A stretch of 64,000 nucleotides of DNA from an uncultured Gemmatimonadales bacterium. Its GTDB lineage: Bacteria; Gemmatimonadota; Gemmatimonadetes; Gemmatimonadales; GWC2-71-9. Made by a program: the position numbers and the translations under genes. The notes under the pieces were generated by a model. That model made no database searches. It saw nothing but the letters and a program-made list of their open reading frames with translations, and had not been told where the DNA came from. Positions within the stretch are counted from its first letter, which is position 1. Every line of letters starts with the position of its first letter. The DNA is taken from the NCBI GenBank assembly GCA_963711915.1, contig CAVQGA010000022.1, positions 124,131 through 188,130 on the forward strand, given 5' to 3'. Below are positions 1 through 64,000 of this stretch, piece after piece.

Positions 1-1
1 G

Positions 2-130
2 TCGGAGCGGTATGAGCGCCAGCTCACGAACCCGTTCGCGGTGCAGGACGAGCTGAGTCGGCTGATCGTAGACGGGGTCGAGGCGCGCCTTGCCTGGTTG
101 CGCACCCGTGGTGCAGCCCGGCCGGGCTGA
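2..130 (+). CDS. 3' end of a TolB-like N-terminal-domain protein (partial, runs in from window start)
   Basis: Frame 2 reads SERYERQLTNPFAVQDELSRLIV..., resembling the WSHTYERTLADVFALQDELT segment of the next gene; stop TGA 128-130. Confidence 0.6.
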   Translation, partial: SERYERQLTNPFAVQDELSRLIVDGVEARLAWLRTRGAARPG

Positions 131-136
131 GGCTCT

Positions 137-2404
137 ATGCCTGCCCTTCTCGACCGCATCAAGTCGGCGCTCGGCACCCGATATCCAATCGAGCGGGAGC
201 TCGGCCGCGGCGGGATGGCGACGGTATATCTCGCTCACGACCCGAAGCACGGGCGTCTGGTGGCCGTGAAGGTCCTCCGGCCCGAGCTCGCCGCGTCGAT
301 AGGGCCGGAGCGTTTTCTCCGCGAGATCCAGGTGGCCGCCCGCCTCACCCATCCGCACATCCTTCCACTCCACGACTCGGGCGAGGTGGAGGGTCTGTTG
401 TACTATGTCATGCCCTACATCGAAGGGGAGTCGTTACGTGACCGCCTCCAGCGCGAGCACCACCTCGTTCTGGACCAGGCGCTCGGGCTCGGCCGTGAGG
501 TGGCGGACGCCCTCGACTACGCACACCAGCACGGGGTGGTGCACCGGGACATCAAACCGGAGAACATCCTGATCGCGAACGGGCAGGCGATAGTCGCGGA
601 CTTCGGCATCGCGCGCGCCGTGAGCAGTGGCGCCGAGTTCCTCACCGAAGCGGGGACGGCCGTTGGCACGCCGATGTACATGAGCCCTGAGCAGGCGGAG
701 GGCGATCCCGACCTCGACGGCCGAAGCGACATCTACAGCCTCGGGTGTGTGCTGTTCGAAGCGCTCACCGGCGTCCCGCCGTTTCAGGGCCGTTCAGCCC
801 AGGCCATCCTCGTACGGCGACTCACCGAGAGCCCGCCGGCGCTGCGCACGCTGAGTCCGGGGATTCCCGCGGTAGTTGAAGCGGTCATCGCCCGCGCGCT
901 CGCCCGCACGCCGGCCGATCGGTTCGCCACGGCCGCCGGGCTGTCGTCGGCACTGGTCGAGGCGGCCGGGCGCGGCTCCGGGTGGGCGGCGGCGTTCATT
1001 TCCGGCAGCCAGCCGGTGGCCGACGCGTCCGTCGCGGTGCTTCCCTTCGTCAATCTGAGTTCCGATCCTGAGAACGAATACTTCAGCGATGGGATGACGG
1101 ACGAGATCATCAACGCGCTCGCCCAGATCCCGAGGCTTCGCGTTCCGGCGCGGTCGTCGTGCTTCATGTTCAAGGGGAAGAACGTGGAGGCCCGGCAGAT
1201 CGGCGAGCGGCTGAAGGTGCGCACGCTGCTCGAGGGGAGCGTGCGCAAGGCAGGCGATCGGATTCGCATGTCGGTGCAACTCATCAACGCCCCGGATGGC
1301 TACCAGCTTTGGTCCCATACCTACGAGCGGACCCTGGCCGATGTCTTCGCCCTCCAGGACGAGCTGACGCGCGCGATCGTGGGCGAGCTGACCAGCCGGG
1401 TGGTGGTGAGCACGAGCGAACCCATCGTCCGGGCCGCCACCGACCTCCCGGAGGCCTACGAGTTGTACCTGCAGGGATGGTACTTCCAGAACAAGCGGAC
1501 GACGGAAGGCTTCAGTGCAGCCATCGACCACTTCCGCCGCGCGACCGAACGGGATCCCGACTATGCCGCCGCCTACGCGCAGATGGCGTACTGCTATGCC
1601 CTGGCCGGCCTGGACACCTTCGGCGCCATGGCTCCGCTGGAAGCAATGCCGAAGGCGAAGGCCGCGGTCTCGAAGGCGCTGGAGCTGAATCCACAGCTTC
1701 CGGAGGCCCACGGCGCCCAGGCGATCATCGCCGCCCTCTACGACTGGGACTGGCGGGCGGCGGAGCGCGAGTTCGAGCGAGCGCTGGGTCTTGGTGAAAA
1801 CTCGTCCTTTATCCACCTCTGGTACGCGCTCTTCCTCAGTGCGATGGGTCGACATGACGAGAGTCTGCGGGTCGTCACGAGGGCCTTGGCTATCGATCCC
1901 CTATCGCTGGGCCTCCACCTGACTCTCGGACGCTGTCTCTACTTCGCCCGTCGATACGACGAGGCGCTCATGAAGTTTCGCGCCGCCCTGGAGATGGAAC
2001 CGATCGTGCCGTGCTACTGGGAGATCGGCCGGGTCTATCACCTGCTAAACCGATACTCGGAGTCCGCCGCGATCCTGGAGCAAGGCATGCAGCTGGCCGG
2101 CCGGATGCCCATTCTGCTCATGTATGCCGGGTCGGCCTACGCCAAGTTGGGGGAGCGCGCACGCGCGCTCGGCATTGCCGCCGAGCTCCGCCGGATTTCG
2201 GAGCAGCGCTACCTCTCCCCCATGTACGAGGCGCACGTCCGGACCGCGCTCGGTGACCTCGAGGAGGGCTTCAGATTGTATGAGGAGGCCTACGAGCGGC
2301 GCTCTGGCTGGCTGATTTTCACGCGCGCTGAGCCGGGGTGGGATCCGCTGCGGGAAGATCCAAGGTACCTCGCGCTGCTGAAAAAGCTCAAGCTGGACTT
2401 CTGA
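137..2404 (+). CDS. Hanks-type Ser/Thr protein kinase with TolB-like domain and TPR repeats
   Basis: LGRGGMATVY, VAVK, HRDIKPEN, DFG, GTPMYMSPE; SVAVLPFVNLS..EYFSDG domain; C-terminal TPR-like helices. Confidence 0.95.
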   Translation: MPALLDRIKSALGTRYPIERELGRGGMATVYLAHDPKHGRLVAVKVLRPELAASIGPERFLREIQVAARLTHPHILPLHDSGEVEGLLYYVMPYIEGESLRDRLQREHHLVLDQALGLGREVADALDYAHQHGVVHRDIKPENILIANGQAIVADFGIARAVSSGAEFLTEAGTAVGTPMYMSPEQAEGDPDLDGRSDIYSLGCVLFEALTGVPPFQGRSAQAILVRRLTESPPALRTLSPGIPAVVEAVIARALARTPADRFATAAGLSSALVEAAGRGSGWAAAFISGSQPVADASVAVLPFVNLSSDPENEYFSDGMTDEIINALAQIPRLRVPARSSCFMFKGKNVEARQIGERLKVRTLLEGSVRKAGDRIRMSVQLINAPDGYQLWSHTYERTLADVFALQDELTRAIVGELTSRVVVSTSEPIVRAATDLPEAYELYLQGWYFQNKRTTEGFSAAIDHFRRATERDPDYAAAYAQMAYCYALAGLDTFGAMAPLEAMPKAKAAVSKALELNPQLPEAHGAQAIIAALYDWDWRAAEREFERALGLGENSSFIHLWYALFLSAMGRHDESLRVVTRALAIDPLSLGLHLTLGRCLYFARRYDEALMKFRAALEMEPIVPCYWEIGRVYHLLNRYSESAAILEQGMQLAGRMPILLMYAGSAYAKLGERARALGIAAELRRISEQRYLSPMYEAHVRTALGDLEEGFRLYEEAYERRSGWLIFTRAEPGWDPLREDPRYLALLKKLKLDF

Positions 2405-2593
2405 CGATCTTCTGACCCCCGCCTGACTCAATCTCTTAACATGGGCGAACGCTCTATGCGGCATGCCGCCGCGCTCGCTCCAGCGGCGCCTACGCTGAGG
2501 ATTCGTTCGACTTCGGCGCGGGCAATCCCGTCCTGATCCCCACCAGCGACGCGTGATGGCGGCGAGGGACGCCGGAAATGTATACTTTCGAGC

Positions 2594-2983
2594 ATGCTCT
2601 GGTATATCGCAATCGGAAGCGCGATCGGCGGCGTCGGCCGCTATCTTGTCGGCGGCCTCGTCCAGCGGTTGACGGGAGGCACGTTTCCCACCGGCACCCT
2701 GCTCATCAATATCACCGGGTCGTTCCTGCTCGGGGCCATCCTCCGCTACGGGGTGGACACCCCCACTCTCAGCCCGGAGTTCCGTGCCCTCCTGACCGTA
2801 GGACTGTGCGGCGGTTACACCACCTTTTCCACTTTCAGCTACGAGACCGCCGCGCTGCTCGAGGACGGCGAATGGCCTCGGGCGGCGCTGTACGTCGCTC
2901 TGAGCGTCGCCCTCTCGGTGCTGGCGACCTTCGCCGGCTTCCTGGCGGCGCGCGAGCTCATCGTTCTGCGGGAGCGGATGTAG
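2594..2983 (+). CDS. crcB: Fluoride efflux channel CrcB/FluC
   Basis: 129 aa, 4 TM, FPTGTLLIN and GLCGGYTTFSTFS signatures. Confidence 0.95.
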   Translation: MLWYIAIGSAIGGVGRYLVGGLVQRLTGGTFPTGTLLINITGSFLLGAILRYGVDTPTLSPEFRALLTVGLCGGYTTFSTFSYETAALLEDGEWPRAALYVALSVALSVLATFAGFLAARELIVLRERM

Positions 2984-3024
2984 GTGCACGGCTCACCACG
3001 AAGACCGGGGGCGCGACGAGTCGA

Positions 3025-3381
3025 ATGCACGGACTGACCGGCGAGCGCACGCTGATGCGGATCCACCTCGGCGAGCGCGACAAGTACCACGGCAAGCCCC
3101 TGTACGAGGCGATCGTGCTCCTCCTCCGGGAGCGCGGGTTCGCTGGCGCCACCGTGCTGCGCGGGATCATGGGGTTCGGCGCGAGCGCCGGAATCCACAG
3201 CGAGAAAGTCCTCCGGCTGTCGCTCGATCTTCCGCTCGTGGTGGAGTGCGTGGAGACCGAGGACAAGATCCAGGCGATCCTGCCCGAGCTCGATCGCATG
3301 ATCGGGGGTGGACTCATCACCCTGGAGCGGGCACACGTCATCATGTATCGAGGCGACCAGGCCCCGGAAAGGCCGTCATGA
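3025..3381 (+). CDS. DUF190 family PII-like protein
   Basis: LMRIHLGERDKYHGKPLYEAIV..GATVLRGIMGFG..LSLDLPLVVE; typical crcB partner; start set at ATG 3025. Confidence 0.9.
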   Translation: MHGLTGERTLMRIHLGERDKYHGKPLYEAIVLLLRERGFAGATVLRGIMGFGASAGIHSEKVLRLSLDLPLVVECVETEDKIQAILPELDRMIGGGLITLERAHVIMYRGDQAPERPS

Positions 3382-3845
3382 GCAGTCCGGTAGAGGCCCT
3401 GGCAGGCGTGCCCAACGCGTGCCGGCTGCTTCCAACGGTGGTGACCGGTGGCCAGCCTTCGGCGGCGCACCTCGCGGCGTTCCACGCCGCCGGTGGTAAG
3501 ATCGTCCTCGATTTGCGGGACCCGATGGAGCCCCGGCCGCTGGATGAGCCCGCGACCGTCACCTCGCTCGGGATGGAATATGTGAACGTCCCTGTTGGGC
3601 CCGGCACGCTGACCGACGCCACCCTCGAACACGTGCGCGGCGTCCTTCGCCAGGCGGGAGAGCAGGTCGTCATGGTCCATTGCGGCAGCGGCAATCGCGT
3701 GGGCGGAGCACTCCTGCCCTACCTGATGCTCGACGAGGGGATGGAGGAGGACGACGCGGTGGGCCAGGCGATGCGCGTGGGGCTCAGGAGCGCTGAGCTG
3801 CTGGAGTGGGGACTGGACTACGCCCGGAGACACCCGCCGGCCTAA
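3378..3845 (+). CDS. Protein-tyrosine-phosphatase-fold / DUF442 (Blh-like) sulfurtransferase domain protein
   Basis: TGGQPS and HCGSGNR (CX5R-like) motifs; ATG overlaps previous stop (ATGA). Confidence 0.8.
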   Translation: MSSPVEALAGVPNACRLLPTVVTGGQPSAAHLAAFHAAGGKIVLDLRDPMEPRPLDEPATVTSLGMEYVNVPVGPGTLTDATLEHVRGVLRQAGEQVVMVHCGSGNRVGGALLPYLMLDEGMEEDDAVGQAMRVGLRSAELLEWGLDYARRHPPA

Positions 3846-3849
3846 GAGT

Positions 3850-3953
3850 GCGTTTCGAAACCTCGGCTTGAGTCACCCTGAGCGCAGCGAGGGGGGCATG
3901 CCTTCGGGTACGGCTCCTTCGCTACGCTCAGGATGACTCAGGTATTGAAACGC
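3850..3953. repeat. REP-like intergenic palindrome (copy 1)
   Basis: TGAGTCACCCTGAGCGCAGCGA..TTCGCTACGCTCAGGATGACTCA inverted repeat (3869-3940) nested in GCGTTTC..GAAACGC. Confidence 0.75.
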
Positions 3954-3996
3954 GCAACGCGCTGTAAATTAAGGGCCCAAGAGACGTCCATGCGTC

Positions 3997-4037
3997 AACG
4001 AAAAGGGCCCCCGATCGGATCGGGAGCCCTTTCGTTT
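3997..4037. terminator. Probable bidirectional intrinsic terminator
   Basis: AACGAAAAGGGCCCCCGATC/GATCGGGAGCCCTTTCGTT hairpin between convergent genes. Confidence 0.75.
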
Positions 4038-4049
4038 ATCATCGTCCGC

Positions 4050-5681
4050 TCAGCGCCTGCGGGCACCGCCGCCACCGCCGCCGCCTCGATCGCCGCCGCC
4101 GCCGCGGGACCCGCCATCCGACCGGGGCGGCGGGGAGTAACTTCCGCGGTCGTCGCCACGGTTGCTGGGCGGCGGAGAGTAGCTGCCACGGTCACCGCCG
4201 CGGTCGCTGGGACGCGGGTCGGGGCGGGCCTCCGGACGTGGCGCCGAGCGCGGCTCGTCCCGAACAACAGGACGGGGGTCGCGGTCGTCACCGCGTCCGA
4301 CGTCACGGGGACCATCGTCACTGCGGCGAGCGGGCCGCGCGTCATCCTGTGGATCGGCTCGCACCTCCTGCGGGCGGTCGGCCGCCCGGCGAGGCACGTC
4401 CTCCGAACGGCTGAGCGGTCTTACCTCGGTGGGGAGATCTCGCCCGCCGCGGGCATCCCGTGCTCCCGGTGTGCTGATCGGCGCCCGGTCCGGCTCGCGG
4501 GCGCGGCGCGCATCGATATTGGGCCGTACGAGGCGGCTGTCCGTCCGCCGAACTGCGCCCGCATTCGGCGCCCGCTCCGGCGTCCGCCGGGGCGTGGCAC
4601 TCCCGCTCGAGACATTTCCGCGACGCTCTGGTGCGGAGCGGACGCCCGTCCCCGCGGCCGGTCGCTCATCCGCGGTCCGCCGAAGCGGACTGGCATTCGG
4701 CGCCTGCCGATCGCGAACTATCGGCGGCATGTAAACCGTATTCACCGACCGGCGCAGATCGTAGCGGCGATCGCGATAGCCCGCCAACATGCCGTCGACC
4801 GGACGGAAGCGATACGGCGTGTACGGCCGATTCCACCCACGGTAATGGTTGGAGTACCCGCCGTAGTAGGGATAGTTGTAGAACGGCCGGTTGTAGTACG
4901 GACGGTAGTAGGCCGGCCGGTAGTAGTAAGGGTCGTAGAAGAATGGATCGTAGAACGGGTCGTACACCGCCGAGTAGAACGGATCGTAGTAGAACCGGCG
5001 GTAGCGCGGCCGGCCGAAGAACAGGCTCACCGACAGGCTGTACGGCGATCCATAGTAAGACCGCCCGCAGCTGAGGTACGAGTAGCCGCAGCCATAGTCG
5101 GCCCCGTAGTAGCCCGAGCCGTAGTAGCCCGAACCGTAGTTGTCGGCGTAGACCACGCGCTCGAGCACGCTGTAGTTGAGGATATCGTAGTCGAAGCCGC
5201 CGTCCACCATTCGCCGGACCAGGTCGTTCAGGTCCTGCTCGGGGTCGACGGGGAGGCGCTGGGGCGAGAGGTTCCGGTAGTCCCAGTGATCGCCAAGCAC
5301 GAAATCGTCGAAGCGGTAGGGGTCGTGCGACACGGCAGCGTAAACGGTCCCGTTGCCTTTACCATCATCGGCGGTGAATGACTCGCGCCCCCCGCGACCG
5401 CGGATCTCGTATTTCCGTCCGCCCCGCACGAAGTCGTCGTCTCGCGGATCGAGCGGGAACAGCACACGCAGGTGCCCGTCAGGGTCGACGTGCAGAACCA
5501 GCAGGTAGCCATCTTCGCGGGTGCGGACCTGAACCTTCGCGTGGTCCCCGGGCAGGAAGCGCCGGTCGTTGTTGATCCAGATCTGAACGGCCGGGTCCTC
5601 ACCAGCCGCACGGGCAGCCGGGGGGGCTGCTCCGGCAGGAGCGCCGAGAACGAGAAGCGGGGCTAGCAAGGCGGTGATCAT
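4050..5681 (-). CDS. Secreted DUF4384-domain protein with Tyr-rich and Arg/Gly/Asp-rich low-complexity tail
   Basis: GGAGG RBS before MITALLAPLLVLG signal peptide; DGYLLVLHVDPDGHLRVLFP matches DUF4384-type domain; YYGSGYYG and YYDPF repeats. Confidence 0.75.
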   Translation of the reverse strand: MITALLAPLLVLGAPAGAAPPAARAAGEDPAVQIWINNDRRFLPGDHAKVQVRTREDGYLLVLHVDPDGHLRVLFPLDPRDDDFVRGGRKYEIRGRGGRESFTADDGKGNGTVYAAVSHDPYRFDDFVLGDHWDYRNLSPQRLPVDPEQDLNDLVRRMVDGGFDYDILNYSVLERVVYADNYGSGYYGSGYYGADYGCGYSYLSCGRSYYGSPYSLSVSLFFGRPRYRRFYYDPFYSAVYDPFYDPFFYDPYYYRPAYYRPYYNRPFYNYPYYGGYSNHYRGWNRPYTPYRFRPVDGMLAGYRDRRYDLRRSVNTVYMPPIVRDRQAPNASPLRRTADERPAAGTGVRSAPERRGNVSSGSATPRRTPERAPNAGAVRRTDSRLVRPNIDARRAREPDRAPISTPGARDARGGRDLPTEVRPLSRSEDVPRRAADRPQEVRADPQDDARPARRSDDGPRDVGRGDDRDPRPVVRDEPRSAPRPEARPDPRPSDRGGDRGSYSPPPSNRGDDRGSYSPPPRSDGGSRGGGGDRGGGGGGGARRR

Positions 5682-5767
5682 AGCACCTCCCAACGACTGC
5701 GGTTCCAACATGGAAACTTCGACGGGGCACAGGGTTCGGGGTCCGGAGGGACCCGAGTGTCGGTGAC

Positions 5768-5783
5768 TGCGAAGGCTGTGCCA
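5768..5783 (-). promoter_or_regulatory. Putative sigma-54 (-24/-12) promoter of the DUF4384 gene
   Basis: Minus strand TGGCACAGCCTTCGCA = GG-N10-GC, about 90 nt upstream of the start. Confidence 0.45.
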
Positions 5784-6000
5784 CGCGGTACTTGCATACC
5801 TATCCAACACTTAGCTCTCAACTGTGGTTCCGGAGCGTCCTCTTTCCAGCACTCTTGGTGGGGGAAGTGTCACCGGACGAGGCACCCCGAGCGAGTGCCG
5901 GCCCGGCTCGGGACCGCCGATCCGGGGCCCCATCTCCGCAGAGGATGACGTGCCGGACCCCCTTTCATTAACTGAATGACCCGGCGGTATCGCGAGTCGC

Positions 6001-6438
6001 CTAGGCCTTGCTGGTCTCCCGGCCGCCGTTCCAGCGGTGCCAGTACATCCGCATTTCGCTGATCAGCCCGCCCTCAGTCTCGCAAAAGATGGCGCCTCGA
6101 GCGTCCACCCACTCGCCGGTGCGCTTCCGGCGAAAGACGCACTTGAACTCGGTGGAAAACCAGGGGCCGGCCGCGAAGATCTCGCCCGAAGCGAAAGTGA
6201 TCTCCGACTGACTGAAGGGGACGTCGAGCCACCAGCGTCGGATCGCGTCGGCGCCTCGGATCGGCTCGGAAAACGGCGTCTCGACGAACGCGGCGTCCGG
6301 CGCGAATACTGTCGCCAGCAGGTCGATGTTCGACTTCGCCCAGCCCTTGCCGAAGGTGTCGATCAGGGACCGTCCCAAGGCCCGGGTGTCGAGTGCTTGC
6401 TCCGGCGTCCCGGTCAGGGGAAGTTCTTCGGCTGACAT
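6001..6438 (-). CDS. NTF2/SnoaL-like protein
   Basis: LLATVFAPDAAFVETPFSEPIRGADAIRRWW..GLISEMRMYW. Confidence 0.8.
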   Translation of the reverse strand: MSAEELPLTGTPEQALDTRALGRSLIDTFGKGWAKSNIDLLATVFAPDAAFVETPFSEPIRGADAIRRWWLDVPFSQSEITFASGEIFAAGPWFSTEFKCVFRRKRTGEWVDARGAIFCETEGGLISEMRMYWHRWNGGRETSKA

Positions 6439-9049
6439 GCCTTTCAACATACATCTTTCCCGGGCCCTCCGCGCCGTGATCGCGATCGCGCTCGCGCCGC
6501 TGGCGGCGGCGGCCCAGGCCACCTGCGCTTCCCGGGTGGCGGACACGATCGCCAGCGGGTGGACCGCGTACCGGAGCCGATCACTCGACGTCGCGACGGC
6601 CCGCTTCCGGGCGGCCGAGCGGCTCTGCCCTGGGTCCCCCGGGGCCCGGGTGGGACTAGGATTCGTGGCCCTTCGGGAGGACCGGGCGAGCGCGGCCGAT
6701 TCGCTGTTCCGACTGGTGCTCGCAAGCGACACCGCATACGCCGACGCGTGGGAGGGGCAGGCGCGAGCGGCCTGGCGCTTGGGCAAGCCCGAGCTTGCCG
6801 TGGCTGCGGGCCAGCGCGCTCTGGTGCTGGACCCGCACAACTCGGACCTGGCCGCCTGGCTCGACGAGGTTGCTCCGGACCGGGACCGTCCCGCCCTCGG
6901 CGCGCACCGCAGGCCGGCGCGCCTGCAACTCGTCTCCCGGACCCGTGGCAACCGATTCGAGGTCCGGAAGGGCGCGGACTGGAGTCCGGTCTACGTGAAA
7001 GGAGTCAACCTCGGCGTCGCGGTCCCGGGGCGGTTTCCGTCGGAGTTTCCCAGGGACAGCGCCGTCTACGCCGAGTGGCTCGGCGCGATCGCCGGAATGC
7101 ACGCCAATGCCGTCCGCGTTTACACCATTCTGCCACCCGCGTTTTACCGGGCGCTGCGCGGCTGGAACCGCGCCCACCCGGACCGCGCCCTCTGGCTGAT
7201 CCAGGGAGCCTGGACCGAGCTCCCTCCCGACAACGACTTCGACGATCACCCGTGGAAGGAGGAATTCCACCAGGAGATGCGCCGAGTGGTCGATTTGCTC
7301 CATGGAAGAGTTGAATTCGCGGCCCGGCCCGGCCACGCGGGCGGCCGCTATGACGCGGACGTCTCGCCCTGGACACTGGCGTACATCATCGGGCGGGAGT
7401 GGGAACCCTACGCCGTCAAGGCCTACGACGAGCGATCCGCCGCCAAGACGTATCGCGGCCGGTACCTCACGATGCCGATCGGGAGCGCGATGGACGCCTG
7501 GTTGGCCGAGCAGTGCGATTATCTGCTCGCGTACGAAGCCGGACGGTTCAACGCCATGCGGCCGATCGCCTACACCAACTGGCCGACGCTCGACCCGCTC
7601 AATCACACCACCGAGTCCACCGCCAAGGAGGAACGACGCTGGCGGCATGAGCCCGAAGAGAGCACCGGCACCACCGCCGTCAATCACGAGGAGGATGCCG
7701 TCGCGCTCGACCCAACGCTCGTCCGGCCGACCGGGGCCAACCCTGCGGGGTGGTTCGCGAGCTACCATGTCTATCCGTACTACCCGGACTTCATGAACTA
7801 CGACCCGGGGTATCTGGCCGCGCGTTCGAGCGAAGGGCCGTCCAGCTACTTCGGGTATCTCCGCGACCTCACCCGACATCACGCGGGCATGCCGCTCCTG
7901 GTGTCGGAGTACGGGGTGCCCTCGAGCCGGGGCATCGCCCACTTCCAGCCCCAGGGCTGGAACCACGGCGGGCACGACGAGGTGGCGATGGCGGCGATCG
8001 ACGCCAGGTTGACGCGGGAGATTCGCGAGAGCGGCGCGGCGGGCGGCATCGTCTTCGCCTGGATGGACGAGTGGTTCAAGAGGAACTGGCTCGTTGCCAA
8101 CTACGAAACTCCGGCCGATCACACGCCGCGGTGGCACAACGCGATGGACGCGGAGCAGCACTACGGCATCCTGGCTCAGCGCGCGGGCGACCCCGGCCGC
8201 CGGCCGGCGCTCGGCGGCGACCCCGGTCGGTGGCGCGCTCTTCCAGTGCTACAGCCGGCGAATGCGGAGGAGGGTCCGCTCAGGATCGGGCAGGACGAAG
8301 CCTACGTCTACCTGGCCGTGCCGCTCCCCGGCGACTTCGACTGGGATTCGCTCGACGTCCAGATCGCGCTCGACACGTACGCGCCAGCGCTGGGGCAGCG
8401 ACGATTGGCCGACGGCGCTCTGGAGAGCGAGGTCGGGATGGAGTTCGTGGCCGAGCTCCGAAGCCCTGCCGATGGGGAGCTGCGGGTGACGCCCGACTAT
8501 AATCCGTATGCGCCGGCGTCGTGGATTCTGCGGGGCGACGATTTCGGCCGATTCTACCGTCATCCGGCCGGCAGCGTGGCGCGGGACGACGGGCGGTTCG
8601 ACTCCCTGTTCGTCATCACCAATCGTGCGCGCTACGGCCGGGACGGTACCTTCTTCCCGTCCCAGGGCTACAATCGCGGACGCCTCCGCTTCGGGCGGGA
8701 GGCCGAGTCCACCTTGGCCGACTGGTACCACGACACCGCCGCCGGGATGCTGGAGCTCCGGCTGCCATGGGGCCTGCTCAACGTGACCGATCCCTCGACC
8801 GCGACCGTGCTCGCCGAACACGACGGCGCGCCGTTCGCTACGGAAGCGACGGGCGGGTTTCGGGTAGGTGTGCTGGTGCGGCGCAGCTCGGACGGCGCCG
8901 TGCTGGGCGCGCTCCCGGCCCGCGCCGCGGACGGGACGTGGACGGCACCGGGGTTTCGCCTCTGGCGCTGGCCGACGTGGACCGAGCCCACACGCCAAGC
9001 TTCACTCAAACCGGTGTACGACAGTCTCGCCGCGACGTGGGCCCATTGA
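6437..9049 (+). CDS. Secreted TPR plus clan GH-A-like glycoside hydrolase
   Basis: Signal peptide, TPR helices, KGVNLG..PGRFPSE, NAVRVYT, GREWEP (acid/base-like), SYHVYPYYP, VSEYGVP (nucleophile-like); exact start uncertain. Confidence 0.7.
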   Translation: MPFNIHLSRALRAVIAIALAPLAAAAQATCASRVADTIASGWTAYRSRSLDVATARFRAAERLCPGSPGARVGLGFVALREDRASAADSLFRLVLASDTAYADAWEGQARAAWRLGKPELAVAAGQRALVLDPHNSDLAAWLDEVAPDRDRPALGAHRRPARLQLVSRTRGNRFEVRKGADWSPVYVKGVNLGVAVPGRFPSEFPRDSAVYAEWLGAIAGMHANAVRVYTILPPAFYRALRGWNRAHPDRALWLIQGAWTELPPDNDFDDHPWKEEFHQEMRRVVDLLHGRVEFAARPGHAGGRYDADVSPWTLAYIIGREWEPYAVKAYDERSAAKTYRGRYLTMPIGSAMDAWLAEQCDYLLAYEAGRFNAMRPIAYTNWPTLDPLNHTTESTAKEERRWRHEPEESTGTTAVNHEEDAVALDPTLVRPTGANPAGWFASYHVYPYYPDFMNYDPGYLAARSSEGPSSYFGYLRDLTRHHAGMPLLVSEYGVPSSRGIAHFQPQGWNHGGHDEVAMAAIDARLTREIRESGAAGGIVFAWMDEWFKRNWLVANYETPADHTPRWHNAMDAEQHYGILAQRAGDPGRRPALGGDPGRWRALPVLQPANAEEGPLRIGQDEAYVYLAVPLPGDFDWDSLDVQIALDTYAPALGQRRLADGALESEVGMEFVAELRSPADGELRVTPDYNPYAPASWILRGDDFGRFYRHPAGSVARDDGRFDSLFVITNRARYGRDGTFFPSQGYNRGRLRFGREAESTLADWYHDTAAGMLELRLPWGLLNVTDPSTATVLAEHDGAPFATEATGGFRVGVLVRRSSDGAVLGALPARAADGTWTAPGFRLWRWPTWTEPTRQASLKPVYDSLAATWAH

Positions 9050-10515
9050 GGGCCGCCCGTCGATCGGGTGCGTGCCTCTTCGTCATCGCCGCCCTCGGCA
9101 TGCCGCTGGCGGCCCAGCAACACGAAGGGGACGATGCCTGGAACCACGGCCGCTTCGATGTCGCCCGGTCGGCATACCAGCAGGTGCTGGCGTCGGACTC
9201 GACGGCGTTTCGCGCCAACCTGCGAATGGGCGTCATGCTCTCCTGGCAAGGGAAGCATGACTCGGCGCTCGTGTACATCGCTCGAGCGCGGCGGGCGGAG
9301 CCGGCCGACCTCGAGGCCCGGCTGATCGAGGCCAAGGTGATGGCGTGGAAGGGTCGTCACGCCGATGCCATCGCCCGATACGACAGCGTGCTGGCCGAGC
9401 ACCCCGGGCTTACCGAAGCGGAGCTGGGGCGCGCCCGCGCCCGCGCGTGGCACGGGGACCTCGCGAGGGCGGAGCGCGGGTACCGGGCGGTGCTCGCCTC
9501 CGAGCCGAGGAATGCGGACGCACTCGCGGGGCTGGGGTCCGTCTACCACTGGCAGGGACGTGAGGGGCTCGCCGAGCGGTACGCGCGCGCCGCCCTCGCC
9601 GCAGACTCGGCAAACGCGGCCGGCCACGAGCTCCGCGCCGCCGTCCGCGCCGCTACCCGGGCCTCCACCGAGCTCGGCGCCAACTGGAGCAACGATTCCG
9701 AGCATAACACCAGCTTCTGGCAGACTCTTGGCGCGGCGGCACCGCTGACCTCGGGCATCCGCCTGTTCGGCAATGTCGGTGTGCTCGAGGCATCCGATCC
9801 GGTGCGCGACGCGACCCGTGCCGGCGGCGAGGCCGGACTCACCTGGGCCCTGGGCGACCTGCAGCTGAGCGGCGCGGCGGGCGCCCGGCGGCTCTCACCG
9901 GATACGGATCCGGCCTACACGGAGGAGACGTATCGCGCCCGGCTGAGCTGGCGGCCGGTGCCGCGGCTCGGGCTGAGCGCGGCGTACGCGCGTGCCCCGT
10001 TCGACGAGATCGCCTCGCTCATCGAGCGCCGGCTGACGCTGGAGTCGCTCGACGCGGGGTTCGACGCCACCCTCGCTCGAGGCCTGAGCGTCTACGGCGG
10101 CGGTGGCGGCGTGTGGTTCAGCGACGGCAACCACCGCACGAACGCCAGCGCCGGCATCACGCAGGCCATTCGCAGCGGACTGTTCGTCGGGGCGTACGGC
10201 CGGACTCTGGCCTACGAGCGAAAAGGGCTGGGCTATTTCTCGCCCGACCGCTTCCGTCTACTCGAGGGGCTGGCGGGATACAACCTGGACCGCGGGCAGT
10301 GGGACGGCCGGCTGAGCGGCGGCCTCGGCGCCCAACAAATCGGAAGGAGCGGTGCCACGCAGAGCGAATGGCACATCGACGCCAGGCTGGGACGCCGGTG
10401 GGGCACGGGCAACCGGCTCGACGTGTTCGGCACCGTCACCAACAGCGCGGTGAGCTCGACGAGCGGTGCGTTCCGCTACCGCACCGCGGGGGTGTCGCTC
10501 AGGCTGGGGCTGTAA
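9046..10515 (+). CDS. TPR plus C-terminal outer-membrane beta-barrel protein (PgaA/PelB/BcsC/YaiO-like architecture)
   Basis: TTG start overlaps upstream TGA; signal peptide; TPRs with LSWQG/LAWKG/RAWHG; GYFSP motif; amphipathic beta strands at C-terminus. Confidence 0.7.
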   Translation: MRAARRSGACLFVIAALGMPLAAQQHEGDDAWNHGRFDVARSAYQQVLASDSTAFRANLRMGVMLSWQGKHDSALVYIARARRAEPADLEARLIEAKVMAWKGRHADAIARYDSVLAEHPGLTEAELGRARARAWHGDLARAERGYRAVLASEPRNADALAGLGSVYHWQGREGLAERYARAALAADSANAAGHELRAAVRAATRASTELGANWSNDSEHNTSFWQTLGAAAPLTSGIRLFGNVGVLEASDPVRDATRAGGEAGLTWALGDLQLSGAAGARRLSPDTDPAYTEETYRARLSWRPVPRLGLSAAYARAPFDEIASLIERRLTLESLDAGFDATLARGLSVYGGGGGVWFSDGNHRTNASAGITQAIRSGLFVGAYGRTLAYERKGLGYFSPDRFRLLEGLAGYNLDRGQWDGRLSGGLGAQQIGRSGATQSEWHIDARLGRRWGTGNRLDVFGTVTNSAVSSTSGAFRYRTAGVSLRLGL

Positions 10516-10545
10516 TCCATGAGCATGGCGGATGGTGTCATCGGT

Positions 10546-10647
10546 GTCATCCCGAGCCCTTCGCTGCGCTCAGGACAGGCTCGCGAGGGATTACTCGACC
10601 AGCATCGAACTCGGCCCAGCAAGGTCCCTCGCTTCGCTCGGGATGAC
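10546..10647. repeat. REP-like intergenic palindrome (copy 2)
   Basis: GTCATCCCGAGC..GCTCGGGATGAC with internal CCTTCGCTGCGCTCAGGAC; between convergent genes. Confidence 0.75.
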
Positions 10648-10740
10648 GGAATGACCGCGACAGGTGCCTGGTGACAGGATGACGACCGCGAACCCGAACG
10701 CGTGGCTCTTCCTAACGCAGCTCGCGCGCGGCTCGTGGTG

Positions 10741-12201
10741 CTACCTGGTCACATAGGTCTCGAAGAATCCCCGGCCGGTATCGCTCAGCTCCTGGCCGGC
10801 CACCCTGCCCCGGAGCTCGAACCGGCCGCGCATCTGCAGGAAAGTGCGCCGAAACGAGGAGGCGCGCATCTCCGTGGCGAGGGCGTCCTCGACCTCCACG
10901 GCCAAGCGCACGCTGTCGGCGCCGCGCGTGGCGGTCAGCGCGAAGCGCCGGGGCGCCTTGGCCCCAGGGGCGCCCGACGCCGGCCGAGTGCCCTCGTAGA
11001 ACACACGACCGAACCGAAGCACCTGCCTCACACCGAGCGAGTCGACCAGCGTCAGGAAGAACGGCGAGGAGATGGCGGTGCCGGCGGCCGCGCTCCCACG
11101 CTCGGGGCCGTACACCCCACCGTACAGCAAGCTGACCGTTACCCCGCGTGCGGCACCCCACTCCCAGGTCACGTCCCGCCAGACACCCCAGTTGTGGTCG
11201 TGATACGCCGGCGCGTCGAGAAGGCGGCTACACCGGCTTGCGGCGCAGATCGTACCCGAGGCCGTGGCGGCAAGGCCGGGAACCACGTAGCCGGAGAGGA
11301 ATTCCTCGTCGCGCAGCTCGACCGGCGGGAAGTAGCGGTTGGCGAGCGGACGGACTTCCAGCTCGAGCCGTACGGTGCTTCGAGCGCCGGCGGCCTGGGC
11401 GGTCAGATGGTAAACCCCGTTCCGCTGGCGCACGGCGCTGTGGCCGATGGTGAGGTCGGCACGCGTGGTGTCGAAGCGGGTCGTGTGCGCCGGCGCGTCA
11501 GCCGTGAAGCGCTCGTACTCGCCGTCCGGCCGATGGTGCGTGACCAACATTCGCCCGCCCCACCGGCCCGCGAGCACCTCGCCACCGACGAGATAGGTGA
11601 CATACCACCATTCGTCGGGCCCGGTGACGACGTTGAAGTATTGCCATTCCCCCCAGGTGCTGTCGGGGCGCGGCGGGACGTGGAACCGATCGAGCTCGTC
11701 GAAGAGCTGCTGCGACGTCGGCGCGACGTAGGCCGAATCGGCCGGCGAGTCCCGCCAGACGCCCCGACGCACGTCGAGGCCGGCACCGAGCGCGGCGGCG
11801 CGGCTCGGGATCTCGCCGCCGGCGCGGACCGGCGACGGACGGCAGGCGCCGGCCTTGCAGAGGTAGAGAAGCTTGCCCTCGATGGCCGGCGCGACGGTCC
11901 GGACGAGGGCGGCGTGGCGCGGCCCGCCGAGCACCTGCCGCGTGAGGAATCGGGCGCGATCGATGGCGAAGAACATGCCGGCCGGGCCGCCGGTGCGCAT
12001 CGCTTCCACGTCGATGCCCTGCGGCAGCACGGTCACCTCGCCGCCACCCACGAGCGAGACATCGCGACTCTGGTCCACCATGGCCTCGCCCACCGAGAGC
12101 AGCACCACCATCACGCCGACGCCCAGCGCGAAGCCCAGCAGGAGGAAGACGGAGCGGAGCTTCCGGACCCAGAGGTGTCGAAAGGCAAGAGTGAGGAGCA
12201 T
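10741..12201 (-). CDS. ABC-permease N-terminal (MacB-type) domain fused to an AttH/CrtC-like lipocalin hydrolase domain
   Basis: LAFRHLWVRKLRSVFLLLGFALGVG N-terminus; later WGEWQYF and YHDHNWG motifs. Confidence 0.6.
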   Translation of the reverse strand: MLLTLAFRHLWVRKLRSVFLLLGFALGVGVMVVLLSVGEAMVDQSRDVSLVGGGEVTVLPQGIDVEAMRTGGPAGMFFAIDRARFLTRQVLGGPRHAALVRTVAPAIEGKLLYLCKAGACRPSPVRAGGEIPSRAAALGAGLDVRRGVWRDSPADSAYVAPTSQQLFDELDRFHVPPRPDSTWGEWQYFNVVTGPDEWWYVTYLVGGEVLAGRWGGRMLVTHHRPDGEYERFTADAPAHTTRFDTTRADLTIGHSAVRQRNGVYHLTAQAAGARSTVRLELEVRPLANRYFPPVELRDEEFLSGYVVPGLAATASGTICAASRCSRLLDAPAYHDHNWGVWRDVTWEWGAARGVTVSLLYGGVYGPERGSAAAGTAISSPFFLTLVDSLGVRQVLRFGRVFYEGTRPASGAPGAKAPRRFALTATRGADSVRLAVEVEDALATEMRASSFRRTFLQMRGRFELRGRVAGQELSDTGRGFFETYVTR

Positions 12202-12875
12202 CAGTCCCTGATCGTCCCGTCCAGCATGTGGATCACGCGCTTCGCTTCGGCCGCCAGCCGGTCGTCGTGGGTGACGACCACGAGCGTGGTGCCGTCGGCG
12301 TTGAGCCGGCGAAAGAGATCGAGAATCTCCTGGCCGGTGGCGGCGTCGAGCTCGCCCGTCGGCTCGTCGGCCAGGAGCACCGCGGGGCGGTTGGCAAGCG
12401 CGCGGGCGATCGCCACCCGCTGCATCTCACCGCCGGAGAGCTGAGTGGCGCGGTGAGAGGCACGGTGCTCGAGCCCGACATAAGCGAGCAGCTCTCGAGC
12501 CCGGGCCCGGCGCTCGGCGCGAGGCACACCGGCCTCGGCCATCGGCAGCTCGACGTTTTCGCCGGCGGTGAGCACCGGCAGAAGGTGGAATCGCTGGAAG
12601 ATGAACCCCAGCCGGGTGAGGCGCAGGCGCGTGAGCTCGCGGTCGGAGAGCGCGTTGAGCCGGGTGCCCAACAGCTCCACCGTCCCAGCCGAGGGCGTGT
12701 CGATTCCGCCGATGAGTTGCAGCAGGGTCGATTTTCCACTTCCGGAGGGCCCGACGATCGCGACGTAGTCACCTGCGTCCACCCGAAGCGAGACGCCGCG
12801 GAGCGCGTGCACCGACTCGCCGTTCATCGGATAGTCCTTGCGCAGGTCGCGGGCGACGAGCGGCGGCGCGCTCAC
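12201..12875 (-). CDS. ABC transporter ATP-binding protein (LolD/MacB family)
   Basis: GPSGSGKS, LSGGEMQRVAIARAL, LLADEPTGELD, VVTHD. Confidence 0.95.
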   Translation of the reverse strand: MSAPPLVARDLRKDYPMNGESVHALRGVSLRVDAGDYVAIVGPSGSGKSTLLQLIGGIDTPSAGTVELLGTRLNALSDRELTRLRLTRLGFIFQRFHLLPVLTAGENVELPMAEAGVPRAERRARARELLAYVGLEHRASHRATQLSGGEMQRVAIARALANRPAVLLADEPTGELDAATGQEILDLFRRLNADGTTLVVVTHDDRLAAEAKRVIHMLDGTIRD

Positions 12876-14065
12876 GTGGCCTCGGCCCGCAGCGTCGCCG
12901 CGATCGGCGCGCGCGAGGCGAGCCAGGCCGGGTAGAGTCCGGCCAGCGCGCCGGTTACCAGGAGGACGACTGCCGCGAAGGTCAGGGTGTCCGCCCGCGG
13001 CACGAAGAAGGAGAACGCCGCCGGGAGCCCGGGAAAGCTGGTGAGGATGGCATCGAGGTACCGCGCTGTGAACAGGCCCAGCAGGATGCCGAGCGCGGCG
13101 CCGATGACGGTGAGGGCCGTGCCTTCGGCCAACACCTGGCCGATGACCGTCGACCGGCTCACGCCGATGGCCCGCAGGGTGGCAATCTCTCCGAGCCGCT
13201 CGTTGACGGTGATGGTGAGCAGCGTCCCGATGAGCAGTACGGTGACGACCAGGCTCATGCTGCCGAGGATGTAGGAGAGCTGTCGGAAGTAGACCAGTCG
13301 TTCGTGGAAGTGCCGGACCAGATCCGCCACGCTATTGACCTCGATCTGGGGAAACTCGGTTCGGAGGCGCGTGGCGAGCGCCGGCACCTCGCCGTCCCGG
13401 CGCGCCTTGACCAGAATGATCGAGGCGCGGTCCTCCGCCGCCAGCCGGGACAGCCGCTGCATGACGGGGAGCACGGTGCCCACCGAGGCCTGACCCCGGG
13501 CATCGTACAGCCAGCGCACCATGCCGCGCACGGCCAGGCGCCGTCCGACCGCGGCCGTGACGAGCTGGGGGTCGAGCCGGCCGACGAGCGTCACGCTGTC
13601 GCCCAGGCCGGCACCGAGCAGGCGGGCGGCGGGCGCACTCAGCAAGATGCCCGCGGTGTCGTCCGGCGCGAGGTCGCGGCCGGCGGTGACCTGATACAGG
13701 GACTGCGCCTGGGGCTCGATGCCGTAGCCTACGAGCGTCACCGTCGAATCGGCGGTGCGCCCGTGGAGGGACGTGCCGAGCACCGCGCCGGCCGCCTCCA
13801 CGGCAGGGTCGCGCCGGAGCGCGGCCACGATGGCGGATGCACCCGCCATCGTGGCCTCGGTGTCGAACGGCAGCGTGCCCTTGGGGGTAAGGCGCATCTG
13901 GTAGCCCCGGCCAAGCAGGAGGTCGGCGAAGGACTTGTCGATGCCGCCGCTCAGCATGACCATGTCGAGCAGCATGGCGGCGGCGACGGCAATGCCCGCG
14001 AGCGAGAGCGCCGTGCGGAGCCGCTGACGGCGGAGGCTCTTGAGCCCCCAGGCGATGCCTCTCAC
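12872..14065 (-). CDS. FtsX/MacB-like ABC permease
   Basis: N-terminal TM, periplasmic domain, NERLGEIATLRAIG and three C-terminal TMs. Confidence 0.9.
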   Translation of the reverse strand: MRGIAWGLKSLRRQRLRTALSLAGIAVAAAMLLDMVMLSGGIDKSFADLLLGRGYQMRLTPKGTLPFDTEATMAGASAIVAALRRDPAVEAAGAVLGTSLHGRTADSTVTLVGYGIEPQAQSLYQVTAGRDLAPDDTAGILLSAPAARLLGAGLGDSVTLVGRLDPQLVTAAVGRRLAVRGMVRWLYDARGQASVGTVLPVMQRLSRLAAEDRASIILVKARRDGEVPALATRLRTEFPQIEVNSVADLVRHFHERLVYFRQLSYILGSMSLVVTVLLIGTLLTITVNERLGEIATLRAIGVSRSTVIGQVLAEGTALTVIGAALGILLGLFTARYLDAILTSFPGLPAAFSFFVPRADTLTFAAVVLLVTGALAGLYPAWLASRAPIAATLRAEAT

Positions 14066-14904
14066 CCCCGGCCCCAGAGCACCAGCGGCCGGGTATGCAC
14101 CAGCCGCCAGGCGGCCGCCGCGCCGGCCGCGAGACCCAGCACCAGCGAAAGGCCGACGCTGAACAGCACGATATCGGCGGTGATGAGCGAGAACGTGAGC
14201 GTGGTGTCGAAGAAGCGACGGTAGTAGGCGTTCGTGGCGGCACCGGCGGCGAAGGCGAGGACCGTCCCGACCAGCGATCCGGCCACCGCCACCAGTGCGG
14301 CCTCGAGCAGCAGCGCGCCGAAGATCGTCCGCCGCCGGACGCCGACGAAGCGCATGACGGCCGCATCCATCCGGCGCTCCTCGACCTTGAGCAGCATGAT
14401 ACAGAGGAGAAAGACCGCGCTCGCGACGATGGTGATCACGGCGATGGCACGGTGAAAGCGGCTGACCACCAGGAAGGTCTGCGACGACCCGGCCGCGATG
14501 GCGTGCGTGTCGTAGGCCTCGTAACCGAAGGCGCTCCGGTCGAGCGCCGCGATGGCGCTGTCCGCGGGCACCCCCGGGACTAGCGCGATACCGAACCGGT
14601 CGACGCGATCCGGGGCGCCGAGGAGCGCGGCCAGGTCCGGCAGGTGCATCCGAACGTACCGCTCGGGCCGGCTGATCTGGGCGGGATCGGGTCGGGGCTC
14701 GAATACGGCCCCCACCACGGCCAGGGTCCGCATCGAGTCGGGCGCGGTGCCGAGCCGGAGGGTGTCGCCGACGTGAAGGTCGAGTTCGTCGGCGACGCGG
14801 CGCTCGAGGGCCACGGCAGGGAGCTGGGCCCGCAGCGGACCGGCCGAGGCAACCGAGAGCCCGGCGAGGAGGAGCGAGGCCGCGGAGAGGACGTAGTTCA
14901 TCAC
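14062..14904 (-). CDS. FtsX-like ABC permease
   Basis: VEERRMDAAVMRFVG FtsX-type motif; C-terminal TMs; overlapping operon junctions. Confidence 0.85.
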   Translation of the reverse strand: MMNYVLSAASLLLAGLSVASAGPLRAQLPAVALERRVADELDLHVGDTLRLGTAPDSMRTLAVVGAVFEPRPDPAQISRPERYVRMHLPDLAALLGAPDRVDRFGIALVPGVPADSAIAALDRSAFGYEAYDTHAIAAGSSQTFLVVSRFHRAIAVITIVASAVFLLCIMLLKVEERRMDAAVMRFVGVRRRTIFGALLLEAALVAVAGSLVGTVLAFAAGAATNAYYRRFFDTTLTFSLITADIVLFSVGLSLVLGLAAGAAAAWRLVHTRPLVLWGRG

Positions 14905-14985
14905 TCCGGAAGAATCACCCCAGAGGCACGAAGGGCACAGAGGGTACGAAGCTCGCGCCCGCCCAGGGGTCCGGAGGTTCTTCGG

Positions 14986-15813
14986 CTACTCGGTGCGTCT
15001 GAAGGGGTGCTCGAAGCTGAGATAGAGGAACAGGCCATCGCCGCCGTCTCCGTCGCCGAGGCCGAACGTGTAGGCCACGCCCGGCACGATCTGGAGGCCA
15101 CTGGGGAAGTTGAAGGCCCAGCGAGCGCCTGGGTTCAGCAGCACGGTCTCGTCCCGGGTCCGCCGGCCGGGACCGGTCACCTGTTCGGTGCTCAGCCAGA
15201 GAAGCTCGACCATGAGGTTGAACCGCGGACGCAGGAGCCAGATGGCGCTCCCGCCGAGGTTGGCGTTGAGGGTGTGGGCGCGCTCCTGCAGCGCATTCCT
15301 GGCGCTCGGCAGCCAGGTGAGGCCGGCGTTGGCGTGGAGCGCGAGCCGGGGGATGGGGCGGATACTGAAGGGAAGATTGCCCTGGAAGCCGACCCCGCCA
15401 GCTCCGCGCCCCTTCCGTTCGTCGCCGGTCGGGAGTAGCACGGAGGCGCGGGGGGCGAGGTGGACGCCGGCCCCACCCCCGCCGGCGAGCTGGTAGCGGA
15501 AGTTGAGAGCCACGTCGCCCAGGCCGGTGCCGCTCCCGTCCGCCTGGAGGACCGGGATCGTATAGCTCAGCTGCCGCTTCACTCCCCCGAGCGGCCACTC
15601 CTGGGTGAAGGAATACGCCCACGAACCGCCGCCATCAGGTCGGGTGAAGGTGCTGATGTGCTGTACGACGCCGGCCTCCTGATTGTAGGCCTCTTCGATC
15701 AGGAAGCTGTTATCCGCGATGGGAGCGGGTATGACTGGTTCCTGGGCGGCGAGCGCGGTGCAGCAGAGCGCCGCGGCCGCCGCCACCCGGGACCCGAGGC
15801 TCAGGCGAGCCAC
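14986..15813 (-). CDS. Putative outer-membrane beta-barrel 'transporter' (MetA-pathway/phenol-degradation-like)
   Basis: Signal peptide, [25 protein letters not shown], ..LSFEHPF end; GTG start overlaps mntH 3' end. Confidence 0.65.
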
Positions 15814-17159
15814 ACCCGGAACGTGCCGACGAGCAGCCAGGCGTTGAGGCCAACGATGACGACCGCCACCGCCCACGCGGCGGCGGCGAGGAGCGGCGGG
15901 TTCGCGAACTGACCCATCTTTCCCCGCTGGCCGGTGAAGTAGACGAGGGGCACCACGGCGAACGAGAGCTGCAGGCTCAGGACGACCTGGCTCAGGATCA
16001 GGAGCGACCCCGCGCCGTGCTCGCCATAGAGCGCCGTGACGATCACCGCCGGGATGATCGCGATGAGGCGGGTGATGAGCCGCCGGAGCCAGGCGGGAAG
16101 CCGGATGTCGAGGAACCCCTCCATCACGATCTGGCCCGCCAGCGTGCCCGTAATCGTCGAGTTCTGACCCGAGGCCAGCAGCGCGACGGCGAACAGCGTG
16201 CTCGCCAGGGTCGTGCCGAGGAGCGGCGTCAGGAGCCGGTAGGCATCGCCGATCTCCGCCACCTCCTGGTGACCGGTCCGGTGGAACGTGGCGGCGGCAA
16301 GAACAAGAATGGCCGCGTTGATGAAGAAGGCGAACAACAGCGCCACGGTCGAATCCAGGGTCGCGAAGCGAATCGCCTCGCGGCGCGACGCGTCGTCGGG
16401 CAGCACCTTCCGGGTCTGCACGATGGACGAGTGCAGATAGAGGTTGTGGGGCATCACCGTGGCGCCCAGGATCCCGATGGCGATGTAGAGCATCGCCGGA
16501 TTGGTCACGATCTCGCCGCGCGGCACCAGCCCGCGGACCATGTCGCCAAGGCCCGGCCGCGCCATCACGAGCTCGACCGCGAAGCAGAGGCCGATCGTGG
16601 CGACGAGCGTGATGACGAGGGCCTCGAGATAGCGGAAACCCTTGTGCTGGAGCAGCAGGATGAGGAGGACGTCGAGCGCGGTCAGGCAGACGCCCCACAC
16701 CAGCGGGATGCCGAACAGCAGGTTGAGCGCGATCGCCGATCCGATCACCTCGGCCAGGTCGCACGCGGCGATGGCGATCTCGCACATGACCCAGAGCACG
16801 AAGCTCACGGGACGCGAGTAGTGGTCGCGGCACGCCTGCGCCAGATCGCGGCCGGTGACGATGCCCAGCTTGAGCGCCAGCGCCTGGAGCAGGATGGCCA
16901 TGAGGTTGGAGACCATGATCACGCTGAGCAGCGTGTACCCGAAGCGCGCGCCGCCGGCCAGGTCGGTGGCCCAGTTTCCGGGATCCATGTAGCCCACGGC
17001 CACCATGTAGCCCGGACCCGCGAACGCAAGCGCCTTCCGCCAGAACGAAACGCCCCTCGGCACCAGGACGGTGTGGTGGGATTCGGGCAGGCTTGGCCGG
17101 GTGCGCGGATAGCGCCAGCCTTCCGCCTCTTCGACAGGAGCGGTCGAGGCGGCGTTCAT
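15801..17159 (-). CDS. mntH: Nramp divalent metal (Mn2+) transporter
   Basis: [12 protein letters not shown] and [13 protein letters not shown] signatures. Confidence 0.95.
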
Positions 17160-17839
17160 CGGCCCTCTGACACGCAGAGTACGACCTGCGCAAGCTCCTC
17201 ACCGATCACCTGCCGCTCGCCCGCGGCCTCGACGGTGAGCGGCCCGCCGAACGGCTGGTGGTCGACCAGCGTGACCACGACACCGGGAACGAGGCCGACG
17301 GAGGCGAGGTAGCGCAACCGCTCCGGCTCGCGCTCGTCCACCCGGCGGATCGCGACGGTCTCGCCGACCGGCACCTGCGCCAGCGGGGTCGACGCGAACT
17401 CGTGGATGGAGCCGTCGGCGGCGGGGATGGGGTCGCCATGCGGATCCTCCGTCGGGTGGCCCAGCGCCCCCGCCATCCGCTCTACCAGCGTGTCCGACAC
17501 CGCGTGCTCCAACCGCTCGGCCTCGACATGCACCGTATCCCACGAGTAGCCCAGGAATTCGACGAGGTACGCCTCGATCAGGCGATGCCGCCGCAGCACC
17601 CGCAAGGCCGCGCGGCGCCCCGACTCGGTCAGCTGGACTCCCTTGTAGGGGAGGTGCTCGAGCAGGCCGAGCTCGGAAAGGCGCTTCACCATACCGCTCA
17701 CCGAGGGAGCGGAGAGCTCCAGCAGGTGCGCGATATCGCTGGTCGACGCGGGGCGGCCCTCCGGGCTAAGCCGGTAGATAGCCTTGAGATAGTCTTCGAT
17801 GCTCCGGGTGAGGCTCTGGTCCGCCGCAGTTGCGTTCAC
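17156..17839 (-). CDS. mntR: DtxR/MntR family metal-dependent repressor with FeoA-like C-terminal domain
   Basis: [30 protein letters not shown]. Confidence 0.92.
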
Positions 17840-17852
17840 GCGAAACTCAGGT

Positions 17853-17866
17853 TTAGGTGTGCCTAA
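17853..17866. promoter_or_regulatory. DtxR/MntR-type operator
   Basis: Palindrome TTAGG-TGTG-CCTAA 14 nt upstream of the mntR start, matching the TTAGGnnnnCCTAA box. Confidence 0.8.
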
Positions 17867-17898
17867 TTGTGATATGAGTTTCGGCGAATGTCAAGGCA

Positions 17899-18043
17899 GC
17901 GGACAGGCGGACAGGCGGACAGGCGGACAGGCGGACAGCGCGGACAGGCGGACAGGCGGACAGGCGGACAGGCGGACAGGCGGACAGGCGGACAGGCGGA
18001 CAGGCGGACAGGCGGACAGGCGGACAGGCGGACAGGCGGACAG
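17899..18043. repeat. 8-bp tandem repeat (GCGGACAG)x18
   Basis: 5 units (17899-17938), one extra C, then 13 units (17940-18043); intergenic. Confidence 0.95.
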
Positions 18044-18084
18044 GCCAAGGATCGCCGCACCGGCGGAAAGCGCAAGCCGCCGAG

Positions 18085-18675
18085 CTAACCCCGAAGCTGC
18101 TCGAGCAGCGCGGTCAGGATTCGCTCGGTCATCCCCCAGACGATCGCTTCCTCCAGGCGGTATGCCGGGAAATCGCGAGGTTCGCCGCGGATCTCGATCG
18201 TGGCAGAGTGAAGGGTTTCCGGGTGCAGCAGATGATCCAACCCGACCCAGCGGGCGGCCGCCACCTCGGGATTGGGCGTGAGCGGCGGGCGCTCGGCGAG
18301 CGAAAAGACATACGGGCGAACGGCAATGGGCGGCAGCACCGGGGTCCTGGGAATCACATCGTCGAGGCTCCCGAGCAGGTCGGCTGGGCCGAGGGCCAGT
18401 CCGAGTTCCTCGGCGGTCTCGCGAACCGCCGTGGCGACGAGATCGGCGTCGATCTCCTCACGGCGGCCGCCCGGCAGGGCCATGTGCCCGGACCAGGGAT
18501 CGCCGATCCGGTCGGCGCGACGGATGAGGAGCACGGCATCGGGCGAGGGGACGAGCACCACCGCGACGGCCGCCCACAGCAGCGACTCATCGTCGCCGCC
18601 GGTCACGGGCCGGTGCCCCGCCAGCCGCGCTCGCAGCCTGGCGAGGCGGGGGCTCAGTGGTTGTGCGAGTGACAT
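18085..18675 (-). CDS. Nudix hydrolase (CoA pyrophosphatase-like)
   Basis: WSGHMALPGG..TAVRETAEELG Nudix box; IVWGMT. Confidence 0.9.
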   Translation of the reverse strand: MSLAQPLSPRLARLRARLAGHRPVTGGDDESLLWAAVAVVLVPSPDAVLLIRRADRIGDPWSGHMALPGGRREEIDADLVATAVRETAEELGLALGPADLLGSLDDVIPRTPVLPPIAVRPYVFSLAERPPLTPNPEVAAARWVGLDHLLHPETLHSATIEIRGEPRDFPAYRLEEAIVWGMTERILTALLEQLRG

Positions 18676-18881
18676 CCGCCGCCGCAGCATCCGCCACCCG
18701 GCGGCGGGCCGAGGGGGCTGAAGTCGGCGGGCTTGCCTGCGCCGGCGGGGCGGGCGGTGAGAGACATCAGGCGCTCGAGCTTGCGGCCCTTGCAGTCAGG
18801 GCAGGACACCATGGTGTCCGAGCGCACCAGCCGCTCGAACTCGGATCCGCAGGCGGAGCAGCGATAGTCATAGATGGGCAT
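18654..18881 (-). CDS. FmdB family zinc-ribbon protein
   Basis: MPIYDYRCSACG..CPDCK..GGGCCGGGC. Confidence 0.9.
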   Translation of the reverse strand: MPIYDYRCSACGSEFERLVRSDTMVSCPDCKGRKLERLMSLTARPAGAGKPADFSPLGPPPGGGCCGGGCHSHNH

Positions 18882-18911
18882 GCCGGAGATTGGCCTTCTG
18901 ATGGCGGGCGG

Positions 18912-19793
18912 TCAAGGTGCCGGGAGGCCGGCCAGCGCCGTGAGCCGGGCGCTCTCGTCCCAGAGCCGGCGCTGCAGCACCTCGTCGTACGATTCCGGGG
19001 ACGACCGGCTCTCGCGTTCGCCAACGAAATAGCGCCCCGTCACCCCTTCGACCTCCGGCGAGGCGGCGAGATAGACGCTGGTCTCCGACCCCTGTTCCGG
19101 GCTCTCGCCGAAGGTCCGTGCGATGGCGCCGCCGATCACCGGCAGGTTCATGTAATCGGCCAGCAGCTTGGTGGCCACGACGCCCGGGTGGAGGCAGTTG
19201 ACCGTGACGCCCGCGGAGCGGAGCCGGCGGGCGAGCTCGTAGGTGAAGAGCACGTTCGCGAGCTTGGTGCGCCCGTAGACTCGGACCGCATCGTAGCGTC
19301 GCTCACTCTGGAGATCGCTGAAGTCGAGGACGCCGCCCTGGTGCGCACCTGACGCCACGTTCACGATCCGGGAGGGAACACCCTCGCTGAGCCGGTCGAG
19401 CAGAAGGTGAGTCAGGAGGAAGTAGGCGAGATGGTTGACTGCGAACTGCATCTCGAGGCCATCCACGGTGGTCTCGCGCTGCTTGGGAATGACGCCGGCA
19501 TTATTGACCAGCACATGGATTCGCCGATGACGCTGTCGAATCGTGTCCGCGGCCTCCCGCATCGAGCGCTGGGAGGAGAGGTCGGATGGGATCACCTGGG
19601 CGGGCGGCATGCGGTGTCGCTCGCCCAATTCGCGCGCGACCGCGTCACCGTCCTCGAGCCGGCGGCAGACCAAGACGAGGGTCGCGCCGAGCCGGGCCAG
19701 TCCCTCGGCCGTGGCGCGGCCGATTCCGCGCGTGGCGCCCGTCACCACGCACACCCGCCCGGTCATGTCGGCGAGGGGAAGCTTGTGGGCCAT
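18912..19793 (-). CDS. Short-chain dehydrogenase/reductase (retinol-DH-like)
   Basis: VTGATRGIG, NNAG, YGRTKLAN. Confidence 0.92.
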   Translation of the reverse strand: MAHKLPLADMTGRVCVVTGATRGIGRATAEGLARLGATLVLVCRRLEDGDAVARELGERHRMPPAQVIPSDLSSQRSMREAADTIRQRHRRIHVLVNNAGVIPKQRETTVDGLEMQFAVNHLAYFLLTHLLLDRLSEGVPSRIVNVASGAHQGGVLDFSDLQSERRYDAVRVYGRTKLANVLFTYELARRLRSAGVTVNCLHPGVVATKLLADYMNLPVIGGAIARTFGESPEQGSETSVYLAASPEVEGVTGRYFVGERESRSSPESYDEVLQRRLWDESARLTALAGLPAP

Positions 19794-19796
19794 GAC

Positions 19797-20633
19797 CTAC
19801 CGGAGCTCGCTCGCGAAGAAGGCGCTGGTCTCGTCCATCACGCGCTCCAGCTCCGGCGTCGCGCCGCCCCAGGGGTGGCTCGCCCCGAAGGTGTGGCCGG
19901 CACCCTCCACCGGGACGAAGCGCGTGGTCGCCGGAGGAGCAGCCTGAGCCAACCGCTCGCCCTCCAGCAGCGGCACGGCTTCATCGTCACGCCCGTGCAG
20001 GATGAGCCACGGCACGGCGACCCGCCCGGCGGCGGCCTCGATGTCGAGCGCGCCGGCATGGCGTTCGACGTCGTCGAGCAGATCGACGTACTGCGGCAGC
20101 ACCTGGCCGGTGCGCACGTTCTTGACCTGGTTCACGCCGGCCGCCCGCCACGCCGCGCGTTCGGCAGCCGGCCAGCGCTGGACGGTGCTGATGGCGGCCC
20201 ACGTCACCAGGGCCCGCACCCGGGGGTCGGCAGCGGTATGCAGCACGGCGATCCCGCCTCCGCGCGAGTGGCCCAGGACACCGACCGTCGAAGGCGGCGC
20301 GACGCCCAATTCACCCCCGGCCAGCGCGTCCATCACCCGGCGCAGGTCTTGCAACTCCGCCGAAAAGGTGTTGTGGCCGAAGCGCTCCGGAAACACGAAC
20401 TCGCCGGTGTCGTCCACGCCGCTCCCGCTCAGGTTGAGGGTGATCGCGGCCAAGCCGGCGCGGGCCAGTCGCTCCGCGAACGGCGGCCATAACCCCCAGT
20501 CCTTGAAACCCTTGAAACCATGCACCACGACCACGGCCGGTCGGGGTGACGCCCGAGCTCCGGCGCGTACGTCCACCAGGACATCGCCCAGGGTACCGGG
20601 GACGCGGTGGCGGGTGCGGGTGGGTGTGGCCAT
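19797..20633 (-). CDS. Alpha/beta-fold hydrolase
   Basis: HGFKGFKDWG, GHSRGG nucleophile elbow, GAGHTF. Confidence 0.9.
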   Translation of the reverse strand: MATPTRTRHRVPGTLGDVLVDVRAGARASPRPAVVVVHGFKGFKDWGLWPPFAERLARAGLAAITLNLSGSGVDDTGEFVFPERFGHNTFSAELQDLRRVMDALAGGELGVAPPSTVGVLGHSRGGGIAVLHTAADPRVRALVTWAAISTVQRWPAAERAAWRAAGVNQVKNVRTGQVLPQYVDLLDDVERHAGALDIEAAAGRVAVPWLILHGRDDEAVPLLEGERLAQAAPPATTRFVPVEGAGHTFGASHPWGGATPELERVMDETSAFFASELR

Positions 20634-20694
20634 GCTCTAAGCTAACCTCCGGCCGTGGCGAATTACCGCCACTTTCGGCGGGTAGCTGCGGCGC

Positions 20695-21660
20695 TCAAGC
20701 CACGGCCGGCTCCAGCAGCTCAACCCGGCCCGTATCGCCGTCGAAGCGCGCCCTCACGCCGACCGGCAGCGTCCACTGGGCATCGATGTGACCGATCGGC
20801 AGTCCGTAGGCGACCGGGATGCCGAGCGGCCCGAAGTAGTGCATGAGGACCTGATCCACGCCGAGCGCACCGTCATTCATGTGGCGTTTGAGGTTGGTGA
20901 ACCGCCCCACGAGCACGCCATGTAGCCGCGTGAGCGCTCCCGCCAGACGCAGGTGGGACAGCATGCGATCGATCCGGTAGAGGTCCTCGTTGACGTCCTC
21001 CAGAAAGAGGAGCGCGCCGTCGAGGTCCGGGAAATACGAGGTTCCGACAAGGCACTGCAGCAGGGAGAGGTTGCCGCCGGCGAGGGGGCCCTCGGCGACG
21101 CCTCCCCGAATCGTGACCACGCGAGGCTCCTGCGGCACGAGCAGGTCGGGCGGGAGGGGCAGCGGCTGGAGCATTCCCGCCGACCCCGGGTCGGTCAACA
21201 CCTGGGCGAAGTGGCGCCGGCTGAAGAGCGGCATCTCGGCCCGCGCGGTAGGGGCGTGGAACGCCACCATCCCCGCACGCCGTACGACACCCGCGAGCAG
21301 GGCGGTGATGTCGGAATAGCCGATGACGGGGCGCGGACGGCGGGCGAGGGCCTCGAAGTCGACAGCATCGAGGATGCGGGTCATGCCGTACCCGCCGCGG
21401 ATGCACCAGACGGCGTCGATCGACGGGTCGCGCAGGGCGCCGTTGAGATCAGCCAGCCGCTCCTCGTCGGTACCGGAGAAGTAGCCGTGGTGGCCGCCCA
21501 CGTGGGCGCCGGCCACCGGTTCGTAATCCAGCGCACGGCAGAGTGTTTCGGCGCGGGTTATATCGTCTCGTTCCAGCAGGGGACCCGCCGGCGCCACGAG
21601 CGCGATCCGGCTGCCGCGCGCGAGTCTCGGAGGACGAACGAGCGGTTTTGACCCCATCAT
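20695..21660 (-). CDS. LD-carboxypeptidase (peptidase S66)
   Basis: IALVAPAG, RGGYG, GYSDIT, GGNLS, LFLEDVNE, PIGH. Confidence 0.92.
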   Translation of the reverse strand: MMGSKPLVRPPRLARGSRIALVAPAGPLLERDDITRAETLCRALDYEPVAGAHVGGHHGYFSGTDEERLADLNGALRDPSIDAVWCIRGGYGMTRILDAVDFEALARRPRPVIGYSDITALLAGVVRRAGMVAFHAPTARAEMPLFSRRHFAQVLTDPGSAGMLQPLPLPPDLLVPQEPRVVTIRGGVAEGPLAGGNLSLLQCLVGTSYFPDLDGALLFLEDVNEDLYRIDRMLSHLRLAGALTRLHGVLVGRFTNLKRHMNDGALGVDQVLMHYFGPLGIPVAYGLPIGHIDAQWTLPVGVRARFDGDTGRVELLEPAVA

Positions 21661-21705
21661 CGCTCCACGGTTAGATTGTCCCAACCTTTTCAAGGGAGGA
21701 CGGTA

Positions 21706-22269
21706 GTGCGCGCTTCGCAGCCCGCGTTGCTCGCCGCCGGCCGTGTCATCGCCGAACTGCGGGATCAGATGGTGGTCCAGTGGTCCGATTGGCTGGGCGA
21801 CCGCATCAGCGCCGCCCCCACGATACCGCGTCCCCTGGTCGAGCGGGAGTTCCGGATCCTGCTCGACATCATCAGCGAGATGGTCGGTCCGCTGCGCCGC
21901 GAGGTGGGCACCGTCTGGCTCCACGCGTGCGAGCACTATGGCCGTATCGCCGCCACCCGCGGCCTCGCGGCGGGCGAGGTCGTGGAAGAGCTGCAGTTCC
22001 TTCGCGAGCTGCTCATCCGGAATCTCGCGCCGGTGCTCGCCGCCATGCGGGCCCGCCAGGGCATGGCCATCATGCTCCGACTCAACCGGGTCATCGACAA
22101 GGGCATCGCGGTTGCGGTCGTGGGATACACCGACGCGCTCGTCGCCACGCTCTTCGCGCAGAACGGCGTGCCGTCGTTCGCCACCGAGTACGATTCCATG
22201 GACGTCGAGCGCCAACTGGACGCCATCGAGCAAGAGCTGCAGAGCCTGATCAAGAGCCAACCGACCTAA
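21706..22269 (+). CDS. Helical hypothetical protein, RsbRD N-terminal-like domain
   Basis: GGAGG RBS plus GTG; EHYGRIAATRGLAAGEVVEELQFLRE pattern. Confidence 0.55.
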   Translation: MRASQPALLAAGRVIAELRDQMVVQWSDWLGDRISAAPTIPRPLVEREFRILLDIISEMVGPLRREVGTVWLHACEHYGRIAATRGLAAGEVVEELQFLRELLIRNLAPVLAAMRARQGMAIMLRLNRVIDKGIAVAVVGYTDALVATLFAQNGVPSFATEYDSMDVERQLDAIEQELQSLIKSQPT

Positions 22270-22283
22270 CCAGTCGCGGCCTC

Positions 22284-23453
22284 GTGGCCCCCGCCGATCT
22301 CCTGCCGGCCCTTCCCTGGCTCGCGCCGTTCGCGAGTCTGTTCCGCCTCGCCGACAACCGGCCCAACCTGAGCGACGTCGCCCCCGCCGCGGGACCGCCC
22401 GTGTCGGTCGTGATCCCAGCGCGCAACGAGGCGGCGACCATCGAGACGGTCGTCGCCTCCGTACTCGCCTCCGCGTACGACTCGCTCGAGCTGATCGTGG
22501 TGGACGACCGCTCGACCGACGTCACCGCCGCGCTGGTCGAGCGCCTGGCGTCCGGCGAGCCGCGCCTCAGGCTCGTGCGCGGCGCGGCGCTGCCCGAGGG
22601 CTGGTACGGAAAGCCGTGGGCCTGCGCCCAGGGCGCCGGCGTCGCCACCGGCCCGCTCCTGCTTTTCACCGATGCCGACACCCGGCACGAGCCCGACTTG
22701 CTCGGCCGGGCGGTGGCGGCGCTCGTGCGCGAGCGCGCCGACTTGGTCACGGTCTCGCCGTGGCAGCGCTGCGTGACGATCTGGGAACGTCTGGTCATGC
22801 CGCAGATCTGGCTGCTGCTCGGGCTGCGCTACCATCCGCGCCAGGTGAATCGAGCGCGCCGGGCGCGCGACGTGATTGCGAACGGCCAGTTCATCCTCAC
22901 CACGCGGGAGGCATACGACGCGGTCGGAACTCACGCGGCGGTACGGCACGAGGTGGCGGAGGATCTCGCGCTGGCGCAGGCCTACCTTCGACACGGGCGC
23001 CGGCTGCACTTCGCCTTCGCGGAGCGGCTGATGGAGACCCGCATGTACCAGAGCCTGCCGCAGCTCATCGAAGGGTGGTCCAAGAACGTGTATCTCGGAG
23101 GGCGGCAATCGTTTCCGGAGGAGCCGGCGCTGCGCGCCCTGGTTCCGGTCATGCTCATGGCCGCCCTGGGATTCTGGCTGGTGCCGCCCGCGGTGCTCCT
23201 CGCGAGCGTCGCGGGCCTTGGCTTCGAGCCCATGCGCGGCGCCGCCACCGTCGCGACGGCGCTGTCGGCGCTCTTCTGGGCGCTCATGTGCCATGGGATG
23301 AAGATCCCGGTCCAGTATGCCATCGGGTATCCGGCGGGTGCACTGATGGCGCTCTACATCGTGTGCCGGTCCACCTGGCGGGGTGCGGGCCGAGTCGAGT
23401 GGAGAGGACGGGTGTACGGCGATCGGGCCGGGCCGCCGTCCCAGGAATCGTGA
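22284..23453 (+). CDS. GT2 glycosyltransferase (CrtQ/HpnB-like)
   Basis: VSVVIPARNE, DDRSTD, GWYGKPWAC, FTDAD, AEDLAL; C-terminal TMs. Confidence 0.88.
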   Translation: MAPADLLPALPWLAPFASLFRLADNRPNLSDVAPAAGPPVSVVIPARNEAATIETVVASVLASAYDSLELIVVDDRSTDVTAALVERLASGEPRLRLVRGAALPEGWYGKPWACAQGAGVATGPLLLFTDADTRHEPDLLGRAVAALVRERADLVTVSPWQRCVTIWERLVMPQIWLLLGLRYHPRQVNRARRARDVIANGQFILTTREAYDAVGTHAAVRHEVAEDLALAQAYLRHGRRLHFAFAERLMETRMYQSLPQLIEGWSKNVYLGGRQSFPEEPALRALVPVMLMAALGFWLVPPAVLLASVAGLGFEPMRGAATVATALSALFWALMCHGMKIPVQYAIGYPAGALMALYIVCRSTWRGAGRVEWRGRVYGDRAGPPSQES

Positions 23454-23522
23454 ACCGGCGCGACGGCTCCGGGCGCGAGCCGTCGCTCGAGAACGAGCAT
23501 GGGGAATGGCAGAGAGTGGCGG

Positions 23523-24188
23523 TCAGCTCCCGATGCGATCCGCCACGACGTTCTGAGCCGGAATGCGGCCTCCCAGCACTCGGCCGGCCGAGTCGACCCT
23601 GAGGTGGAACTCCACGCTGCCGATCGCCAGCGCGAGCGAGTCGCCGCCAAGCGGCGAGATCCTGGCCTCGAGGGTCTGCCCGCCGCCCAGATTGAAGAGC
23701 GGCACCCGGCTCTGTGGCGGAGCGGCCGCGCGCGAACGACGCACCGCCTGCTCGAGCAGGCCGAACGACAGGTTGAGATAGGGTACCACTCCCCGCTCGG
23801 TGCCGAAGACCCGGGTCTGCATCCCGTTGCCGGTGATGTCGTCGACCGCCGCGCTGTCCTCCTTGAAGATGACGCGGGCCTGCTGCACCACCTTTCCCTT
23901 GACCCGTCCGCTGTCCACGTTCTCACGCACCGTCACCGCGATCAGCGGCACCGAAGCGTCGGGTGCCACGACGACATCGTAGGATTGCGAGGTCGCCTTG
24001 GCGTTCCGGATGGCGAGGGTGCCCTTGAGCGTGGTGGCCGACCGTGCGAACTGCTCGGTGGCGACGGTATCGCCGGCGCGGCGGATCACGAAGGTGCCGC
24101 TGTCGGCGACGGTCTGGGCGTCGAGACCGGCCACCAGCACGGCGCTCACCGCAAGGAAGGCGAACAGCACACGGAGGTGGGTAGTCAT
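23523..24188 (-). CDS. Secreted hypothetical protein
   Basis: Signal peptide MTTHLRVLFAFLAVSAVLVAGLDA, then beta-rich domain; real portion of the 1559-aa shadow ORF. Confidence 0.7.
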   Translation of the reverse strand: MTTHLRVLFAFLAVSAVLVAGLDAQTVADSGTFVIRRAGDTVATEQFARSATTLKGTLAIRNAKATSQSYDVVVAPDASVPLIAVTVRENVDSGRVKGKVVQQARVIFKEDSAAVDDITGNGMQTRVFGTERGVVPYLNLSFGLLEQAVRRSRAAAPPQSRVPLFNLGGGQTLEARISPLGGDSLALAIGSVEFHLRVDSAGRVLGGRIPAQNVVADRIGS

Positions 24189-24299
24189 AGCGTGCAGGAT
24201 AACCCGGTCCCCGATGCGGGGGAATGATGCCGACCGGCCGCTGGGTGAGCGCCATGGTACACGGTCCTCCTTCCCGGAGCACCCCTGGAGCTCGGCCCC

Positions 24300-27200
24300 G
24301 TGTTGTCCCGCATTCACTCGCTCGAGGATCTTGCCGCCCTGCTCTCTGCGCTGGGCCACGAGGTCCTGTACCAGCCGGTGCCGGCGCTGGTTTCTCGACT
24401 CCGGGGCGTGAACTCCGCCGGAACCATCGCCGTGGGCCTCGCCGGTGGATTCCCCTGGTTCGCGGTCGCCGGCGCCGAGCCTGAGCGGCTCGCGCGCCGC
24501 ATAGCTCGCCGACTCATCGATCGGGGACGTATCGCCGGCATCCTGGCACTCGACACCCGGTCGCGCCGGCTGGGCCTGGCGGTCGCTTTCGAGGGCACGC
24601 CTTCTCTGGTGGTCGAGCTCGACCGCCCAGCCCCCGCCGCGGTCGCCTGCCTCACGAGGCTGGCGGGGCCCGGTTCCGGCGGCGCCGCCGCCTACGCGGC
24701 CCGGGCGTCGGACGCGCTGAGCGCCCAAGCCGTGGGGCGCCGGTTCTTCCGGCAGTTCAAGGTGACGCTCGATCAGATGGCGGGCGGCCTTCCCAGCGCG
24801 CTTCGGGGCGAAGAGCGGCGCAGTCTCGCCTTGCTTCAGCTCACCCGGGTTCTCTTCCTGTACTTCATCCAGGCCAAGGGATGGCTCGGCGGCCGCGACC
24901 GGTTTCTGGCCGATGCCGTGGACGGATGCCTGGCGCGCAAGCGCCGGATCCATCGCGACCTGCTGCGACCGCTCTGGTTCGGCACGCTCAACCGGCCGCT
25001 TGCGGAACGAAGCCGGAGCGCGGCCGCTCTCGGCGCGGTTCCGTTTCTCAACGGCGGCCTGTTCGAGCCCCACCCGCTGGAGCGCTCGCTTCGAGCGGAC
25101 ATTCCGAACCTCCATTGGCGGCAGGCCTTCGACGAGCTGTTCGAGCGGTTTCACTTCGTAGTGGCCGAAGGCCACGAGGCCGGCGGGATCGCGCCGGACA
25201 TGCTTGGCCGGGTGTTCGAAGGCGTCATGGCTCCCGACGCCCGGCGCGCCTCGGGCTCGTACTACACACCTGCCGCGCTGGTTCGCTCGGTAATCGACGC
25301 GGCGCTCGTGGCTCTCTTGGCCGGACGCACCGGCTGCCGCCCAGCGTCGGCCGAGCGGCAGATCAGGGATGGCGATCCGGCGGCGGCCGCCGCGCTCGAG
25401 GGCATGACCATCCTCGATCCGGCGGCGGGGTCCGGCGCATTTCTGCTCGGCGCGCTCGAGCGCATGAGCGCCCTCGCGAGCCGAACCGGCCTCTCGGCCG
25501 CCGCTTGCCGGCGCCGGATCCTGCAGCGCAACCTGTTCGGCGTCGATCGCAATGCGGCCGCCGTGCGGCTCACGGAGCTCCGCCTCTGGCTCGCTGTCAT
25601 CGCCGACGACCGCGAGGACCGGCCCGAGCGGGTGACACCGCTTCCGAACCTGGACTGCCTCATCCGGCAGGGCGACAGCCTGTTCGAGCCGTTCGCCAGC
25701 GGGGTCACGCTCCGCGCCGCCGATCCGAAGACGGCGCAGAAGGTCGCCGCGCTTCGGCAGCGGCTCGTCACCGCCACCGGCACATCCAAGCGGAGCCTCG
25801 TCCGTGAACTCCGGGCGGCGGAGTGTGCCGCGACCGAGGCGTCCCTGCGAGCCGCGGAAGCGGAGAGCCGTGGGCGGGCCGACGAGTGTCTTCGACGCGC
25901 CCGGACCGTGGACCTCTTCGGCCGGCGGCGCGGGGCCGATCGAGAGACGCGGCGCTGCCTCGCCGCGGCCCGCGCCGACCTGCGCGCGCTGCGCGCCGCG
26001 CGGCGGACGCTCCTTCGGGAGCGCGAGGTCCCCTGGTTCCACTACCAGAGCCACTTTGCCGACGTCTTCGCGGGCAATGGTTTCGACCTCATCGCCGGCA
26101 ACCCGCCCTGGCTGCGCGCGGAGGAGATTCCGGCGGACATGCGCCGCCGGCTCGAGGCGCGCTACCGGTGGTGGCGCGGGTCGAGCGGGGGATTCGGACA
26201 CCGACCCGATCTGGCCGTCGCGTTCCTCGAACGGGCGCTGGAGCTGGCCGCGCCGGGCGGGGTGGTCGCGCTTCTGATCCCGGCCAAGCTTGCCACGGCG
26301 GGATACGCGACCGCGGCGCGACACGCCCTCGCGGCGAGCACCACGCTGATTCACCTGGCCGATCTGACAGGCAGCCCGGATGCCGCCTTCGACGCCACGG
26401 TCTATCCGCTCGCGCTCGTGGCGAGGAAGGCCCTTCCGCCGGCCGGACAGCGGGTGCGGCTCTCGCTCGTCCCCGGCGCGCCGGCCTCGATCGCACAGGC
26501 AGGACTCCGCGGGGGCGCCCCATGGATCCTGTCGACCGGCCGGGGCCCCGCCATCGCCGCCCGGCTGGCACGGGAGCATGCAGCGATCGGCGAGCGCATC
26601 ACCTGCCACCTCGGTGTCAAGACCGGCGCCAACCGGATCTTCCTCGATCCGCCGGAATCGATCGAGCCCGACCTGCTGCGTTGGGCGGTGCGGGGCCGCG
26701 ACCTGCAGCCGTTCCGGTGCCGGCCATGCGCGCGGCTGCTCTGGACCCACGGCCGGGACGGCGCCCCCCTCCACCAACTGCCACCCTACGCCGCAGCGCA
26801 TCTCCGCCGGCACGAAGACGCGCTCCGCGCCCGCACGGATTACATCTCCGGGCCTGCTTGGGCGCTGTTTCGCACGCAGGCCGCCACCGCGCCACACCGG
26901 GTCGTGTGGACCGACCTCGCGCGACGGCTCACCGCCTGTCACCTGACAGGCCAGCGCGATGCGGAGCGGATCCCGCTGAACACCTGCTACGTAGCCCCGG
27001 TGCGATCGGCCGAGGAGGCGGAGCGCATCGGCGCGTGGCTCAACTCCACGTGGCTGCGGGCCCTGGCCCAGGCCGGTGCGGTACCCGCGGCGGGAGGCTT
27101 TCACCGCTTCGCCGCCGGAGTGGTCGCCCGGCTTCCGCTCCCGGCCGGCGTCACCGCCGACGCCGAGCTGTCGGCGATCGCCGGCCGGGGCGCCGCGGCG

Positions 27201-27313
27201 AGCACATCCAGGAGGAGCTCGATGACATCGCGGCCCGACATCTCGGTCTCTCCGAAGCCGAACGGCGGGAGCTGGGCCGGCTTCTGGCCCACTGCACCGC
27301 GGATCGTCGCTGA
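24300..27313 (+). CDS. N6-adenine DNA methyltransferase (Eco57I/type IIG-like), apparent 1-nt frameshift near 27190
   Basis: FLNGGLF, GSYYTP, ILDPAAGSGAFL, FDLIAGNPPW; natural-looking C-terminus IQEELDDIAARHLGLSEAERREL lies in another frame ending 27313. Confidence 0.75.
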
Positions 27314-29522
27314 ATCGCTGATCGGCGTCACCCATCCGCTGCTCACGGGGCTCACGGCGGGTCCGGCCGGCACCGGGACCGGAGTCGCGCGGGCGTTGGC
27401 TCGGAGCCTCCTGCCACCAGAGGCCAGCGCCAGCCCGCCACCCTGGCTGCTTCCGGGCCAGAGCCGAAGCTTCCGGCGCGCGCTCGCCGCCATTCAGCGA
27501 TACCACGGGGCGCTGCTCGCCGATCCGGTCGGGAGCGGAAAGACATACGTGGCACTCGCGGTGGCCGCGGCCGTGCAGCGTGGAAGGACGACCGCCTGCC
27601 TGGTGCCGGCACCACTCGCGGCCCAGTGGCGCGCGGTGGCGGCACATCTGGGCGTCGGCGTCGAAATCGGCACACACCAGCAGGCGAGTCGCGGCCGGCT
27701 GCCGGTGAACACCGCGGGGCTCGTCATCATCGACGAGAGCCATCACTACCGGAACCCGCTCACTCGACGCTACGCGGCCACCGCCCCCTGGCTGCTCGGC
27801 CGTTCGGTCCTGCTGTTGAGCGCCACGCCGGTGGTCAACCGGCTGAGCGACCTCGCGCACCAGCTCCTGCTCGGCGTGCGCGACGACGCGCTGCTGGCCG
27901 AAGGCGTGGTGTCGCTTCGCGCGGCCCTGGCGTCGGACACGGCTACGTCCGCGCTGGCCGGCGTGGTGGTAGAAGAGAGTCGAGCCGCCGGACCGCGCCC
28001 CACGCGCACCTCCCAGGTGAGCGCGGCAGGCCTCGAGGAGAACGCCGCGGCCGTCCGGGGGCTCGCGAGTCTGGCCCGGCTGGCGCTCTCCCGCCACCCG
28101 CCGACCGCAGCCCTGGTGCGGGGCGTGTTGCAGCGCGCCCTCGCGTCGAGTCCGGCGGCCCTGGCCGGGGCGCTTCGCCGCTACCGTGCGCTCTTGCTGC
28201 ATGCGCGCGACGCGGGCCGCGCGGGCCGGGCGCTGAGCCGCGCCGAGCTCCGAGAGTTCGCCGGCGAGCTGGACGAACAGCTGGTGATGTGGGAGCTCTT
28301 TCCGGAGGGCGGCAATACCGTCGAGCTGACGCTCGACGATCTCGACGTCGTGCCCGGTGTTCTGGGCGACGCGTCCGCCGCCGCGGCGAGAGACGATCCG
28401 AAAGTCGAGCGCCTGCGGTCAATCCTCGCCGACGGCAGGCCGAGCCTGGTGTTCACCACCCGGCGAGAGACGGTGCGCCATCTGCGCGACCGACTGGCTC
28501 CGCCGCCCGTCGCCTGGTGCACGGGTGAGCGCGCCGGTCTTGGGCGCTCGCCCGCCCCTCGATCGGTGGTGCTGGGTTGGTTTCGGGAGTGCGCGCCCGA
28601 CGCGCACGAGGCCGCGCCCCGGTGCCTGGTGGTGACCGACGTGGCGGCGGAAGGGCTCGACCTCAGACGTGCGGGCCGGGTGGTGCACTACGATCTCCCG
28701 TGGACGCCGATGCGGTTGGAGCAGCGCGAAGGGCGGGCGCTGAGGCTGGGCTCGGCACACGAGCACATCGAGGTGGTCCGACTGCTGCCTCCGCCGGCAC
28801 TCGACGCCGCCGTGGGGATGCGGCGACAGCTCGCCACCAAGGCCTCCCTGCCGGGGCGGGCCGGACTCGGCGCCGACGGTCTCCGCCTGTGGCGATGGCG
28901 CACCGTGCTGGCCGATCAACTGGCCGACTCCGATGGCGGCGACCCCGTCGAGACCGGCGCCACCGCGCTGGTGCCCGGGGCCAGGGACCGAGGTGTCCTG
29001 GCGGGGTATGAACTGGTCCCGGCCGGGAGCCGGACGATGCCCACTTCCGCCGTGGTCGGTTGGCTCGGCCCCGAAGGGGAGTGGGACGAGGACGAGCCCG
29101 CCGTCGCGCCGCGCCTGATCGAGGCCGCCCGGAGCGGGCGGCTGGTCGCGGCCGCTCCCGGGGCAGTGCGTTCCGCTCTCGCGCGGCTGGCCGGGCCCAT
29201 TCGCGAACGGCTGATGCTGTCCGGCGCCCGACGTTGGACCGCGGCCGATCCCGAACCGCCGGCGCGCCGCCTCGCGGCACGGTTCAGTCAGGCGCTCCGA
29301 GAGGCGGCGAGGCAGCGGGACCGGCCGATGCTCGCGCGGCTGGAACGGGCGCTCGCGTTCGTCAGCGGAGGGCACACTGCGGGTGAAGCGCGGCTGGTGG
29401 AGCTGCTGGCGGACGCGGATGCGCCGGCGCTGGCGCGATGGACGCTGCAGGTGCCGGCGCCGACGGAACGCTGGGACGTGCTCGAGGTGCGGGTGATCGG
29501 CCTGCTACTGTTCGAACCGTAG
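27222..29522 (+). CDS. SNF2-like SF2 helicase
   Basis: GGAGG RBS 6 nt before ATG 27222; ADPVGSGKT, DESHH, SATP, DVAAEGLDL, HYDLPWTPMRLEQREGR. Confidence 0.8.
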   Translation: MTSRPDISVSPKPNGGSWAGFWPTAPRIVAESLIGVTHPLLTGLTAGPAGTGTGVARALARSLLPPEASASPPPWLLPGQSRSFRRALAAIQRYHGALLADPVGSGKTYVALAVAAAVQRGRTTACLVPAPLAAQWRAVAAHLGVGVEIGTHQQASRGRLPVNTAGLVIIDESHHYRNPLTRRYAATAPWLLGRSVLLLSATPVVNRLSDLAHQLLLGVRDDALLAEGVVSLRAALASDTATSALAGVVVEESRAAGPRPTRTSQVSAAGLEENAAAVRGLASLARLALSRHPPTAALVRGVLQRALASSPAALAGALRRYRALLLHARDAGRAGRALSRAELREFAGELDEQLVMWELFPEGGNTVELTLDDLDVVPGVLGDASAAAARDDPKVERLRSILADGRPSLVFTTRRETVRHLRDRLAPPPVAWCTGERAGLGRSPAPRSVVLGWFRECAPDAHEAAPRCLVVTDVAAEGLDLRRAGRVVHYDLPWTPMRLEQREGRALRLGSAHEHIEVVRLLPPPALDAAVGMRRQLATKASLPGRAGLGADGLRLWRWRTVLADQLADSDGGDPVETGATALVPGARDRGVLAGYELVPAGSRTMPTSAVVGWLGPEGEWDEDEPAVAPRLIEAARSGRLVAAAPGAVRSALARLAGPIRERLMLSGARRWTAADPEPPARRLAARFSQALREAARQRDRPMLARLERALAFVSGGHTAGEARLVELLADADAPALARWTLQVPAPTERWDVLEVRVIGLLLFEP

Positions 29523-29523
29523 G

Positions 29524-29763
29524 TCAGCGTCCCATGGTCACGCGGCCGCCGACGAATCCGCCCTCGCCCTGGAACTCGAAGTGCTCGGGGTCCAGAATCC
29601 GCGGGGGCAGCGGGCCCGCAGCCGGATTCTCTCGCAGCTAGCGCGCCAGCAGATGCTCGGCGAGTGTGGCCGCGATGTACCACACCTCGGGATCGACGCC
29701 GGGATAGAGCGCGATGAACTCGGGCCGCAGCCTGGCTTGGCGCACCGGTCCGTCGGTCGTCAC
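29524..29763 (-). pseudogene. Small hypothetical protein interrupted by an in-frame TAG
   Basis: MTTDGPVRQARLRPEFIALYPG..LLAR*LRENP..RILDPEHFEFQG; TAG at 29638-29640. Confidence 0.5.
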
Positions 29764-29766
29764 GGC

Positions 29767-29958
29767 TCAGGGCTCCAGCGGCGAGGCGCCGCCCATCCGG
29801 CGCGCTCCGGGATCGCTCCACTCATCCATGGTCAGGTGCCAGAGATACCACGCCTCCTCGACGGCAAGCTGGCGGGTCTCAGGGCGAGGGCCCTCGCCCT
29901 CGCGACCGCCACTGTATATGATCGCGGCCATCAGCGCCACGAGCTCGGTCGGCTGCAT
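29767..29958 (-). CDS. Small hypothetical protein (63 aa)
   Basis: MQPTELVALMAAIIYS..AVEEAWYLW; GGAG upstream; ends 3 nt before the next start. Confidence 0.55.
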   Translation of the reverse strand: MQPTELVALMAAIIYSGGREGEGPRPETRQLAVEEAWYLWHLTMDEWSDPGARRMGGASPLEP

Positions 29959-30046
29959 TGTTCGACTCCGGAAGCAAGCAGGTTGACAGCTTACGGACTT
30001 CGCGGCGGCGGCGCAACGGCGGACCGATGCGGCTACGTTTCCGCGC

Positions 30047-30691
30047 ATGCCCGCACTCCAGACGTTTCTCTTCGACCTCGACGGCACGCTGATCGACTCG
30101 GTGCGCCTCATCCTGGACAGCTACCACCATACGCTGGCCGTGCACAACATTCCGCCAAGGACGGACGAGGAGTGGCTCCGCGGGGTCGGGACTCCGCTGT
30201 CGGTCCAGTTCGCCGAGTGGGGCGACGACCGGAGCACGCTGGAGGCGCTGATCGCCACCTACCGGGAGTACAACCTGGCCCACCACGACCGGATGGTGAC
30301 GGTCTACCCGGGCGTGACGGCGGCCATCAAGGCTATCCGCGACGCGGGCCGCCGGACCGGTCTCGTCACCAGCAAGAACCGGCGGGGCGCGCTCCGTGGA
30401 CTGACGCTGGTCAAGCTCGAGCGCATGATGGACGTGCTGGTCTGCGCCGACGAGGTGACCAACCCCAAGCCGCATCCGGAGCCGGTCGAGAAAGCGATGG
30501 CCCTCCTGGGCGCCGACCCGGGCACTGCCGTGTACATCGGGGACAGCATTCATGACATGCTGTCCGGGCGCGCGGCCGGAGTCCGCACGGCAGCGGCACT
30601 CTGGGGTCCGTTCGGACGTTCCCACCTCGAAGGCGCGGCGCCGGATTTCTGGCTCGAGACGCCGTCCGATCTGCTCACGCTGCTCGCTTAG
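30047..30691 (+). CDS. HAD-IA hydrolase (PpaX/phosphoglycolate phosphatase-like)
   Basis: LFDLDGTLIDS, VTSK, KPHPEP, YIGDS. Confidence 0.92.
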   Translation: MPALQTFLFDLDGTLIDSVRLILDSYHHTLAVHNIPPRTDEEWLRGVGTPLSVQFAEWGDDRSTLEALIATYREYNLAHHDRMVTVYPGVTAAIKAIRDAGRRTGLVTSKNRRGALRGLTLVKLERMMDVLVCADEVTNPKPHPEPVEKAMALLGADPGTAVYIGDSIHDMLSGRAAGVRTAAALWGPFGRSHLEGAAPDFWLETPSDLLTLLA

Positions 30692-33600
30692 CCGTCCAGG
30701 ATCTCCCGCGTCCGCCGGGCGAGCTGCTCGACGGTGAACGGCTTCTCCACGAAGCCCGTGCCGGGCGGCATGGCGCCCTGCTGCGTGACCGCCCGCTCGC
30801 TGTACCCCGACATGTACAGGACCTTCATGGCGGGATGCCGCACGCGGAGACGCTCTACCATCTCGCGTCCGCCCATCTCGGGCATCACGAGGTCGGTCAG
30901 CACCAAGTCCACGTGCTGCGCTCCTTCCTCCATGATCCGGAGTGCGTCGGCGCCGTGACGGGCCTCGATGACGGTGTAGCCGTGCCGCTCGAGCAGCCGT
31001 CGCGCCGACGACCGGACCGCCGCCTCGTCCTCCACCAGCAGCAAGGTCTCGTGCCCGGCGGGAAGGCTCCGGCGATCGGGCTGGCCGGGCGCGGCGGGCT
31101 CGGCCCCCGCGTGGCGGGGCATGTAGATGATGAAGGTGGATCCCTGCCCTGGCGCGCTTTCCACCGCGATGTGACCGCCGCTCTGCTCCACGATCCCGTA
31201 GACCGTCGAAAGCCCCAGCCCCGTACCCTGTCCGGGCTCCTTGGTGCTGAAGAACGGCTCGAAGATCCGGGCCTGCGTCACCACGTCCATGCCGACGCCG
31301 TTGTCGCGCACCGAGAGCGTCACGTAGTGCCCCGGCCGGACGCCGTTGCCCCGGGCGTCGTCGGCGGCGTTGAGGTGGACGTTGGCCGTGGCGATCGTCA
31401 CCCGGCCGCCCGAGGCCAGCGCGTCGCGCGCGTTCACGACCAGGTTCACCAGCACGTGCTCGATCTGGCCGGGATCGGCGAGCACGAAGCCCAGGGCGTT
31501 GTCGAGGTCGGTCTCGAGCTCGATGTCGGCCCCGAGCAGGCGGCGGAGCATCGGGTCGAGCGCGCCGACGGTGGCGTTGAACGACAGCACCCGGGGCTGG
31601 AGCACCTGGCGGCGGCTGAAGGCCAGCAGCTGGCGGGTGAGGGACGCGGCGCGCTCACCCGCGTGGCGGATCTGCTCCAGGTCGCCGCGGAGCGGGTCGC
31701 CGGGGTGCAGCTCGTGGAGGATGAGGTCGCTGTAGCTCAGAATGCCGGTGAGCAGGTTGTTGAAGTCGTGCGCGATTCCGCCGGCCAGCTGCCCGACCGC
31801 TTCCATCTTCTGCGCGTGGCGGAGCTGCTCCTCGCTCCGGCGCAGGGCCTGCTCCGCGGCGCGCCGGTCGGTGATGTCCTGATCCAGGACGATGGCGCCC
31901 TCGATGCTGCCGTCGAGCGACCAGAGGGGGACCGCGGAGTTGGCGATGGTCTTCTGCGCGCCGTCGAAGGTCTCGATCTGCACGACCTCGTTGAGTGCGG
32001 TCTCGCCCTTGAGAATGGCGCGCGCGGCCGCCCACTCGTTCGCGGCGATAGCTTCGCCGGTGTCCGCGCGCCAGCCCCGATACGCACCATACTCCTCGAG
32101 GCTCACGTAGCGCGCGCCGCCCCAGATCGCCCGGCCGGCCGGGTTGCCGTACATGACCTGGCCCTCGCGGTCGAGGACCCACACGCCGACCGGCAGACTG
32201 TCGAGCACCTGTTCCAGCAGGCGCATGCCCCGGGCGAGCGTATCCTGGCTGCGGCCGCGCTCGATCGCGATCTCCGCGAGGTGGCCGGCCGCCGCCGTCA
32301 GCTCAAAGTCGTCGGCCGAGGGGGCGCGCGGCTCGCGGCAATAGACGTCGAGCGTGCCGAGCAGCCCGCCGTCGGCGGCGAGGAGGGGTGTGGACCATGC
32401 GGCCCGGATGCCGAGCGCGAGCAGCGGTCCGCGCCAGGCCTCGGCCGAGGGATCGTCCGCGAGGTCCGGAAAGCTCACGCGGTCGCGGCGCACGGCCGCA
32501 CTGGCGCTCACCCCGGCCTCGGACCCGACCGAGGCCGAGGCGACGGCCTCGCGGAGCGCGGCCGGGAAGCTCGGGGCGGCGGCCAGCCGGAGCTCGGCAG
32601 CGCCGCCGTCGAGCAGCGTGATACCCGCGAGCAGTCCGCCTCCGTGTGCCTCGGTGAAGCGGAGCACGCGCTCGAGCACCGCGTCCAGATCGAGCCCGGC
32701 GGCGATCTGCTCGAGCAGCCGGCTCTGCCCCTCGGCCATCGCCTGGGCCCGGGTGCGGTCGGTCGTGTCGAGCACCGCTCCCACCATCCGAACGGCGTCG
32801 CCCGCCTCATCGCGGACGATCGCCGCGCGGTCGCGCACCTGCGTGTAGCCGCCGTCCTGCCGCCGGAAGCGGTACTCGTCGGTCCACTCCGCGGCCCCGC
32901 GGGCGATCGCCGCGTGCATGCCGCTCAGGACCCGCTCCCGATCCTCCCCGTGAAGCCGCTCGTACCACCATGCGGCGGAGGTGCTGAACTCGGGACGGGG
33001 GTACCCGAACGGTCCAGCGGCGGCTTCGCCCCACAGGATCCGGTCGGTGAGCAGGTCCCAGTCCCACACCGCATCGTGGGCCGCCTCGGCCACCAGCCGG
33101 TAGCGCTCCTCGCGCCGGCGCAGGTCGAGCTCGGCCCGCTTGCGGTCGGTGATGTCCTGCAGCGCCACGTGGAAGTGAGCCACGCCTCCCAGCTCGTCCG
33201 GGACCGCGCTCACCGTCGAGATCACCCAGACCGATTCTCCGCCCTCGCGGAGAAGCCGCTTCTCGATCGCGTAGCTGGCGCACTCGCCGGCCCACAAGAG
33301 CCGCATGGCCTCCTGGTCGGCCGCGCGATCGGCGGGATGGGTGGAGGCCTCGGCGGGGCAGCCGGCCAGCGCGGCGGGCGGGGCATCCAGCAGCTCGGCG
33401 AGGGCGCGGTTGGTCCGGAGCCAGCGGCCATCGGGCAACACCAGGCCCATGGGCATGGCCGAGGCGTCGAAGATGCCGGCGGAGGGATCGGGGGGCGTCG
33501 GGGGTGGCGGCAGCGTCACCCCCGGCATGAGCTCGAGCCGGGACGGCGGGCTCCGGAGCTCGATCTCGGTCACGACCGAGGCGGCCAGATCCTCGAGCAG

Positions 33601-34009
33601 CGCTACGTCCCGTGGGGACCAGATCCGGGGGAGTGCGTCCACCACGCAGAGCGCCCCCACCGTCCGGCCATCGGCCAGGGTCAGGGGCACCCCGGCGTAC
33701 GCGATCCAGCCCAGCTCCCGAACGGCCAGGTTGGTCCGGACCACGGGGTGCCGCCGGGCGTCCTCGACCACCAGCGGGGCTCCGGCCGCCACCACGTGAC
33801 GGCAGAAGGAGAGCGAGAGCGGCGTGCTTCGCAGGGAGGCCCAGGGCTCCGCCTAAGCCAATGGCGCTCTTGAAGAAGACCCGATCGTCGCCGAGCAGGG
33901 ACACCAGCGCCACCGGCGCGCCCAGGAGTCTCGCCGCCAGGCGGGTCAGCCGGTCGAAGGCCTCCTCGGGCGGCGTGTCGAGCAGGGGCGGCGAGAGGAC
34001 CTGGGTCAT
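30688..34009 (-). CDS. Hybrid sensor histidine kinase (GAF-PAS-PAS-GAF-PAS-HisKA-HATPase-REC), frameshift near 33853
   Basis: N-terminal [18 protein letters not shown] continues after a 1-nt slip as [21 protein letters not shown]; [27 protein letters not shown]. Confidence 0.88.
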
Positions 34010-34164
34010 GGGTGTCCGGCACGTGGGGCGACGGCCCGGGGAGGGCCGCCGGCGACAGCAGGGGACCCGGCAAATCTGGAGGCGAAACGGGGGGCGTCAA
34101 GGAAGGCGTTCGACTGTGCCCCGGTGCGGGAACGGATTATCTTCCCGCCGCCCGTTACCAGGAC

Positions 34165-34791
34165 GTGACCGTGCGGCTCCTGCCCCGCGACGAGAAGTTC
34201 TTCGACCTCTTCACCGCGGTCGCCACCTTCACGGTGGAGGCCGCGCGTATGCTGCAGGACCTCCTGCGCGCGGATCCCCGGCGGCGCGGCGCGATCGTCG
34301 ACCAGATCAAGCGGCTCGAGCACCAGGCCGACCAGGTGACCCACGACGTGGTGACCCGGCTCGACCGGGTGTTCATCACGCCGCTCGATCGCGAGGACAT
34401 CCATCTCCTGGCCTCCCGGCTCGACGACGTCATCGACCTCATCGACGGCACCGCCCGCCGGTTGCAGATCTTTCACGCCGGCGCGGCGCCCGACGGCGCG
34501 ATCGTCATCGGCGACGTGATCGTCCGGGCCGCCGAGCAGCTTCAGGTGGCGGTCGGGGCGCTGGAGAAGAACAAGGACGGGACGGTGCTCAACGCCTGCG
34601 TCCAGATCAAGCGGCTCGAGGAGGAGGGCGACTCGCTCTACCACGAGTGGCTCGGCCGGCTGTTCGAGGGGGAGCCGGACCCGCTGACCGTGATCAAGTG
34701 GAAAGAGATCTACGACAACCTCGAGAAGACGCTCGACGACATCGAGAACGCGAGCAACGTGCTGGAATCGATCTCCATCAAGCACGCGTGA
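34165..34791 (+). CDS. DUF47 (PhoU-like) Pit accessory protein
   Basis: LLPRDEKFFDLF, LEHQAD, FITPLDREDI, IKWKEIY. Confidence 0.92.
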   Translation: MTVRLLPRDEKFFDLFTAVATFTVEAARMLQDLLRADPRRRGAIVDQIKRLEHQADQVTHDVVTRLDRVFITPLDREDIHLLASRLDDVIDLIDGTARRLQIFHAGAAPDGAIVIGDVIVRAAEQLQVAVGALEKNKDGTVLNACVQIKRLEEEGDSLYHEWLGRLFEGEPDPLTVIKWKEIYDNLEKTLDDIENASNVLESISIKHA

Positions 34792-34793
34792 CC

Positions 34794-35825
34794 ATGTCCC
34801 ACGACGTCGTCTACGTCCTGGCGATCGTTGCCGTCGCGCTGATCTTCGACTTCATCAACGGATTCCACGACAGCGCCAACTCGATCGCCACGGTGGTCTC
34901 GACCCGGGTGCTCACGCCGGGCGTGGCGGTGGTCTGGGCGGCCGTGTTCAACTTCGCGGCGGCGTTCGTGGTGGGAACCGCGGTCGCGAAGACCATCGGC
35001 AAGGGGCTCATCATGCCCTCGGTGGTGGACCCGAGCCTCATCCTGAGCGCGCTGGTGGGCGCGATCGTCTGGAATCTCATCACCTGGTACGTGGGCTTGC
35101 CGAGCTCGTCGAGCCACGCGCTGATGGGCGGGCTTGGCGGGGCGGCGATCGCCAAGGCGGGGTTCCCCGCCCTTCAGCTCAGCGGCTGGGTCGCCCCGAT
35201 CCTGGCCATCTTCCTGTCTCCGCTCCTCGGCATGGCGCTGGCACTCGGTTTCACCGTGGGGCTGTCGTGGCTGCTCAAGAGCGCGCGGCCCGGCCCTCTG
35301 GATCGCGTGTTCCGCCGGCTCCAGCTCCTCTCCGCCGCGCTCTACTCGCTGAGTCACGGCGCGAACGACGCGCAAAAGACGATGGGCATCATCGTGAGCC
35401 TGCTGGTGTCCACCCAAGCGTTGTTCGCGGATCAGCCGGGCTGGCTGCACCATCTGCACGTCCCGACGGCCGACCGGATTCCCCTCTGGGTGGAGATGGC
35501 GGCCTATACCGCGATCGGACTCGGGACGGCGCTCGGCGGGTGGCGAATCGTGAAGACGATGGGAAGCCGGATCACCAAGCTTCGCCCGTTCGGCGGGTTC
35601 TGCGCGGAGACGGCGGGCGGCCTCTCGATCCTCGTCGCCTCGCTGCTCGGCGTTCCGGTGAGCACCACGCACACCATCACCGGCGCGATCGTGGGCGTCG
35701 GGGCGGCGCAGCGGGTCTCGGCGGTGCGGTGGGGGGTGGCGACCCGAATCGTGTGGGCGTGGATTCTCACCATTCCGATGGCCGCGGCGATCGCCGCGGT
35801 CTCGTACCTCCTGCTCAGGAAATAG
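34794..35825 (+). CDS. pit: Inorganic phosphate transporter (PiT family)
   Basis: NGFHDSANSIAT, LPSSSSHAL, HGANDAQK, PVSTTH. Confidence 0.95.
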   Translation: MSHDVVYVLAIVAVALIFDFINGFHDSANSIATVVSTRVLTPGVAVVWAAVFNFAAAFVVGTAVAKTIGKGLIMPSVVDPSLILSALVGAIVWNLITWYVGLPSSSSHALMGGLGGAAIAKAGFPALQLSGWVAPILAIFLSPLLGMALALGFTVGLSWLLKSARPGPLDRVFRRLQLLSAALYSLSHGANDAQKTMGIIVSLLVSTQALFADQPGWLHHLHVPTADRIPLWVEMAAYTAIGLGTALGGWRIVKTMGSRITKLRPFGGFCAETAGGLSILVASLLGVPVSTTHTITGAIVGVGAAQRVSAVRWGVATRIVWAWILTIPMAAAIAAVSYLLLRK

Positions 35826-36974
35826 TCAGGCGGCTCGCGGGGCGCCCCGCGCGGCCATGGCGGCCCGGTAGTCCGCCAGCAGCCGGTCGTTGACCGCACC
35901 CCAGTCGCGTGCCCGCGCGGTCGCGAGGGCGCCGTCGGCCAGGCGGCGGCGCAGCCCCGCGTCCCGCAACAGCCGCCGAAGGCCCTCTACGATCGACGCG
36001 GCGCTGTCCGGCTCGACCAGGAGCGCGTTGCGCTCGTGCTCGGCGAATTCCATCACGCCGCCCGCCCCCGCCACCAACGACGGCAGTCCCGAGCTCATCG
36101 CCTCGAGCAGCGAGTTTCCGAAGGTCTCCGTGGACGACGGGAACGCGAACACGTCGGCGGAGGCATAGGCCTCCGAGAGCGCGTGTCCCTGCAGCAGCCC
36201 GGAGACGTGGACGCCGGGAATCTCGCGCCGCCGAAGGTCCTCCTCCAGCGGCCCCTGCCCTACCAGCACCAGCCTGGCCCCGCCGCGCACCGGAGCGAGC
36301 GTCTCCCAGGCCTCGAGCAGCAGGCCCAGGTTCTTTTCGCGGGCGATTCGCCCGATGTACGTCACCAGCAGGTCGTCGGGGCCGACCCCGTGCCGCGCCC
36401 GGTAGGCGTGGCTTCGAAAGCCGGGAGAGAATACCTCCGGGTCCACCCCGCGACTCCAGATACCGGTGTGTCGGACCCCGTGCGCGCGGAGCGCTTCCTC
36501 GTAGATCCGGGACGGGCAGAGCACGCGATGCGCCTGCCCGTAGAACCAGCGGAGATAGTGCCACCCCGCCCGCAGCGCCCAGGTGACCCCGTATCGTGCG
36601 GCGTACTGGTCGTAGTCGGTGTGGGCCGAGGCGACGATCGGGAGGCGCAGCTGCTTGGCGGCCTTGACCCCGGCGATGCCGAGCGGGAACTCGGTCGCCA
36701 CGTGGACCACGTCGGGCCGGAAGGCGGCGAGGTCGTCGACCACCTCGCGAAGCCTGGGGAAGGCCCACTGGACGTCCGGGTAGAGGAAGAACGGAACGCT
36801 CGGGGAGCGGTGGACTTCCGGGCGGTCCGGGACCCCGGCGGGGAGCGCATAGGTGGCGCTATAGACCCGCACCTGGTGCCCGCGCGCGTGCAGCGCATCG
36901 GTGAGACGGAGGAGGGTGACCCCCACCCCGCTCACCATCGGCCAGTACACTTCGGAGAACAGGGCGATCCGCAC
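35826..36974 (-). CDS. GT4 glycosyltransferase
   Basis: RIALFSEVYWPMVSGV, GRIAREKN, FPSSTETFGNSLLEAM. Confidence 0.9.
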   Translation of the reverse strand: MRIALFSEVYWPMVSGVGVTLLRLTDALHARGHQVRVYSATYALPAGVPDRPEVHRSPSVPFFLYPDVQWAFPRLREVVDDLAAFRPDVVHVATEFPLGIAGVKAAKQLRLPIVASAHTDYDQYAARYGVTWALRAGWHYLRWFYGQAHRVLCPSRIYEEALRAHGVRHTGIWSRGVDPEVFSPGFRSHAYRARHGVGPDDLLVTYIGRIAREKNLGLLLEAWETLAPVRGGARLVLVGQGPLEEDLRRREIPGVHVSGLLQGHALSEAYASADVFAFPSSTETFGNSLLEAMSSGLPSLVAGAGGVMEFAEHERNALLVEPDSAASIVEGLRRLLRDAGLRRRLADGALATARARDWGAVNDRLLADYRAAMAARGAPRAA

Positions 36975-37132
36975 GCGGTCGAGCTCGCGGGTGTGGGTCA
37001 ACGCGCCGCCACGGCAGCGGCGCGGTCCAGCGGCTGCATCAACCCTAGATCGGGTCGCTCCGGGCGACAAGCCCGGCGGCGCGACAGCGCGAAGCGCGGG
37101 ACGGGCCCGGGCATCGAGTTTACATTGTGCTC

Positions 37133-37768
37133 ATGCGCATCCGTGAGCCGGTCAACGCCTGGTCGCACCTCGCGGGCCTGGTGCTGGCGACCGTCGGGAC
37201 GGTGGCTCTGCTCCACCTGGCCCATGGAACCGCCCGGACGGTCGCGTTCGCCGTCTACGGCGGCTCCCTCATCCTGCTGTACGCGGCGAGCACGATCTAC
37301 CACGCGCTGCCCCTCCCGAGTCATCGCCTCCGCCCGCTCCGCACGCTGGACCACATCGCGATCTACTTCCTGATCGCGGGCACCTACACACCGGTCGCGA
37401 TCGTGACGCTGCACGGATGGTCGGGCTGGCTGCTGCTGGGGGCGGCGTGGGCGATCGCCGTCGCCGGGATTCCGTTCAAGATCTGGTGGCTCGACGCGCC
37501 GATCTGGCTGTCGACCGGCATCTACCTGGCGATGGGCTACATGGCGCTGCTGGCGGCCGCGCCGCTCGTGGCGGCGGTGCCGGCGAGTGGGCTGGCCTGG
37601 CTGGTGGCCGGCGGGCTCGCCTACACGGTCGGCGCGATCATCTTCGCCCGCGAGCGCCCCAACCCGTTTCCGGGGGTGTTCGGGCACCACGAGATCTGGC
37701 ACATGTTCGTGCTGGTGGGAAGCGGCTGCCATTTCGCGTTCATTCTGCTGCACGTCGCGGCGGCCTGA
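37133..37768 (+). CDS. Hemolysin III/PAQR family membrane protein
   Basis: EPVNAWSH, DHIAIYFLIAGTYTP, HHEIWHMFV. Confidence 0.92.
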   Translation: MRIREPVNAWSHLAGLVLATVGTVALLHLAHGTARTVAFAVYGGSLILLYAASTIYHALPLPSHRLRPLRTLDHIAIYFLIAGTYTPVAIVTLHGWSGWLLLGAAWAIAVAGIPFKIWWLDAPIWLSTGIYLAMGYMALLAAAPLVAAVPASGLAWLVAGGLAYTVGAIIFARERPNPFPGVFGHHEIWHMFVLVGSGCHFAFILLHVAAA

Positions 37769-37828
37769 CGCCATCGCCGAGGGTCACCCCTGATCCTCGC
37801 CCGTCGACGGAGCCCAACCGATGAGCGG

Positions 37829-39412
37829 ATGGGGAGCAACGTGAACGCCAGGGTCGACGGCGTCGAAGTGAAAGGCCCCGCGGTTCCAGGGGCGGACCGG
37901 GTGCTGACACCCGAGGCCCTGATGTTGGTGGGCCGGCTGACGCGGCGGTTCCGCGCCGAGCGCGACCGGCTGCTGGCGCTGCGGCACGAGCGGCAAGCGC
38001 GGTTCGATCGGGGTGAGCTGCCCGATTTTCTGCCCGGGACGGCGGCGGTTCGGGAGGGCGATTGGACGGTTGCGCCGGCGCCGGCGGACCTCGACGACCG
38101 CCGGGTCGAGATCACCGGGCCCGCCGAGCCCAAGATGATGATCAACGCGCTCAACTCGGGCGCCAATGTGTTCATGGCCGACTGCGAGGACGCGCTCTCG
38201 CCGCCCTGGTCCAACGTGGTGGCGGCGCAGACGAGTTGCATGGACGCCGTCCGCCGCACGCTCGAGTACACGAGCCCGGAGGGGAAGCGTTACCGCTTGG
38301 GCGAGCGGCTCGCCACGCTCGTTCTCCGCCCCCGCGGGTGGCACCTCGACGAGGTGCACGTCCTGGTGGATGGCCGGCCCATGCCGGCCGGCCTGTTCGA
38401 CTTCGGCCTCTACTTTCACCACAACGCACGCGAGCTGGTCGACCGCGGAAGCGGACCCTACTTCTACCTGCCGAAGCTCGAGAGTCACGCCGAGGCGCGG
38501 CTCTGGAACACCGTGTTCGAGGACGCGCAGGCGGCGCTGGGCCTTCCCCGGGGAACGATCCGCGCCACCGTACTCATCGAGACGATCGTCGCCGCGTTCG
38601 AGATGGAGGAGATCCTGTACGAGCTCAGGCCGCACGCAGCGGGGCTCAACGCCGGGCGCTGGGATTACATCTTCAGCGTCATCAAGAAATTCGGGCACCG
38701 TCCCGAATTCGTGCTCCCCGATCGCGCTCAAGTCACCATGGCCGTGCCGTTCATGCGCGCCTACGTCGAGCGACTGGTGCGCGCCTGCCACCGGCGCCGG
38801 GCGCACGCGATCGGGGGGATGGCCGCGTTCATCCCGTCCCGGCGGGACATGGAGGTCAACCGCCAAGCGCTGGCTCGCGTCCGCGAAGACAAGGCCGCGG
38901 AGGCGGCGCTGGGCTTCGACGGGGCGTGGGTGGCGCACCCCGACCTGGTCCCGGTCGTGGCCGAGGTTTTCAGCGAGCGGCTCGGCGGGCGGCCCAACCA
39001 GAAGGACCGGATCCCCGATGCGGCACAGGACGGGCGCAGGCTGCTCGACGTGCGCGTCCCCGGCGGCCGTGTCACCGAGGCCGGCGTCCGGGGCAACGTG
39101 AGCGTGGCGCTCCAGTATCTCGAGGCGTGGCTCCGCGGCTCGGGAGCGGTGGCGATCAACAATCTCATGGAAGACACGGCCACCGCCGAGATCGCGCGGG
39201 CGCAGCTCTGGCAGTGGATCCGCCACGGCACCGCCACCGAGGCGGGGCCGGTGACGCTCGCCGGCGTGCGCGAGCTGCTGCGGCAGGAGCTCGAGCTGCA
39301 CGGCGGCGCGGGCGGCCGGTGGGCGGAGGCGGCCGGTCTGCTGGACGCGCTGGTGTCGGCCGACCGGTTCCCGGAATTCCTGACGCTGGCGGCGTACCGC
39401 CAGCTCGGGTGA
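37829..39412 (+). CDS. aceB: Malate synthase A
   Basis: [45 protein letters not shown]. Confidence 0.95.
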
Positions 39413-39434
39413 GCCCGCCGGGGTTGAACGCAGC

Positions 39435-39461
39435 GAGGGCCCGCGAAGGTGGCGGGCCCTC
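39435..39461. terminator. Hairpin between convergent aceB and tRNA-Asn
   Basis: GAGGGCCCGC-7nt-GCGGGCCCTC. Confidence 0.6.
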
Positions 39462-39467
39462 ACGAAG

Positions 39468-39540
39468 CTGGGGCGGCTGGGGTCGAACCAGCAACCTCCC
39501 GGTTAACAGCCGGGCGCTCTGCCGATTGAGCTACACCCCA
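39468..39540 (-). tRNA. tRNA-Asn(GTT)
   Basis: TGGGGTGTAGCTCAATCGGCAGAGCGCCCGGCTGTTAACCGGGAGGTTGCTGGTTCGACCCCAGCCGCCCCAG cloverleaf; CCA not encoded. Confidence 0.95.
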
Positions 39541-39702
39541 AAACAGATGTGACGCGGGGACAGTGACTCTACAGGGGGCGGGGCGGGGCGGTCAAGGCCA
39601 AAAGGGAACCTTGACCCCCACTTCGGGGAACACAACCTTAGTGAGGCCGACACCTACCGTGCCGCGCTGCAACGCCCTCTGAAGCCAAGGAGTCCGGGGC
39701 TC

Positions 39703-40209
39703 ATGAAACGATCCTTCACCCTCACCATCAACGGCACGCCGCGCACGATCGAGGTCGAGCCTCGAGCGCTGCTGGTGCATGTGCTGCGCGACGAGCTCAA
39801 CCTCACGGGAACGCACATTGGGTGCGACACCAGCCAGTGCGGCGCGTGCACCGTGCTGCTCGACGGCCGGGCCGTGAAGAGCTGTACCGTGCTCGCCGTG
39901 CAGGCCGAGGGGCAGCCGGTCACCACGATCGAAGGCCTCGCCGCGGGTGAGACGCTGCACCCGCTGCAGATGGGCTTCTGGGAAAAGCACGGACTGCAGT
40001 GCGGCTTCTGCACGCCCGGGATGATCATGACGGCGGTGGACCTGCTCGCCGGCAACCCCGACCCGAGCGAAGCCGAGATCCGGCATGCCATCGAGGGCAA
40101 CTACTGCCGCTGCACCGGCTACCAGAACATCGTCTCCGCCATTCAGGCGGCGGCGTCCACCCTTCGCGCCGCCTCCGGCGCGGGCACACCCGCCCGCGCC
40201 GGCGCCTGA
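39703..40209 (+). CDS. coxS: Molybdenum hydroxylase 2Fe-2S small subunit (CoxS-like)
   Basis: [25 protein letters not shown]. Confidence 0.9.
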
Positions 40210-40220
40210 GGAGCGCGCCC

Positions 40221-42665
40221 ATGCCCACGCTGTTCGGCTCCGCCATCAAGCGTCGTGAGGACCCGCGACTCATCACCGGCGCGGCGACGTACGTCGACGA
40301 CGTCAAGCTGCCCGGACTCACCTACGCGGCGATCCTTCGGAGCCCCTACGCCCACGCGCGCATCACCGCCATCGACGTGAGCGCGGCGCGACAGGCGCCC
40401 GGCGTCGTGGCGGTGTACACCGGCGCCGACATCAAGGACAAGGTCGTGCCGGTGCCGTGCGCCTGGAACGTGCCCAACTGCGACCTCAAGATCCCGCCCC
40501 ACCCGCTCCTCGCGTACGACAAGGTGCGCCACGTGGGCGACGGCGTCGCGATGGTCGTGGCCGAGACCCGCGCGGCGGCGCGGGACGCGATCGACCTGAT
40601 CGACGTCGACTACGAGACACTCCAGGGTGGGGTCGACCCCGAGAAGATGGCGCAGCCCGGCGCACCCCAGCTCCACGCCGAGGTGGCCGACAACATCGCC
40701 TTCACCTGGGTGGTTGCCGGCGGCGACGCGGAGCAGGCGTTCAAGACCGCCGAGGTGACCGTCAAGCAGCGCATCGTCCAGCAGCGCCTGCTCCCGACGG
40801 CCATGGAGTGCCGGGCGGCGGTGGCGAGCTACAACAAGGGCAGCGGGCAGCTCACCCTCTGGGCCACCAGCCAGAACCCGCACATCCACCGGTTCCTCTG
40901 CTCGGTGATGCTCAAGCTTCCCGAGCACCGGATCCGGGTCATCGCGCCCGAGGTCGGCGGCGGGTTCGGCAGCAAGATTCCGGCGTACCCCGACGAGGCG
41001 CTGGTGAGCTTCGCCTCCATGGCCCTCGGCCGGCCGGTCAAGTGGACCGAGGACCGGTCGGAGAACTACAAGGTCACCATCCACGGCCGGGACCACGTCG
41101 AGTACGTCGAGATGGCGGGGATGAAGGACGGCAGGATCACCGGCATCCGGACCAAGGTCTACGCCGGCCTGGGCGCCTACGCGTCGACGGCGGGACCCGG
41201 GATCCCGACCATCCTGCACGGGCTGGTCTACTCGGGCGCGTACACGATCCCCAACATCCTCGGCACCGTCCACGGCGTGTACACCAGCGGTGCGCCGGTG
41301 GACGCCTACCGCGGCGCTGGCCGGCCCGAGGCCGCCTTCCTGGTCGAGCGGCTGGTGGACATCTTCGCCCGCAAGATCGGGATGGATCCGGTCGAGGTGC
41401 GGCGCAAGAACTTCATCCCCAAGGACAAGTTCCCGTACACGGTCGCCACCGGCATCACATACGACTCCGGCGACTACGAGCCCGCGCTGGACAAGGCGCT
41501 CAAGATGCTCGACTACCGGGCGTTCCGCCGGCAGCAGGCGGAGGCGCGGAAGCAGGGCCGATACCTGGGCGTCGGCGTCATCAGCTACATCGAGATCTGC
41601 GGGCTGGGGCCTTCCCAGGTGGCGGGGGCCGTCGGGTTCGGTGGCGGGCTCTACGACTCGGCCGTGGTCCGGGTGTACCCCACCGGCGTGGTCCGGGTGT
41701 ATATCGGGGCGAGCCCGCACGGCCAGGGTGAGGAGACGACCTTCGCCCAGATCGTGGCCGAGGAGTTCGGCATCCCGATCGAGCACGTGGAGATCGTGCA
41801 CGGTGATACCGAGACCACTCCGCAGGGCTGGGGCACCTACGGGAGCCGCTCCACCGCGGTGTGCGGCTCGGCGGTCAAGGTGGCCGCACAGCGGGTCAAG
41901 GAGAAGGCCAAGAAGATCGCCGCGCACCTGCTCGAGGCCAACGAGCAGGACATCGAATGGAAGGAGGATGCCTTCCGGGTGCGGGGCTCCGGCGACCAAG
42001 CCAAGAACTTCGCCGAGGTGGCGCTGATGGCGAACCTCGCCTGGAACATGCCGGCGGGGGTGGAGCCGGGGCTCGAGGCCTCGGCGTTCTTCGATCCCAG
42101 CAACTTCGTGTACCCGTTCGGCAGCCACGTCTGCACCGTCGAAGTGGACGGCGAGACCGGCGAGGTCAAGATCCTGCGCTACATCGCGGTGGATGACTGC
42201 GGACCGCACATCAACCCGATGATCGTCGAAGGCCAGATTCACGGCGGCATCATCCAGGGGTTGGGCGAGGCGCTGCAGGAGATCGCGATCTACGACGACG
42301 ACGGCCAGCTCATCACCGGCACGATGATGGACTACGCGATCCCCAAGGCGAGCCAGATGCCGCACCTGGAGCTCGACCACACGGTCACCCCGTCGCCGGT
42401 CAACCCGCTCGGCATCAAGGGCTGCGGTGAAGCGGGCACGATCGCCTCGGCGGCGTGCGTCGTGAACGCGGTCTGTGACGCGCTGGCGCCGTTCGGCATC
42501 CTGCACATCGACAAACCGCTCACGCCGGCGCGCGTCTGGGCCGCGATGCGGGGCGCGACCGCCGGGAACGGGACCGCGCACCCGGGCATCGAGCCCGGCG
42601 CCACGGCCGCGGACGCCGCGGTCGTTCCCGGGGCCGTGGGCCCGGGGAAAGGAGGCGCCCAGTGA
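40221..42665 (+). CDS. coxL: Molybdopterin-binding large subunit, form II CoxL-like (xanthine oxidase family)
   Basis: GGGFGSK, AYRGAGR (form II motif), HGQG, YGSRS, KGCGE. Confidence 0.85.
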   Translation: MPTLFGSAIKRREDPRLITGAATYVDDVKLPGLTYAAILRSPYAHARITAIDVSAARQAPGVVAVYTGADIKDKVVPVPCAWNVPNCDLKIPPHPLLAYDKVRHVGDGVAMVVAETRAAARDAIDLIDVDYETLQGGVDPEKMAQPGAPQLHAEVADNIAFTWVVAGGDAEQAFKTAEVTVKQRIVQQRLLPTAMECRAAVASYNKGSGQLTLWATSQNPHIHRFLCSVMLKLPEHRIRVIAPEVGGGFGSKIPAYPDEALVSFASMALGRPVKWTEDRSENYKVTIHGRDHVEYVEMAGMKDGRITGIRTKVYAGLGAYASTAGPGIPTILHGLVYSGAYTIPNILGTVHGVYTSGAPVDAYRGAGRPEAAFLVERLVDIFARKIGMDPVEVRRKNFIPKDKFPYTVATGITYDSGDYEPALDKALKMLDYRAFRRQQAEARKQGRYLGVGVISYIEICGLGPSQVAGAVGFGGGLYDSAVVRVYPTGVVRVYIGASPHGQGEETTFAQIVAEEFGIPIEHVEIVHGDTETTPQGWGTYGSRSTAVCGSAVKVAAQRVKEKAKKIAAHLLEANEQDIEWKEDAFRVRGSGDQAKNFAEVALMANLAWNMPAGVEPGLEASAFFDPSNFVYPFGSHVCTVEVDGETGEVKILRYIAVDDCGPHINPMIVEGQIHGGIIQGLGEALQEIAIYDDDGQLITGTMMDYAIPKASQMPHLELDHTVTPSPVNPLGIKGCGEAGTIASAACVVNAVCDALAPFGILHIDKPLTPARVWAAMRGATAGNGTAHPGIEPGATAADAAVVPGAVGPGKGGAQ

Positions 42666-43519
42666 TCCCGACCAGCTTCGACTACGTGCGCGCCGCTTCG
42701 CTTCGGGACGCGCTGAGCGCGCTCGCCCAGGGCGACGGCACCAAGGTGATCGCCGGCGGGCACAGCCTGTTGCCGATGATGAAGTTCCGCCTGGCGCAGC
42801 CGTCCAGGCTGCTGGACATCGGCGGCCTGACGGAGCTCCGGGGCGTCGAGGAGTACCGCAAGGGCGCGCGCATCGGCGCGACGACGACCTACCGCGAGCT
42901 GCTCGAGAGTCCGCTCCTCCGCGAGCGGTTCCCGATCATCGGGGAGTGCACCCACAACATCGGCGACGTCCAGGTCCGGAACCGCGGCACGATCGGCGGC
43001 AGCCTGGCGCACGCCGATCCGGCCTCGGACATGCCGTCGGTCATGCTCGTGCTCGACGCGACGTTCAACCTGCGCTCCAAGCGGGGCCGGCGGGCGGTCA
43101 AGGCGCGTGAGTTCTTCCACGGTCCGTTCGACACCGCGCTCGCGGAGGACGAGCTGCTGCTCGACATCGTGCTCCCGGCGTTGCCCAAGGGCGCGGGCAC
43201 GGCGTATCTGAGCCAGGAGCAGCCGGCGTCGGGCTATGCCATCGCCGGGGCCGCGGCGGTGGTGGCACGGACCCGAAAGACGGTCAGCCACGCCGTTCTA
43301 GCGCTCACCGGCGTCGGCGAGGTGTCGCGTCTCGTGGGCTCGATCGATCAGCTCGTGGGCACCAAGGCGGAGCCGGAGGTGCTGGAAAGGGTCGCGGCCG
43401 GGGCCGTCGACGGGCTCGAGGTCCAGGGCGATATCCATGCACCCGCGGAGTACCGCCGCCATCTGACGACGGTCATCGTCCGGCGGGCGCTGGCCCAGGC
43501 GCTCGAACGAGCCAAATAG
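42662..43519 (+). CDS. coxM: FAD-binding medium subunit (CoxM-like)
   Basis: IAGGHSLLPMMK, RNRGTIGGSLAHADP. Confidence 0.88.
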   Translation: MIPTSFDYVRAASLRDALSALAQGDGTKVIAGGHSLLPMMKFRLAQPSRLLDIGGLTELRGVEEYRKGARIGATTTYRELLESPLLRERFPIIGECTHNIGDVQVRNRGTIGGSLAHADPASDMPSVMLVLDATFNLRSKRGRRAVKAREFFHGPFDTALAEDELLLDIVLPALPKGAGTAYLSQEQPASGYAIAGAAAVVARTRKTVSHAVLALTGVGEVSRLVGSIDQLVGTKAEPEVLERVAAGAVDGLEVQGDIHAPAEYRRHLTTVIVRRALAQALERAK

Positions 43520-43545
43520 CCGCCCGGGGCGACGTCGCCGCGCTC

Positions 43546-44133
43546 GTGCTCGGCGCGGGCCGCGGGCGCCGCTTCGGCGGGTCCAAGCTGACGGCCCCGC
43601 TCCGTGGCCGCCCGCTCGGGGCACACGTCCTCGACACCGTGACCCGGGCCCGGGCGGCCGGCCTCGTGACCGTGGCCGCGATCGTCGTGGCAGCCGAGGA
43701 CGCGGAGCTGGTCGCGGTCGCCGCCACGGCGGGGGTGCCGTCGGTCGTGAACGAGGCCCCGGAACGCGGGCTCTCCAGCTCGCTCCGGTGCGGTCTGGCG
43801 GCGCTCGGCCCGGCGGCGGGCGCCGCCTTGATTCTGCTGGCGGACCAGCCGTTGGTCCGCCTCGACGTGATCGCGGCGCTCGTCGACGCGTGGCGTGAGG
43901 GCCGCGGCACCGCCATCCGACCGCGCTACGCCGAGGCGCCCGGCGAGCCGGGGCATCCGGTCCTTCTCGACCGCTCCGTGTGGGCCATGGCCAGGCGGCT
44001 CGAGGGCGACGCCGGACTCGGCTCCCTGCTCCACCCCGGCGACGCCGGGGTCACCCTCATCGACGTGGCCGGGCGGAACCCCGATGTGGACACGCTCGCC
44101 GATCTCGACACCCTGCAAGGACCCTCGTCATGA
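43546..44133 (+). CDS. Molybdenum cofactor cytidylyltransferase-like (MocA) nucleotidyltransferase
   Basis: GAGRGRRFGGSKL, LADQP, GHPVL, DVDT; start uncertain. Confidence 0.8.
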   Translation: MLGAGRGRRFGGSKLTAPLRGRPLGAHVLDTVTRARAAGLVTVAAIVVAAEDAELVAVAATAGVPSVVNEAPERGLSSSLRCGLAALGPAAGAALILLADQPLVRLDVIAALVDAWREGRGTAIRPRYAEAPGEPGHPVLLDRSVWAMARRLEGDAGLGSLLHPGDAGVTLIDVAGRNPDVDTLADLDTLQGPSS

Positions 44134-44579
44134 AACTCGAGTTCGCCGGCGCTCCGGTCATCACCGCTTCCCGGCGGCACGTGTGGCAGAAGCTGCTCGA
44201 CCCCGATTTCGTGGCGGCGTCGGCCCCGGGGGTGGAATCGGTCGAGGCGCTGGACCCGACACATTTCAAGGTGATTTCGGGACTGGGCGTCGGGTCCGTC
44301 AAGGTCAGGTTCAAGCTCGACGTGGAGCTGTTCGACATCGTCGACGGCGAGCGGCTCAAGATGCGCGCCCGGGGCAAGGCGCCGGGGTCGGCCGTGGATG
44401 TGGTGTCATCGCTGCGGGTGGAGGACGCCGGCGACGGGAAGACCCGACTCAACTGGTCCGCCACCAGCGAGGTGAGCGGCACGGTGGCAAGCGTCGGCGC
44501 TCGGCTGCTGGAAGGCACCGCCCGCCGGTTGACCGAGGAGTTCTGGACCGACTTCGCCCGGCGGGTCGGGACAAGCTGA
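44130..44579 (+). CDS. coxG: CoxG family SRPBCC protein
   Basis: VWQKLLDP..APGVE, VSGTVASVGARLL. Confidence 0.85.
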   Translation: MKLEFAGAPVITASRRHVWQKLLDPDFVAASAPGVESVEALDPTHFKVISGLGVGSVKVRFKLDVELFDIVDGERLKMRARGKAPGSAVDVVSSLRVEDAGDGKTRLNWSATSEVSGTVASVGARLLEGTARRLTEEFWTDFARRVGTS

Positions 44580-44776
44580 AGGCCGGTGCAGGTGAGGCGT
44601 CGCCCGCCGTCCAACCTCGCCGCCTCCTCCCCCCCTGAACCCGCTGGTGCGGTGCTCCTGGCCCCGGCGCTCAACTTGCCGGACCCGGCGCACTTGAGCC
44701 GTTTGAGTCGGGAGATGCGGTTCCGGTTTCCGGCCTGTGCCCGGGACCTGCAGGCACTCGACGGCCGAGGCCCGGT

Positions 44777-44841
44777 TTCACGGGGCCGGCGGCCGGGATT
44801 CACCATCGATTCACGCTAGGTCATTAGTGTGGCCCCAGTCG
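44777..44841 (+). promoter_or_regulatory. SARP-type promoter of orphan peptide gene
   Basis: Heptamers TTCACGG 44777, TTCACCA 44799, TTCACGC 44810 (15- and 4-nt spacers); 8 nt to -10 TAGTGT 44825-44830; CCCCAGTCG follows. Confidence 0.65.
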
Positions 44842-44870
44842 TTCGGCACCCACCCAGCCAGGAGCACACC

Positions 44871-45029
44871 ATGTCCGACCAGAAGCACGTCCGCCTGGAG
44901 CTGACCGAAGAGCAGAAGGCCCAGGTCAAGGCCGCCACGGGTAAGGATGCCCGGGCGATCGAGCTGAACGCCGAGGAGCTTGAGGAGCGTATCGCGCCGA
45001 TGCTTCCGACGCATCGCGGCGGCCACTAG
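44871..45029 (+). CDS. 52-aa EELEERIAP-motif peptide (orphan precursor-like)
   Basis: AGGAG RBS; MSDQKHVRLELTEEQKAQVKAATGKDARAIELNAEELEERIAPMLPTHRGGH; clear paralog of 52704. Confidence 0.88.
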   Translation: MSDQKHVRLELTEEQKAQVKAATGKDARAIELNAEELEERIAPMLPTHRGGH

Positions 45030-45048
45030 CATCGCTTCCGCAGCTCTT

Positions 45049-45085
45049 GCGCCCCCTCTCGCGGTCGGGCCGCGAGAGGGGGCGC
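45049..45085 (+). terminator. Strong hairpin after the orphan peptide gene
   Basis: GCGCCCCCTCTCGCGG-TCGGG-CCGCGAGAGGGGGCGC perfect 16-bp stem. Confidence 0.75.
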
Positions 45086-45372
45086 TCGATTTCGGCCCCA
45101 GCCTTCGTCCCACTTTCCAGAGAATCGTTCCTCCGCCCGCACAGCGCTTCTCCGCCGGCATCGGCCGCCAGCGACGGCACCGTCTCGGGCGAGCCGCCAA
45201 GATCGCGCGAGCGCCTTAGCCTTGATGCCCACCGCAAAGAAGGCGCGTAGCCGTCGCTCACCGCGTCCGCGTCTCGGAATCAGGACCGACCTCACCCCAG
45301 CCGGCATTGCTCGCGAACGGGTCAGGGGGTGGCGATATTCCGAGATCCTTCGCGCCAAGGATCCCTCGGTCC

Positions 45373-46269
45373 GTGACTCAGCTCCCCGATATCGATGCCG
45401 TCCAGTCCGCCTTCGCCGCGCGCGGGTACGTCGCCGACCGCGATCTCGCGACCGCGGTCTTCCTGTCGCTCGCGCTGAGTCGTCCGCTCCTGCTCGAGGG
45501 CGAGGCGGGCGTGGGCAAGACCGAAGTGGCGCGCACGCTCGCCGGCGCGCTCGGCGCCGAGCTCATCCGGCTGCAGTGCTACGAGGGACTGGACGTCAAT
45601 ACGGCCCTCTACGAGTGGGACTATCCGCGCCAGATGCTCGAGATCCGGCTGCTCGAGGCGCGCGGCGAGGCGAAGTCGGCGGCCACACGAGACATCTTCG
45701 CCGAGGAGTTCCTCATCCGGCGCCCCCTGCTTCAGGCCCTCGAGAGCCGCGCCGCCGAGGCGCCGGTGCTCCTCATCGACGAGGTCGACCGCGCGGACGA
45801 GGAGTTCGAGGCGTTCCTGCTCGAGATCCTCAGTGATTTCGCGGTGACCATCCCCGAGATCGGCACCATCCGTGCCGACCGCCCGCCGCGCGTGATCCTC
45901 ACGAGCAACCGGACGCGCGAAGTGCACGACGCGCTCAAGCGGCGGTGCCTCTACCACTGGATCGACTATCCGACCGCCGCGCGTGAGCTCGCGATCCTGC
46001 ACGCCCGCCTACCCCACGTCCCCGATGCACTCGCCCGCGAGGTCGTGGCCTTCGTGCAGCGCCTCAGGACGGCGGACCTGACCAAGTCGCCCGGCATCGC
46101 GGAGACGCTCGACTGGGCGGCCGCGCTGCTCGCGCTCGGCGCGACCCATCTCGAGGGCGAACAGATCGACCAGACCCTCGGCGTGTTGCTCAAGTATCAG
46201 GAGGATATCGGCGTGTTGCGCGGCGGCGGGGCGAGAACGATGCTGGAGGAGTCGCGAGTCGGGCGATGA
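45373..46269 (+). CDS. coxD: MoxR family AAA+ ATPase (CoxD-like)
   Basis: LEGEAGVGKT, IRLQCYEGLD, LLIDEVDRADEEFEA, HDALKRRC. Confidence 0.88.
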   Translation: MTQLPDIDAVQSAFAARGYVADRDLATAVFLSLALSRPLLLEGEAGVGKTEVARTLAGALGAELIRLQCYEGLDVNTALYEWDYPRQMLEIRLLEARGEAKSAATRDIFAEEFLIRRPLLQALESRAAEAPVLLIDEVDRADEEFEAFLLEILSDFAVTIPEIGTIRADRPPRVILTSNRTREVHDALKRRCLYHWIDYPTAARELAILHARLPHVPDALAREVVAFVQRLRTADLTKSPGIAETLDWAAALLALGATHLEGEQIDQTLGVLLKYQEDIGVLRGGGARTMLEESRVGR

Positions 46270-46280
46270 GGCGCGGGGAG

Positions 46281-46949
46281 TCAGGCCTCCACCACGAGGA
46301 TCTCGAGCCGGGGCCGGCCCTGGAAGTCCCGGTCGGTTCGGCCCAGATACACGTTCGCGAGCGAGGCCGCGCAGGCGTCGGCGCACAGTTGGTCGACGCG
46401 GTGCGTGGTGGCCAGCGCGACCACCGCCATGCCGGCCGCGCGGGCGGCCTGGATCCCCGCCGGGGCGTCCTCGATGACGAGGCAGTCTTCGGGCGCCGCC
46501 GCCAGTGCCTCCGCCGCGAGGAGGTAGGCATCCGGGCTCGGCTTTCCCCGCGCCACGTCCTCGGCGCAGACCAGTACCGGCGGCACCGGCAGGCCGGCGC
46601 GCCGGAGCCGGCTGGTGGCGGCCAGCCGGGTACCCGAGGTGGCCACCGCCCACGCGCCGGCTGGCAGCGTCGCCAGGAGGCGCGCGGAACCGGCCAGCGG
46701 GCCGATGGTCTCGGCGCCCGGCTCGTCGACCGGGTGAAAGGCCCGCACCTCCGCTTCCGCGTCGAGATCGGGCGCCGCCATGCGGATGGTCTCGAGGGCA
46801 CGACGGCCATGGCAGACGCGCAGGAACGGCTCCGGCCGGAGACCTCGGGCACTGGCCCACCGTCGCCACTGCTGTTCGACGTGGGCGGCAGAGTCGACCA
46901 GAACGCCGTCCAGATCGAACAGAACCGCGGAGCATTCGAATCGTTTCAT
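46281..46949 (-). CDS. HAD-IA sugar phosphatase (YfbT-like)
   Basis: [29 protein letters not shown]. Confidence 0.9.
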
Positions 46950-48165
46950 GTCCGCCAATAATGTCGCGCGCGGCTCGATCCCGTTAGATCCGGAACCTCC
47001 CGGGCCGCTCGAGGTCGAGACGCCCTTCGGCCCCGCGCCGGTGGATGGGAACGTGCTGCTGGCGAACGTCGCCCGGTTCGGGCGGCTGCTGCGCCAGGCG
47101 GGCCTCGACGTGGACAGCGGCCAGACCGCGACGTTCGTCCGGGCGCTCATTCTGCTGGGATTCGACCGCCGGCCCGACATCCGAGCGGCCGGCCGGACCA
47201 TCTTCGTCCGGAGGCGGGAGGACGGCCGGTTCTACGAGGCCGCGTTCGACCTCTTCTGGCGCCGCCGGGCCGGAACGAGCGAGCTGAGCAGCCAGCTGCC
47301 CCGCCTGCGGCAGGACGAGCGCAGGGAGCAGCCCGCCGACCCCGCCCGATCCGGAAGCGATACCGCCGAGGCGGAGCTGGTCGCCGCGGTGCGCCCCGGC
47401 GCTGCCAGCCTCCAGGAGGAGCTTCGGACCACCGATTTCGCCCTCCTCACCCCCGACGAGGCGCGCGATGCGGAGGCGATGCTCGAGGCGCTCCGTCCCC
47501 GGCTCCCGCTCAGAGGCGCGCGGCGCGGCCGGCCCGCGCGAAGCGGCCACCGGCCGGCGGCGCGGGCGATGCTCCGGCACGCGATGGGGACCGGTGGCGA
47601 GGCGCTCCGCTGGCGCTGGCTCCGGCGCAGCCTCCGGCCGCGGCCGATCGTGCTGGTCTGCGACATCAGCGGCAGCATGGAGCGGTACAGCCGGTTCATG
47701 CTCCGCTTCGCGCACGCGCTGCAGCGGAGCGGAGCGCCGCTGGAGGTGTTCGTGTTCGGCACCCGGCTCACCCGCATCACGCGCCAGCTCCGGACCCGGA
47801 GCCCGGATGCCGCGATCCGCCGAGTGGCCGAAAAAGTGGTCGACTGGAGCGGCGGCACCCGGATCGGAGAGAGCCTGCACGAGCTCAACCGGCGCTGGGT
47901 CCGCCGGACCGTTCGGAGCAGCGCCGTGGTGTTGCTGGTCTCCGACGGGTGGGAGCGAGGGGACCCCGCGCTCCTCGCACAAGAGATGGCCACGCTGCGC
48001 CGGTCATGCCACCGGCTGGTGTGGATCGACCCGCTCGCCGCCCGGCCCGGTTTCGAGCCGACGACGGTCGGGTTGCGGGCGGCCCTGCCATTCGTGGATG
48101 AGCTCGTGCCGGCCGCGAGCGTCGCCTCGCTCGAGGAACTGGCGGGACGATTGGTTAGGATGTGA
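46948..48165 (+). CDS. coxE: VWA-domain protein CoxE
   Basis: [38 protein letters not shown]; start uncertain (46948 or 47041). Confidence 0.85.
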
Positions 48166-48169
48166 GACT

Positions 48170-48265
48170 CGAGTCATGCTTCGCGCAACCAGGAGGACCT
48201 GCCGGGGGTCGTGGCTCCTTCGCAGAGTCTACCTTGAGCGCAGCGAACGGGCTCAGGATGACTCG
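48170..48265. repeat. REP-like intergenic palindrome (copy 3, degenerate)
   Basis: CGAGTCATG..CAGGATGACTCG with internal TGAGCGCAGCGAA. Confidence 0.6.
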
Positions 48266-48291
48266 CACACACCGATCCGGAGGCCAGACCA

Positions 48292-49328
48292 ATGCGCGAT
48301 ATCCTCTCCGACTACGACCGTCTCACCGCCGAGGGCCGCCCGTTCGGCCGCGCGGTCGTGACCAGCGTGTGGGGGTCCGCCCCCGACCCGAAGGGTCGTC
48401 GATGCTCGCCACCGCCGACGGCGTGATTGCCGGCTCGGTCTCCGGCGGGTGTGTCGAAGCGGCCACCGCCACCGAGATCGGCGAGGCCATCGGGCGCGGC
48501 ACGCCCAAACTGGTGACGTTCGGCGTCACCGACGAGCGCGCGTGGGAGGTGGGGCTCGCCTGCGGCGGGACGATCAAGGTGCTCGTGGAGCCGCGCGTCC
48601 GGCCGGAGGTCCTGCTGGCGGCGCGCGGGCCGGGCGGTGAAGTGGTGGCCACGGTGATCGACGGGCCCGGCGCGGGGGGCGTCGCGCGCGTTTTCGAGGA
48701 CGGGCGCGTGGACGGCGGGCTCGGACCGGAGCTCGAGTCCGCGACAGTGCGGGAGGCCGCCCTGCAGGCGCTCAGGCGTGAGAGCAGCGCGACCGTGGCG
48801 ATCGAGTCCGGCGCTGGGCCGGCGAGCGTCTTCCTCGAGGTGTTCCCTCGACAGCCGAGGCTCGTCATCTTCGGCGGCGTCCACATCGCGGTCGCCCTGG
48901 TGCCGCTCGCTCGGGCCCTGGGCTACCGGACGATCGTCGCCGACGGTCGTCCGGCCTTTCTGACGCGCGATCGTTTTCCGGACGCCGATGAGCTGATTCT
49001 GGGATGGCCCGAGGTGGCCTTCGAGCGGATCGGACTGGATGCGTCCTGCTACGTCTGCATCCTCTCGCACGACCCGAAATTCGACGACCCCGCGCTCCTG
49101 CTCGCCCTTCGCTCGCCCGCGCGCTACATCGGCGCGATCGGCTCGCGGAAGACGCAGGCGGCACGCCGTGACCGGCTCGCGTCATCAGGACTTAATGACG
49201 CGGAGATCGCCCGCGTGCACGGGCCGATCGGGCTGGACCTGGGCGGGCGCCAACCCGCGGAGACCGCCCTGGCCATCCTCGCCGAGATGACCGCGGTACG
49301 CTACGGTGGCGGGGTGGCGCGCCCCTAG
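48292..49328 (+). CDS. XdhC/CoxI family maturation factor, 1-nt frameshift in C-run 48380-48384
   Basis: MRDIL..VVTSVWGSAP joins RPEGSSML..GSVSGGCVE, GLACGG, SHDPKFD, YIGAIGSR, GPIGLDLG if one C is added. Confidence 0.85.
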
Positions 49329-50221
49329 TCGTCGCAGACGGGCGTACCCTCTTCCTCGGGCACGCGCTTCTGGCTCAGCGTGGCCGGCTTCTTCGGCACG
49401 GGCCCGAACCAGACGACGCAGCTCTTGCCGGGCCGGGACGCGTGGGTGGCCATGGCCGACCAGGAGGCGTCGTCCGCGTCCAGGATGGTGATGCCCACAC
49501 CGCGACGCCAGAGAAACTGCAGCGCGAACGGCTCCATCCGGCGGGAGTACACTCCCTGGTTGCCTTTGTAGCTCTCCTGGGCGCGCACCAGATTCCGCAG
49601 ATCCACCCGCATCTGCACATTCGAGGTCACTTCTTCCAACGCGCTGCTGGTATCCGGCGCCGTCGGGGCGGGTGCGGGCTCCTGCGCGACCGGAGCCTGC
49701 GCCGCCGGCGCGGGCCGGGGCGCGCGCTTGTCGTCACACACCGGCACCCCCTCCTTGCCCGTGCGCGCGTACCGGGTCGTCGCCGGCGGCTCGTGCTCCC
49801 GGCCGACGTAGACGACGCAGTCTTCGCTGGTCAGCCCGGGGCGAGTGCCTCGAACCGCCCAGCCGGCGCGCGAGAGCCACAGGAAGCGGACCTGGGTATC
49901 GCCCTGGACATGGAAACCGATCCGGGCGAGGTCCTCGGTGTAGATCCCGTTCTCGGCGTAGTAGTTCTCCTCCGCCACGACGAGCCGGCGGAGCCCCGCG
50001 CGAATCGGATCGAAGCGCGCGGCGTCCGCCGACGCGTCGGGCTTCGCCGGCTTCCTGGGTGCCAGAGCCGGCTTGGGAGGGGCCGGGGCCGGCGGCGGCG
50101 GTGGCGCCGGCGTGGCGGCCACCGACTCGGAGCGGGCCGCTGGGAGGCGAAGACCCTTGCAGTCGGCCGCCAGCAGCAGGACCAGCGAGCCGAGCAGTGG
50201 GATGTGAAATGCGCGATGCAT
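49325..50221 (-). CDS. Putative lipoprotein with two tandem pilin-head-like domains
   Basis: LVLLLAADC lipobox-like; Pro-rich linkers; repeats LRRLVVAEENYY..C..PVCDD and LRNLVRAQESYK..C..PVCDD. Confidence 0.6.
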   Translation of the reverse strand: MHRAFHIPLLGSLVLLLAADCKGLRLPAARSESVAATPAPPPPPAPAPPKPALAPRKPAKPDASADAARFDPIRAGLRRLVVAEENYYAENGIYTEDLARIGFHVQGDTQVRFLWLSRAGWAVRGTRPGLTSEDCVVYVGREHEPPATTRYARTGKEGVPVCDDKRAPRPAPAAQAPVAQEPAPAPTAPDTSSALEEVTSNVQMRVDLRNLVRAQESYKGNQGVYSRRMEPFALQFLWRRGVGITILDADDASWSAMATHASRPGKSCVVWFGPVPKKPATLSQKRVPEEEGTPVCDD

Positions 50222-50306
50222 GCGAGCCTCCGGCGCTCCGTCGACCAACTGGAATGAAATCCTATTGCGCGGCGATCGGCCGCGCCACTCAGGCGACATT
50301 CGCCCG

Positions 50307-52559
50307 CTATCGCCGCACTCGCAGATCGAGATCCTCGCCGACGATTTCCCGCGTGATCGGGAGCGAGCGGGAGGGGCGCGGCTGCTCGCTCCATCCGGCG
50401 TTCTCCAGCACGTCCGCGGTGAGATGATCCACCGCCTCCGCCTGCTCGGCGGTGCGCGCCGAGGAGGCGGCCAGATCGAGCCAGCCGAGCGCCTCGGTGT
50501 AGGCATAGCGCGCCGTCGCGCCCTCGGCAGCCAAGCGGGCGTAGCGGTACGCCAGCTCGCGCTCGCCGCCGCGGTCGGCGTGGCGGGCGAGCTCCCCCGC
50601 GACCGTCGGCGACCCGTCCTGCCCGAAGACCAGCTCCAGCGCGAGCGCCAGCGACCGGTGCACCTCGGTCCGGCGCGAGGCCGTCAGCCCATCACGCACC
50701 ATGTGCGCGATGACCGGGTGGACGCAGCGATAGGCCCCCGCCTCCTCCGCCACCAGATGCCGGTCCACGAGCGCGTCGCCGATGGCCGCGGCGTGCAGGC
50801 GGGAGATGCCGTGCACGTGGGAGAGGACCTCCGGGCGGCAGCCCCCGCCGCTCACGGCGATCGTGATCAGCACGTCCCGCAGTTCGCCTGGGAGCCGGTC
50901 CACCCGCTCGGCGATCACGTCCTGTACCGTCTGAGACACCAGGACCTCGTGGGATGCCCCCTGCTCAACCGGCGCCACGGTCCATTCCCCGGTCTGGGCC
51001 TCCATCGCCAGCAGCCCCTGGGCGAACATCGTCTTGAGCAGCTCGATGACGTAGAACGGGTTCCCGCCCGTGATCCGGAAGAGCCGGGCGGCGAACCGCC
51101 GGCCACCCGTCGGGGTGCTCACGTGCCCCATCTCGCGGACCAGTTGCCACACTTCGTCCTCGGACAGCGCGCTGAGTGAGACCACGTCGGCGTGGGCCTT
51201 GGCGCGGAGCACCCGGCAGAGCCGGGACGCGGGAGCATCACGCTCGACCTCGCCCAGCGTCAGCAGCCCCAGCCAGAGGACCGGCGAGCGCTCGAGCCGC
51301 CGGGTGATGAACCGGATCAGGTTGCAGCTGTCGTCGTCGCACCACTGGAAGTCGTCGATCACGACGGCCACCGGCCGCTCGGCCGAGATCGCCGCGAGCA
51401 CCTGCGCGCACCCCTCGAACAGCCGCCACCCCTCGCCCGGTCCCGTGTCGGCCGTGCCGGCCAGCGCGGGGAAGCGGTCGCGCAGCTCCGGAACGAGCCG
51501 GGCCACTTCCACGAGCCACTCGGCCGAGGTGCCGGCCAGCCCCGGCGCGTCGAGCGCGCTTCGGAGGACTTCGACAACCGGCTCGTACGGAAGCCCCGCC
51601 TGCCGGTCGTAGCTCCGGCCCCGGAGCACCGTTCCACCCTCGGCCACGACCCAACGCTGGAACTCGTCCGCCAGACGGGACTTCCCCACCCCCGATTCGC
51701 CCTCCACCAGGAGAATTCGGCCCTGCCCCCGGAACACACCCTTCCAGGCCGCGGCCAGCGCCTTCCACTGGGCATCGCGCCCGATGAGGCTGGCCTCGAA
51801 CGAGGGGGCATGGGCGTACCACTCGTCGGTGACCGGCCGGGACTCGGATGTCGCGTGGTCGGCCTCGACCCGCCGGACCAGCGCCTGCAGCGCCCGGCTC
51901 GGCTCGCAGCCGGTCTCGCGGGCCACCAGGCTCCGGAACTCGGCATACCGAGCAAGGGCGGCGGTGCGGTTCCCCGAGAGGTAGCGCGCCTCGACGGCGA
52001 GCTGGGCCGCTTCGTCGGACACGGGATCGCTCGCCAGCCAGCGATCCGCCAGCTCGACCGCATCGCGCCAGCGCCACTGCCCCATCGCCTCCCGTGCCAG
52101 GCGAGCGAGCGCCTGCTGGTACTGACCCAGCAGGCTCGTTCTGGTGGCCGCGACCCATTCGTCGAACTGCGGCGCCCGGCGGATCGAGAATCCCTCGAGG
52201 AACCGGGGCACGTCGAAGGCGACGGCGCGAGTGGGATCGCTCTCGAGCGCCGAACGGAACTCGACGACGTCGGACCCGAGGGGTGGCGCGAGCTCGATCA
52301 GCGACCGGTCCGCGTGGATCGTCTCGCCCAGCACCTCTCGGAGGTGCTTGAGCGCCTGCCGGAGCGACGCCCGCGCCTCGGCCTCGGGCGACTCGCCCCA
52401 GAGCAGCCCGGCCAGTGCTTCCCGGCTGTGCAGCCGCCGCTCGAGCGTCAGGAAGGCTAAGAGCGCCATGGGCTTGGCCCCAAGGGCGGGCACAACCGGC
52501 GCGCCCCCGGGCGTGGTCAGGAGCGGCGTTCCGAACAGGTGCAGCGTGTGTGTGGACAC
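50307..52559 (-). CDS. SARP-like transcriptional activator: wHTH plus BTAD plus AAA ATPase
   Basis: LHLFGTP..ALLAFL..SREALAGLLW..ARASLRQAL; FLEGF..FDEWV; TGCEPS; GESGVGKS, VIDDFQW, TGGNPFY. Confidence 0.9.
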   Translation of the reverse strand: MSTHTLHLFGTPLLTTPGGAPVVPALGAKPMALLAFLTLERRLHSREALAGLLWGESPEAEARASLRQALKHLREVLGETIHADRSLIELAPPLGSDVVEFRSALESDPTRAVAFDVPRFLEGFSIRRAPQFDEWVAATRTSLLGQYQQALARLAREAMGQWRWRDAVELADRWLASDPVSDEAAQLAVEARYLSGNRTAALARYAEFRSLVARETGCEPSRALQALVRRVEADHATSESRPVTDEWYAHAPSFEASLIGRDAQWKALAAAWKGVFRGQGRILLVEGESGVGKSRLADEFQRWVVAEGGTVLRGRSYDRQAGLPYEPVVEVLRSALDAPGLAGTSAEWLVEVARLVPELRDRFPALAGTADTGPGEGWRLFEGCAQVLAAISAERPVAVVIDDFQWCDDDSCNLIRFITRRLERSPVLWLGLLTLGEVERDAPASRLCRVLRAKAHADVVSLSALSEDEVWQLVREMGHVSTPTGGRRFAARLFRITGGNPFYVIELLKTMFAQGLLAMEAQTGEWTVAPVEQGASHEVLVSQTVQDVIAERVDRLPGELRDVLITIAVSGGGCRPEVLSHVHGISRLHAAAIGDALVDRHLVAEEAGAYRCVHPVIAHMVRDGLTASRRTEVHRSLALALELVFGQDGSPTVAGELARHADRGGERELAYRYARLAAEGATARYAYTEALGWLDLAASSARTAEQAEAVDHLTADVLENAGWSEQPRPSRSLPITREIVGEDLDLRVRR

Positions 52560-52599
52560 GGACGATCCCGAGGATGTACACCGAAGAACGTACCGGCGA

Positions 52600-52664
52600 T
52601 TTACGGAAGGGCAATAGGCAATCACGGTCTTTTCACGGAGACCTCATAGGTTGTCCCCCAGTCG
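52600..52664 (+). promoter_or_regulatory. SARP-type promoter of the peptide/export operon
   Basis: Heptamers TTTACGG 52600, ATCACGG 52621, TTCACGG 52632 (14- and 4-nt spacers); 8 nt to -10 TAGGTT 52647-52652; CCCCAGTCG follows. Confidence 0.65.
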
Positions 52665-52703
52665 GTGACGGTGATGGACCGCAGGCCACCCCAGGAGAGC
52701 CCC

Positions 52704-52874
52704 ATGTCAAACGCCAAAGATCAGATCCGGATCGAGCTGACCCCCGAACAGAAGGCCAGCATTCGCAGCACCACGGGCAAGGACGCCGAGGCGGTGGAGC
52801 TCTCGGTGGAGGAGCTCGAGGCCCGCATCGCTCCGACCAAGGTGCTCCACCCGATCCCGAAGAACCTGGGCTAA
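52704..52874 (+). CDS. 56-aa EELEARIAP-motif peptide (precursor-like)
   Basis: AGGAG RBS; MSNAKDQIRIELTPEQKASIRSTTGKDAEAVELSVEELEARIAPTKVLHPIPKNLG. Confidence 0.88.
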   Translation: MSNAKDQIRIELTPEQKASIRSTTGKDAEAVELSVEELEARIAPTKVLHPIPKNLG

Positions 52875-52916
52875 TCCGATTTCCCCATCTCGACCTTCAC
52901 TGAAACGGGAGCTATC

Positions 52917-53045
52917 ATGAGCAAGCACGACGAGCAGACCCGGACCCCCGAACAGCAGCCGAAGAAGCCCGTTCCGTCCAAGGACGTCGAGCTGGGCGTC
53001 GAAGAGCTCGAAGAGAAAATCGCTCCGATGAAGAAGTTCATCTAA
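52917..53045 (+). CDS. 42-aa EELEEKIAP-motif peptide (precursor-like; absent from ORF track)
   Basis: GGGAG RBS; MSKHDEQTRTPEQQPKKPVPSKDVELGVEELEEKIAPMKKFI. Confidence 0.85.
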   Translation: MSKHDEQTRTPEQQPKKPVPSKDVELGVEELEEKIAPMKKFI

Positions 53046-53060
53046 GCGACTCCCTCTTCG

Positions 53061-53122
53061 CGGTGCCCGCAGCGGGGCACCGGTCCGGGCTCCGGCTCTC
53101 CGTGTGGGAGGGCCGGAGCCCG
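53061..53122 (+). terminator. Tandem stem-loops between peptide genes and export genes
   Basis: CGGTGCCC..GGGCACCG and CGGGCTCCGGCTCTCC-GTGTG-GGAGGGCCGGAGCCCG; no U-tract. Confidence 0.6.
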
Positions 53123-53150
53123 TTGTCCACTCAGTCCATCATCCTGACAA

Positions 53151-55079
53151 ATGAGCGCTCCAGCGACGTCCACCGACGAGCTGCGTGAGGAAGTCGAGCG
53201 GCTGCGCCTGCTCCAGTCCATCAGCTTGGAGCTGGGCGCGTCGCTCGACTTCGACGAGCTGCTGCCCAAGGTCTTCCATCGGGTGCTCACCGCGCTGGGC
53301 GCGGAGGGCGGCTCGATCTGGATCACCGAGGGCGACGTGCTGCGCTGCCGGATCGCCCTGGGCGGACGGGGCGACCGGCTGGTCGGCGCCGAGGTTCCGG
53401 TGGGAACCGGGTTCGTGGGCGACGTCGCCCAGCATCAGAAGACCACCATGGTTACGCGCGCGGTCGAAGACCCGCGCTTCGACCCGGAGCTCGACCGCTC
53501 CAGCCAGACGATCGCGCTCAACGTGATGGCCACGGCGATGGTGACCGGCGGCGTCACGGTCGGCGCGATCCAGGTGACCAACAAGACCACCGGCAACGGT
53601 GTCTTCGACGACCGCGACCGCGACCTGCTCGAGGGCGTGGCCGCCTTCGCCGCCATCGCGCTCCGGAATGCCCAGCTGCACGCCGCCGAGAAGCGCGCCG
53701 GCGATCTGGCCCTCCTGCTCGACATCAGCCGCGAGATCACCGCGACGCTCGATCTCGACCGGGTGCTGCAGTCGGTCGTGAACCTGGCCTCGCGCGCGCT
53801 CCCATTCGACCGGGCCGCGGTGGCGCTCTACGAGAAAGGGCGCTGCGACATCCGGGCGGTGGCGGGCGAGGAGACGGTGGATCCCAAGGATCCCAAGCTG
53901 CAGGACCTGGTGGCGCGGGCCGAGTGGGCGGCGGGCCGGGGCGAGCCGCTCTATCTGGTGGAGCGCGTGGCGCCGGGCTCCGATGCCGAGCGAATGTTCG
54001 TGACCATTTTCGGCCAGGACCTCCAGACCGACACGGTCGAAAGCGGTCTCTATCTCCCGCTCAAGGACGAGGAGGGGGTGCTGGGCGTCCTGGTGTTCGA
54101 GTCGGCCACCGCGGACTTCGCCACGCCGACCCAGCGCGAGGTGGCCGCGATCCTGGCCAATCAGACCGCCGTGGCGCTCCGGAACGCGCAGCTCTACCAC
54201 CAGGTGCCGATGGTGGACGCGCTCGGGGCCCTGGCCGCGAAGCAGCAGGCGCTCCGTGCCATCCCCCGGCGGCGGCTCCGGATCTACGCCGCCATCGTCG
54301 CGCTGGCGGTCGCCGAGCTGGTCCTGGTGAGGTGGCCGCTCCGGGTCGCCGGGGAGAACGCCGTGTTTCGCGCGGGCGGCTACAGTCCGGTGCGGGCGAT
54401 CGTCGCCGGCGTGGTCGAGCGGATTCCGGTGCTCGAGGGCGGCGCCGTCGCGCGCGGAGCGCCGGTGGCGTACCTCCGCGCCACGTCGCTCCGGGCCGAC
54501 CGGGAGGCGACCGCCGCCGAGGCCGCCTCCGCCGACCGCCTGGCGTCGCTGGCCGCGAGCCGGGGGGACCCGTCCGAGGAACGGCTGCACCGGATCCGTG
54601 CCGACGCGCTCCGGCGCGAGACCGCGCTGCTCGACGAGGAGCTGGAGCTCACGACCCTCCGGGCGCCGGTGGGCGGCATCGTGCTGACGCCCCACGTCCA
54701 GGACCGGGTCGGCAGCTCGCTCGAGGAGGGCGACCTGCTGCTCACGGTCGGACGGATGGATTCGCTGGAGCTCGAGTTCGGCGTGGCGCAACGAGACATC
54801 GGCCGCGTGCGCCCGGGCCAGGAGATCCGGCTCCGGGTGGATGCCGCGCCGCAGCGCACGTTCACCGGGCGCGTGCGCAGCGTGGCCCCGCTTCCGGCCG
54901 ACAGCGGAAGCGATGTGATGTATCCGGTCCGCGCGGTCGTCGCCAACCCCGACGGCCTGCTCAAGCCGAGCATGGCGGCCTATGTCCGCGTGCTCACCGA
55001 TCCCGCCTCCGCGGCCACCCGGCTCCTCCGCGGGCCGGCCCGCTGGGCCCGTCTCCTCTGGTGGAGGATCTGGTCGTGA
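53151..55079 (+). CDS. GAF-GAF-TM-HlyD-type membrane fusion protein
   Basis: Two GAF domains (GTGFVGDV..DPRF; AAIALRNAQL, AVALRNAQL), TM, lipoyl-hairpin LRAPVGGIV, LLKPSM. Confidence 0.85.
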   Translation: MSAPATSTDELREEVERLRLLQSISLELGASLDFDELLPKVFHRVLTALGAEGGSIWITEGDVLRCRIALGGRGDRLVGAEVPVGTGFVGDVAQHQKTTMVTRAVEDPRFDPELDRSSQTIALNVMATAMVTGGVTVGAIQVTNKTTGNGVFDDRDRDLLEGVAAFAAIALRNAQLHAAEKRAGDLALLLDISREITATLDLDRVLQSVVNLASRALPFDRAAVALYEKGRCDIRAVAGEETVDPKDPKLQDLVARAEWAAGRGEPLYLVERVAPGSDAERMFVTIFGQDLQTDTVESGLYLPLKDEEGVLGVLVFESATADFATPTQREVAAILANQTAVALRNAQLYHQVPMVDALGALAAKQQALRAIPRRRLRIYAAIVALAVAELVLVRWPLRVAGENAVFRAGGYSPVRAIVAGVVERIPVLEGGAVARGAPVAYLRATSLRADREATAAEAASADRLASLAASRGDPSEERLHRIRADALRRETALLDEELELTTLRAPVGGIVLTPHVQDRVGSSLEEGDLLLTVGRMDSLELEFGVAQRDIGRVRPGQEIRLRVDAAPQRTFTGRVRSVAPLPADSGSDVMYPVRAVVANPDGLLKPSMAAYVRVLTDPASAATRLLRGPARWARLLWWRIWS

Positions 55080-56047
55080 CCCGCCCCGCCATCGCGCTGG
55101 CACTCCTGCTCGCCGCCTGCGGCGGCGACGCGCCGCGCCCGATCGAGACCGCCGCGACGCTGGCCTCCACCCCGGCCGGCGCGATCGCGACGGCCGAGAG
55201 CGTCACGGTGGACCGCCCGCTCTCGCTGCCCTCGCAGCTCTACGTGGAGCACGACGCGGCGGTCCTGGCCCGCTCCGGCGGCGTGGTCGAGGCCATCCTC
55301 GCCGACATCGGCACGCCGGTGGCGGCGGGCCAGGCGCTCGCGCGACTCGAAAGCACCGACCAGGAGATCGCGCTGGCACAGGCGCGGGAGCAAGCGTCCA
55401 ACGCCAAGCAGCGGGTCGAGCGCCAGCGCGCGCTCACGACCGCGGGCGTGGTGACGCGCGCCGATTCGGAGCAGGTGGAGTTCGAGAACCGGGCGGCGGA
55501 GCTCGCGCTCAGGAAGGCCCAGCGGGACTACGACCTCACCCGTATCGTGGCCCCGTTCGCCGGAGTGGTGACCGCGCGGATGGCGCGGGTGCAGCGGATG
55601 GTGCGGGACGGCGATTCGCTGTTCCGCGTCACCGCGCTGGCCCCGGTGCTGGCCACCGTGCGGGTGCCGGAATCGGCCGCGACGGGACTTCGGGTCGGGG
55701 CCAAGGCGCGGGTGCTGGGCGCGGGCGGCCGGAGCGCGGAGGGGCGCGTCATCCGCGCGTCGCCCGTGCTCGACGCGGCCAGCGGCACCCGCGAGGTGGT
55801 CGTCCAGCTCGCCCCCGGCGCCGGCGTCACCCCCGGCTCGAGCGTGACCGTGCAGCTCGGCGCCGAGCGGCACAGTGTGGTCGCGATCCCGCGGGCGGCG
55901 GTCGCCAAGGATGGCTACGCGCTCGTCTGGGACGACAACCGGACTACGCTCCGCCCCGTCACCCTCGGCGCCGACCTCGACGGCGGCCGGGTGGAGGTCG
56001 TGGCCGGGATCGCCGCCGGCGAAAAGGTCGTGCGGGCCGCCCCGTGA
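55076..56047 (+). CDS. RND-type periplasmic adaptor (MFP) lipoprotein
   Basis: LLLAAC lipobox, IVAPFAGVV, SPVLDAASGT, VEVVAGIAAGEKVV; GTGA overlap. Confidence 0.88.
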   Translation: MTRPAIALALLLAACGGDAPRPIETAATLASTPAGAIATAESVTVDRPLSLPSQLYVEHDAAVLARSGGVVEAILADIGTPVAAGQALARLESTDQEIALAQAREQASNAKQRVERQRALTTAGVVTRADSEQVEFENRAAELALRKAQRDYDLTRIVAPFAGVVTARMARVQRMVRDGDSLFRVTALAPVLATVRVPESAATGLRVGAKARVLGAGGRSAEGRVIRASPVLDAASGTREVVVQLAPGAGVTPGSSVTVQLGAERHSVVAIPRAAVAKDGYALVWDDNRTTLRPVTLGADLDGGRVEVVAGIAAGEKVVRAAP

Positions 56048-58092
56048 ACGGCGCGCCCCGGCTCCGCGCCGACCTGACGATCGTCGAGCAGACCTACCGC
56101 GGCGAACAGAGCTTCATCGTCAAGGACCCCAAGACCCGGAAGTATTTCCGGTTCCGGCCGGTCGAGGTCAGCGTGCTGCGCGCGTTCGACGGCAGCCGCG
56201 GCGCGGCCGACGTGGCCGCGGCGCTCGCGGCCGAGGGCTTCCGGCTGACCGCCGGCGCGATCGAGGGGTTCGCCGGAAAGCTCAAGACGATGGGGTTGCT
56301 CGAGCGTACCGTGGGCGAGCGCTCGGTGCTCATGATGGAGCGGCTCCGCGCGCAGCGACGCCAGCGCCTCGGCACGGCCTACCAGGGCGACATCTTCCGC
56401 ATGCGCTGGTCGATGGGCGACCCCGATCGCTTCATGGATCGCACGATCCCGTACATCCGGTGGATGTTCACGCGCGGCTTTCTGGTCGCCTCGGTGTTCC
56501 TGTTCGCCATCTACCTGCTGGTCATCGCCCTCAAGTGGCCCGAATTCACCACCGCGTTCGGCAACCTGTATCACTTCCGGTTCTCGGCGTGGGAGATGTT
56601 CGTCCTCTGGTCCACGGCCACGGGGATCATCGTCATCCATGAGCTGGGGCACGGATACACGTGCAAGTACTTCGGCGGCCAGGTGCACGAGATCGGCGCG
56701 ATGCTGCTGTACTTCGAGCCGGCGTTCTTCTGCAACGTCAACGATGCCTGGACCTTTCCCGAGCTCAAGGCGCGGCTCTGGGTCACGGCGGCCGGGTCGT
56801 GGATCCAGCTCGTCGCCGCCAGCCTCGCGGCCATCGTCTGGTGGGCTGCCGCGCCCGGCACGCTGCTCTCCCTGATCGCCCTCAGCGCCGTGCTGGTCGG
56901 CGGGGCCACGACGATCGCCATGAATGCCAACCCGCTCATCCCGCTTGACGGGTACTTCGCGCTCAGCGACTACCTCGAGGTACCGAACCTGCGGCAGCGC
57001 GCCTTCAAGCACCTGACCTGGGTGGTGAAGAGCAAGGTCTTCCGGCTCGACGTTCCGCAGCCTCCGGCGGACGAGCGGGAGCAGCGCATCTTTCTCATCT
57101 ACGGCCTGCTGTCGGCGTGGTACATCACGTCGATCATGCTCGTCGTGGCCGGCAGCGTCTACGGCTGGCTCGACCGCGCCCTCGGCCTGGCCGGCGGCGT
57201 TCTGTTCGCGCTCGGCGTGTGGCTGATGGCACGGGGCGCTGTCCGGACGTGGGTGGGCACCGCCGCCACGGCCTGGCGCGAGCTCCGGGCCCGGGCGGCG
57301 ACCCGGCGACTCCGCGACCGGCTGCTCCTGGCCGCGGCGCTGGTGATCGTGGCCGGCGCGCTCATCCCGCGGCCGATCACGGTGGTCGGCCGGTTCGCCG
57401 TGGCCCCGGCGTTCTCGGTACCGCTCACCGCCCCCGACAGCGGCGTGGTGTCGCAGGTGCTCGTCCGCGGAGGCACACGCGTCGAGGCCGGAATGCCGCT
57501 CGTGGTGGTCCGCGACCTCGACCTCGAGCGCGCCGCCCTCGCCACGGGGCGCACGGTGGATTCGCTCGAGGCGCGGGCGGCGCGGGCCCGCGCGGCGGGC
57601 CGGAATGACGAGGTCGCCAGCCTCGAGGCCGAGCGCGCCACGGCCCAGGCCCGGCTCGACGGCATGGTGGTGGAGCAGCGCGCGCTGACCGTGCGCGCCC
57701 TGGTCCCGGGCATCGTGACCACGCTCCGCCCCGAGGAGATGACCGGCCACTGGGTGAGCCTGGGCGAGCGGCTGCTCGAGCTGGGCCAGCCCGACTCGCT
57801 GGAGATCCGCATCGCACTGACCGACGCCGGCGCCACCCAGGTACGGCCGGGCCAGCCCGCCCGGCTGGTGTTTCATTCGGACGGAGGGACCCTCGCGGCC
57901 CGCGTGAGCGGAGTGGCGCCGGCGTCGGCGCTGGCGTCGGGCGCGGTCGAGGCGCGGGTGGGCATCCACGCCTCGGGGCGCTGGCGCCCCGGCATGACGG
58001 GGGAGGCCAGTGTGACGCTCCGCCGGTCGAATCTGTGGGGTGCCGTGTGGTGGGGCATCCGGCAGCGAGTGCGGACGGACATTCTCTTGTAA
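56044..58092 (+). CDS. PqqD/RRE-like N-domain plus M50 (site-2) metalloprotease plus HlyD fusion (YydH/EpeP-like)
   Basis: PRLRADL..IVKDPKTRKYFRF..FDG; HELGH zinc motif; NANPLIPLDGY; C-terminal adaptor RPGMTG. Confidence 0.85.
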   Translation: MNGAPRLRADLTIVEQTYRGEQSFIVKDPKTRKYFRFRPVEVSVLRAFDGSRGAADVAAALAAEGFRLTAGAIEGFAGKLKTMGLLERTVGERSVLMMERLRAQRRQRLGTAYQGDIFRMRWSMGDPDRFMDRTIPYIRWMFTRGFLVASVFLFAIYLLVIALKWPEFTTAFGNLYHFRFSAWEMFVLWSTATGIIVIHELGHGYTCKYFGGQVHEIGAMLLYFEPAFFCNVNDAWTFPELKARLWVTAAGSWIQLVAASLAAIVWWAAAPGTLLSLIALSAVLVGGATTIAMNANPLIPLDGYFALSDYLEVPNLRQRAFKHLTWVVKSKVFRLDVPQPPADEREQRIFLIYGLLSAWYITSIMLVVAGSVYGWLDRALGLAGGVLFALGVWLMARGAVRTWVGTAATAWRELRARAATRRLRDRLLLAAALVIVAGALIPRPITVVGRFAVAPAFSVPLTAPDSGVVSQVLVRGGTRVEAGMPLVVVRDLDLERAALATGRTVDSLEARAARARAAGRNDEVASLEAERATAQARLDGMVVEQRALTVRALVPGIVTTLRPEEMTGHWVSLGERLLELGQPDSLEIRIALTDAGATQVRPGQPARLVFHSDGGTLAARVSGVAPASALASGAVEARVGIHASGRWRPGMTGEASVTLRRSNLWGAVWWGIRQRVRTDILL

Positions 58093-58410
58093 CGAGGGCG
58101 GCCTGGCGGGTCGCTCCGATCGCCGCCGGCGGCCGCCCGTTCCGGAGGATCAGGCAGCCCCACCCTCCAAGTCCACCACGGGCGCCCCCCCGGGGACGGA
58201 CGAGCGGCCCGCGCGCACGCGGCCCCGAGTCCCGCCGCGGGAGTCATGGCCCCGAGCGGCCAAAACGCGCCAACCCGCTCACCCACCTCGCCGGCGACTC
58301 CCCACCCTGGTCCCACCGCACAGACCGATGCCCCTCCACGACTTGCGCGCGGGCCAGGATGTCGCAACCATTGGTGAGGACTCCACAAGGACCTGCGCAT
58401 CCGGCGCGAC

Positions 58411-59241
58411 ATGCTGGCCCTCGTCCGCCAGGCGTTCGAGGGGCGATATGAGGTCGAGCGAGAGATCGGGAAGGGTGGCAACGCCCGGATCTTTCTGGCG
58501 CGCGAGCCGGGAGGCCAGCCTGTCGCGCTCAAGATCCTGCACCCCGAACTGCTCGTCAGCGTGGCCGCGGATCGCTTCCTGCGTGAGATCAAGCTCGCCT
58601 CACAGCTCGACCATCCCCACATCGCGCATCTGCTGGACTCCGGCGAGCGGGACTGGCTGGTGTACTACGTCATGACCTACGTCGAAGGCGCCACGCTGCG
58701 CGAGTTCCTGTCGCAGCGCGGGCGGCTCTCGGTGGCCGATACTCTCCGGGTGGCCGACAACCTGCTCGACGCGCTCGAGCATGCGCACACTCACGGGATC
58801 ATCCATCGCGACGTCAAGCCCGAAAACGTCGTCGTCTCGCCGCGCGGGGCCGTGCTGCTCGACTTCGGCATCGCCCGCGCGGTGTGGGCGTCGGGCAGCG
58901 ACCGGCTCACCCGCTCGGGCATCGCGGTGGGCACGTCGACCTACATGAGCCCAGAGCAGATCACCGCGCTGCAGGAGATCGACCTTCGGAGCGACCTGTA
59001 TTCGCTCGCCTGCGTCCTGTACGAGTGCCTGGCGGGCCAGCCGCCGTTCGTCCACAAGAACGAGGCGGTCGTGCTGCAGCTCCATCTCACCCAGCCGGCG
59101 CCCGATGTCCGCACCATCCGGCCGGAGATTCCGGCCGAGCTGGCCGCGGGGATCGGCCGGGCCCTGGCCAAGACGCCGGAGGAGCGCTGGCAGACGGCGG
59201 CGGCGATGCGCGACGCGCTGGCCGCGGTGATGGTCGGGTAG
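58411..59241 (+). CDS. Stand-alone Ser/Thr protein kinase
   Basis: IGKGGNARIF, VALK, HRDVKPEN, DFG, YMSPE. Confidence 0.92.
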   Translation: MLALVRQAFEGRYEVEREIGKGGNARIFLAREPGGQPVALKILHPELLVSVAADRFLREIKLASQLDHPHIAHLLDSGERDWLVYYVMTYVEGATLREFLSQRGRLSVADTLRVADNLLDALEHAHTHGIIHRDVKPENVVVSPRGAVLLDFGIARAVWASGSDRLTRSGIAVGTSTYMSPEQITALQEIDLRSDLYSLACVLYECLAGQPPFVHKNEAVVLQLHLTQPAPDVRTIRPEIPAELAAGIGRALAKTPEERWQTAAAMRDALAAVMVG

Positions 59242-59318
59242 CGCCGGCCGCTCGACGGTTCCCTTCGGTCTCACCCGTTTATCTTCTCGCTGGACCCCAA
59301 CCGCACTGAGGCCTTCGC

Positions 59319-61892
59319 GTGACCGCTCCATTCGACCGGCTGAAGTCCGCCCTCGGGGACCGGTACGAAGTCGAGCGACAGGTCGGCCAAGGCGGGATGG
59401 CCACGGTGTTCCTCGCGCGGGACCTCAAGCACGACCGACAGGTCGCCGTGAAGGTGCTCAAGCCCGAGCTCTCCGCCTCGCTCGGCGCCGATCGCTTTCT
59501 CCGCGAGATCCGGGTCGCCGCCAACCTGCAGCACCCCAACGTGCTTGGCCTCTACGACTCGGGCGAGACCGAGGGTTTGCTCTACTACGTCATGCCCTTC
59601 GTCGAGGGCGAGTCGCTCCGGGACCGGCTCAACCGGGAGCAGCAGCTCCCGATCCACGACGCGCTGCAAATTGCGCGCGAGGCCGCCGAAGGGCTCGACT
59701 ACGCGCACAAGCACGGCATCGTCCACCGGGACATCAAGCCCGAGAACATCCTCCTACTCGGCGGGCACGCGCTGGTCGCGGATTTCGGCATCGCCCGGGC
59801 GGTGAGCGAGGCCGGCGGCGAGAAGCTGACCCAGACCGGCATGGCCGTCGGGACGCCGTACTATATGAGTCCCGAGCAGTCGCTCGGCAGCGGACACGTG
59901 GACGCCCGGAGCGACGTTTACAGCCTGGGCTGTGTGCTGTACGAGCTGTTGATTGGCCAGCCGCCGTTCACCGGGCCCAACGCCATGGCGATCATGGCGC
60001 GGCATTCGATGGAGATCGTGCCCAGCCTCCAGGTCGTCCGCGCCTCCGTGCCCGACGACGTCGAGGACGCGGTGATGCGAGCCCTCCAGAAGACGCCGGC
60101 CGACCGCTTCCAGACGATGAAGGAGTTCTGCGACTGCCTCACTGAGGCCGAAGCGGAGGCGACCGTGGTTCGGACGTCCGCCCGACGGGCGGCGACGGGG
60201 TCCCGGCGCGTACCGACCCGGGAGTTGCCGGCCGTGCCGCCGCCCATACACCGCCGCAGGCGGGGCCTCTGGATCGGTGGGGGTGTCCTGGCCGTGCTCC
60301 TCGCGGCCGGCGCCGCGTGGACCGCGCTTCGGCATCGCGACGGCGTGGCGGCCCCGATCCCTGGAAGCAGCGGGCTCGATCCGCACAGGGTCGCGGTCCT
60401 CTATTTCCAGGACCTCGGGGGCCGGGATACGATGCGATACCTGGCAGAGGGGTTGACCGAAGGCCTGATCCGCCAGTTGAGCGAGGTTCAGACGCTCGAC
60501 GTCATCTCGCCGAACGGCGTCGCACCGTACCGCGGCGACAGCATCGCGCGCGACAGCGTGGCCCGGGCCCTCAACGCCGGGACGCTGGTGCAGGGGGGCG
60601 TCGAGCGGGACGGCGGCCGGATTCGTGTGACAGTCCGGCTGATCGACGGCGCGAGTGGGGCGGACTATCAGCGTGCCAGCCTGGAGCTCCCGGCGGCGAA
60701 CGTGCTCGCGATCCAGGACAGCCTGGTCCAGCAGGTCGCTGGACTCATCCGGCAGCGACTCGGCGAGGAGATCAAGCTCCGGGAGCAGCGGGAGAGCACG
60801 GCCAGCCCGCAGGCGTGGACGCTGGTGCAGCAAGCGGACCAGGCTCGAAAGCAGGCGGAGGCGCTCGTGGCGGCGAAGGACACCACCGGGGCCGTTGGAA
60901 GGAGCTTCGACCGGTCCGACTCGGTCTACGTGCTGGCGCAGGCGGCGGACCCCCGGTGGATCGAGCCGGTCCTCGGACGGGGCTGGGTGGCCTTCCGGCG
61001 ATCGCGGCTGGTGGGTTTCGATCCCTTGGCGGCCAGACCATGGATCGAGAAGGGCAAGAAACTGGCCGACGAGGCCCTGGTTCTCGGTCCGCGAAACCCG
61101 GACGCGCTTCAGCTTCGCGGCGAGCTACGATACTGGAGCTGGTTGCTGACGCTGGAGCCGGATCCCGACAAGGCCAAGCAGCTCCTGAACGACGCGCAGA
61201 CCGACCTGGAGACAGCGGTGAAGATCCGGCCATCCCAGGCGGGGGCGTGGGCGGCACTGAGCCACCTCTACAACCAGACGACGGGCGAGACCGATGCGAA
61301 ACTCGCCGCCCGGCGCGCCTACGAGGAGGATGCCTACCTCACGAATGCGGACCTCATCGTGCAGCGGCTGTTCCTGGCCTCGTACGATCTGAGCCAGTTC
61401 GTGGACGCCGACCGCTGGTGCACCGAGGGTCAGCGCCGCTTTCCCGCCGATTACAAATTCGTGTCGTGCCAGCTTTGGCTCATGACCACCAAGGCGAGGG
61501 AGCCCGACGTGGCAATGGCCTGGAAACTCGCGGACAGCGTCGCGAAAGTCGCTCCCGCTCCGCAGCGCGAGTTCGAGCGGCTCGAGGCCCGGATGCTCGT
61601 GGCGATCGTCCTGGCGCGGGCCGGTCTGGCCGACAGTGCCAAGCACCTGGCCCAGCGATCCCGTGGCGGGCCGGACGTGGACGCCACTCGCGACCTGATG
61701 CTCGACGACGCGTACGTCCAGCTGCTCGCCGGCGACAAGAACGAGGCCCTCAACTCGCTCAAGGTCTATCTCGCGGCCAACCCGGACCGGCGTGCGAGGA
61801 TGGCCGAGGATCCCGACTGGTGGTTCCGGAGCCTGCAGGACGACCCGAAGTTCCGGCAGATCGTCCTCGGAAAGCAACGGACGGCACCATAG
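59319..61892 (+). CDS. Membrane Ser/Thr kinase with TolB-like and TPR-like extracytoplasmic region
   Basis: Kinase motifs, TM GLWIGGGVLAVLLAAGAAW, RVAVLYF domain, helical repeats. Confidence 0.92.
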   Translation: MTAPFDRLKSALGDRYEVERQVGQGGMATVFLARDLKHDRQVAVKVLKPELSASLGADRFLREIRVAANLQHPNVLGLYDSGETEGLLYYVMPFVEGESLRDRLNREQQLPIHDALQIAREAAEGLDYAHKHGIVHRDIKPENILLLGGHALVADFGIARAVSEAGGEKLTQTGMAVGTPYYMSPEQSLGSGHVDARSDVYSLGCVLYELLIGQPPFTGPNAMAIMARHSMEIVPSLQVVRASVPDDVEDAVMRALQKTPADRFQTMKEFCDCLTEAEAEATVVRTSARRAATGSRRVPTRELPAVPPPIHRRRRGLWIGGGVLAVLLAAGAAWTALRHRDGVAAPIPGSSGLDPHRVAVLYFQDLGGRDTMRYLAEGLTEGLIRQLSEVQTLDVISPNGVAPYRGDSIARDSVARALNAGTLVQGGVERDGGRIRVTVRLIDGASGADYQRASLELPAANVLAIQDSLVQQVAGLIRQRLGEEIKLREQRESTASPQAWTLVQQADQARKQAEALVAAKDTTGAVGRSFDRSDSVYVLAQAADPRWIEPVLGRGWVAFRRSRLVGFDPLAARPWIEKGKKLADEALVLGPRNPDALQLRGELRYWSWLLTLEPDPDKAKQLLNDAQTDLETAVKIRPSQAGAWAALSHLYNQTTGETDAKLAARRAYEEDAYLTNADLIVQRLFLASYDLSQFVDADRWCTEGQRRFPADYKFVSCQLWLMTTKAREPDVAMAWKLADSVAKVAPAPQREFERLEARMLVAIVLARAGLADSAKHLAQRSRGGPDVDATRDLMLDDAYVQLLAGDKNEALNSLKVYLAANPDRRARMAEDPDWWFRSLQDDPKFRQIVLGKQRTAP

Positions 61893-62119
61893 TCGCCGGG
61901 CGACCCTGCGCGGCACCTCACGCACCAGAGTGCATAGGCCTGCATCATCTGGCGCGGCTGTATCCCGGGCGCTACCTTGACGCTGGCAAACCCGGCCCAC
62001 CGGTAGCGTGACCTGACGTGCTCCCTGCGCGGCTGCATCGCGTTCGTTTCTCCGCCCCACCCACGGTTCCCCCCGGCGCGCAGACCCGTTGACGGCCGGG
62101 GATCACGGAGGACCCAGCC

Positions 62120-63145
62120 ATGCGCCATCTCCTACTTGCAGCCCTTTCGGGGGCTCTCATACTGTCGGCATGCAGTGATCAGTCGCCGCAACCCCCCACC
62201 GGTCCCCAGGCCGGCGGCCTGCCGACGTTCGACAAGGGCGTGGCCTGCGGCACGCCGGTGTTTCCACTTGGCGATGCCAACACCCTGGTCAAGCTCGTCT
62301 ACCCGAACGGGAGTCCGGAGAACAACGCCCTCGCCAAGGTCTTCGACATCAGCAAGAGGTGGTCGCAGTGCAAGCTGGCGGATCCGCGTGCCAAGGTCGT
62401 GGACTTCGTCAAGACCCTGTATGGGGACTGGAAAGCGGGGCGGCTGACCGCGCAGGCGACGGCCCAGACGGTGGGCGACCTGATCAATCTCATGTACTCG
62501 GGGGTCGGTCTCGCGGCCGGCGATTTCGGATTCGGTCTCTTCACCGGACCAGAGCTTCGGGTCCGGGGTGACAACAACAAGGTCAGCACAGTGATCCCGG
62601 CGAACGGATTTCCCGAGCCCACCCTGGTGTCGATCACCCGGCTGCCGGACACTCCGCAGCTCGTCACGAACGGACAGGACCAGTTCCCGCCGTTCTACGA
62701 CATCACCGTCACTAACGCCTCCGGCACCCACAACCTGGCCAGCGGCGTCGGGATCGTGGGCTTCTGCGTCACGGATGCGGTGCTGGCCCAGATTGCCGCC
62801 AACGATGGTGATCCGCAGATCGGTCACAATCCCACCGACGGCGGCTTCGAGGTTCTGGATGCCGCCGACGCCACCGAGTACGCAAACCTCGGTTTGTCCT
62901 GCACCATTCAGGCGAATGCCGGACCGATCATCACCGACCTGTTCCACGGCGGCACCCTCGGGGACCTTGCGCTCGGCACCTGGAATGCGGCCAGCCAGTC
63001 AGTGGCCTCGGCGGCCCAGGCGATCTTCCTGCCCCAGCCGCTCCAGGCCGCGACGCTCGCGGATCTTACCAAGGGGGTGGGCGGCCGGACGACGAAATAC
63101 AGCCCGTTCGGCGTGGTGGACGCCAATTCAGGCTCCTCCGAGTAA
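62120..63145 (+). CDS. Hypothetical lipoprotein
   Basis: GGAGG RBS; MRHLLLAALSGALILSAC lipobox. Confidence 0.75.
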   Translation: MRHLLLAALSGALILSACSDQSPQPPTGPQAGGLPTFDKGVACGTPVFPLGDANTLVKLVYPNGSPENNALAKVFDISKRWSQCKLADPRAKVVDFVKTLYGDWKAGRLTAQATAQTVGDLINLMYSGVGLAAGDFGFGLFTGPELRVRGDNNKVSTVIPANGFPEPTLVSITRLPDTPQLVTNGQDQFPPFYDITVTNASGTHNLASGVGIVGFCVTDAVLAQIAANDGDPQIGHNPTDGGFEVLDAADATEYANLGLSCTIQANAGPIITDLFHGGTLGDLALGTWNAASQSVASAAQAIFLPQPLQAATLADLTKGVGGRTTKYSPFGVVDANSGSSE

Positions 63146-63200
63146 GGCGACGTCAACGCCGGAGCAAAGCAGCAGCATCGGTAATATCCCGAAGTAGGCA

Positions 63201-63232
63201 AAGCGGGGCGGGCCGTTATGGCCGCTCCGCTT
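63201..63232 (+). terminator. Possible terminator hairpin
   Basis: AAGCGGGGCGGGCC..GGCCGCTCCGCTT imperfect stem. Confidence 0.45.
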
Positions 63233-63297
63233 GTGCGTTCGCCCCCATGCCGATGGTCGCGGCTCCGCTTCTGGCCTCGACAAGGCTCGCGTTTGTG

Positions 63298-64000
63298 ATG
63301 AGGAAGACACGCATTCCGCCTTCGGTCTGCGCGCGGCTGGCCCCGCTGGGAATCGTGCTCCTGAGCCTCGCCGCCTCGGCGCCGAGCCTCGCAAACGGCT
63401 TCGCGGTCGACGATGTCCCGATCGTCGCCTCGGATGTCCGCATCCGGCGCCTGGACGCCCCCTGGCGATTCTTCGCCGAGACCTATTGGCCGCCGGCGAC
63501 GAAGGCGGCGCTCTATCGGCCCCTGACATCGCTAGCGTTTGCCGTCGAGTGGCGACTCGGCCACGGAAAGCCGTGGCCGTATCACGCTACCAACGTGCTG
63601 TTGTACGCCATGGTCTCCCTGAGCGTCTACCGTCTGGCGGTTCTGCTGCTGGGCGGCCTTGCCGGGTGGTGGGCGGCGGCCCTCTTCGCGGTGCATCCCG
63701 TGCACGTCGAGGCCGTCGGCAACTCGGTCGGTCAGTCGGAGCTCTGGGCGGCATTCTGCGTGGTGCTGGCGGTGCGATACTACATCGGGGTCAGGCGCGA
63801 GCGGGACCTCTCGACTCGAGACCTCGCCCTCGTCGCTACCCTCTACGCGATGGCCTGTCTCTTCAAGGAGCACGCCGTCATGATGCCCGGGTTGCTGGTT
63901 GCCGCCGAGGTGACCGTCCTCGGTCAAGGGCTGTCCGACACGCTCGGGCGTCGCGGAGTGCGACGTCTCCTGCTGACGCTGACGATCATCGGGATCGGGT
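63298..64000 (+). CDS. TMTC-like GT-C membrane glycosyltransferase (partial, runs off window)
   Basis: NGFAVDD, LYRPLT, YHATNVLL, LFAVHPVHVEAV, LFKEHA. Confidence 0.8.
   Translation, partial: MRKTRIPPSVCARLAPLGIVLLSLAASAPSLANGFAVDDVPIVASDVRIRRLDAPWRFFAETYWPPATKAALYRPLTSLAFAVEWRLGHGKPWPYHATNVLLYAMVSLSVYRLAVLLLGGLAGWWAAALFAVHPVHVEAVGNSVGQSELWAAFCVVLAVRYYIGVRRERDLSTRDLALVATLYAMACLFKEHAVMMPGLLVAAEVTVLGQGLSDTLGRRGVRRLLLTLTIIGIG

Follow-up and report, generated by a model that had tools for sequence, protein, structure and literature searches.

Conserved TTCACG direct repeats upstream of peptide genes in Gemmatimonadales form a likely operator of a SARP-type regulator

We analysed a 64,000-nucleotide stretch (the window) of a soil Gemmatimonadales genome, which contains three small peptide genes on the plus strand. 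The gene p1 (44871–45029, +) encodes a peptide of 52 amino acids with a conserved leader (...ELNAEELEERIAP) and the tail MLPTHRGGH. It is preceded by AGGAG (44860–44864), has a GC3 of 0.87, and its orthologues in genomes G001, G007 and G012 are 84–93% identical. A 17-bp hairpin 3' of p1 (45049–45085, +; −44.9 kcal/mol, z −4.68, none of 200 shuffles as stable) is a likely terminator. The gene p2 (52704–52874, +; 56 amino acids, GC3 0.88) is a paralogue of p1, with 57% identity over 49 amino acids. Conservation among the peptides covers an N-terminal part ending in EELEERIAP, and the short tails after it are hypervariable. Relatives of p2 fall into 367 protein clusters, all of which are unnamed, 'hypothetical' or automatically labelled DUF1192. 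The third gene, p3 (52917–53045, +; 42 amino acids), starts 42 nucleotides 3' of p2 and is probably co-transcribed with it; an RNA-library contig (X17 record 20) spans 52692–52935.

Two strong hairpins, a likely terminator or attenuator (53062–53125, +; −62.1 kcal/mol, z −5.40), lie between p3 and a set of export genes. These encode a GAF-GAF protein with one membrane helix and an HlyD-type adaptor (53151–55079, +; orthologues 60–84% identical in relatives), a putative membrane-fusion lipoprotein named from the appearance of its sequence (HlyD/RND adaptor-like; 55076–56047, +), whose GTG start overlaps the preceding stop (GTGA), and an M50-type intramembrane metalloprotease fused to HlyD (56044–58092, +). 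The last of these is contained in a longer open reading frame (54982–58092), whose first 354 residues are read in a different frame from the true genes; the real start is the GTG at 56044. Two Ser/Thr protein kinase genes follow. One encodes a kinase domain only (58411–59241, +; 276 amino acids) and occurs in the same order in G004, G020, G007 and G024, and the other (59319–61892, +; 857 amino acids) has one membrane helix and a 520-residue outer domain, with full-length orthologues adjoining the cluster in G004 and G020.

A regulator gene (50307–52559, −) encodes 750 amino acids comprising a winged-helix DNA-binding domain, a BTAD domain (41 bits) and an AAA_16/NOD ATPase domain (AAA_16, 100.9 bits). 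The Trans_reg_C match scores 20.8 bits, under the Pfam cut-off of 26.2, and no Pfam match to TPR was found in the protein. It is a medium-sized SARP. Among solved chains, the nearest are the SARP domain of AfsR (8hvr_I, E 4.7e-6) and EmbR (2fez, E 7.5e-6). The lineage had been described as not looking actinobacterial, and it is not: the 42 closest regulator loci carry titles of Gemmatimonadales, Gemmatimonadaceae or Gemmatimonadota MAGs. In an alignment of 37 N-terminal regions, from the regulator of this genome and 36 orthologues, few stretches are as well conserved as the recognition-helix region ARASLRQALKHLR. AfsR contacts bases through T88 and R92 (PMC10936776), and these positions align to Q and H in a phmmer alignment numbered by hand. 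Orthologues are 54–78% identical, and in 18 genomes they are divergent from, and on the same contig as, the peptide and GAF-HlyD genes; divergence from the peptide operon is seen wherever contigs allow. A regulator orthologue and the peptides were found together in 21 of 41 genomes, and the remaining 20 yielded neither, although these counts overstate the independent support because related genomes are kin.

Three TTCACG-like heptamers had been reported in the initial annotation upstream of both p1 and p2, the last of them 8 nucleotides before a TAnnnT −10 element that is followed by a shared sequence, and all of this can be read directly in the DNA. In the promoter of p1 (P1; ATG at 44871), the plus-strand heptamers TTCACGG (44777–44783), TTCACCA (44799–44805) and TTCACGC (44810–44816) precede the −10 hexamer TAGTGT (44825–44830). 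In the promoter of p2 (P2; ATG at 52704), a degenerate TTTACGG (52600–52606), ATCACGG (52621–52627) and TTCACGG (52632–52638), also on the plus strand, precede TAGGTT (52647–52652). Read as hexamers, the repeats are TTCACG (44777–44782), TTCACC (44799–44804) and TTCACG (44810–44815) in P1, with periods of 22 and 11, and TTTACG (52600–52605), ATCACG (52621–52626) and TTCACG (52632–52637) in P2, with periods of 21 and 11. The −10 element is 9 nucleotides from the proximal hexamer, and thus 8 from the heptamer, in both. CCCCAGTCG follows at 44833–44841 (+) and 52656–52664 (+), one base farther from the −10 in P2, and contains the predicted transcription starts, A 44837 and A 52660. With a start at 44837, the distal heptamer of P1 would lie at about −60 to −54 and the TTCACC hexamer at −38 to −33, which is the −35 position. 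The distal heptamer also has a counterpart 22 nucleotides upstream in the p1 orthologues of G001, G007, G012 and L021, and the distal position of P2 is occupied by TTCCCGG or TTACGG in the nearest relatives and by TTCACGG in more distant ones. The repeat layout shared by P1 and P2 is real and far beyond chance.

The starts had been expected just downstream of 44830 and 52652, and contigs assembled from RNA libraries begin at the predicted nucleotides. One (X18 record 29) covers 52660–52867 without mismatches and has its 5' end at 52660, and another, from a 90%-identical relative (X18 record 23), has its 5' end at 44837; these coincidences are a hint only, since assembled contigs cannot prove a start. 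Two further contigs run through P2 (X15 record 6, 52538–52717; X16 record 14, 52570–52882), which may reflect extra transcription across P2, DNA carry-over or another start.

Conservation of the motif upstream of orthologous peptides had been named as one point on which its interpretation could fail, and the motif is conserved. We collected 86 unique 140-nucleotide regions upstream of orthologous and paralogous peptide genes of the family in Gemmatimonadales MAGs. TTCACG occurs 161 times in these regions, compared with 4.9 expected (33-fold), and is present in 73 of them. The TCAC cores are spaced by 11 nucleotides in 70 cases and by 21–23 in 32, and TCAC-N7-TCAC is found in 70/86 regions versus 92/6110 background windows. 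Ten of the 16 regions that do not have it are upstream of p3-type second genes; p3 itself has no heptamers of its own upstream. The same operator is found before peptide genes unlinked to the cluster in G022, G038, G011 and G007. Among 67 unique promoters, columns that the alignment did not force read G directly behind the first core in 65, and T in front of the second core and G behind it in 67 each. Within the −10 hexamer, position 2 is A in 64 promoters and position 6 is T in 66, a further column being T in 59, and the 9-nucleotide spacer carries almost no information. A distal TCAC 21–23 nucleotides upstream was found in only 27 of 69 unique promoters and CAG[TC] within 10 nucleotides after the −10 in 29, so the robust unit consists of the two proximal heptamers and the −10.

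We scanned the whole 4.49-Mb genome with a weight matrix built from the 67 unique orthologous promoters, to which P1 and P2 themselves did not contribute. Only six sites exceeded 12 bits. P2 (36.5 bits) and P1 (26.3 bits) are the two best, followed by sites of 23.0, 22.3, 15.5 and 13.2 bits, and the maxima in three Markov-simulated genomes were 12.8, 14.4 and 12.1 bits. Four sites score at least 22 bits, and the genes downstream of them encode the two peptides, a DUF4440 protein and a TonB-type receptor. The initial annotation had anticipated a regulon, and the scan yields a small one led by P1 and P2. The 23.0-bit site is 85 nucleotides 5' of a secreted DUF4440/SnoaL gene on the same contig (G000:C22:67010), whose orthologues in G012 and G010 also carry the motif. 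A pattern search of 41 genomes gave 56 matches at the correct spacing, versus one for a reversed control and seven (none in this genome) with the spacing off by one. By coordinate comparison, 38 of the 56 are at most 200 nucleotides upstream of a family peptide gene.

In small SARPs the repeat consensus is TCGAG-like. That string was not found in the text of a review of these proteins (PMC10972967). According to published rules, which P1 and P2 match as had been claimed, SARP repeats are 11 or 22 bp apart with the 3' repeat 8 bp from the −10 (PMC10936776), and the heptamers have 4–15-nucleotide spacers and overlap the −35, with three repeats at some sites (PMC10972967). Small SARPs such as ActII-ORF4, DnrI and RedD likewise use heptameric direct repeats with 4-nucleotide (or 15-nucleotide) spacers over the −35 (PMC10972967), with the 3' repeat 8 bp from the −10 (PMC10936776). 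However, the repeat here is TTCACG, the regulator has an ATPase domain, and the predicted targets encode peptides and secretion proteins rather than a polyketide or similar pathway.

In geometry and core sequence the repeats match the published afsS promoter, the target of AfsR in Streptomyces coelicolor. Both regulators have a SARP domain and a NOD ATPase, and in both cases a target is a small ORF adjoining the regulator gene. The afsS promoter carries two 11-bp direct repeats at about −40 to −19; its −10 is weak, and a poor −35 (TTCAGC, −38 to −33) falls within the upstream repeat (PMC10936776). The spacer there is 20 bp (PMC11301090). In P1 the corresponding elements are TTCACC (−38 to −33) and TAGTGT, likewise with a 20-bp spacer. 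The published AfsR motifs, YGTTYAKSD and SRWTCANSD (PMC10832544), also have a TTCA-like core, and GATTCACGG fits the second. AfsR is phosphorylated by AfsK (PMC6988585), and Ser/Thr kinases are conserved in the Gemmatimonadales cluster. In contrast, the phylum is Gemmatimonadota rather than Actinomycetota, the 750-residue regulator has no detectable TPR domain, and the similarity to AfsR is weak, with the E-value noted above extending over the SARP domain. Other differences from the afsS system are that the regulator gene and the peptide genes point away from each other, that the targets comprise several promoters, one of them distant, and that the peptides resemble precursors made of a leader and a tail, with protease and adaptor genes linked to them.

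We consider it probable, at roughly 0.78, that the SARP-type regulator encoded in the cluster (50307–52559, −) has its operator in the TTCACG repeats and that activation is AfsR-like. The interpretation given in the initial annotation is supported, every checkable part of it having held. Counting against the assignment are the low Trans_reg_C score, the Q and H aligned to T88 and R92, the other BTAD proteins of the genome and the RNA contigs that run through P2. Conserved divergent linkage and co-occurrence point to binding by the cluster regulator rather than by another BTAD protein, and the promoter geometry suggests activation of P1 and P2; the regulator is likely to be the activator of both. 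By analogy with AfsR at afsS, two protomers would occupy the pair of proximal 11-bp repeats as neighbours, between about −40 and −19 and overlapping the −35 position, and would recruit RNA polymerase to a promoter that has a usable −10 and lacks a properly spaced −35. Some promoters have a third repeat two helical turns farther upstream. The predicted targets are p1, a monocistronic gene that has a terminator of its own; p2-p3, an operon from which attenuated read-through would reach the GAF-HlyD, lipoprotein adaptor and M50-HlyD genes; and the distant DUF4440 gene. Likely inputs would be the NOD ATPase of the regulator and both conserved kinases of the cluster. We found no described case of a SARP operator in Gemmatimonadota in the literature; the operator type is known from Streptomyces SARP/AfsR promoters.

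A different winged-helix protein, either a SARP-like paralogue or an OmpR/PhoB-type response regulator, could instead bind what is a real operator. The genome has 18 BTAD-domain matches above the Pfam cut-off, and one paralogue (C7:236790) has a similar recognition helix, sharing the SLRQAL motif with the regulator, so cross-binding is possible. Streptomyces PHO boxes are also built of 11-nucleotide direct repeat units with the core GTTCACC (TTCACG here), PhoP binds two units as a winged-helix dimer, as is predicted here, and PhoP and AfsR sites overlap at afsS (PMC6988585). However, PhoP controls more than 100 genes (PMC6988585), whereas the motif has only about four sites here, before genes unlike those of a global regulon, and is tied to one gene cluster. 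The pattern had a single match in 14 genomes of other genera that have no regulator orthologue (G025–G037, G039), BTAD paralogues occur in genomes without the peptides (for example, G005 and G016), and the cluster regulator is the only conserved DNA-binding protein found in the cluster. We regard another binder as unlikely.

Somewhat less probable still is that the regulator acts mainly as a repressor or autoregulator that occludes the −35 region, as the overlap of the repeats with that position and the RNA contigs of two runs crossing P2 might suggest. A putative regulator promoter (52587–52614, −), proposed from TTGCCC (52614–52609) and TACGTT (52592–52587) separated by 16 nucleotides, has the distal heptamer of P2 in its spacer. 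Its GGCAA-like and AACCTA-like complements are both present in 27 of 69 unique promoters, chiefly those adjoining a regulator gene, and are absent from p1-type promoters. Against repression, P1 and P2 have no −35-like hexamer 16–18 bp from the −10 and a simple sigma-70 scan called no promoter at either; their spacing of 20 bp is that of the activator-dependent afsS promoter, and the same layout is found before unlinked peptide genes without a regulator gene in divergent orientation. With the regulator as an activator, the position of the P2 distal repeat may couple peptide activation to autoregulation. That the likeness of P1 and P2 is a mere remnant of gene duplication, devoid of operator function, is very improbable. 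The paralogy of p1 and p2 does imply that their upstream regions share ancestry, but outside the heptamers and the −10 these regions are not conserved among P1, P2 and more than 60 relatives, while the spacing is preserved to the nucleotide. Nor can common ancestry of the peptide genes account for the motif before the non-homologous DUF4440 gene in three genomes. In our judgement the alignment columns, the DUF4440 orthologues and the TTCACG enrichment already contradict this reading.

The peptides and export genes recall RiPP systems in which precursors are processed by M50-like leader proteases (daptide MpaP-type, YydH/LiaK). No modifying enzyme and no ABC transporter were seen in the operon. 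The precursors of such systems likewise have a conserved N-terminal part and a hypervariable tail, and the operon includes an intramembrane protease with an HExxH motif that matches NF041824 (daptide intramembrane metalloprotease; 200.3 bits, cut-off 300) and NF058609, in both cases under the family cut-off. Unlike in those systems, the protease here is fused to an HlyD adaptor.

Two promoters on the forward strand, P1 and P2, each precede a small-peptide gene and share one layout. P1, upstream of p1 (44871-45029, + strand, 52 aa), carries TTCACG at 44777, TTCACC at 44799 and TTCACG at 44810, followed by the -10 element TAGTGT (44825-44830) and CCCCAGTCG (44833-44841). In P2, upstream of p2 (52704-52874, + strand, 56 aa), the repeats TTTACG (52600), ATCACG (52621) and TTCACG (52632) are followed by TAGGTT (52647-52652) and again by CCCCAGTCG (52656-52664). 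Both read directly as the initial annotation had described them, and their shared geometry is confirmed: successive repeats are 22 and 11 bp apart at P1 and 21 and 11 bp apart at P2, the 3' repeat is 8 bp before the -10 element, and the -35 position is overlapped. A sigma-70 scan called no promoter at P1 or P2, as activator-dependent promoters would lead one to expect. Folding of the predicted 5' leaders shows no unusual structure (z -0.05 and +1.81), and an Rfam search found no match in 44000-54000.

This is the arrangement described for targets of Streptomyces SARP activators. According to extracts of PMC10936776, their direct repeats lie at intervals of 11 or 22 bp, with 8 bp between the 3' repeat and the -10 element, and the promoter of afsS, a target of the SARP AfsR, has a weak -10 element together with a poor -35 hexamer (TTCAGC, -38 to -33) within the upstream 11-bp repeat. 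The afsS spacer is 20 bp in an extract of PMC11301090. If transcription of P1 starts at 44837, TTCACC falls at -38 to -33, TTCACG at -27 to -22 and, with a gap of 20 bp, TAGTGT at -12 to -7, which is the layout of afsS. SARP heptamers are more generally separated by 4-15-nt spacers and sometimes number three (extract of PMC10972967). Of the two AfsR motifs given in an extract of PMC10832544, YGTTYAKSD and SRWTCANSD, the latter is matched by GATTCACGG, the common form in the relatives.

To collect related promoters, we searched 40 related genomes with the regulator encoded beside p2, the GAF-HlyD protein encoded downstream and p1, searched public contigs with the regulator, and took the upstream regions of all family peptide genes found. 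The 42 closest public regulator loci are all titled as Gemmatimonadales, Gemmatimonadaceae or Gemmatimonadota MAGs, in keeping with the earlier impression that the lineage is not actinobacterial. In 86 unique 140-nt upstream regions, compared without anchoring, TTCACG occurs 161 times against 4.9 expected and is present in 73, so the motif is conserved upstream of orthologous peptides, a point on which the initial annotation had staked its proposal. Successive TCAC cores are 11 nt apart in 70 cases and 21-23 nt apart in 32. TCAC-N7-TCAC is found in 70 of the 86 regions, whereas background windows drawn from these loci contain it in 92 of 6110 cases, and ten of the 16 regions lacking it belong to p3-type second genes directly behind another peptide gene.

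Anchoring on the two proximal cores left 79 usable regions, which were reduced to 67 unique promoters by removing the two promoters of the present genome, two mis-anchored rows and duplicates. Their consensus is (A/T)TTCACG-N4-TTTCACG-N9-nAnnTT. The columns unforced by the anchor are near-invariant (G 65, T 67 and G 67 of 67; in the -10 element A 64, T 59 and T 66), and the spacer columns hold almost no information. The three-repeat 22/11 layout is retained at p1 orthologues of three related genomes (G001, G007 and G012) and of the MAG behind locus L021; unlinked family members in G022, G038, G011 and G007 have the two-repeat form. The distal repeat is less constant, with TCAC 21-23 nt upstream in 27 of 69 unique promoters, and the likeness to CCCCAGTCG shrinks to a CAG[TC] that 29 of the 69 have close to where transcription is expected to begin. 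At one locus, L081 (G022:C401:5750-5965), a lone peptide gene is preceded by a tandem pair of full modules, each of repeats plus -10 element, at a distance of 111 nt from one another.

The scan of the genome for the repeat/-10 pattern, as the initial annotation had suggested, used a matrix built from the relatives' promoters with the genome's own sequences left out. It returned six matches above 12 bits, led by P2 (36.5 bits) and P1 (26.3 bits) and followed by G000:C22:67010 (23.0 bits), G000:C15:17173 (22.3 bits) and two further sites (15.5 and 13.2 bits); the best scores in three simulated genomes were 12.1-14.4. The site at C22:67010 lies 85 nt before a gene for a 162-aa secreted DUF4440/SnoaL-like protein, which is not homologous to the peptides, and is followed by CAGTCG as at P1 and P2. 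Orthologues of this gene in G012 and G010 also carry the motif, and it is a credible third target. The site at C15:17173 precedes a TonB-type receptor gene.

Across 41 genomes, the pattern TCAC-N6-TTCACG-N10-A-N3-T has 56 matches versus one for the reversed control. An off-register control with the spacer one base longer has seven matches, none of them in the present genome, and the 14 genomes of other genera without a regulator orthologue contain one pattern match in total. By coordinates, 38 of the 56 matches are followed by a family peptide gene at no more than 200 nt. Two of the other 18 precede DUF4440 orthologues, four belong to a different element, and the remainder stand before assorted secreted-protein, lipoprotein or kinase genes or before no callable gene.

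That different element is conserved, non-coding and precedes a conserved gene in four relatives (L101, L102, L110 and L111) and at G000:C22:14361-14749. It consists of CCGCAGGGGACGTTCGTCCC, about 20 nt, TCACGGAAACTTCACG, about 10 nt and CGTAGTG, and its match to the heptamer pattern is accidental. The element resembles an ECF-sigma promoter (GGAAAC ... CGT), and Rfam gave no match at the four ECF-like loci. Separately, the related genome G015, which has neither a regulator orthologue nor the peptides, contains two near-identical sites (L112 C35 and L113 C36) that read TCACGAACAATTCACG and then CCATTCT; no callable gene lies behind either.

The candidate activator is encoded at 50307-52559 on the minus strand, divergent from p2 across a 144-bp gap, and has 750 aa from a GTG start. 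Its nearest solved relatives by phmmer are the SARP domain of AfsR (8hvr_I, E 4.7e-6, residues 30-236) and EmbR (2fez, E 7.5e-6, residues 12-231). The winged helix is matched weakly (Trans_reg_C, residues 48-111 of the long ORF, E 4e-4, 20.8 bits against a cut-off of 26.2), the BTAD domain (PF03704) reaches 41 bits where the cut-off is 22.1, and the NOD/NB-ARC-type ATPase is matched by AAA_16 at 100.9 bits with a P-loop (GESGVGKS) and the motif VVIDDFQW. The central ATPase is shared with AfsR, a SARP-NOD-TPR protein; however, no TPR family matches the regulator in Pfam (E <= 0.01), and at 750 aa it departs from the AfsR type of about 1000 residues with C-terminal TPRs. Among the small, medium and large SARPs of an extract of PMC10972967, it fits the medium class as outlined there. 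The recognition-helix region is strongly conserved over 37 aligned N-terminal regions (this regulator and 36 orthologues), and it differs in three of four paralogues of this genome and is similar in the fourth, C7:236790. The 4.5-Mb genome has 18 BTAD matches above the Pfam cut-off, one of which sits just upstream of the window (C22:123424-123819).

The regulator is followed closely, in the same orientation, by a gene (49325-50221, minus strand) that has a signal-peptide-like start, an internal duplication and no Pfam match. By tblastn, 18 of 42 public loci have a homologue that is downstream of, and co-directional with, the regulator, starting within about 0.5 kb of the regulator end in 16 and about 2.5 kb away in two.

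In 18 genomes a regulator orthologue shares a contig with the peptide/GAF-HlyD genes and is divergent from them; in others contig ends intervene. The 21 genomes, of 41, that yielded the orthologue are also those that yielded the peptides, which we take as consistent support rather than a statistical test because the genomes are kin. (The unpublished genome G003 is one row in each relative and pattern tally, and no claim hangs on it alone.) From linkage, co-occurrence and geometry we infer that the regulator binds the TTCACG repeats and activates P1 and P2, an interpretation already put forward in the initial annotation and favored by the comparative evidence. A competing reading of the repeats is as PHO boxes, which are GTTCACC in 11-nt units, and PhoP and AfsR sites overlap at afsS (extract of PMC6988585). 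Against a PhoP regulon, just four sites score at least 22 bits and the genes behind them are not phosphate genes. The comparisons as a whole support a SARP/AfsR-type operator in Gemmatimonadota that would control an undescribed small-peptide family together with protease-adaptor genes.

Parts of the locus are present in four metatranscriptome runs (X15-X18), in assembled contigs. In X18, a 208-nt contig with 0 mismatches begins at 52660, and a relative with 90% identity contributes a 192-nt contig whose first base aligns with 44837. Each is the A of CCAGTCG, taken beforehand as the likely start, 7-8 nt past the -10 element. However, low-depth contigs in X15 and X16, beginning at 52538 and 52570, cross P2 and argue against a single clean start there. 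The contig starts agree with the predicted starts as a hint, since contigs cannot prove starts. An X17 contig crosses from p2 into p3, taking in the last part of the one and the first part of the other. No RNA contig covers the regulator gene or 53126-53400, which is not evidence of silence; matches at 45.5-45.8 kb were set aside, as they have many mismatches and come from coxD-like genes of other organisms.

In the mechanism we propose, the regulator would occupy the pair of proximal repeats as a dimer, its subunits side by side, and recruit polymerase to a promoter without a usable -35 element, while the third repeat, two turns upstream, would add affinity. At P2 this third repeat also overlaps a putative promoter from which the regulator itself would be transcribed, TTGCCC-16-TACGTT (minus strand, 52614-52587). 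Hairpins after p1 and p3 may keep the peptide transcripts abundant relative to those of the export genes, and the regulator may receive its inputs through the kinases and the ATPase domain.

The third paralogue, p3 (52917-53045, + strand, 42 aa), begins 42 nt behind p2 and lacks repeats of its own. The three peptides have in common ...VEL..EELEE[RK]IAP followed by short dissimilar tails, and are the sole family members found in the 4.49-Mb genome. Their codon-position GC (GC3 0.84-0.88, GC2 0.28-0.40) is that of real genes. Folding places a 17-bp hairpin 3' of p1 and two strong hairpins 3' of p3; a terminator scan found no T-rich terminator. Pfam and NCBIfam held no family for p1 or p2, and p3 had just one chance-level match (12.8 bits). 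In relatives (L001-L062), the tails past the invariant RIAP have 5-15 residues, are rich in K, R and P, and are unlike even among close relatives (TKVLHPIPKNLG, SKIFPPKNG and MTIKPK are examples). At least 367 protein clusters fall in this family, none with a real name.

The sigma-70 scan flagged TCGACC-17-TATCAT (52890-52918), a reading we rejected: the second hexamer overlaps the start codon of p3, and it is in this stretch that p3-type genes have their conserved ribosome-binding region. The gap before these genes (52875-52916) is nearly identical in DNA across relatives, TCGACCTTCTC(C/T)GAAACGAGCGCTATCATG, and its conservation exceeds what a ribosome-binding site alone requires.

Downstream of p3 on the + strand lie genes for a GAF-GAF-HlyD protein (53151-55079), a lipoprotein adaptor (55076-56047) and an M50-type protease fused to HlyD (56044-58092), the latter two each joined to the preceding stop by a GTGA overlap. 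A single 1036-aa ORF at 54982-58092 was rejected, as codon-position GC shows the lipoprotein adaptor in another frame and M50-HlyD beginning at GTG 56044. Assignment of the peptides and protease to a daptide-like RiPP system is not supported, with NF041824 at 200.3 bits against a cut-off of 300 and no modifying enzymes among the operon genes examined. Two Ser/Thr kinase genes follow at 58411 and 59319, and the cluster order including the kinases is the same in G004, G020, G007, G024 and probably G038, as co-location.

The presence of two Ser/Thr kinases beside a SARP-type regulator recalls AfsK-AfsR-AfsS, in which AfsK phosphorylates AfsR (extract of PMC6988585). In a bolder reading, the cluster would be a self-amplifying peptide signaling circuit of a kind undescribed before and the Gemmatimonadota counterpart of that system. 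The M50-HlyD protease would cut the leader-plus-tail peptides after the invariant RIAP for export by three HlyD-type adaptors; the membrane Ser/Thr kinase would sense the short hypervariable cationic tails through its 520-aa outer domain; that kinase would phosphorylate the SARP-NOD regulator; and the regulator would switch on P1, P2 and the DUF4440 gene via the TTCACG operator. Taken jointly, these four steps are improbable. Were they correct, the hypervariable tails would be strain-specific signals, and a true kinase-regulator link would mean that AfsK/AfsR-type wiring has a greater age or mobility than is apparent from its history in Streptomyces.

Knowledge of SARP activators and the repeats they bind comes almost solely from actinomycetes, and the titles and abstract openings listed for SARP or BTAD work in Gemmatimonadota or other non-actinobacteria describe no such operator. 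Here afsS-like promoter logic, with a -35-overlapping repeat and a 20-bp spacer, is conserved in a new phylum, in dozens of uncultured soil Gemmatimonadales. It would equip Gemmatimonadota, a phylum with almost no studied transcription factors, with an operator ready for use and a minimal regulon. The operator also points to a widespread unnamed peptide family with unusual protease-adaptor fusions and two kinases.

The p1 gene lies 5.3 kb past the 3' end of the regulator amid CO-dehydrogenase/xanthine-dehydrogenase-type genes. This set (39999-49328 in the window) comprises a molybdopterin subunit, an FAD subunit, MobA-like, MoxR/CoxD-like AAA, VWA CoxE and XdhC proteins, and in some 20 of the 42 public loci the regulator has xdhC and coxE as neighbors.

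What the first reader, a model, noticed from the sequence alone, without database searches (positions are those of the whole stretch)
50307..58092. Candidate undescribed peptide maturation/export or signalling system: EELExxIAP peptides, M50-HlyD exporter and SARP regulator
Seen: two tandem small genes (56 and 42 aa) share EL-x-V-EELE-x-[RK]-IAP followed by short, different, basic tails (TKVLHPIPKNLG; MKKFI). They precede a translationally coupled GAF-GAF-HlyD, RND adaptor and (PqqD/RRE-like)-M50-HlyD operon and lie divergent from a BTAD-AAA activator. Known: M50 proteases of the YydH/EpeP type process RiPP precursors, and RRE domains bind leaders. From memory, similar acidic ..EExExKIAP motifs occur in pearlin (ammosamide-type) scaffold peptides and LEPRxLL export motifs; this needs checking. 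Inference: a conserved leader is recognised and cleaved near IAP, and short tails are exported. No modifying enzyme is in the window, so the products may be unmodified signalling or antimicrobial peptides.
Basis: partly seen in the sequence, partly recalled or inferred. Interest (0 to 1): 0.92.

Follow-up and report, generated by a model that had tools for sequence, protein, structure and literature searches.

The report
Leader-tagged mini-peptides and protease-adaptor operon
A soil bacterium of the Gemmatimonadales carries small genes with a highly conserved front part, ending in a motif like that of known daptide precursors, and 3-15-residue tails that differ in almost every genome; they sit beside a membrane protease fused to export-adaptor domains that probably cuts the tails off, and what the tails do is unknown.

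Summary
Three small genes (56, 42 and 52 aa) share a leader ending ELE[AE][RK]IAP, followed by short basic tails. Two of them precede a translationally coupled operon of GAF-GAF-HlyD, lipoprotein HlyD and RRE-M50-HlyD, divergent from a SARP-AAA regulator.

The M50 protein is a homologue (E 6e-60, below the family cut-off) of the daptide leader peptidase. The daptide peptidase's substrates carry ELExMEAP directly before the cut site. The N-domain of the M50 protein models as an RRE fold, with lasso-peptide RREs as top PDB hits.

- In 80 related Gemmatimonadota loci, 66 of 67 testable ones have 1-3 such genes upstream of the operon.
- In 401 genomes of the phylum, peptide and protease co-occur (47 both, 4 and 7 alone, 343 neither).
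- Leaders are under purifying selection. Tails (3-15 aa, 156 of 165 unique) change at about the neutral rate but stay short, basic and loosely patterned.
- Daptide tailoring enzymes were not found in the genome.

Best reading: a daptide-related, tailoring-free system in which the leader guides cleavage after IAP. Export and signalling are inferred, not shown.

The three-gene module itself is far more widespread (3061 representative clusters at E<=1e-30) and I found no description of it. I call this a new variant of a known kind.

The parts
44776..44841 (+). Promoter of peptide C. It holds TTCACG-type direct repeats (44776-44783, 44798-44804, 44809-44815), a -10-like TAGTGT (44825-44830) and CCCCAGTCG (44833-44841).
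   Evidence: The layout and spacing match those upstream of peptide A. Co-regulation is inferred from this.
44871..45029 (+). Peptide C, 52 aa. The leader ends EELEERIAP and the tail is MLPTHRGGH.
   Evidence: An AGGAG ribosome-binding site lies upstream. Copies at the same position, next to the cox genes, occur in other loci, e.g. L005, L007, L008, L011-L013, L016, L036, L063 and L070.
45049..45085 (+). A 17-bp GC-rich hairpin after peptide C, followed by TCGATTTCGG. It looks like a terminator.
   Evidence: The 81-nt stretch that holds the hairpin folds at -46.5 kcal/mol.
50307..52559 (-). SARP-type regulator (OmpR-type wHTH, BTAD, AAA_16/STAND ATPase). The start at GTG 52559 is probable; the open frame runs on to 52625.
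   Evidence: AAA_16 1.4e-28, BTAD 3.3e-10, Trans_reg_C 4e-4. A homologue of at least 100 bits lies in 70 of 80 loci, on the opposite strand upstream of the peptide genes. Start site.
52591..52664 (+). Conserved promoter and operator of peptide A. It holds direct repeats TACCGG, TTACGG, TCACGG and TCACGG at 10-11-nt phase (52591, 52601, 52622, 52633), a -10-like TAGGTT (52647-52652) and CCCCAGTCG.
   Evidence: These blocks are conserved in the alignment of 17 loci while the flanking bases vary. Binding by the SARP regulator is inferred.
52704..52874 (+). Peptide A, 56 aa. A 44-aa leader ends EELEARIAP; the tail is TKVLHPIPKNLG.
52917..53045 (+). Peptide B, 42 aa. A Pro/Lys/Gln-rich leader ends EELEEKIAP; the tail is MKKFI.
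53062..53128 (+). Two stable hairpins (7 bp and 17 bp) between the peptide genes and the operon. They are candidates for an attenuator or transcript stabiliser.
   Evidence: -61.8 kcal/mol, z -5.25, and 0 of 200 shuffles fold as well. The same intergenic region has z < -2 in 49 of 63 loci. No T-run terminator was called.
53151..55079 (+). GAF-GAF-TM-HlyD protein, 642 aa. It has two cytoplasmic GAF domains, one transmembrane helix (375-400) and a periplasmic adaptor domain.
55076..56047 (+). Lipoprotein periplasmic adaptor (RND_mfp), 323 aa, with lipobox LLAAC.
   Evidence: TIGR01730, 2e-43, 148.6 bits, above the cut-off of 94.9. Also.
56044..58092 (+). RRE-M50-HlyD protein, 682 aa. It has an RRE (about residues 5-90), a site-2-protease-type membrane domain (HELGH 199-203, LDG 301-303, about 7 hydrophobic segments) and a periplasmic HlyD domain (about 455-682).
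58411..59241 (+). Ser/Thr protein kinase, 276 aa, kinase domain only. It is a conserved downstream neighbour; whether it belongs to the system is uncertain.
   Evidence: Pkinase 8e-46. A homologue of at least 250 bits lies in 38 of 80 loci, often more conserved than the operon proteins.

Best explanation
This is a daptide-related peptide-processing system that lacks tailoring enzymes.

**Shown.**
- The small genes encode precursors with a conserved leader ending ELE[EA][RK]IAP and a very short, basic, fast-changing tail.
- They are linked across Gemmatimonadota to a three-gene operon whose last protein joins an RRE, an M50 intramembrane protease and a periplasmic adaptor domain.

**Strong inference from homology.** The cytoplasmic RRE binds the ELExxIAP end of the leader. 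The M50 active site then cuts directly after Pro, as the homologous daptide peptidase does after ELExMEAP.

**Inference.**
- The released 3-15-residue tail leaves the cell through an envelope-spanning assembly. This would be built from the three adaptor domains (GAF-HlyD, lipoprotein HlyD, M50-HlyD) and a TolC-like channel encoded elsewhere.
- The cytoplasmic GAF domains would gate this assembly.
- The divergent SARP-STAND regulator drives the peptide promoters through 11-nt-phased direct repeats, which peptide C, 8 kb away, also carries.

**Weakest step.** The tails may act as strain-specific extracellular signals.
For: **Peptide family.**
- 367 small proteins of 49-70 aa matched at E <= 0.01, with 68-94% identity over the leader.
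- In 25 aligned members R9, T13, E15, Q16, K26, E32, E37-L38-E39 and I42-A43-P44 are invariant, and the tails cannot be aligned.

**Protease.**
- Residues 6-408 match NF041824, the daptide intramembrane metalloprotease, over profile positions 2-377 of 379 (5.7e-60, 203 bits).
- The daptide paper (passages read) says the daptide clusters were found through an RRE fused N-terminally to a site-2 protease. It gives the precursor leader motif as ELExMEAP, numbers Pro as -1, and says the RRE-dependent peptidase MpaP removes the leader.
- In register, E-8, L-7, E-6, A-2 and P-1 are shared with the window's peptides.

**RRE fold.**
- The model has three strands then three helices; pLDDT is 85-91 over residues 11-90.
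- The top PDB matches are TbiB1 and a lasso B1 protein bound to leader peptide, then CteB (probability 1.0, target TM-score 0.67-0.75).

**Linkage.**
- 74 of 80 loci fetched with the peptide carry at least one of SARP, GAF-HlyD or M50-HlyD. 55 of 80 carry all three operon genes; many loci are cut by contig ends.
- 66 of 67 loci with a GAF-HlyD start and room upstream have peptide genes within 1.5 kb: 52 have two, 9 have three, 5 have one.
- Across 401 genomes of the phylum: 47 have both, 4 have a strong peptide hit only, 7 have the protease only, and 343 have neither.
- Three of the 7 protease-only genomes carry other peptides with the same leader end next to a divergent RRE-M50-HlyD (L085, L087, L088).

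**No tailoring.**
- DapB, DapC and LanB models find nothing in a genome that is 99.6% complete.
- The C-terminal residue is Thr in only 3 of 165 tails.

**Tails are constrained.**
- They are 3-15 aa long in a 70%-GC genome. K is 12% and D+E 2% of residues, and 143 of 165 tails are net positive.
- P1' is M, A, G or S in 123 of 165. P2' is K or R in 87 of 165. P3' is hydrophobic in 130 of 165. P5' is Pro in 49 of 128.

**Precedent.** M50 enzymes remove even a single C-terminal residue from scaffold peptides (TglG), and EpeP is thought both to cleave and to export (review passages).

**Regulation.**
Against: - No data on translation, cleavage or export exist.
- No ABC, RND or MFS transporter lies in the locus or among its conserved neighbours. 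The energy source for export is therefore unexplained.
- Short cationic peptides are poor candidates for crossing the inner membrane unaided (positive-inside rule, established knowledge).
- Tails change at about the rate expected without selection: 255 residue-changing against 30 synonymous codon differences in 464 tail codons, while 24% of leader codons differ synonymously. Diversifying selection is therefore not shown. Nearly every genome having its own tail fits weak sequence constraint as well as it fits signalling.
- The 44-aa leader of types A and C is more conserved than the enzymes, and longer than RRE recognition needs.
- In 80 metagenome loci of distant homologues the three-gene module is kept, but ELEERIAP peptides occur only in the 4 loci that also have the SARP gene. 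No conserved small gene was seen in the rest.
- The match to the daptide peptidase model is below its cut-off (203 against 300 bits).
Confidence: 0.6

Rival explanations
1. The conserved 44-aa acidic 'leader' is itself the working molecule: a small cytoplasmic regulatory protein that might bind the SARP regulator or the GAF domains. On this reading the basic, hydrophobic tail only holds it at the membrane or marks it. The RRE-M50 protease removes the tail as a regulated-proteolysis switch, and nothing is exported.
For: - The leader is more conserved than any enzyme of the locus. For example, L014 has 70% leader identity against 52-59% for the operon proteins.
- The N-terminal half of the leader recurs in a separate family of about 70 aa, found in genomes without the protease.
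- Tails evolve near the neutral rate, keeping only composition, length and a loose P1'-P5' pattern.
- The locus has no transporter.
- Basic tails suit binding to the inner leaflet of the membrane (established knowledge).
Against: - Type B and the minimal-leader relatives (L085, L087, L088) keep only the ...ELE.RIAP end. Their other leader residues are few or fast-changing, and L085, L087 and L088 have 27-50-aa C-terminal parts that look like cargo.
- Three periplasmic adaptor domains are hard to explain without a path across the envelope.
- In the homologous daptide system the C-terminal part is the product.
Confidence: 0.2
2. The tails are cores of a true RiPP, and their tailoring enzymes are encoded elsewhere in the genome.
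For: - RRE-dependent proteases are so far known from modified peptides: daptides, pearlins and epipeptides.
- Some subfamilies have conserved tails, such as GMAYRPWQGLD.
- A Cys-bearing 19-aa tail occurs without a protease nearby.
Against: - No residue is shared by all tails, and Cys makes up 0.2% of tail residues.
- Tails can be as short as three residues.
- The gene order is kept across an order of bacteria without any enzyme gene in it.
- DapB, DapC and LanB models find nothing in the genome.
Confidence: 0.1
3. The small genes are linked to the operon only by inherited gene order, and the operon works on some other substrate.
For: Distant homologues of the three-gene module lack recognisable peptides of this kind. 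Synteny within one phylum is not independent evidence.
Against: - Presence and absence are patchy yet matched across 147 genera: peptide in 26, protease in 24.
- The leader motif matches, in register, that of the substrates of the homologous protease.
- Divergent proteases have divergent peptides with the same leader end.
Confidence: 0.05

Closest known systems
Daptide biosynthesis: precursor DapA/MpaA with the RRE-fused intramembrane M50 peptidase DapP/MpaP
   Same: - Both have an N-terminal RRE fused to a site-2-type M50 protease. The sequences are homologous over the whole RRE+M50 part (5.7e-60).
- Several tandem precursor genes are present.
- The leader ends in ELExxxAP with Pro at -1.
   Different: - DapB, DapC or a dedicated aminotransferase or methyltransferase were not found.
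- There is no invariant C-terminal Thr (3 of 165 tails).
- Tails are 3-15 aa and basic, whereas the daptide paper describes a stretch rich in aliphatic residues.
- The protease carries a C-terminal HlyD domain and is partnered by two further adaptors, where one daptide cluster encodes its own transporters, TfDapT1T2.
- The host is Gemmatimonadota. The daptide profile models named in the paper were built for Actinomycetota and Bacillota.
- The score is below the family cut-off.
Pearlin systems (TglA scaffold with M50 peptidase TglG; ammosamide/lymphostin leaders)
   Same: - An M50 membrane protease predicted to carry an RRE removes a very short C-terminal piece from a conserved peptide of about 50 aa.
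- Peptide B gives a weak hit to Amm_Lyn_leader (E 0.1).
   Different: - No PEARL/LanB-type enzyme was found in the genome.
- The tail is gene-encoded, not added from aminoacyl-tRNA.
- The TglA recognition motif reported is F[N/D]LD, not ELExxIAP.
Epipeptide systems (YydF/EpeX with M50 protease YydH/EpeP)
   Same: An M50 intramembrane protease is proposed both to cleave and to export a short peptide. There is a weak family hit, NF058609, at 7e-10.
   Different: - No radical-SAM epimerase lies within 36-64 kb.
- The score of 38.9 bits is far below the cut-off of 225.
- I did not see RRE or HlyD domains described for those enzymes.
Tripartite efflux and type I secretion (inner-membrane pump, periplasmic adaptor, TolC-like channel)
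   Same: - Three HlyD/RND_mfp-type adaptor domains are present: one lipoprotein and two membrane-anchored.
- About ten TolC-like genes lie elsewhere in the genome.
   Different: - The locus holds no ABC, RND or MFS pump. An intramembrane protease stands where the pump would be.
- One adaptor carries two cytoplasmic GAF domains.
- No such fusion is mentioned in the passages found in two reviews of adaptors.
Peptide pheromones of Gram-positive bacteria matured by the M50 protease Eep (recalled, not checked here)
   Same: An M50 protease would yield short, unmodified, secreted signalling peptides.
   Different: - There is no sequence relation to those precursors.
- The host here has two membranes.
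- Recognition here goes through an RRE and a leader motif.
- No receptor has been identified.

Membership tests
Daptide RiPP class | RRE-fused intramembrane M50 leader peptidase (NCBIfam NF041824, cut-off 300 bits) | tested here: not met
   It is a clear homologue (203-204 bits, E about 5e-60, full profile length) but scores below the equivalog cut-off. The RRE fold is confirmed.
Daptide RiPP class | Precursor leader motif ELExMEAP directly before the core | tested here: met
   The window's peptides and 165 relatives end the leader in ELE[EADS][RK][IV][AS]P, and 116 of 165 have ELEERIAP. Five of eight positions match the published motif in register. No daptide precursor model was available to score.
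Daptide RiPP class | Invariant C-terminal Thr | tested here: not met
   The C-terminal residue is Thr in 3 of 165 tails. The window's tails end in G, I and H.
Daptide RiPP class | DapB (DUF-RRE, NF041823) and DapC (dehydrogenase, NF041822) | tested here: not met
   Neither model matches in the window's own genome, which is 99.6% complete. For NF041823 no control genome matched either, so the search itself is unvalidated.
Daptide RiPP class | Dedicated aminotransferase (NF041821, cut-off 450 bits) | tested here: not met
   The best hit is 222 bits, on another contig. All 14 control genomes give such generic hits.
Pearlins | PEARL (LanB-like) peptide aminoacyl-tRNA ligase | tested here: inconclusive
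   PF04738 finds nothing in the window's own genome, but no control genome matched either.
Pearlins | Ammosamide/lymphostin-type leader (NF033737, cut-off 30 bits) | tested here: not met
   Peptide B scores 12.8 bits at E 0.1, and peptides A and C give no hit. The genome search also found none.
Epipeptides | YydH/LiaK-type protease (NF058609, cut-off 225 bits) with a radical-SAM epimerase | tested here: not met
   The protease scores 38.9 bits. No radical-SAM domain was found in the genes scanned at 36-64 kb.
RRE (PqqD-like) domain | Three-stranded sheet followed by three helices, with structural likeness to solved RREs | tested here: met
   The model has strands 12-18, 21-28 and 33-37 and helices 39-47, 54-63 and 70-83. 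Foldseek's top hits are 5v1u, 6jx3, 5v1v, 5why and 5wgg. Pfam PqqD did not reach E 0.01.
M50 (site-2 protease) family | HExxH and the LDG aspartate in membrane segments | tested here: met
   HELGH is at 199-203 and NPLIPLDGY at 296-304. H, E, H and D-G-Y are invariant in 32 distant homologues. Pfam PF02163 scores 23.2 bits, below its cut-off of 27.2.
Tripartite efflux / type I secretion | Energised inner-membrane transporter encoded with the adaptor | tested here: not met
   None was found in the window at 36-64 kb or among the conserved neighbours in 160 related loci.
SARP regulators | OmpR-type wHTH plus BTAD, with direct-repeat operators next to the -10 element | tested here: met
   BTAD scores 41 bits, above its cut-off. 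Trans_reg_C scores 20.8 bits, below its cut-off of 26.2. Conserved 10-11-nt-phased repeats lie 9 nt before a TAnnnT element. Binding was not tested, and the rule about operator position is recalled.

The most novel reading that the evidence does not exclude
The RRE-M50-HlyD, GAF-HlyD and lipoprotein HlyD proteins form a new kind of envelope-spanning secretion machine in which an intramembrane protease takes the place of the pump.

- Leader binding and cleavage would themselves release a 3-15-residue unmodified cationic peptide into an adaptor/TolC duct, gated by the GAF domains.
- The tails would be strain-specific signals that feed back through the SARP-STAND regulator. This would be a peptide quorum-sensing system native to a two-membrane soil phylum.
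- The same three-gene machine, with substrates still unknown, would operate in the thousands of homologous loci in other phyla.
Probability: 0.2. Interest if true: 0.9.

Novelty: new variant of a known kind. Interest (0 to 1): 0.77.

Why it matters
- **Host phylum.** Gemmatimonadota are abundant in soil and, as far as I recall, rarely cultured. My searches found no peptide system described for them.
- **A tractable family.** The family is large and clean, and its leader/tail boundary is defined to the residue. Its recognition motif and protease are homologous to an experimentally studied system (daptides). A handful of expression and mass-spectrometry experiments could therefore settle what is made.
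- **If the tails are released unmodified.** These would be among the shortest gene-encoded leader-dependent peptide products. RRE-guided proteolysis would then be shown to work without any tailoring chemistry.
- **An open question about adaptors.** Fusing a periplasmic adaptor to an intramembrane protease, with two more adaptors and no pump, raises a question for the field of tripartite transport.
- **Wider reach.** The three-gene module extends far beyond this phylum. There are 3061 representative clusters at E<=1e-30, and the gene order is kept at 25-37% identity. A function found here would annotate a large uncharacterised family.

Tried and rejected
**Co-folding.** I co-folded the RRE domain (residues 1-135, 37-row alignment) with peptide A (25-row alignment). 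The result was no verdict (score 0.03, mark 0.32). It counts neither for nor against binding.

**Expression.** No RNA holder was listed for 50300-59300, so nothing can be said about expression. Laying DNA contigs of four soil, plant and rhizosphere runs gave one related contig (X3, record 21). Its listed differences and indels crowd the two tails and the spacers. That is a single low-depth contig, and 32 rows were not shown, so I do not use it as evidence.

**Receptor search.** I looked for a partner co-varying with the tails.
- Between L012 and L013 (identical leaders, different tails), GAF domain 1 residues 81-140 are the only sharp divergence. This is largely a 28-aa deletion in L013.
- Family-wide, the region is only moderately variable (0.46 against a mean of 0.63).
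- I reject this as evidence.

**Positive selection on tails.** Rejected. The rate is about neutral. My pairs were chosen by leader identity and are not independent, and tails were compared without gaps.

**LEPR-XLL idea.** NCBIfam gave no hit for the L087 or L088 peptides at E<=10. The two papers holding the term are unrelated (listing only).

**Peptides next to distant homologues.** A motif scan, clustering of 1262 small ORFs, and reading by eye upstream of GAF-HlyD in 32 loci found nothing conserved. The clusters were mostly off-frame noise, so this is a weak negative.

**Literature.**
- I found nothing on this system with: 'Gemmatimonad'+'RiPP'+'precursor peptide' (listing and abstract starts); 'M50'/'HlyD'/'RiPP recognition element'; motif strings; 'RRE-Finder'/'M50'/'membrane fusion protein'/'HlyD'/'site-2 protease'.
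- The 'M50' hits in the two adaptor reviews were residue numbers or DOIs.
- Supplements are closed. The daptide paper's supplementary RRE-family lists could mention related RRE-peptidase families, and I could not see them.

**Unpublished genomes.** The tallies include G057 (both features) and G182 (protease only), which are flagged unpublished. I fetched no sequence from either. Without them the table reads 46 both, 4 peptide only, 6 protease only, 343 neither.

**Not examined.** G268, G182 and G128 among the protease-only genomes. Pfam was not run on window genes before 36 kb.

Full report
**What is in the sequence.**
- The window has about 70% G+C. It is contig C22:124131-188130 of a 4.49-Mb genome that is 99.6% complete. 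Its relatives are all labelled Gemmatimonadota.
- A third copy, peptide C (44871-45029, 52 aa), lies 8 kb upstream. It sits between cox-like molybdenum-hydroxylase genes (39999-43519) and their accessory genes of CoxD, CoxE and XdhC type (45307-49328).
- All three peptides end the conserved part in EELE[AE][RK]IAP and carry different short tails. The motif occurs nowhere else in the six frames of the window or in the genome.

**The operon.**
- Downstream of B come two strong hairpins. Three genes follow, joined by GTGA overlaps:
  - a GAF-GAF-TM-HlyD protein;
  - a lipoprotein adaptor, which scores above the RND_mfp cut-off;
  - a 682-aa protein with an N-terminal soluble domain, an M50 membrane domain (HELGH, LDG) and a C-terminal HlyD domain.
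- Hydrophobic-segment counting gives about seven membrane segments. This would put the N-domain in the cytoplasm and the HlyD domain in the periplasm. It is a crude estimate.
- Divergent from the peptides lies a regulator with wHTH, BTAD and AAA_16 domains.
- Two Ser/Thr kinases follow the operon.
- No transporter, radical-SAM, YcaO, LanB or other tailoring domain appeared in the genes scanned between 36 and 64 kb.

**The link to a known system.**
- NCBIfam places residues 6-408 of the M50 protein on the whole length of the model for the daptide intramembrane metalloprotease. The match is E 5.7e-60 at 203 bits, below the cut-off of 300.
- In the daptide paper (passages read with find) the class was discovered through an RRE fused N-terminally to a site-2 protease. 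The co-occurring small ORFs show a conserved ELExMEAP motif. Residues are numbered so that Pro is -1, and the leader is removed by this RRE-dependent peptidase.
- The window's ELE[AE][RK]IAP shares E-8, L-7, E-6, A-2 and P-1 with that motif in the same register. This is the main reason to place the cut directly after Pro.
- A model of residues 1-140 from a 37-sequence alignment has the RRE topology, three strands then three helices, with pLDDT of 85-91 over residues 11-90. Its best matches among solved structures are lasso-peptide RREs bound to their leaders, followed by the RRE of the sactisynthase CteB.
- The daptide tailoring genes were not found. The DapB and DapC models have no match in the genome. 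The aminotransferase model gives only the generic hits that every control genome gives.
- The tails do not end in the Thr that daptide chemistry needs (3 of 165).

**The peptide family.**
- A search of the large protein collection found 367 small proteins. The listed ones are 49-70 aa long and 68-94% identical over the leader. Where named, they are called hypothetical or given a DUF1192 label. That label rests on a sub-threshold likeness of the LSVEELEARIA stretch (E 0.07).
- In 80 genome loci I found 165 peptide genes.
- Three leader types recur:
  - A: a 44-aa leader, ...IRIELTPEQK..IR..TGKDAEAVELSVEELE.RIAP.
  - B: a Pro/Lys/Gln-rich, fast-changing front with the same ...VEL.VEELEE[KR]IAP end.
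  - C: like A, and placed next to the cox genes.
- Tails are 3-15 aa (median 7), and 156 of 165 are unique. They are rich in K, G, P and R and poor in D and E, and 143 of 165 are net positive.
- Tails follow a loose pattern of [MAGS]-[KR]-hydrophobic-x-P. Type B tails are mostly M-K/R plus one to three residues.
- Some tails are conserved within subclades: GMAYRPWQGLD, GTLFPGGKGEA, and RLASNHNETLLV, the last in several tandem copies in L062.

**Selection.**
- Among 247 pairs with at least 36 of 40 identical leader residues, leaders show 2331 synonymous-only and 646 residue-changing codon differences in 9880 codons. Equal-length tails show 30 and 255 in 464 codons, and 165 pairs differ in tail length.
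- Pairs with identical leaders and only 1-3 synonymous changes can have different tails, for example MKLA against MKYV, and AKLFNNK against SKTFLGK.
- The leader is thus under strong purifying selection, which also argues that the genes are translated.
- The tail changes at roughly the rate expected without selection on sequence. Length, charge and the first positions are held. I therefore do not claim diversifying selection.
- Caveats: pairs were chosen by leader identity, they are not independent, and tails were compared without gaps.

**Linkage.**
- tblastn of the window's proteins against the 80 loci shows the order SARP (opposite strand), peptides, GAF-HlyD, HlyD, M50-HlyD, often followed by the kinase. 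It holds down to 40-50% protein identity, including a Longimicrobiales record.
- 74 of 80 loci hold at least one of SARP, GAF-HlyD or M50-HlyD, and 55 hold all three operon genes. Many loci end at contig ends.
- Six loci hold none: L009, L032, L041, L047 and L075, plus the cox-linked L070.
- Of 67 loci with the GAF-HlyD start and room upstream, 66 have one to three peptide genes within 1.5 kb.
- In an even sample of 401 genomes of the phylum, the peptide profile hits 66. Of these, 51 are strong (E < 1e-10). The 15 weak ones hit only the N-terminal half.
- The protease hits 54 genomes at E <= 1e-20. The overlap is 47, with 4 strong-peptide-only and 7 protease-only, and both features are patchy across 147 genera.
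- Relatives are not independent, so I give no statistic.
- One peptide-only case, G170, ends at a contig end.
- Three protease-only genomes have a divergent RRE-M50-HlyD (33-40% identity) preceded by other small genes. Each has a minimal leader of 17-20 residues that ends the same way (...EELEQRIAP...LEKLEQRIAP...LEQLEPRVAP). Each also has a longer C-terminal part of 27-50 aa, rich in G, S, N and T or in His. In these relatives the C-terminal part looks like the cargo, which supports reading the window's tails as cargo too.

**Regulation.**
- The 144 nt between the probable SARP start (GTG 52559) and peptide A hold blocks that are conserved in 17 aligned loci while the neighbouring bases vary:
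  - four T[TC]ACGG-like repeats at 10-11-nt phase;
  - a TAGGTT element 9 nt after the last TCACG;
  - CCCCAGTCG;
  - an invariant CAGGAG ribosome-binding site.
- Peptide C has the same arrangement at the same spacings, and its own 17-bp hairpin lies downstream.
- Phased direct repeats next to the -10 element are, from my recollection of SARP literature, how SARPs bind. I infer that the divergent regulator drives all three peptide genes.
- Stable hairpins after the last peptide gene recur in 49 of 63 loci. This fits the common arrangement in which precursor transcripts outnumber those of the processing genes. That reading is inference.

**Reach beyond the phylum.**
- The full-length protein finds 12404 representative proteins at E <= 1e-3, 6891 at <= 1e-10 and 3061 at <= 1e-30. 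Most of the best 150 are 680-820 aa long and match from residue about 4 onwards.
- The protein atlas lists look-alike clusters with M50, PqqD and adaptor domains whose few labelled members are Pseudomonadota, Acidobacteriota and Planctomycetota. These are leads only.
- In 80 metagenome loci found with an alignment of distant members, the gene order GAF-HlyD, HlyD, M50-HlyD is kept at 25-37% identity. GAF-HlyD hits occur in 76 loci, of which 49 also match its GAF part, and the middle adaptor in 68.
- The SARP gene and ELEERIAP peptides occur in only 4 of these loci. I could not find a conserved small gene in the others.
- So the three-gene machine is old and widespread, while the peptides described here are the substrates of one clade. 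The substrates elsewhere are unknown.

**How it most likely works.**
- Shown: the anatomy, the homology, the RRE fold and the linkage.
- Inferred from homology: the RRE binds the ELE..IAP end, and the protease cuts after Pro.
- Inferred from domain content only: the three periplasmic adaptor domains build a path to one of the roughly ten TolC-like channels encoded elsewhere. The GAF domains would gate that path.
- Review passages say that M50 enzymes can remove even one C-terminal residue from a scaffold peptide (TglG, TmoG), and that EpeP is thought both to cleave and to export. TglG is also predicted to hold an RRE.
- The chief difficulty is the lack of any energised transporter, together with the cationic nature of the tails.
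- The main rival is that the conserved leader is the effector and the tail a disposable membrane-proximal tag.
- I put 0.6 on cleavage plus export of unmodified tails. Within that, I put about 0.75 on RRE-guided cleavage after IAP and much less on a signalling role.

**Novelty.** The protease type and the leader motif are known from daptides, so this is not a new kind of thing at its core. Five features are new, as far as the searches can tell:
- a tailoring-free branch;
- tails of 3-15 residues;
- the fusion of the protease to an adaptor, with two more adaptors and no pump;
- the SARP-controlled peptide regulon;
- the host phylum.

Noticed in passing
L093-L098 (handles G095, G262, G238, G278, G084, G038): A separate family of small proteins, about 70 aa long, shares the N-terminal half of the type A leader (...LRIVLTPEQREMVRRMSGQNIDAIEL...) and then continues with a conserved GGGP.KF.WRLS...GIPRQ part. 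It occurs in genomes without the RRE-M50-HlyD protein and accounts for the weak peptide hits. It has no Pfam or NCBIfam match.
   Followed up: partly
L089 about 1126 (-) and L090 about 8815 (-) (handles G112, G176): A type-A-like leader ending EELEMKLAP is followed by a 19-aa tail containing Cys. The tail is nearly identical in the two genomes, and no M50-HlyD protein lies in the fetched stretch. It may be a precursor used by another maturation system.
   Followed up: no
L085 9534-10069 (-), L087 9574-9786 (-), L088 9027-9161 (-): Minimal-leader peptides (17-20 residues ending ...LE.R[IV]AP) carry 27-50-aa parts rich in Gly, Ser, Asn and Thr or in His. They lie directly upstream of divergent RRE-M50-HlyD genes; L085 has three tandem copies.
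   Followed up: partly
window 39999-49328: A cox-like cluster holds a molybdopterin-binding large subunit, an FAD subunit, and then MoxR-type AAA, VWA/CoxE and XdhC accessory genes. Peptide C, with its own promoter and hairpin, is set between the structural and the accessory genes, and this position is kept in several other loci.
   Followed up: partly
window 58411-59241 and related loci: The kinase-domain-only Ser/Thr kinase downstream of the operon is often more conserved than the operon proteins, for example 95% against 77-84% in L001. It keeps its place in many loci, and its role is unknown.
   Followed up: no
L013 8445-10286 and L023 2206-4038: The first GAF domain of the GAF-HlyD protein lacks about 28 residues (around residues 81-140 of the window's protein) in these two loci. 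Otherwise L013 is 93-98% identical to L012.
   Followed up: partly
L062 4104-5100: Five tandem peptide genes, four of them with near-identical tails (R/KLA.NH.ETLLV). One copy is partly masked by a run of N.
   Followed up: no
window 53033-53151, run X1 record 3: One soil-metagenome contig joins the end of peptide B to the start of the GAF-HlyD gene with 115 other letters in between. In that relative the hairpin spacer is replaced rather than conserved.
   Followed up: no
window 46266-46961, 49442-50257, 62120-63145: Open frames of 231, 271 and 341 aa have no Pfam match at E <= 1. I did not assess whether they are real genes.
   Followed up: no
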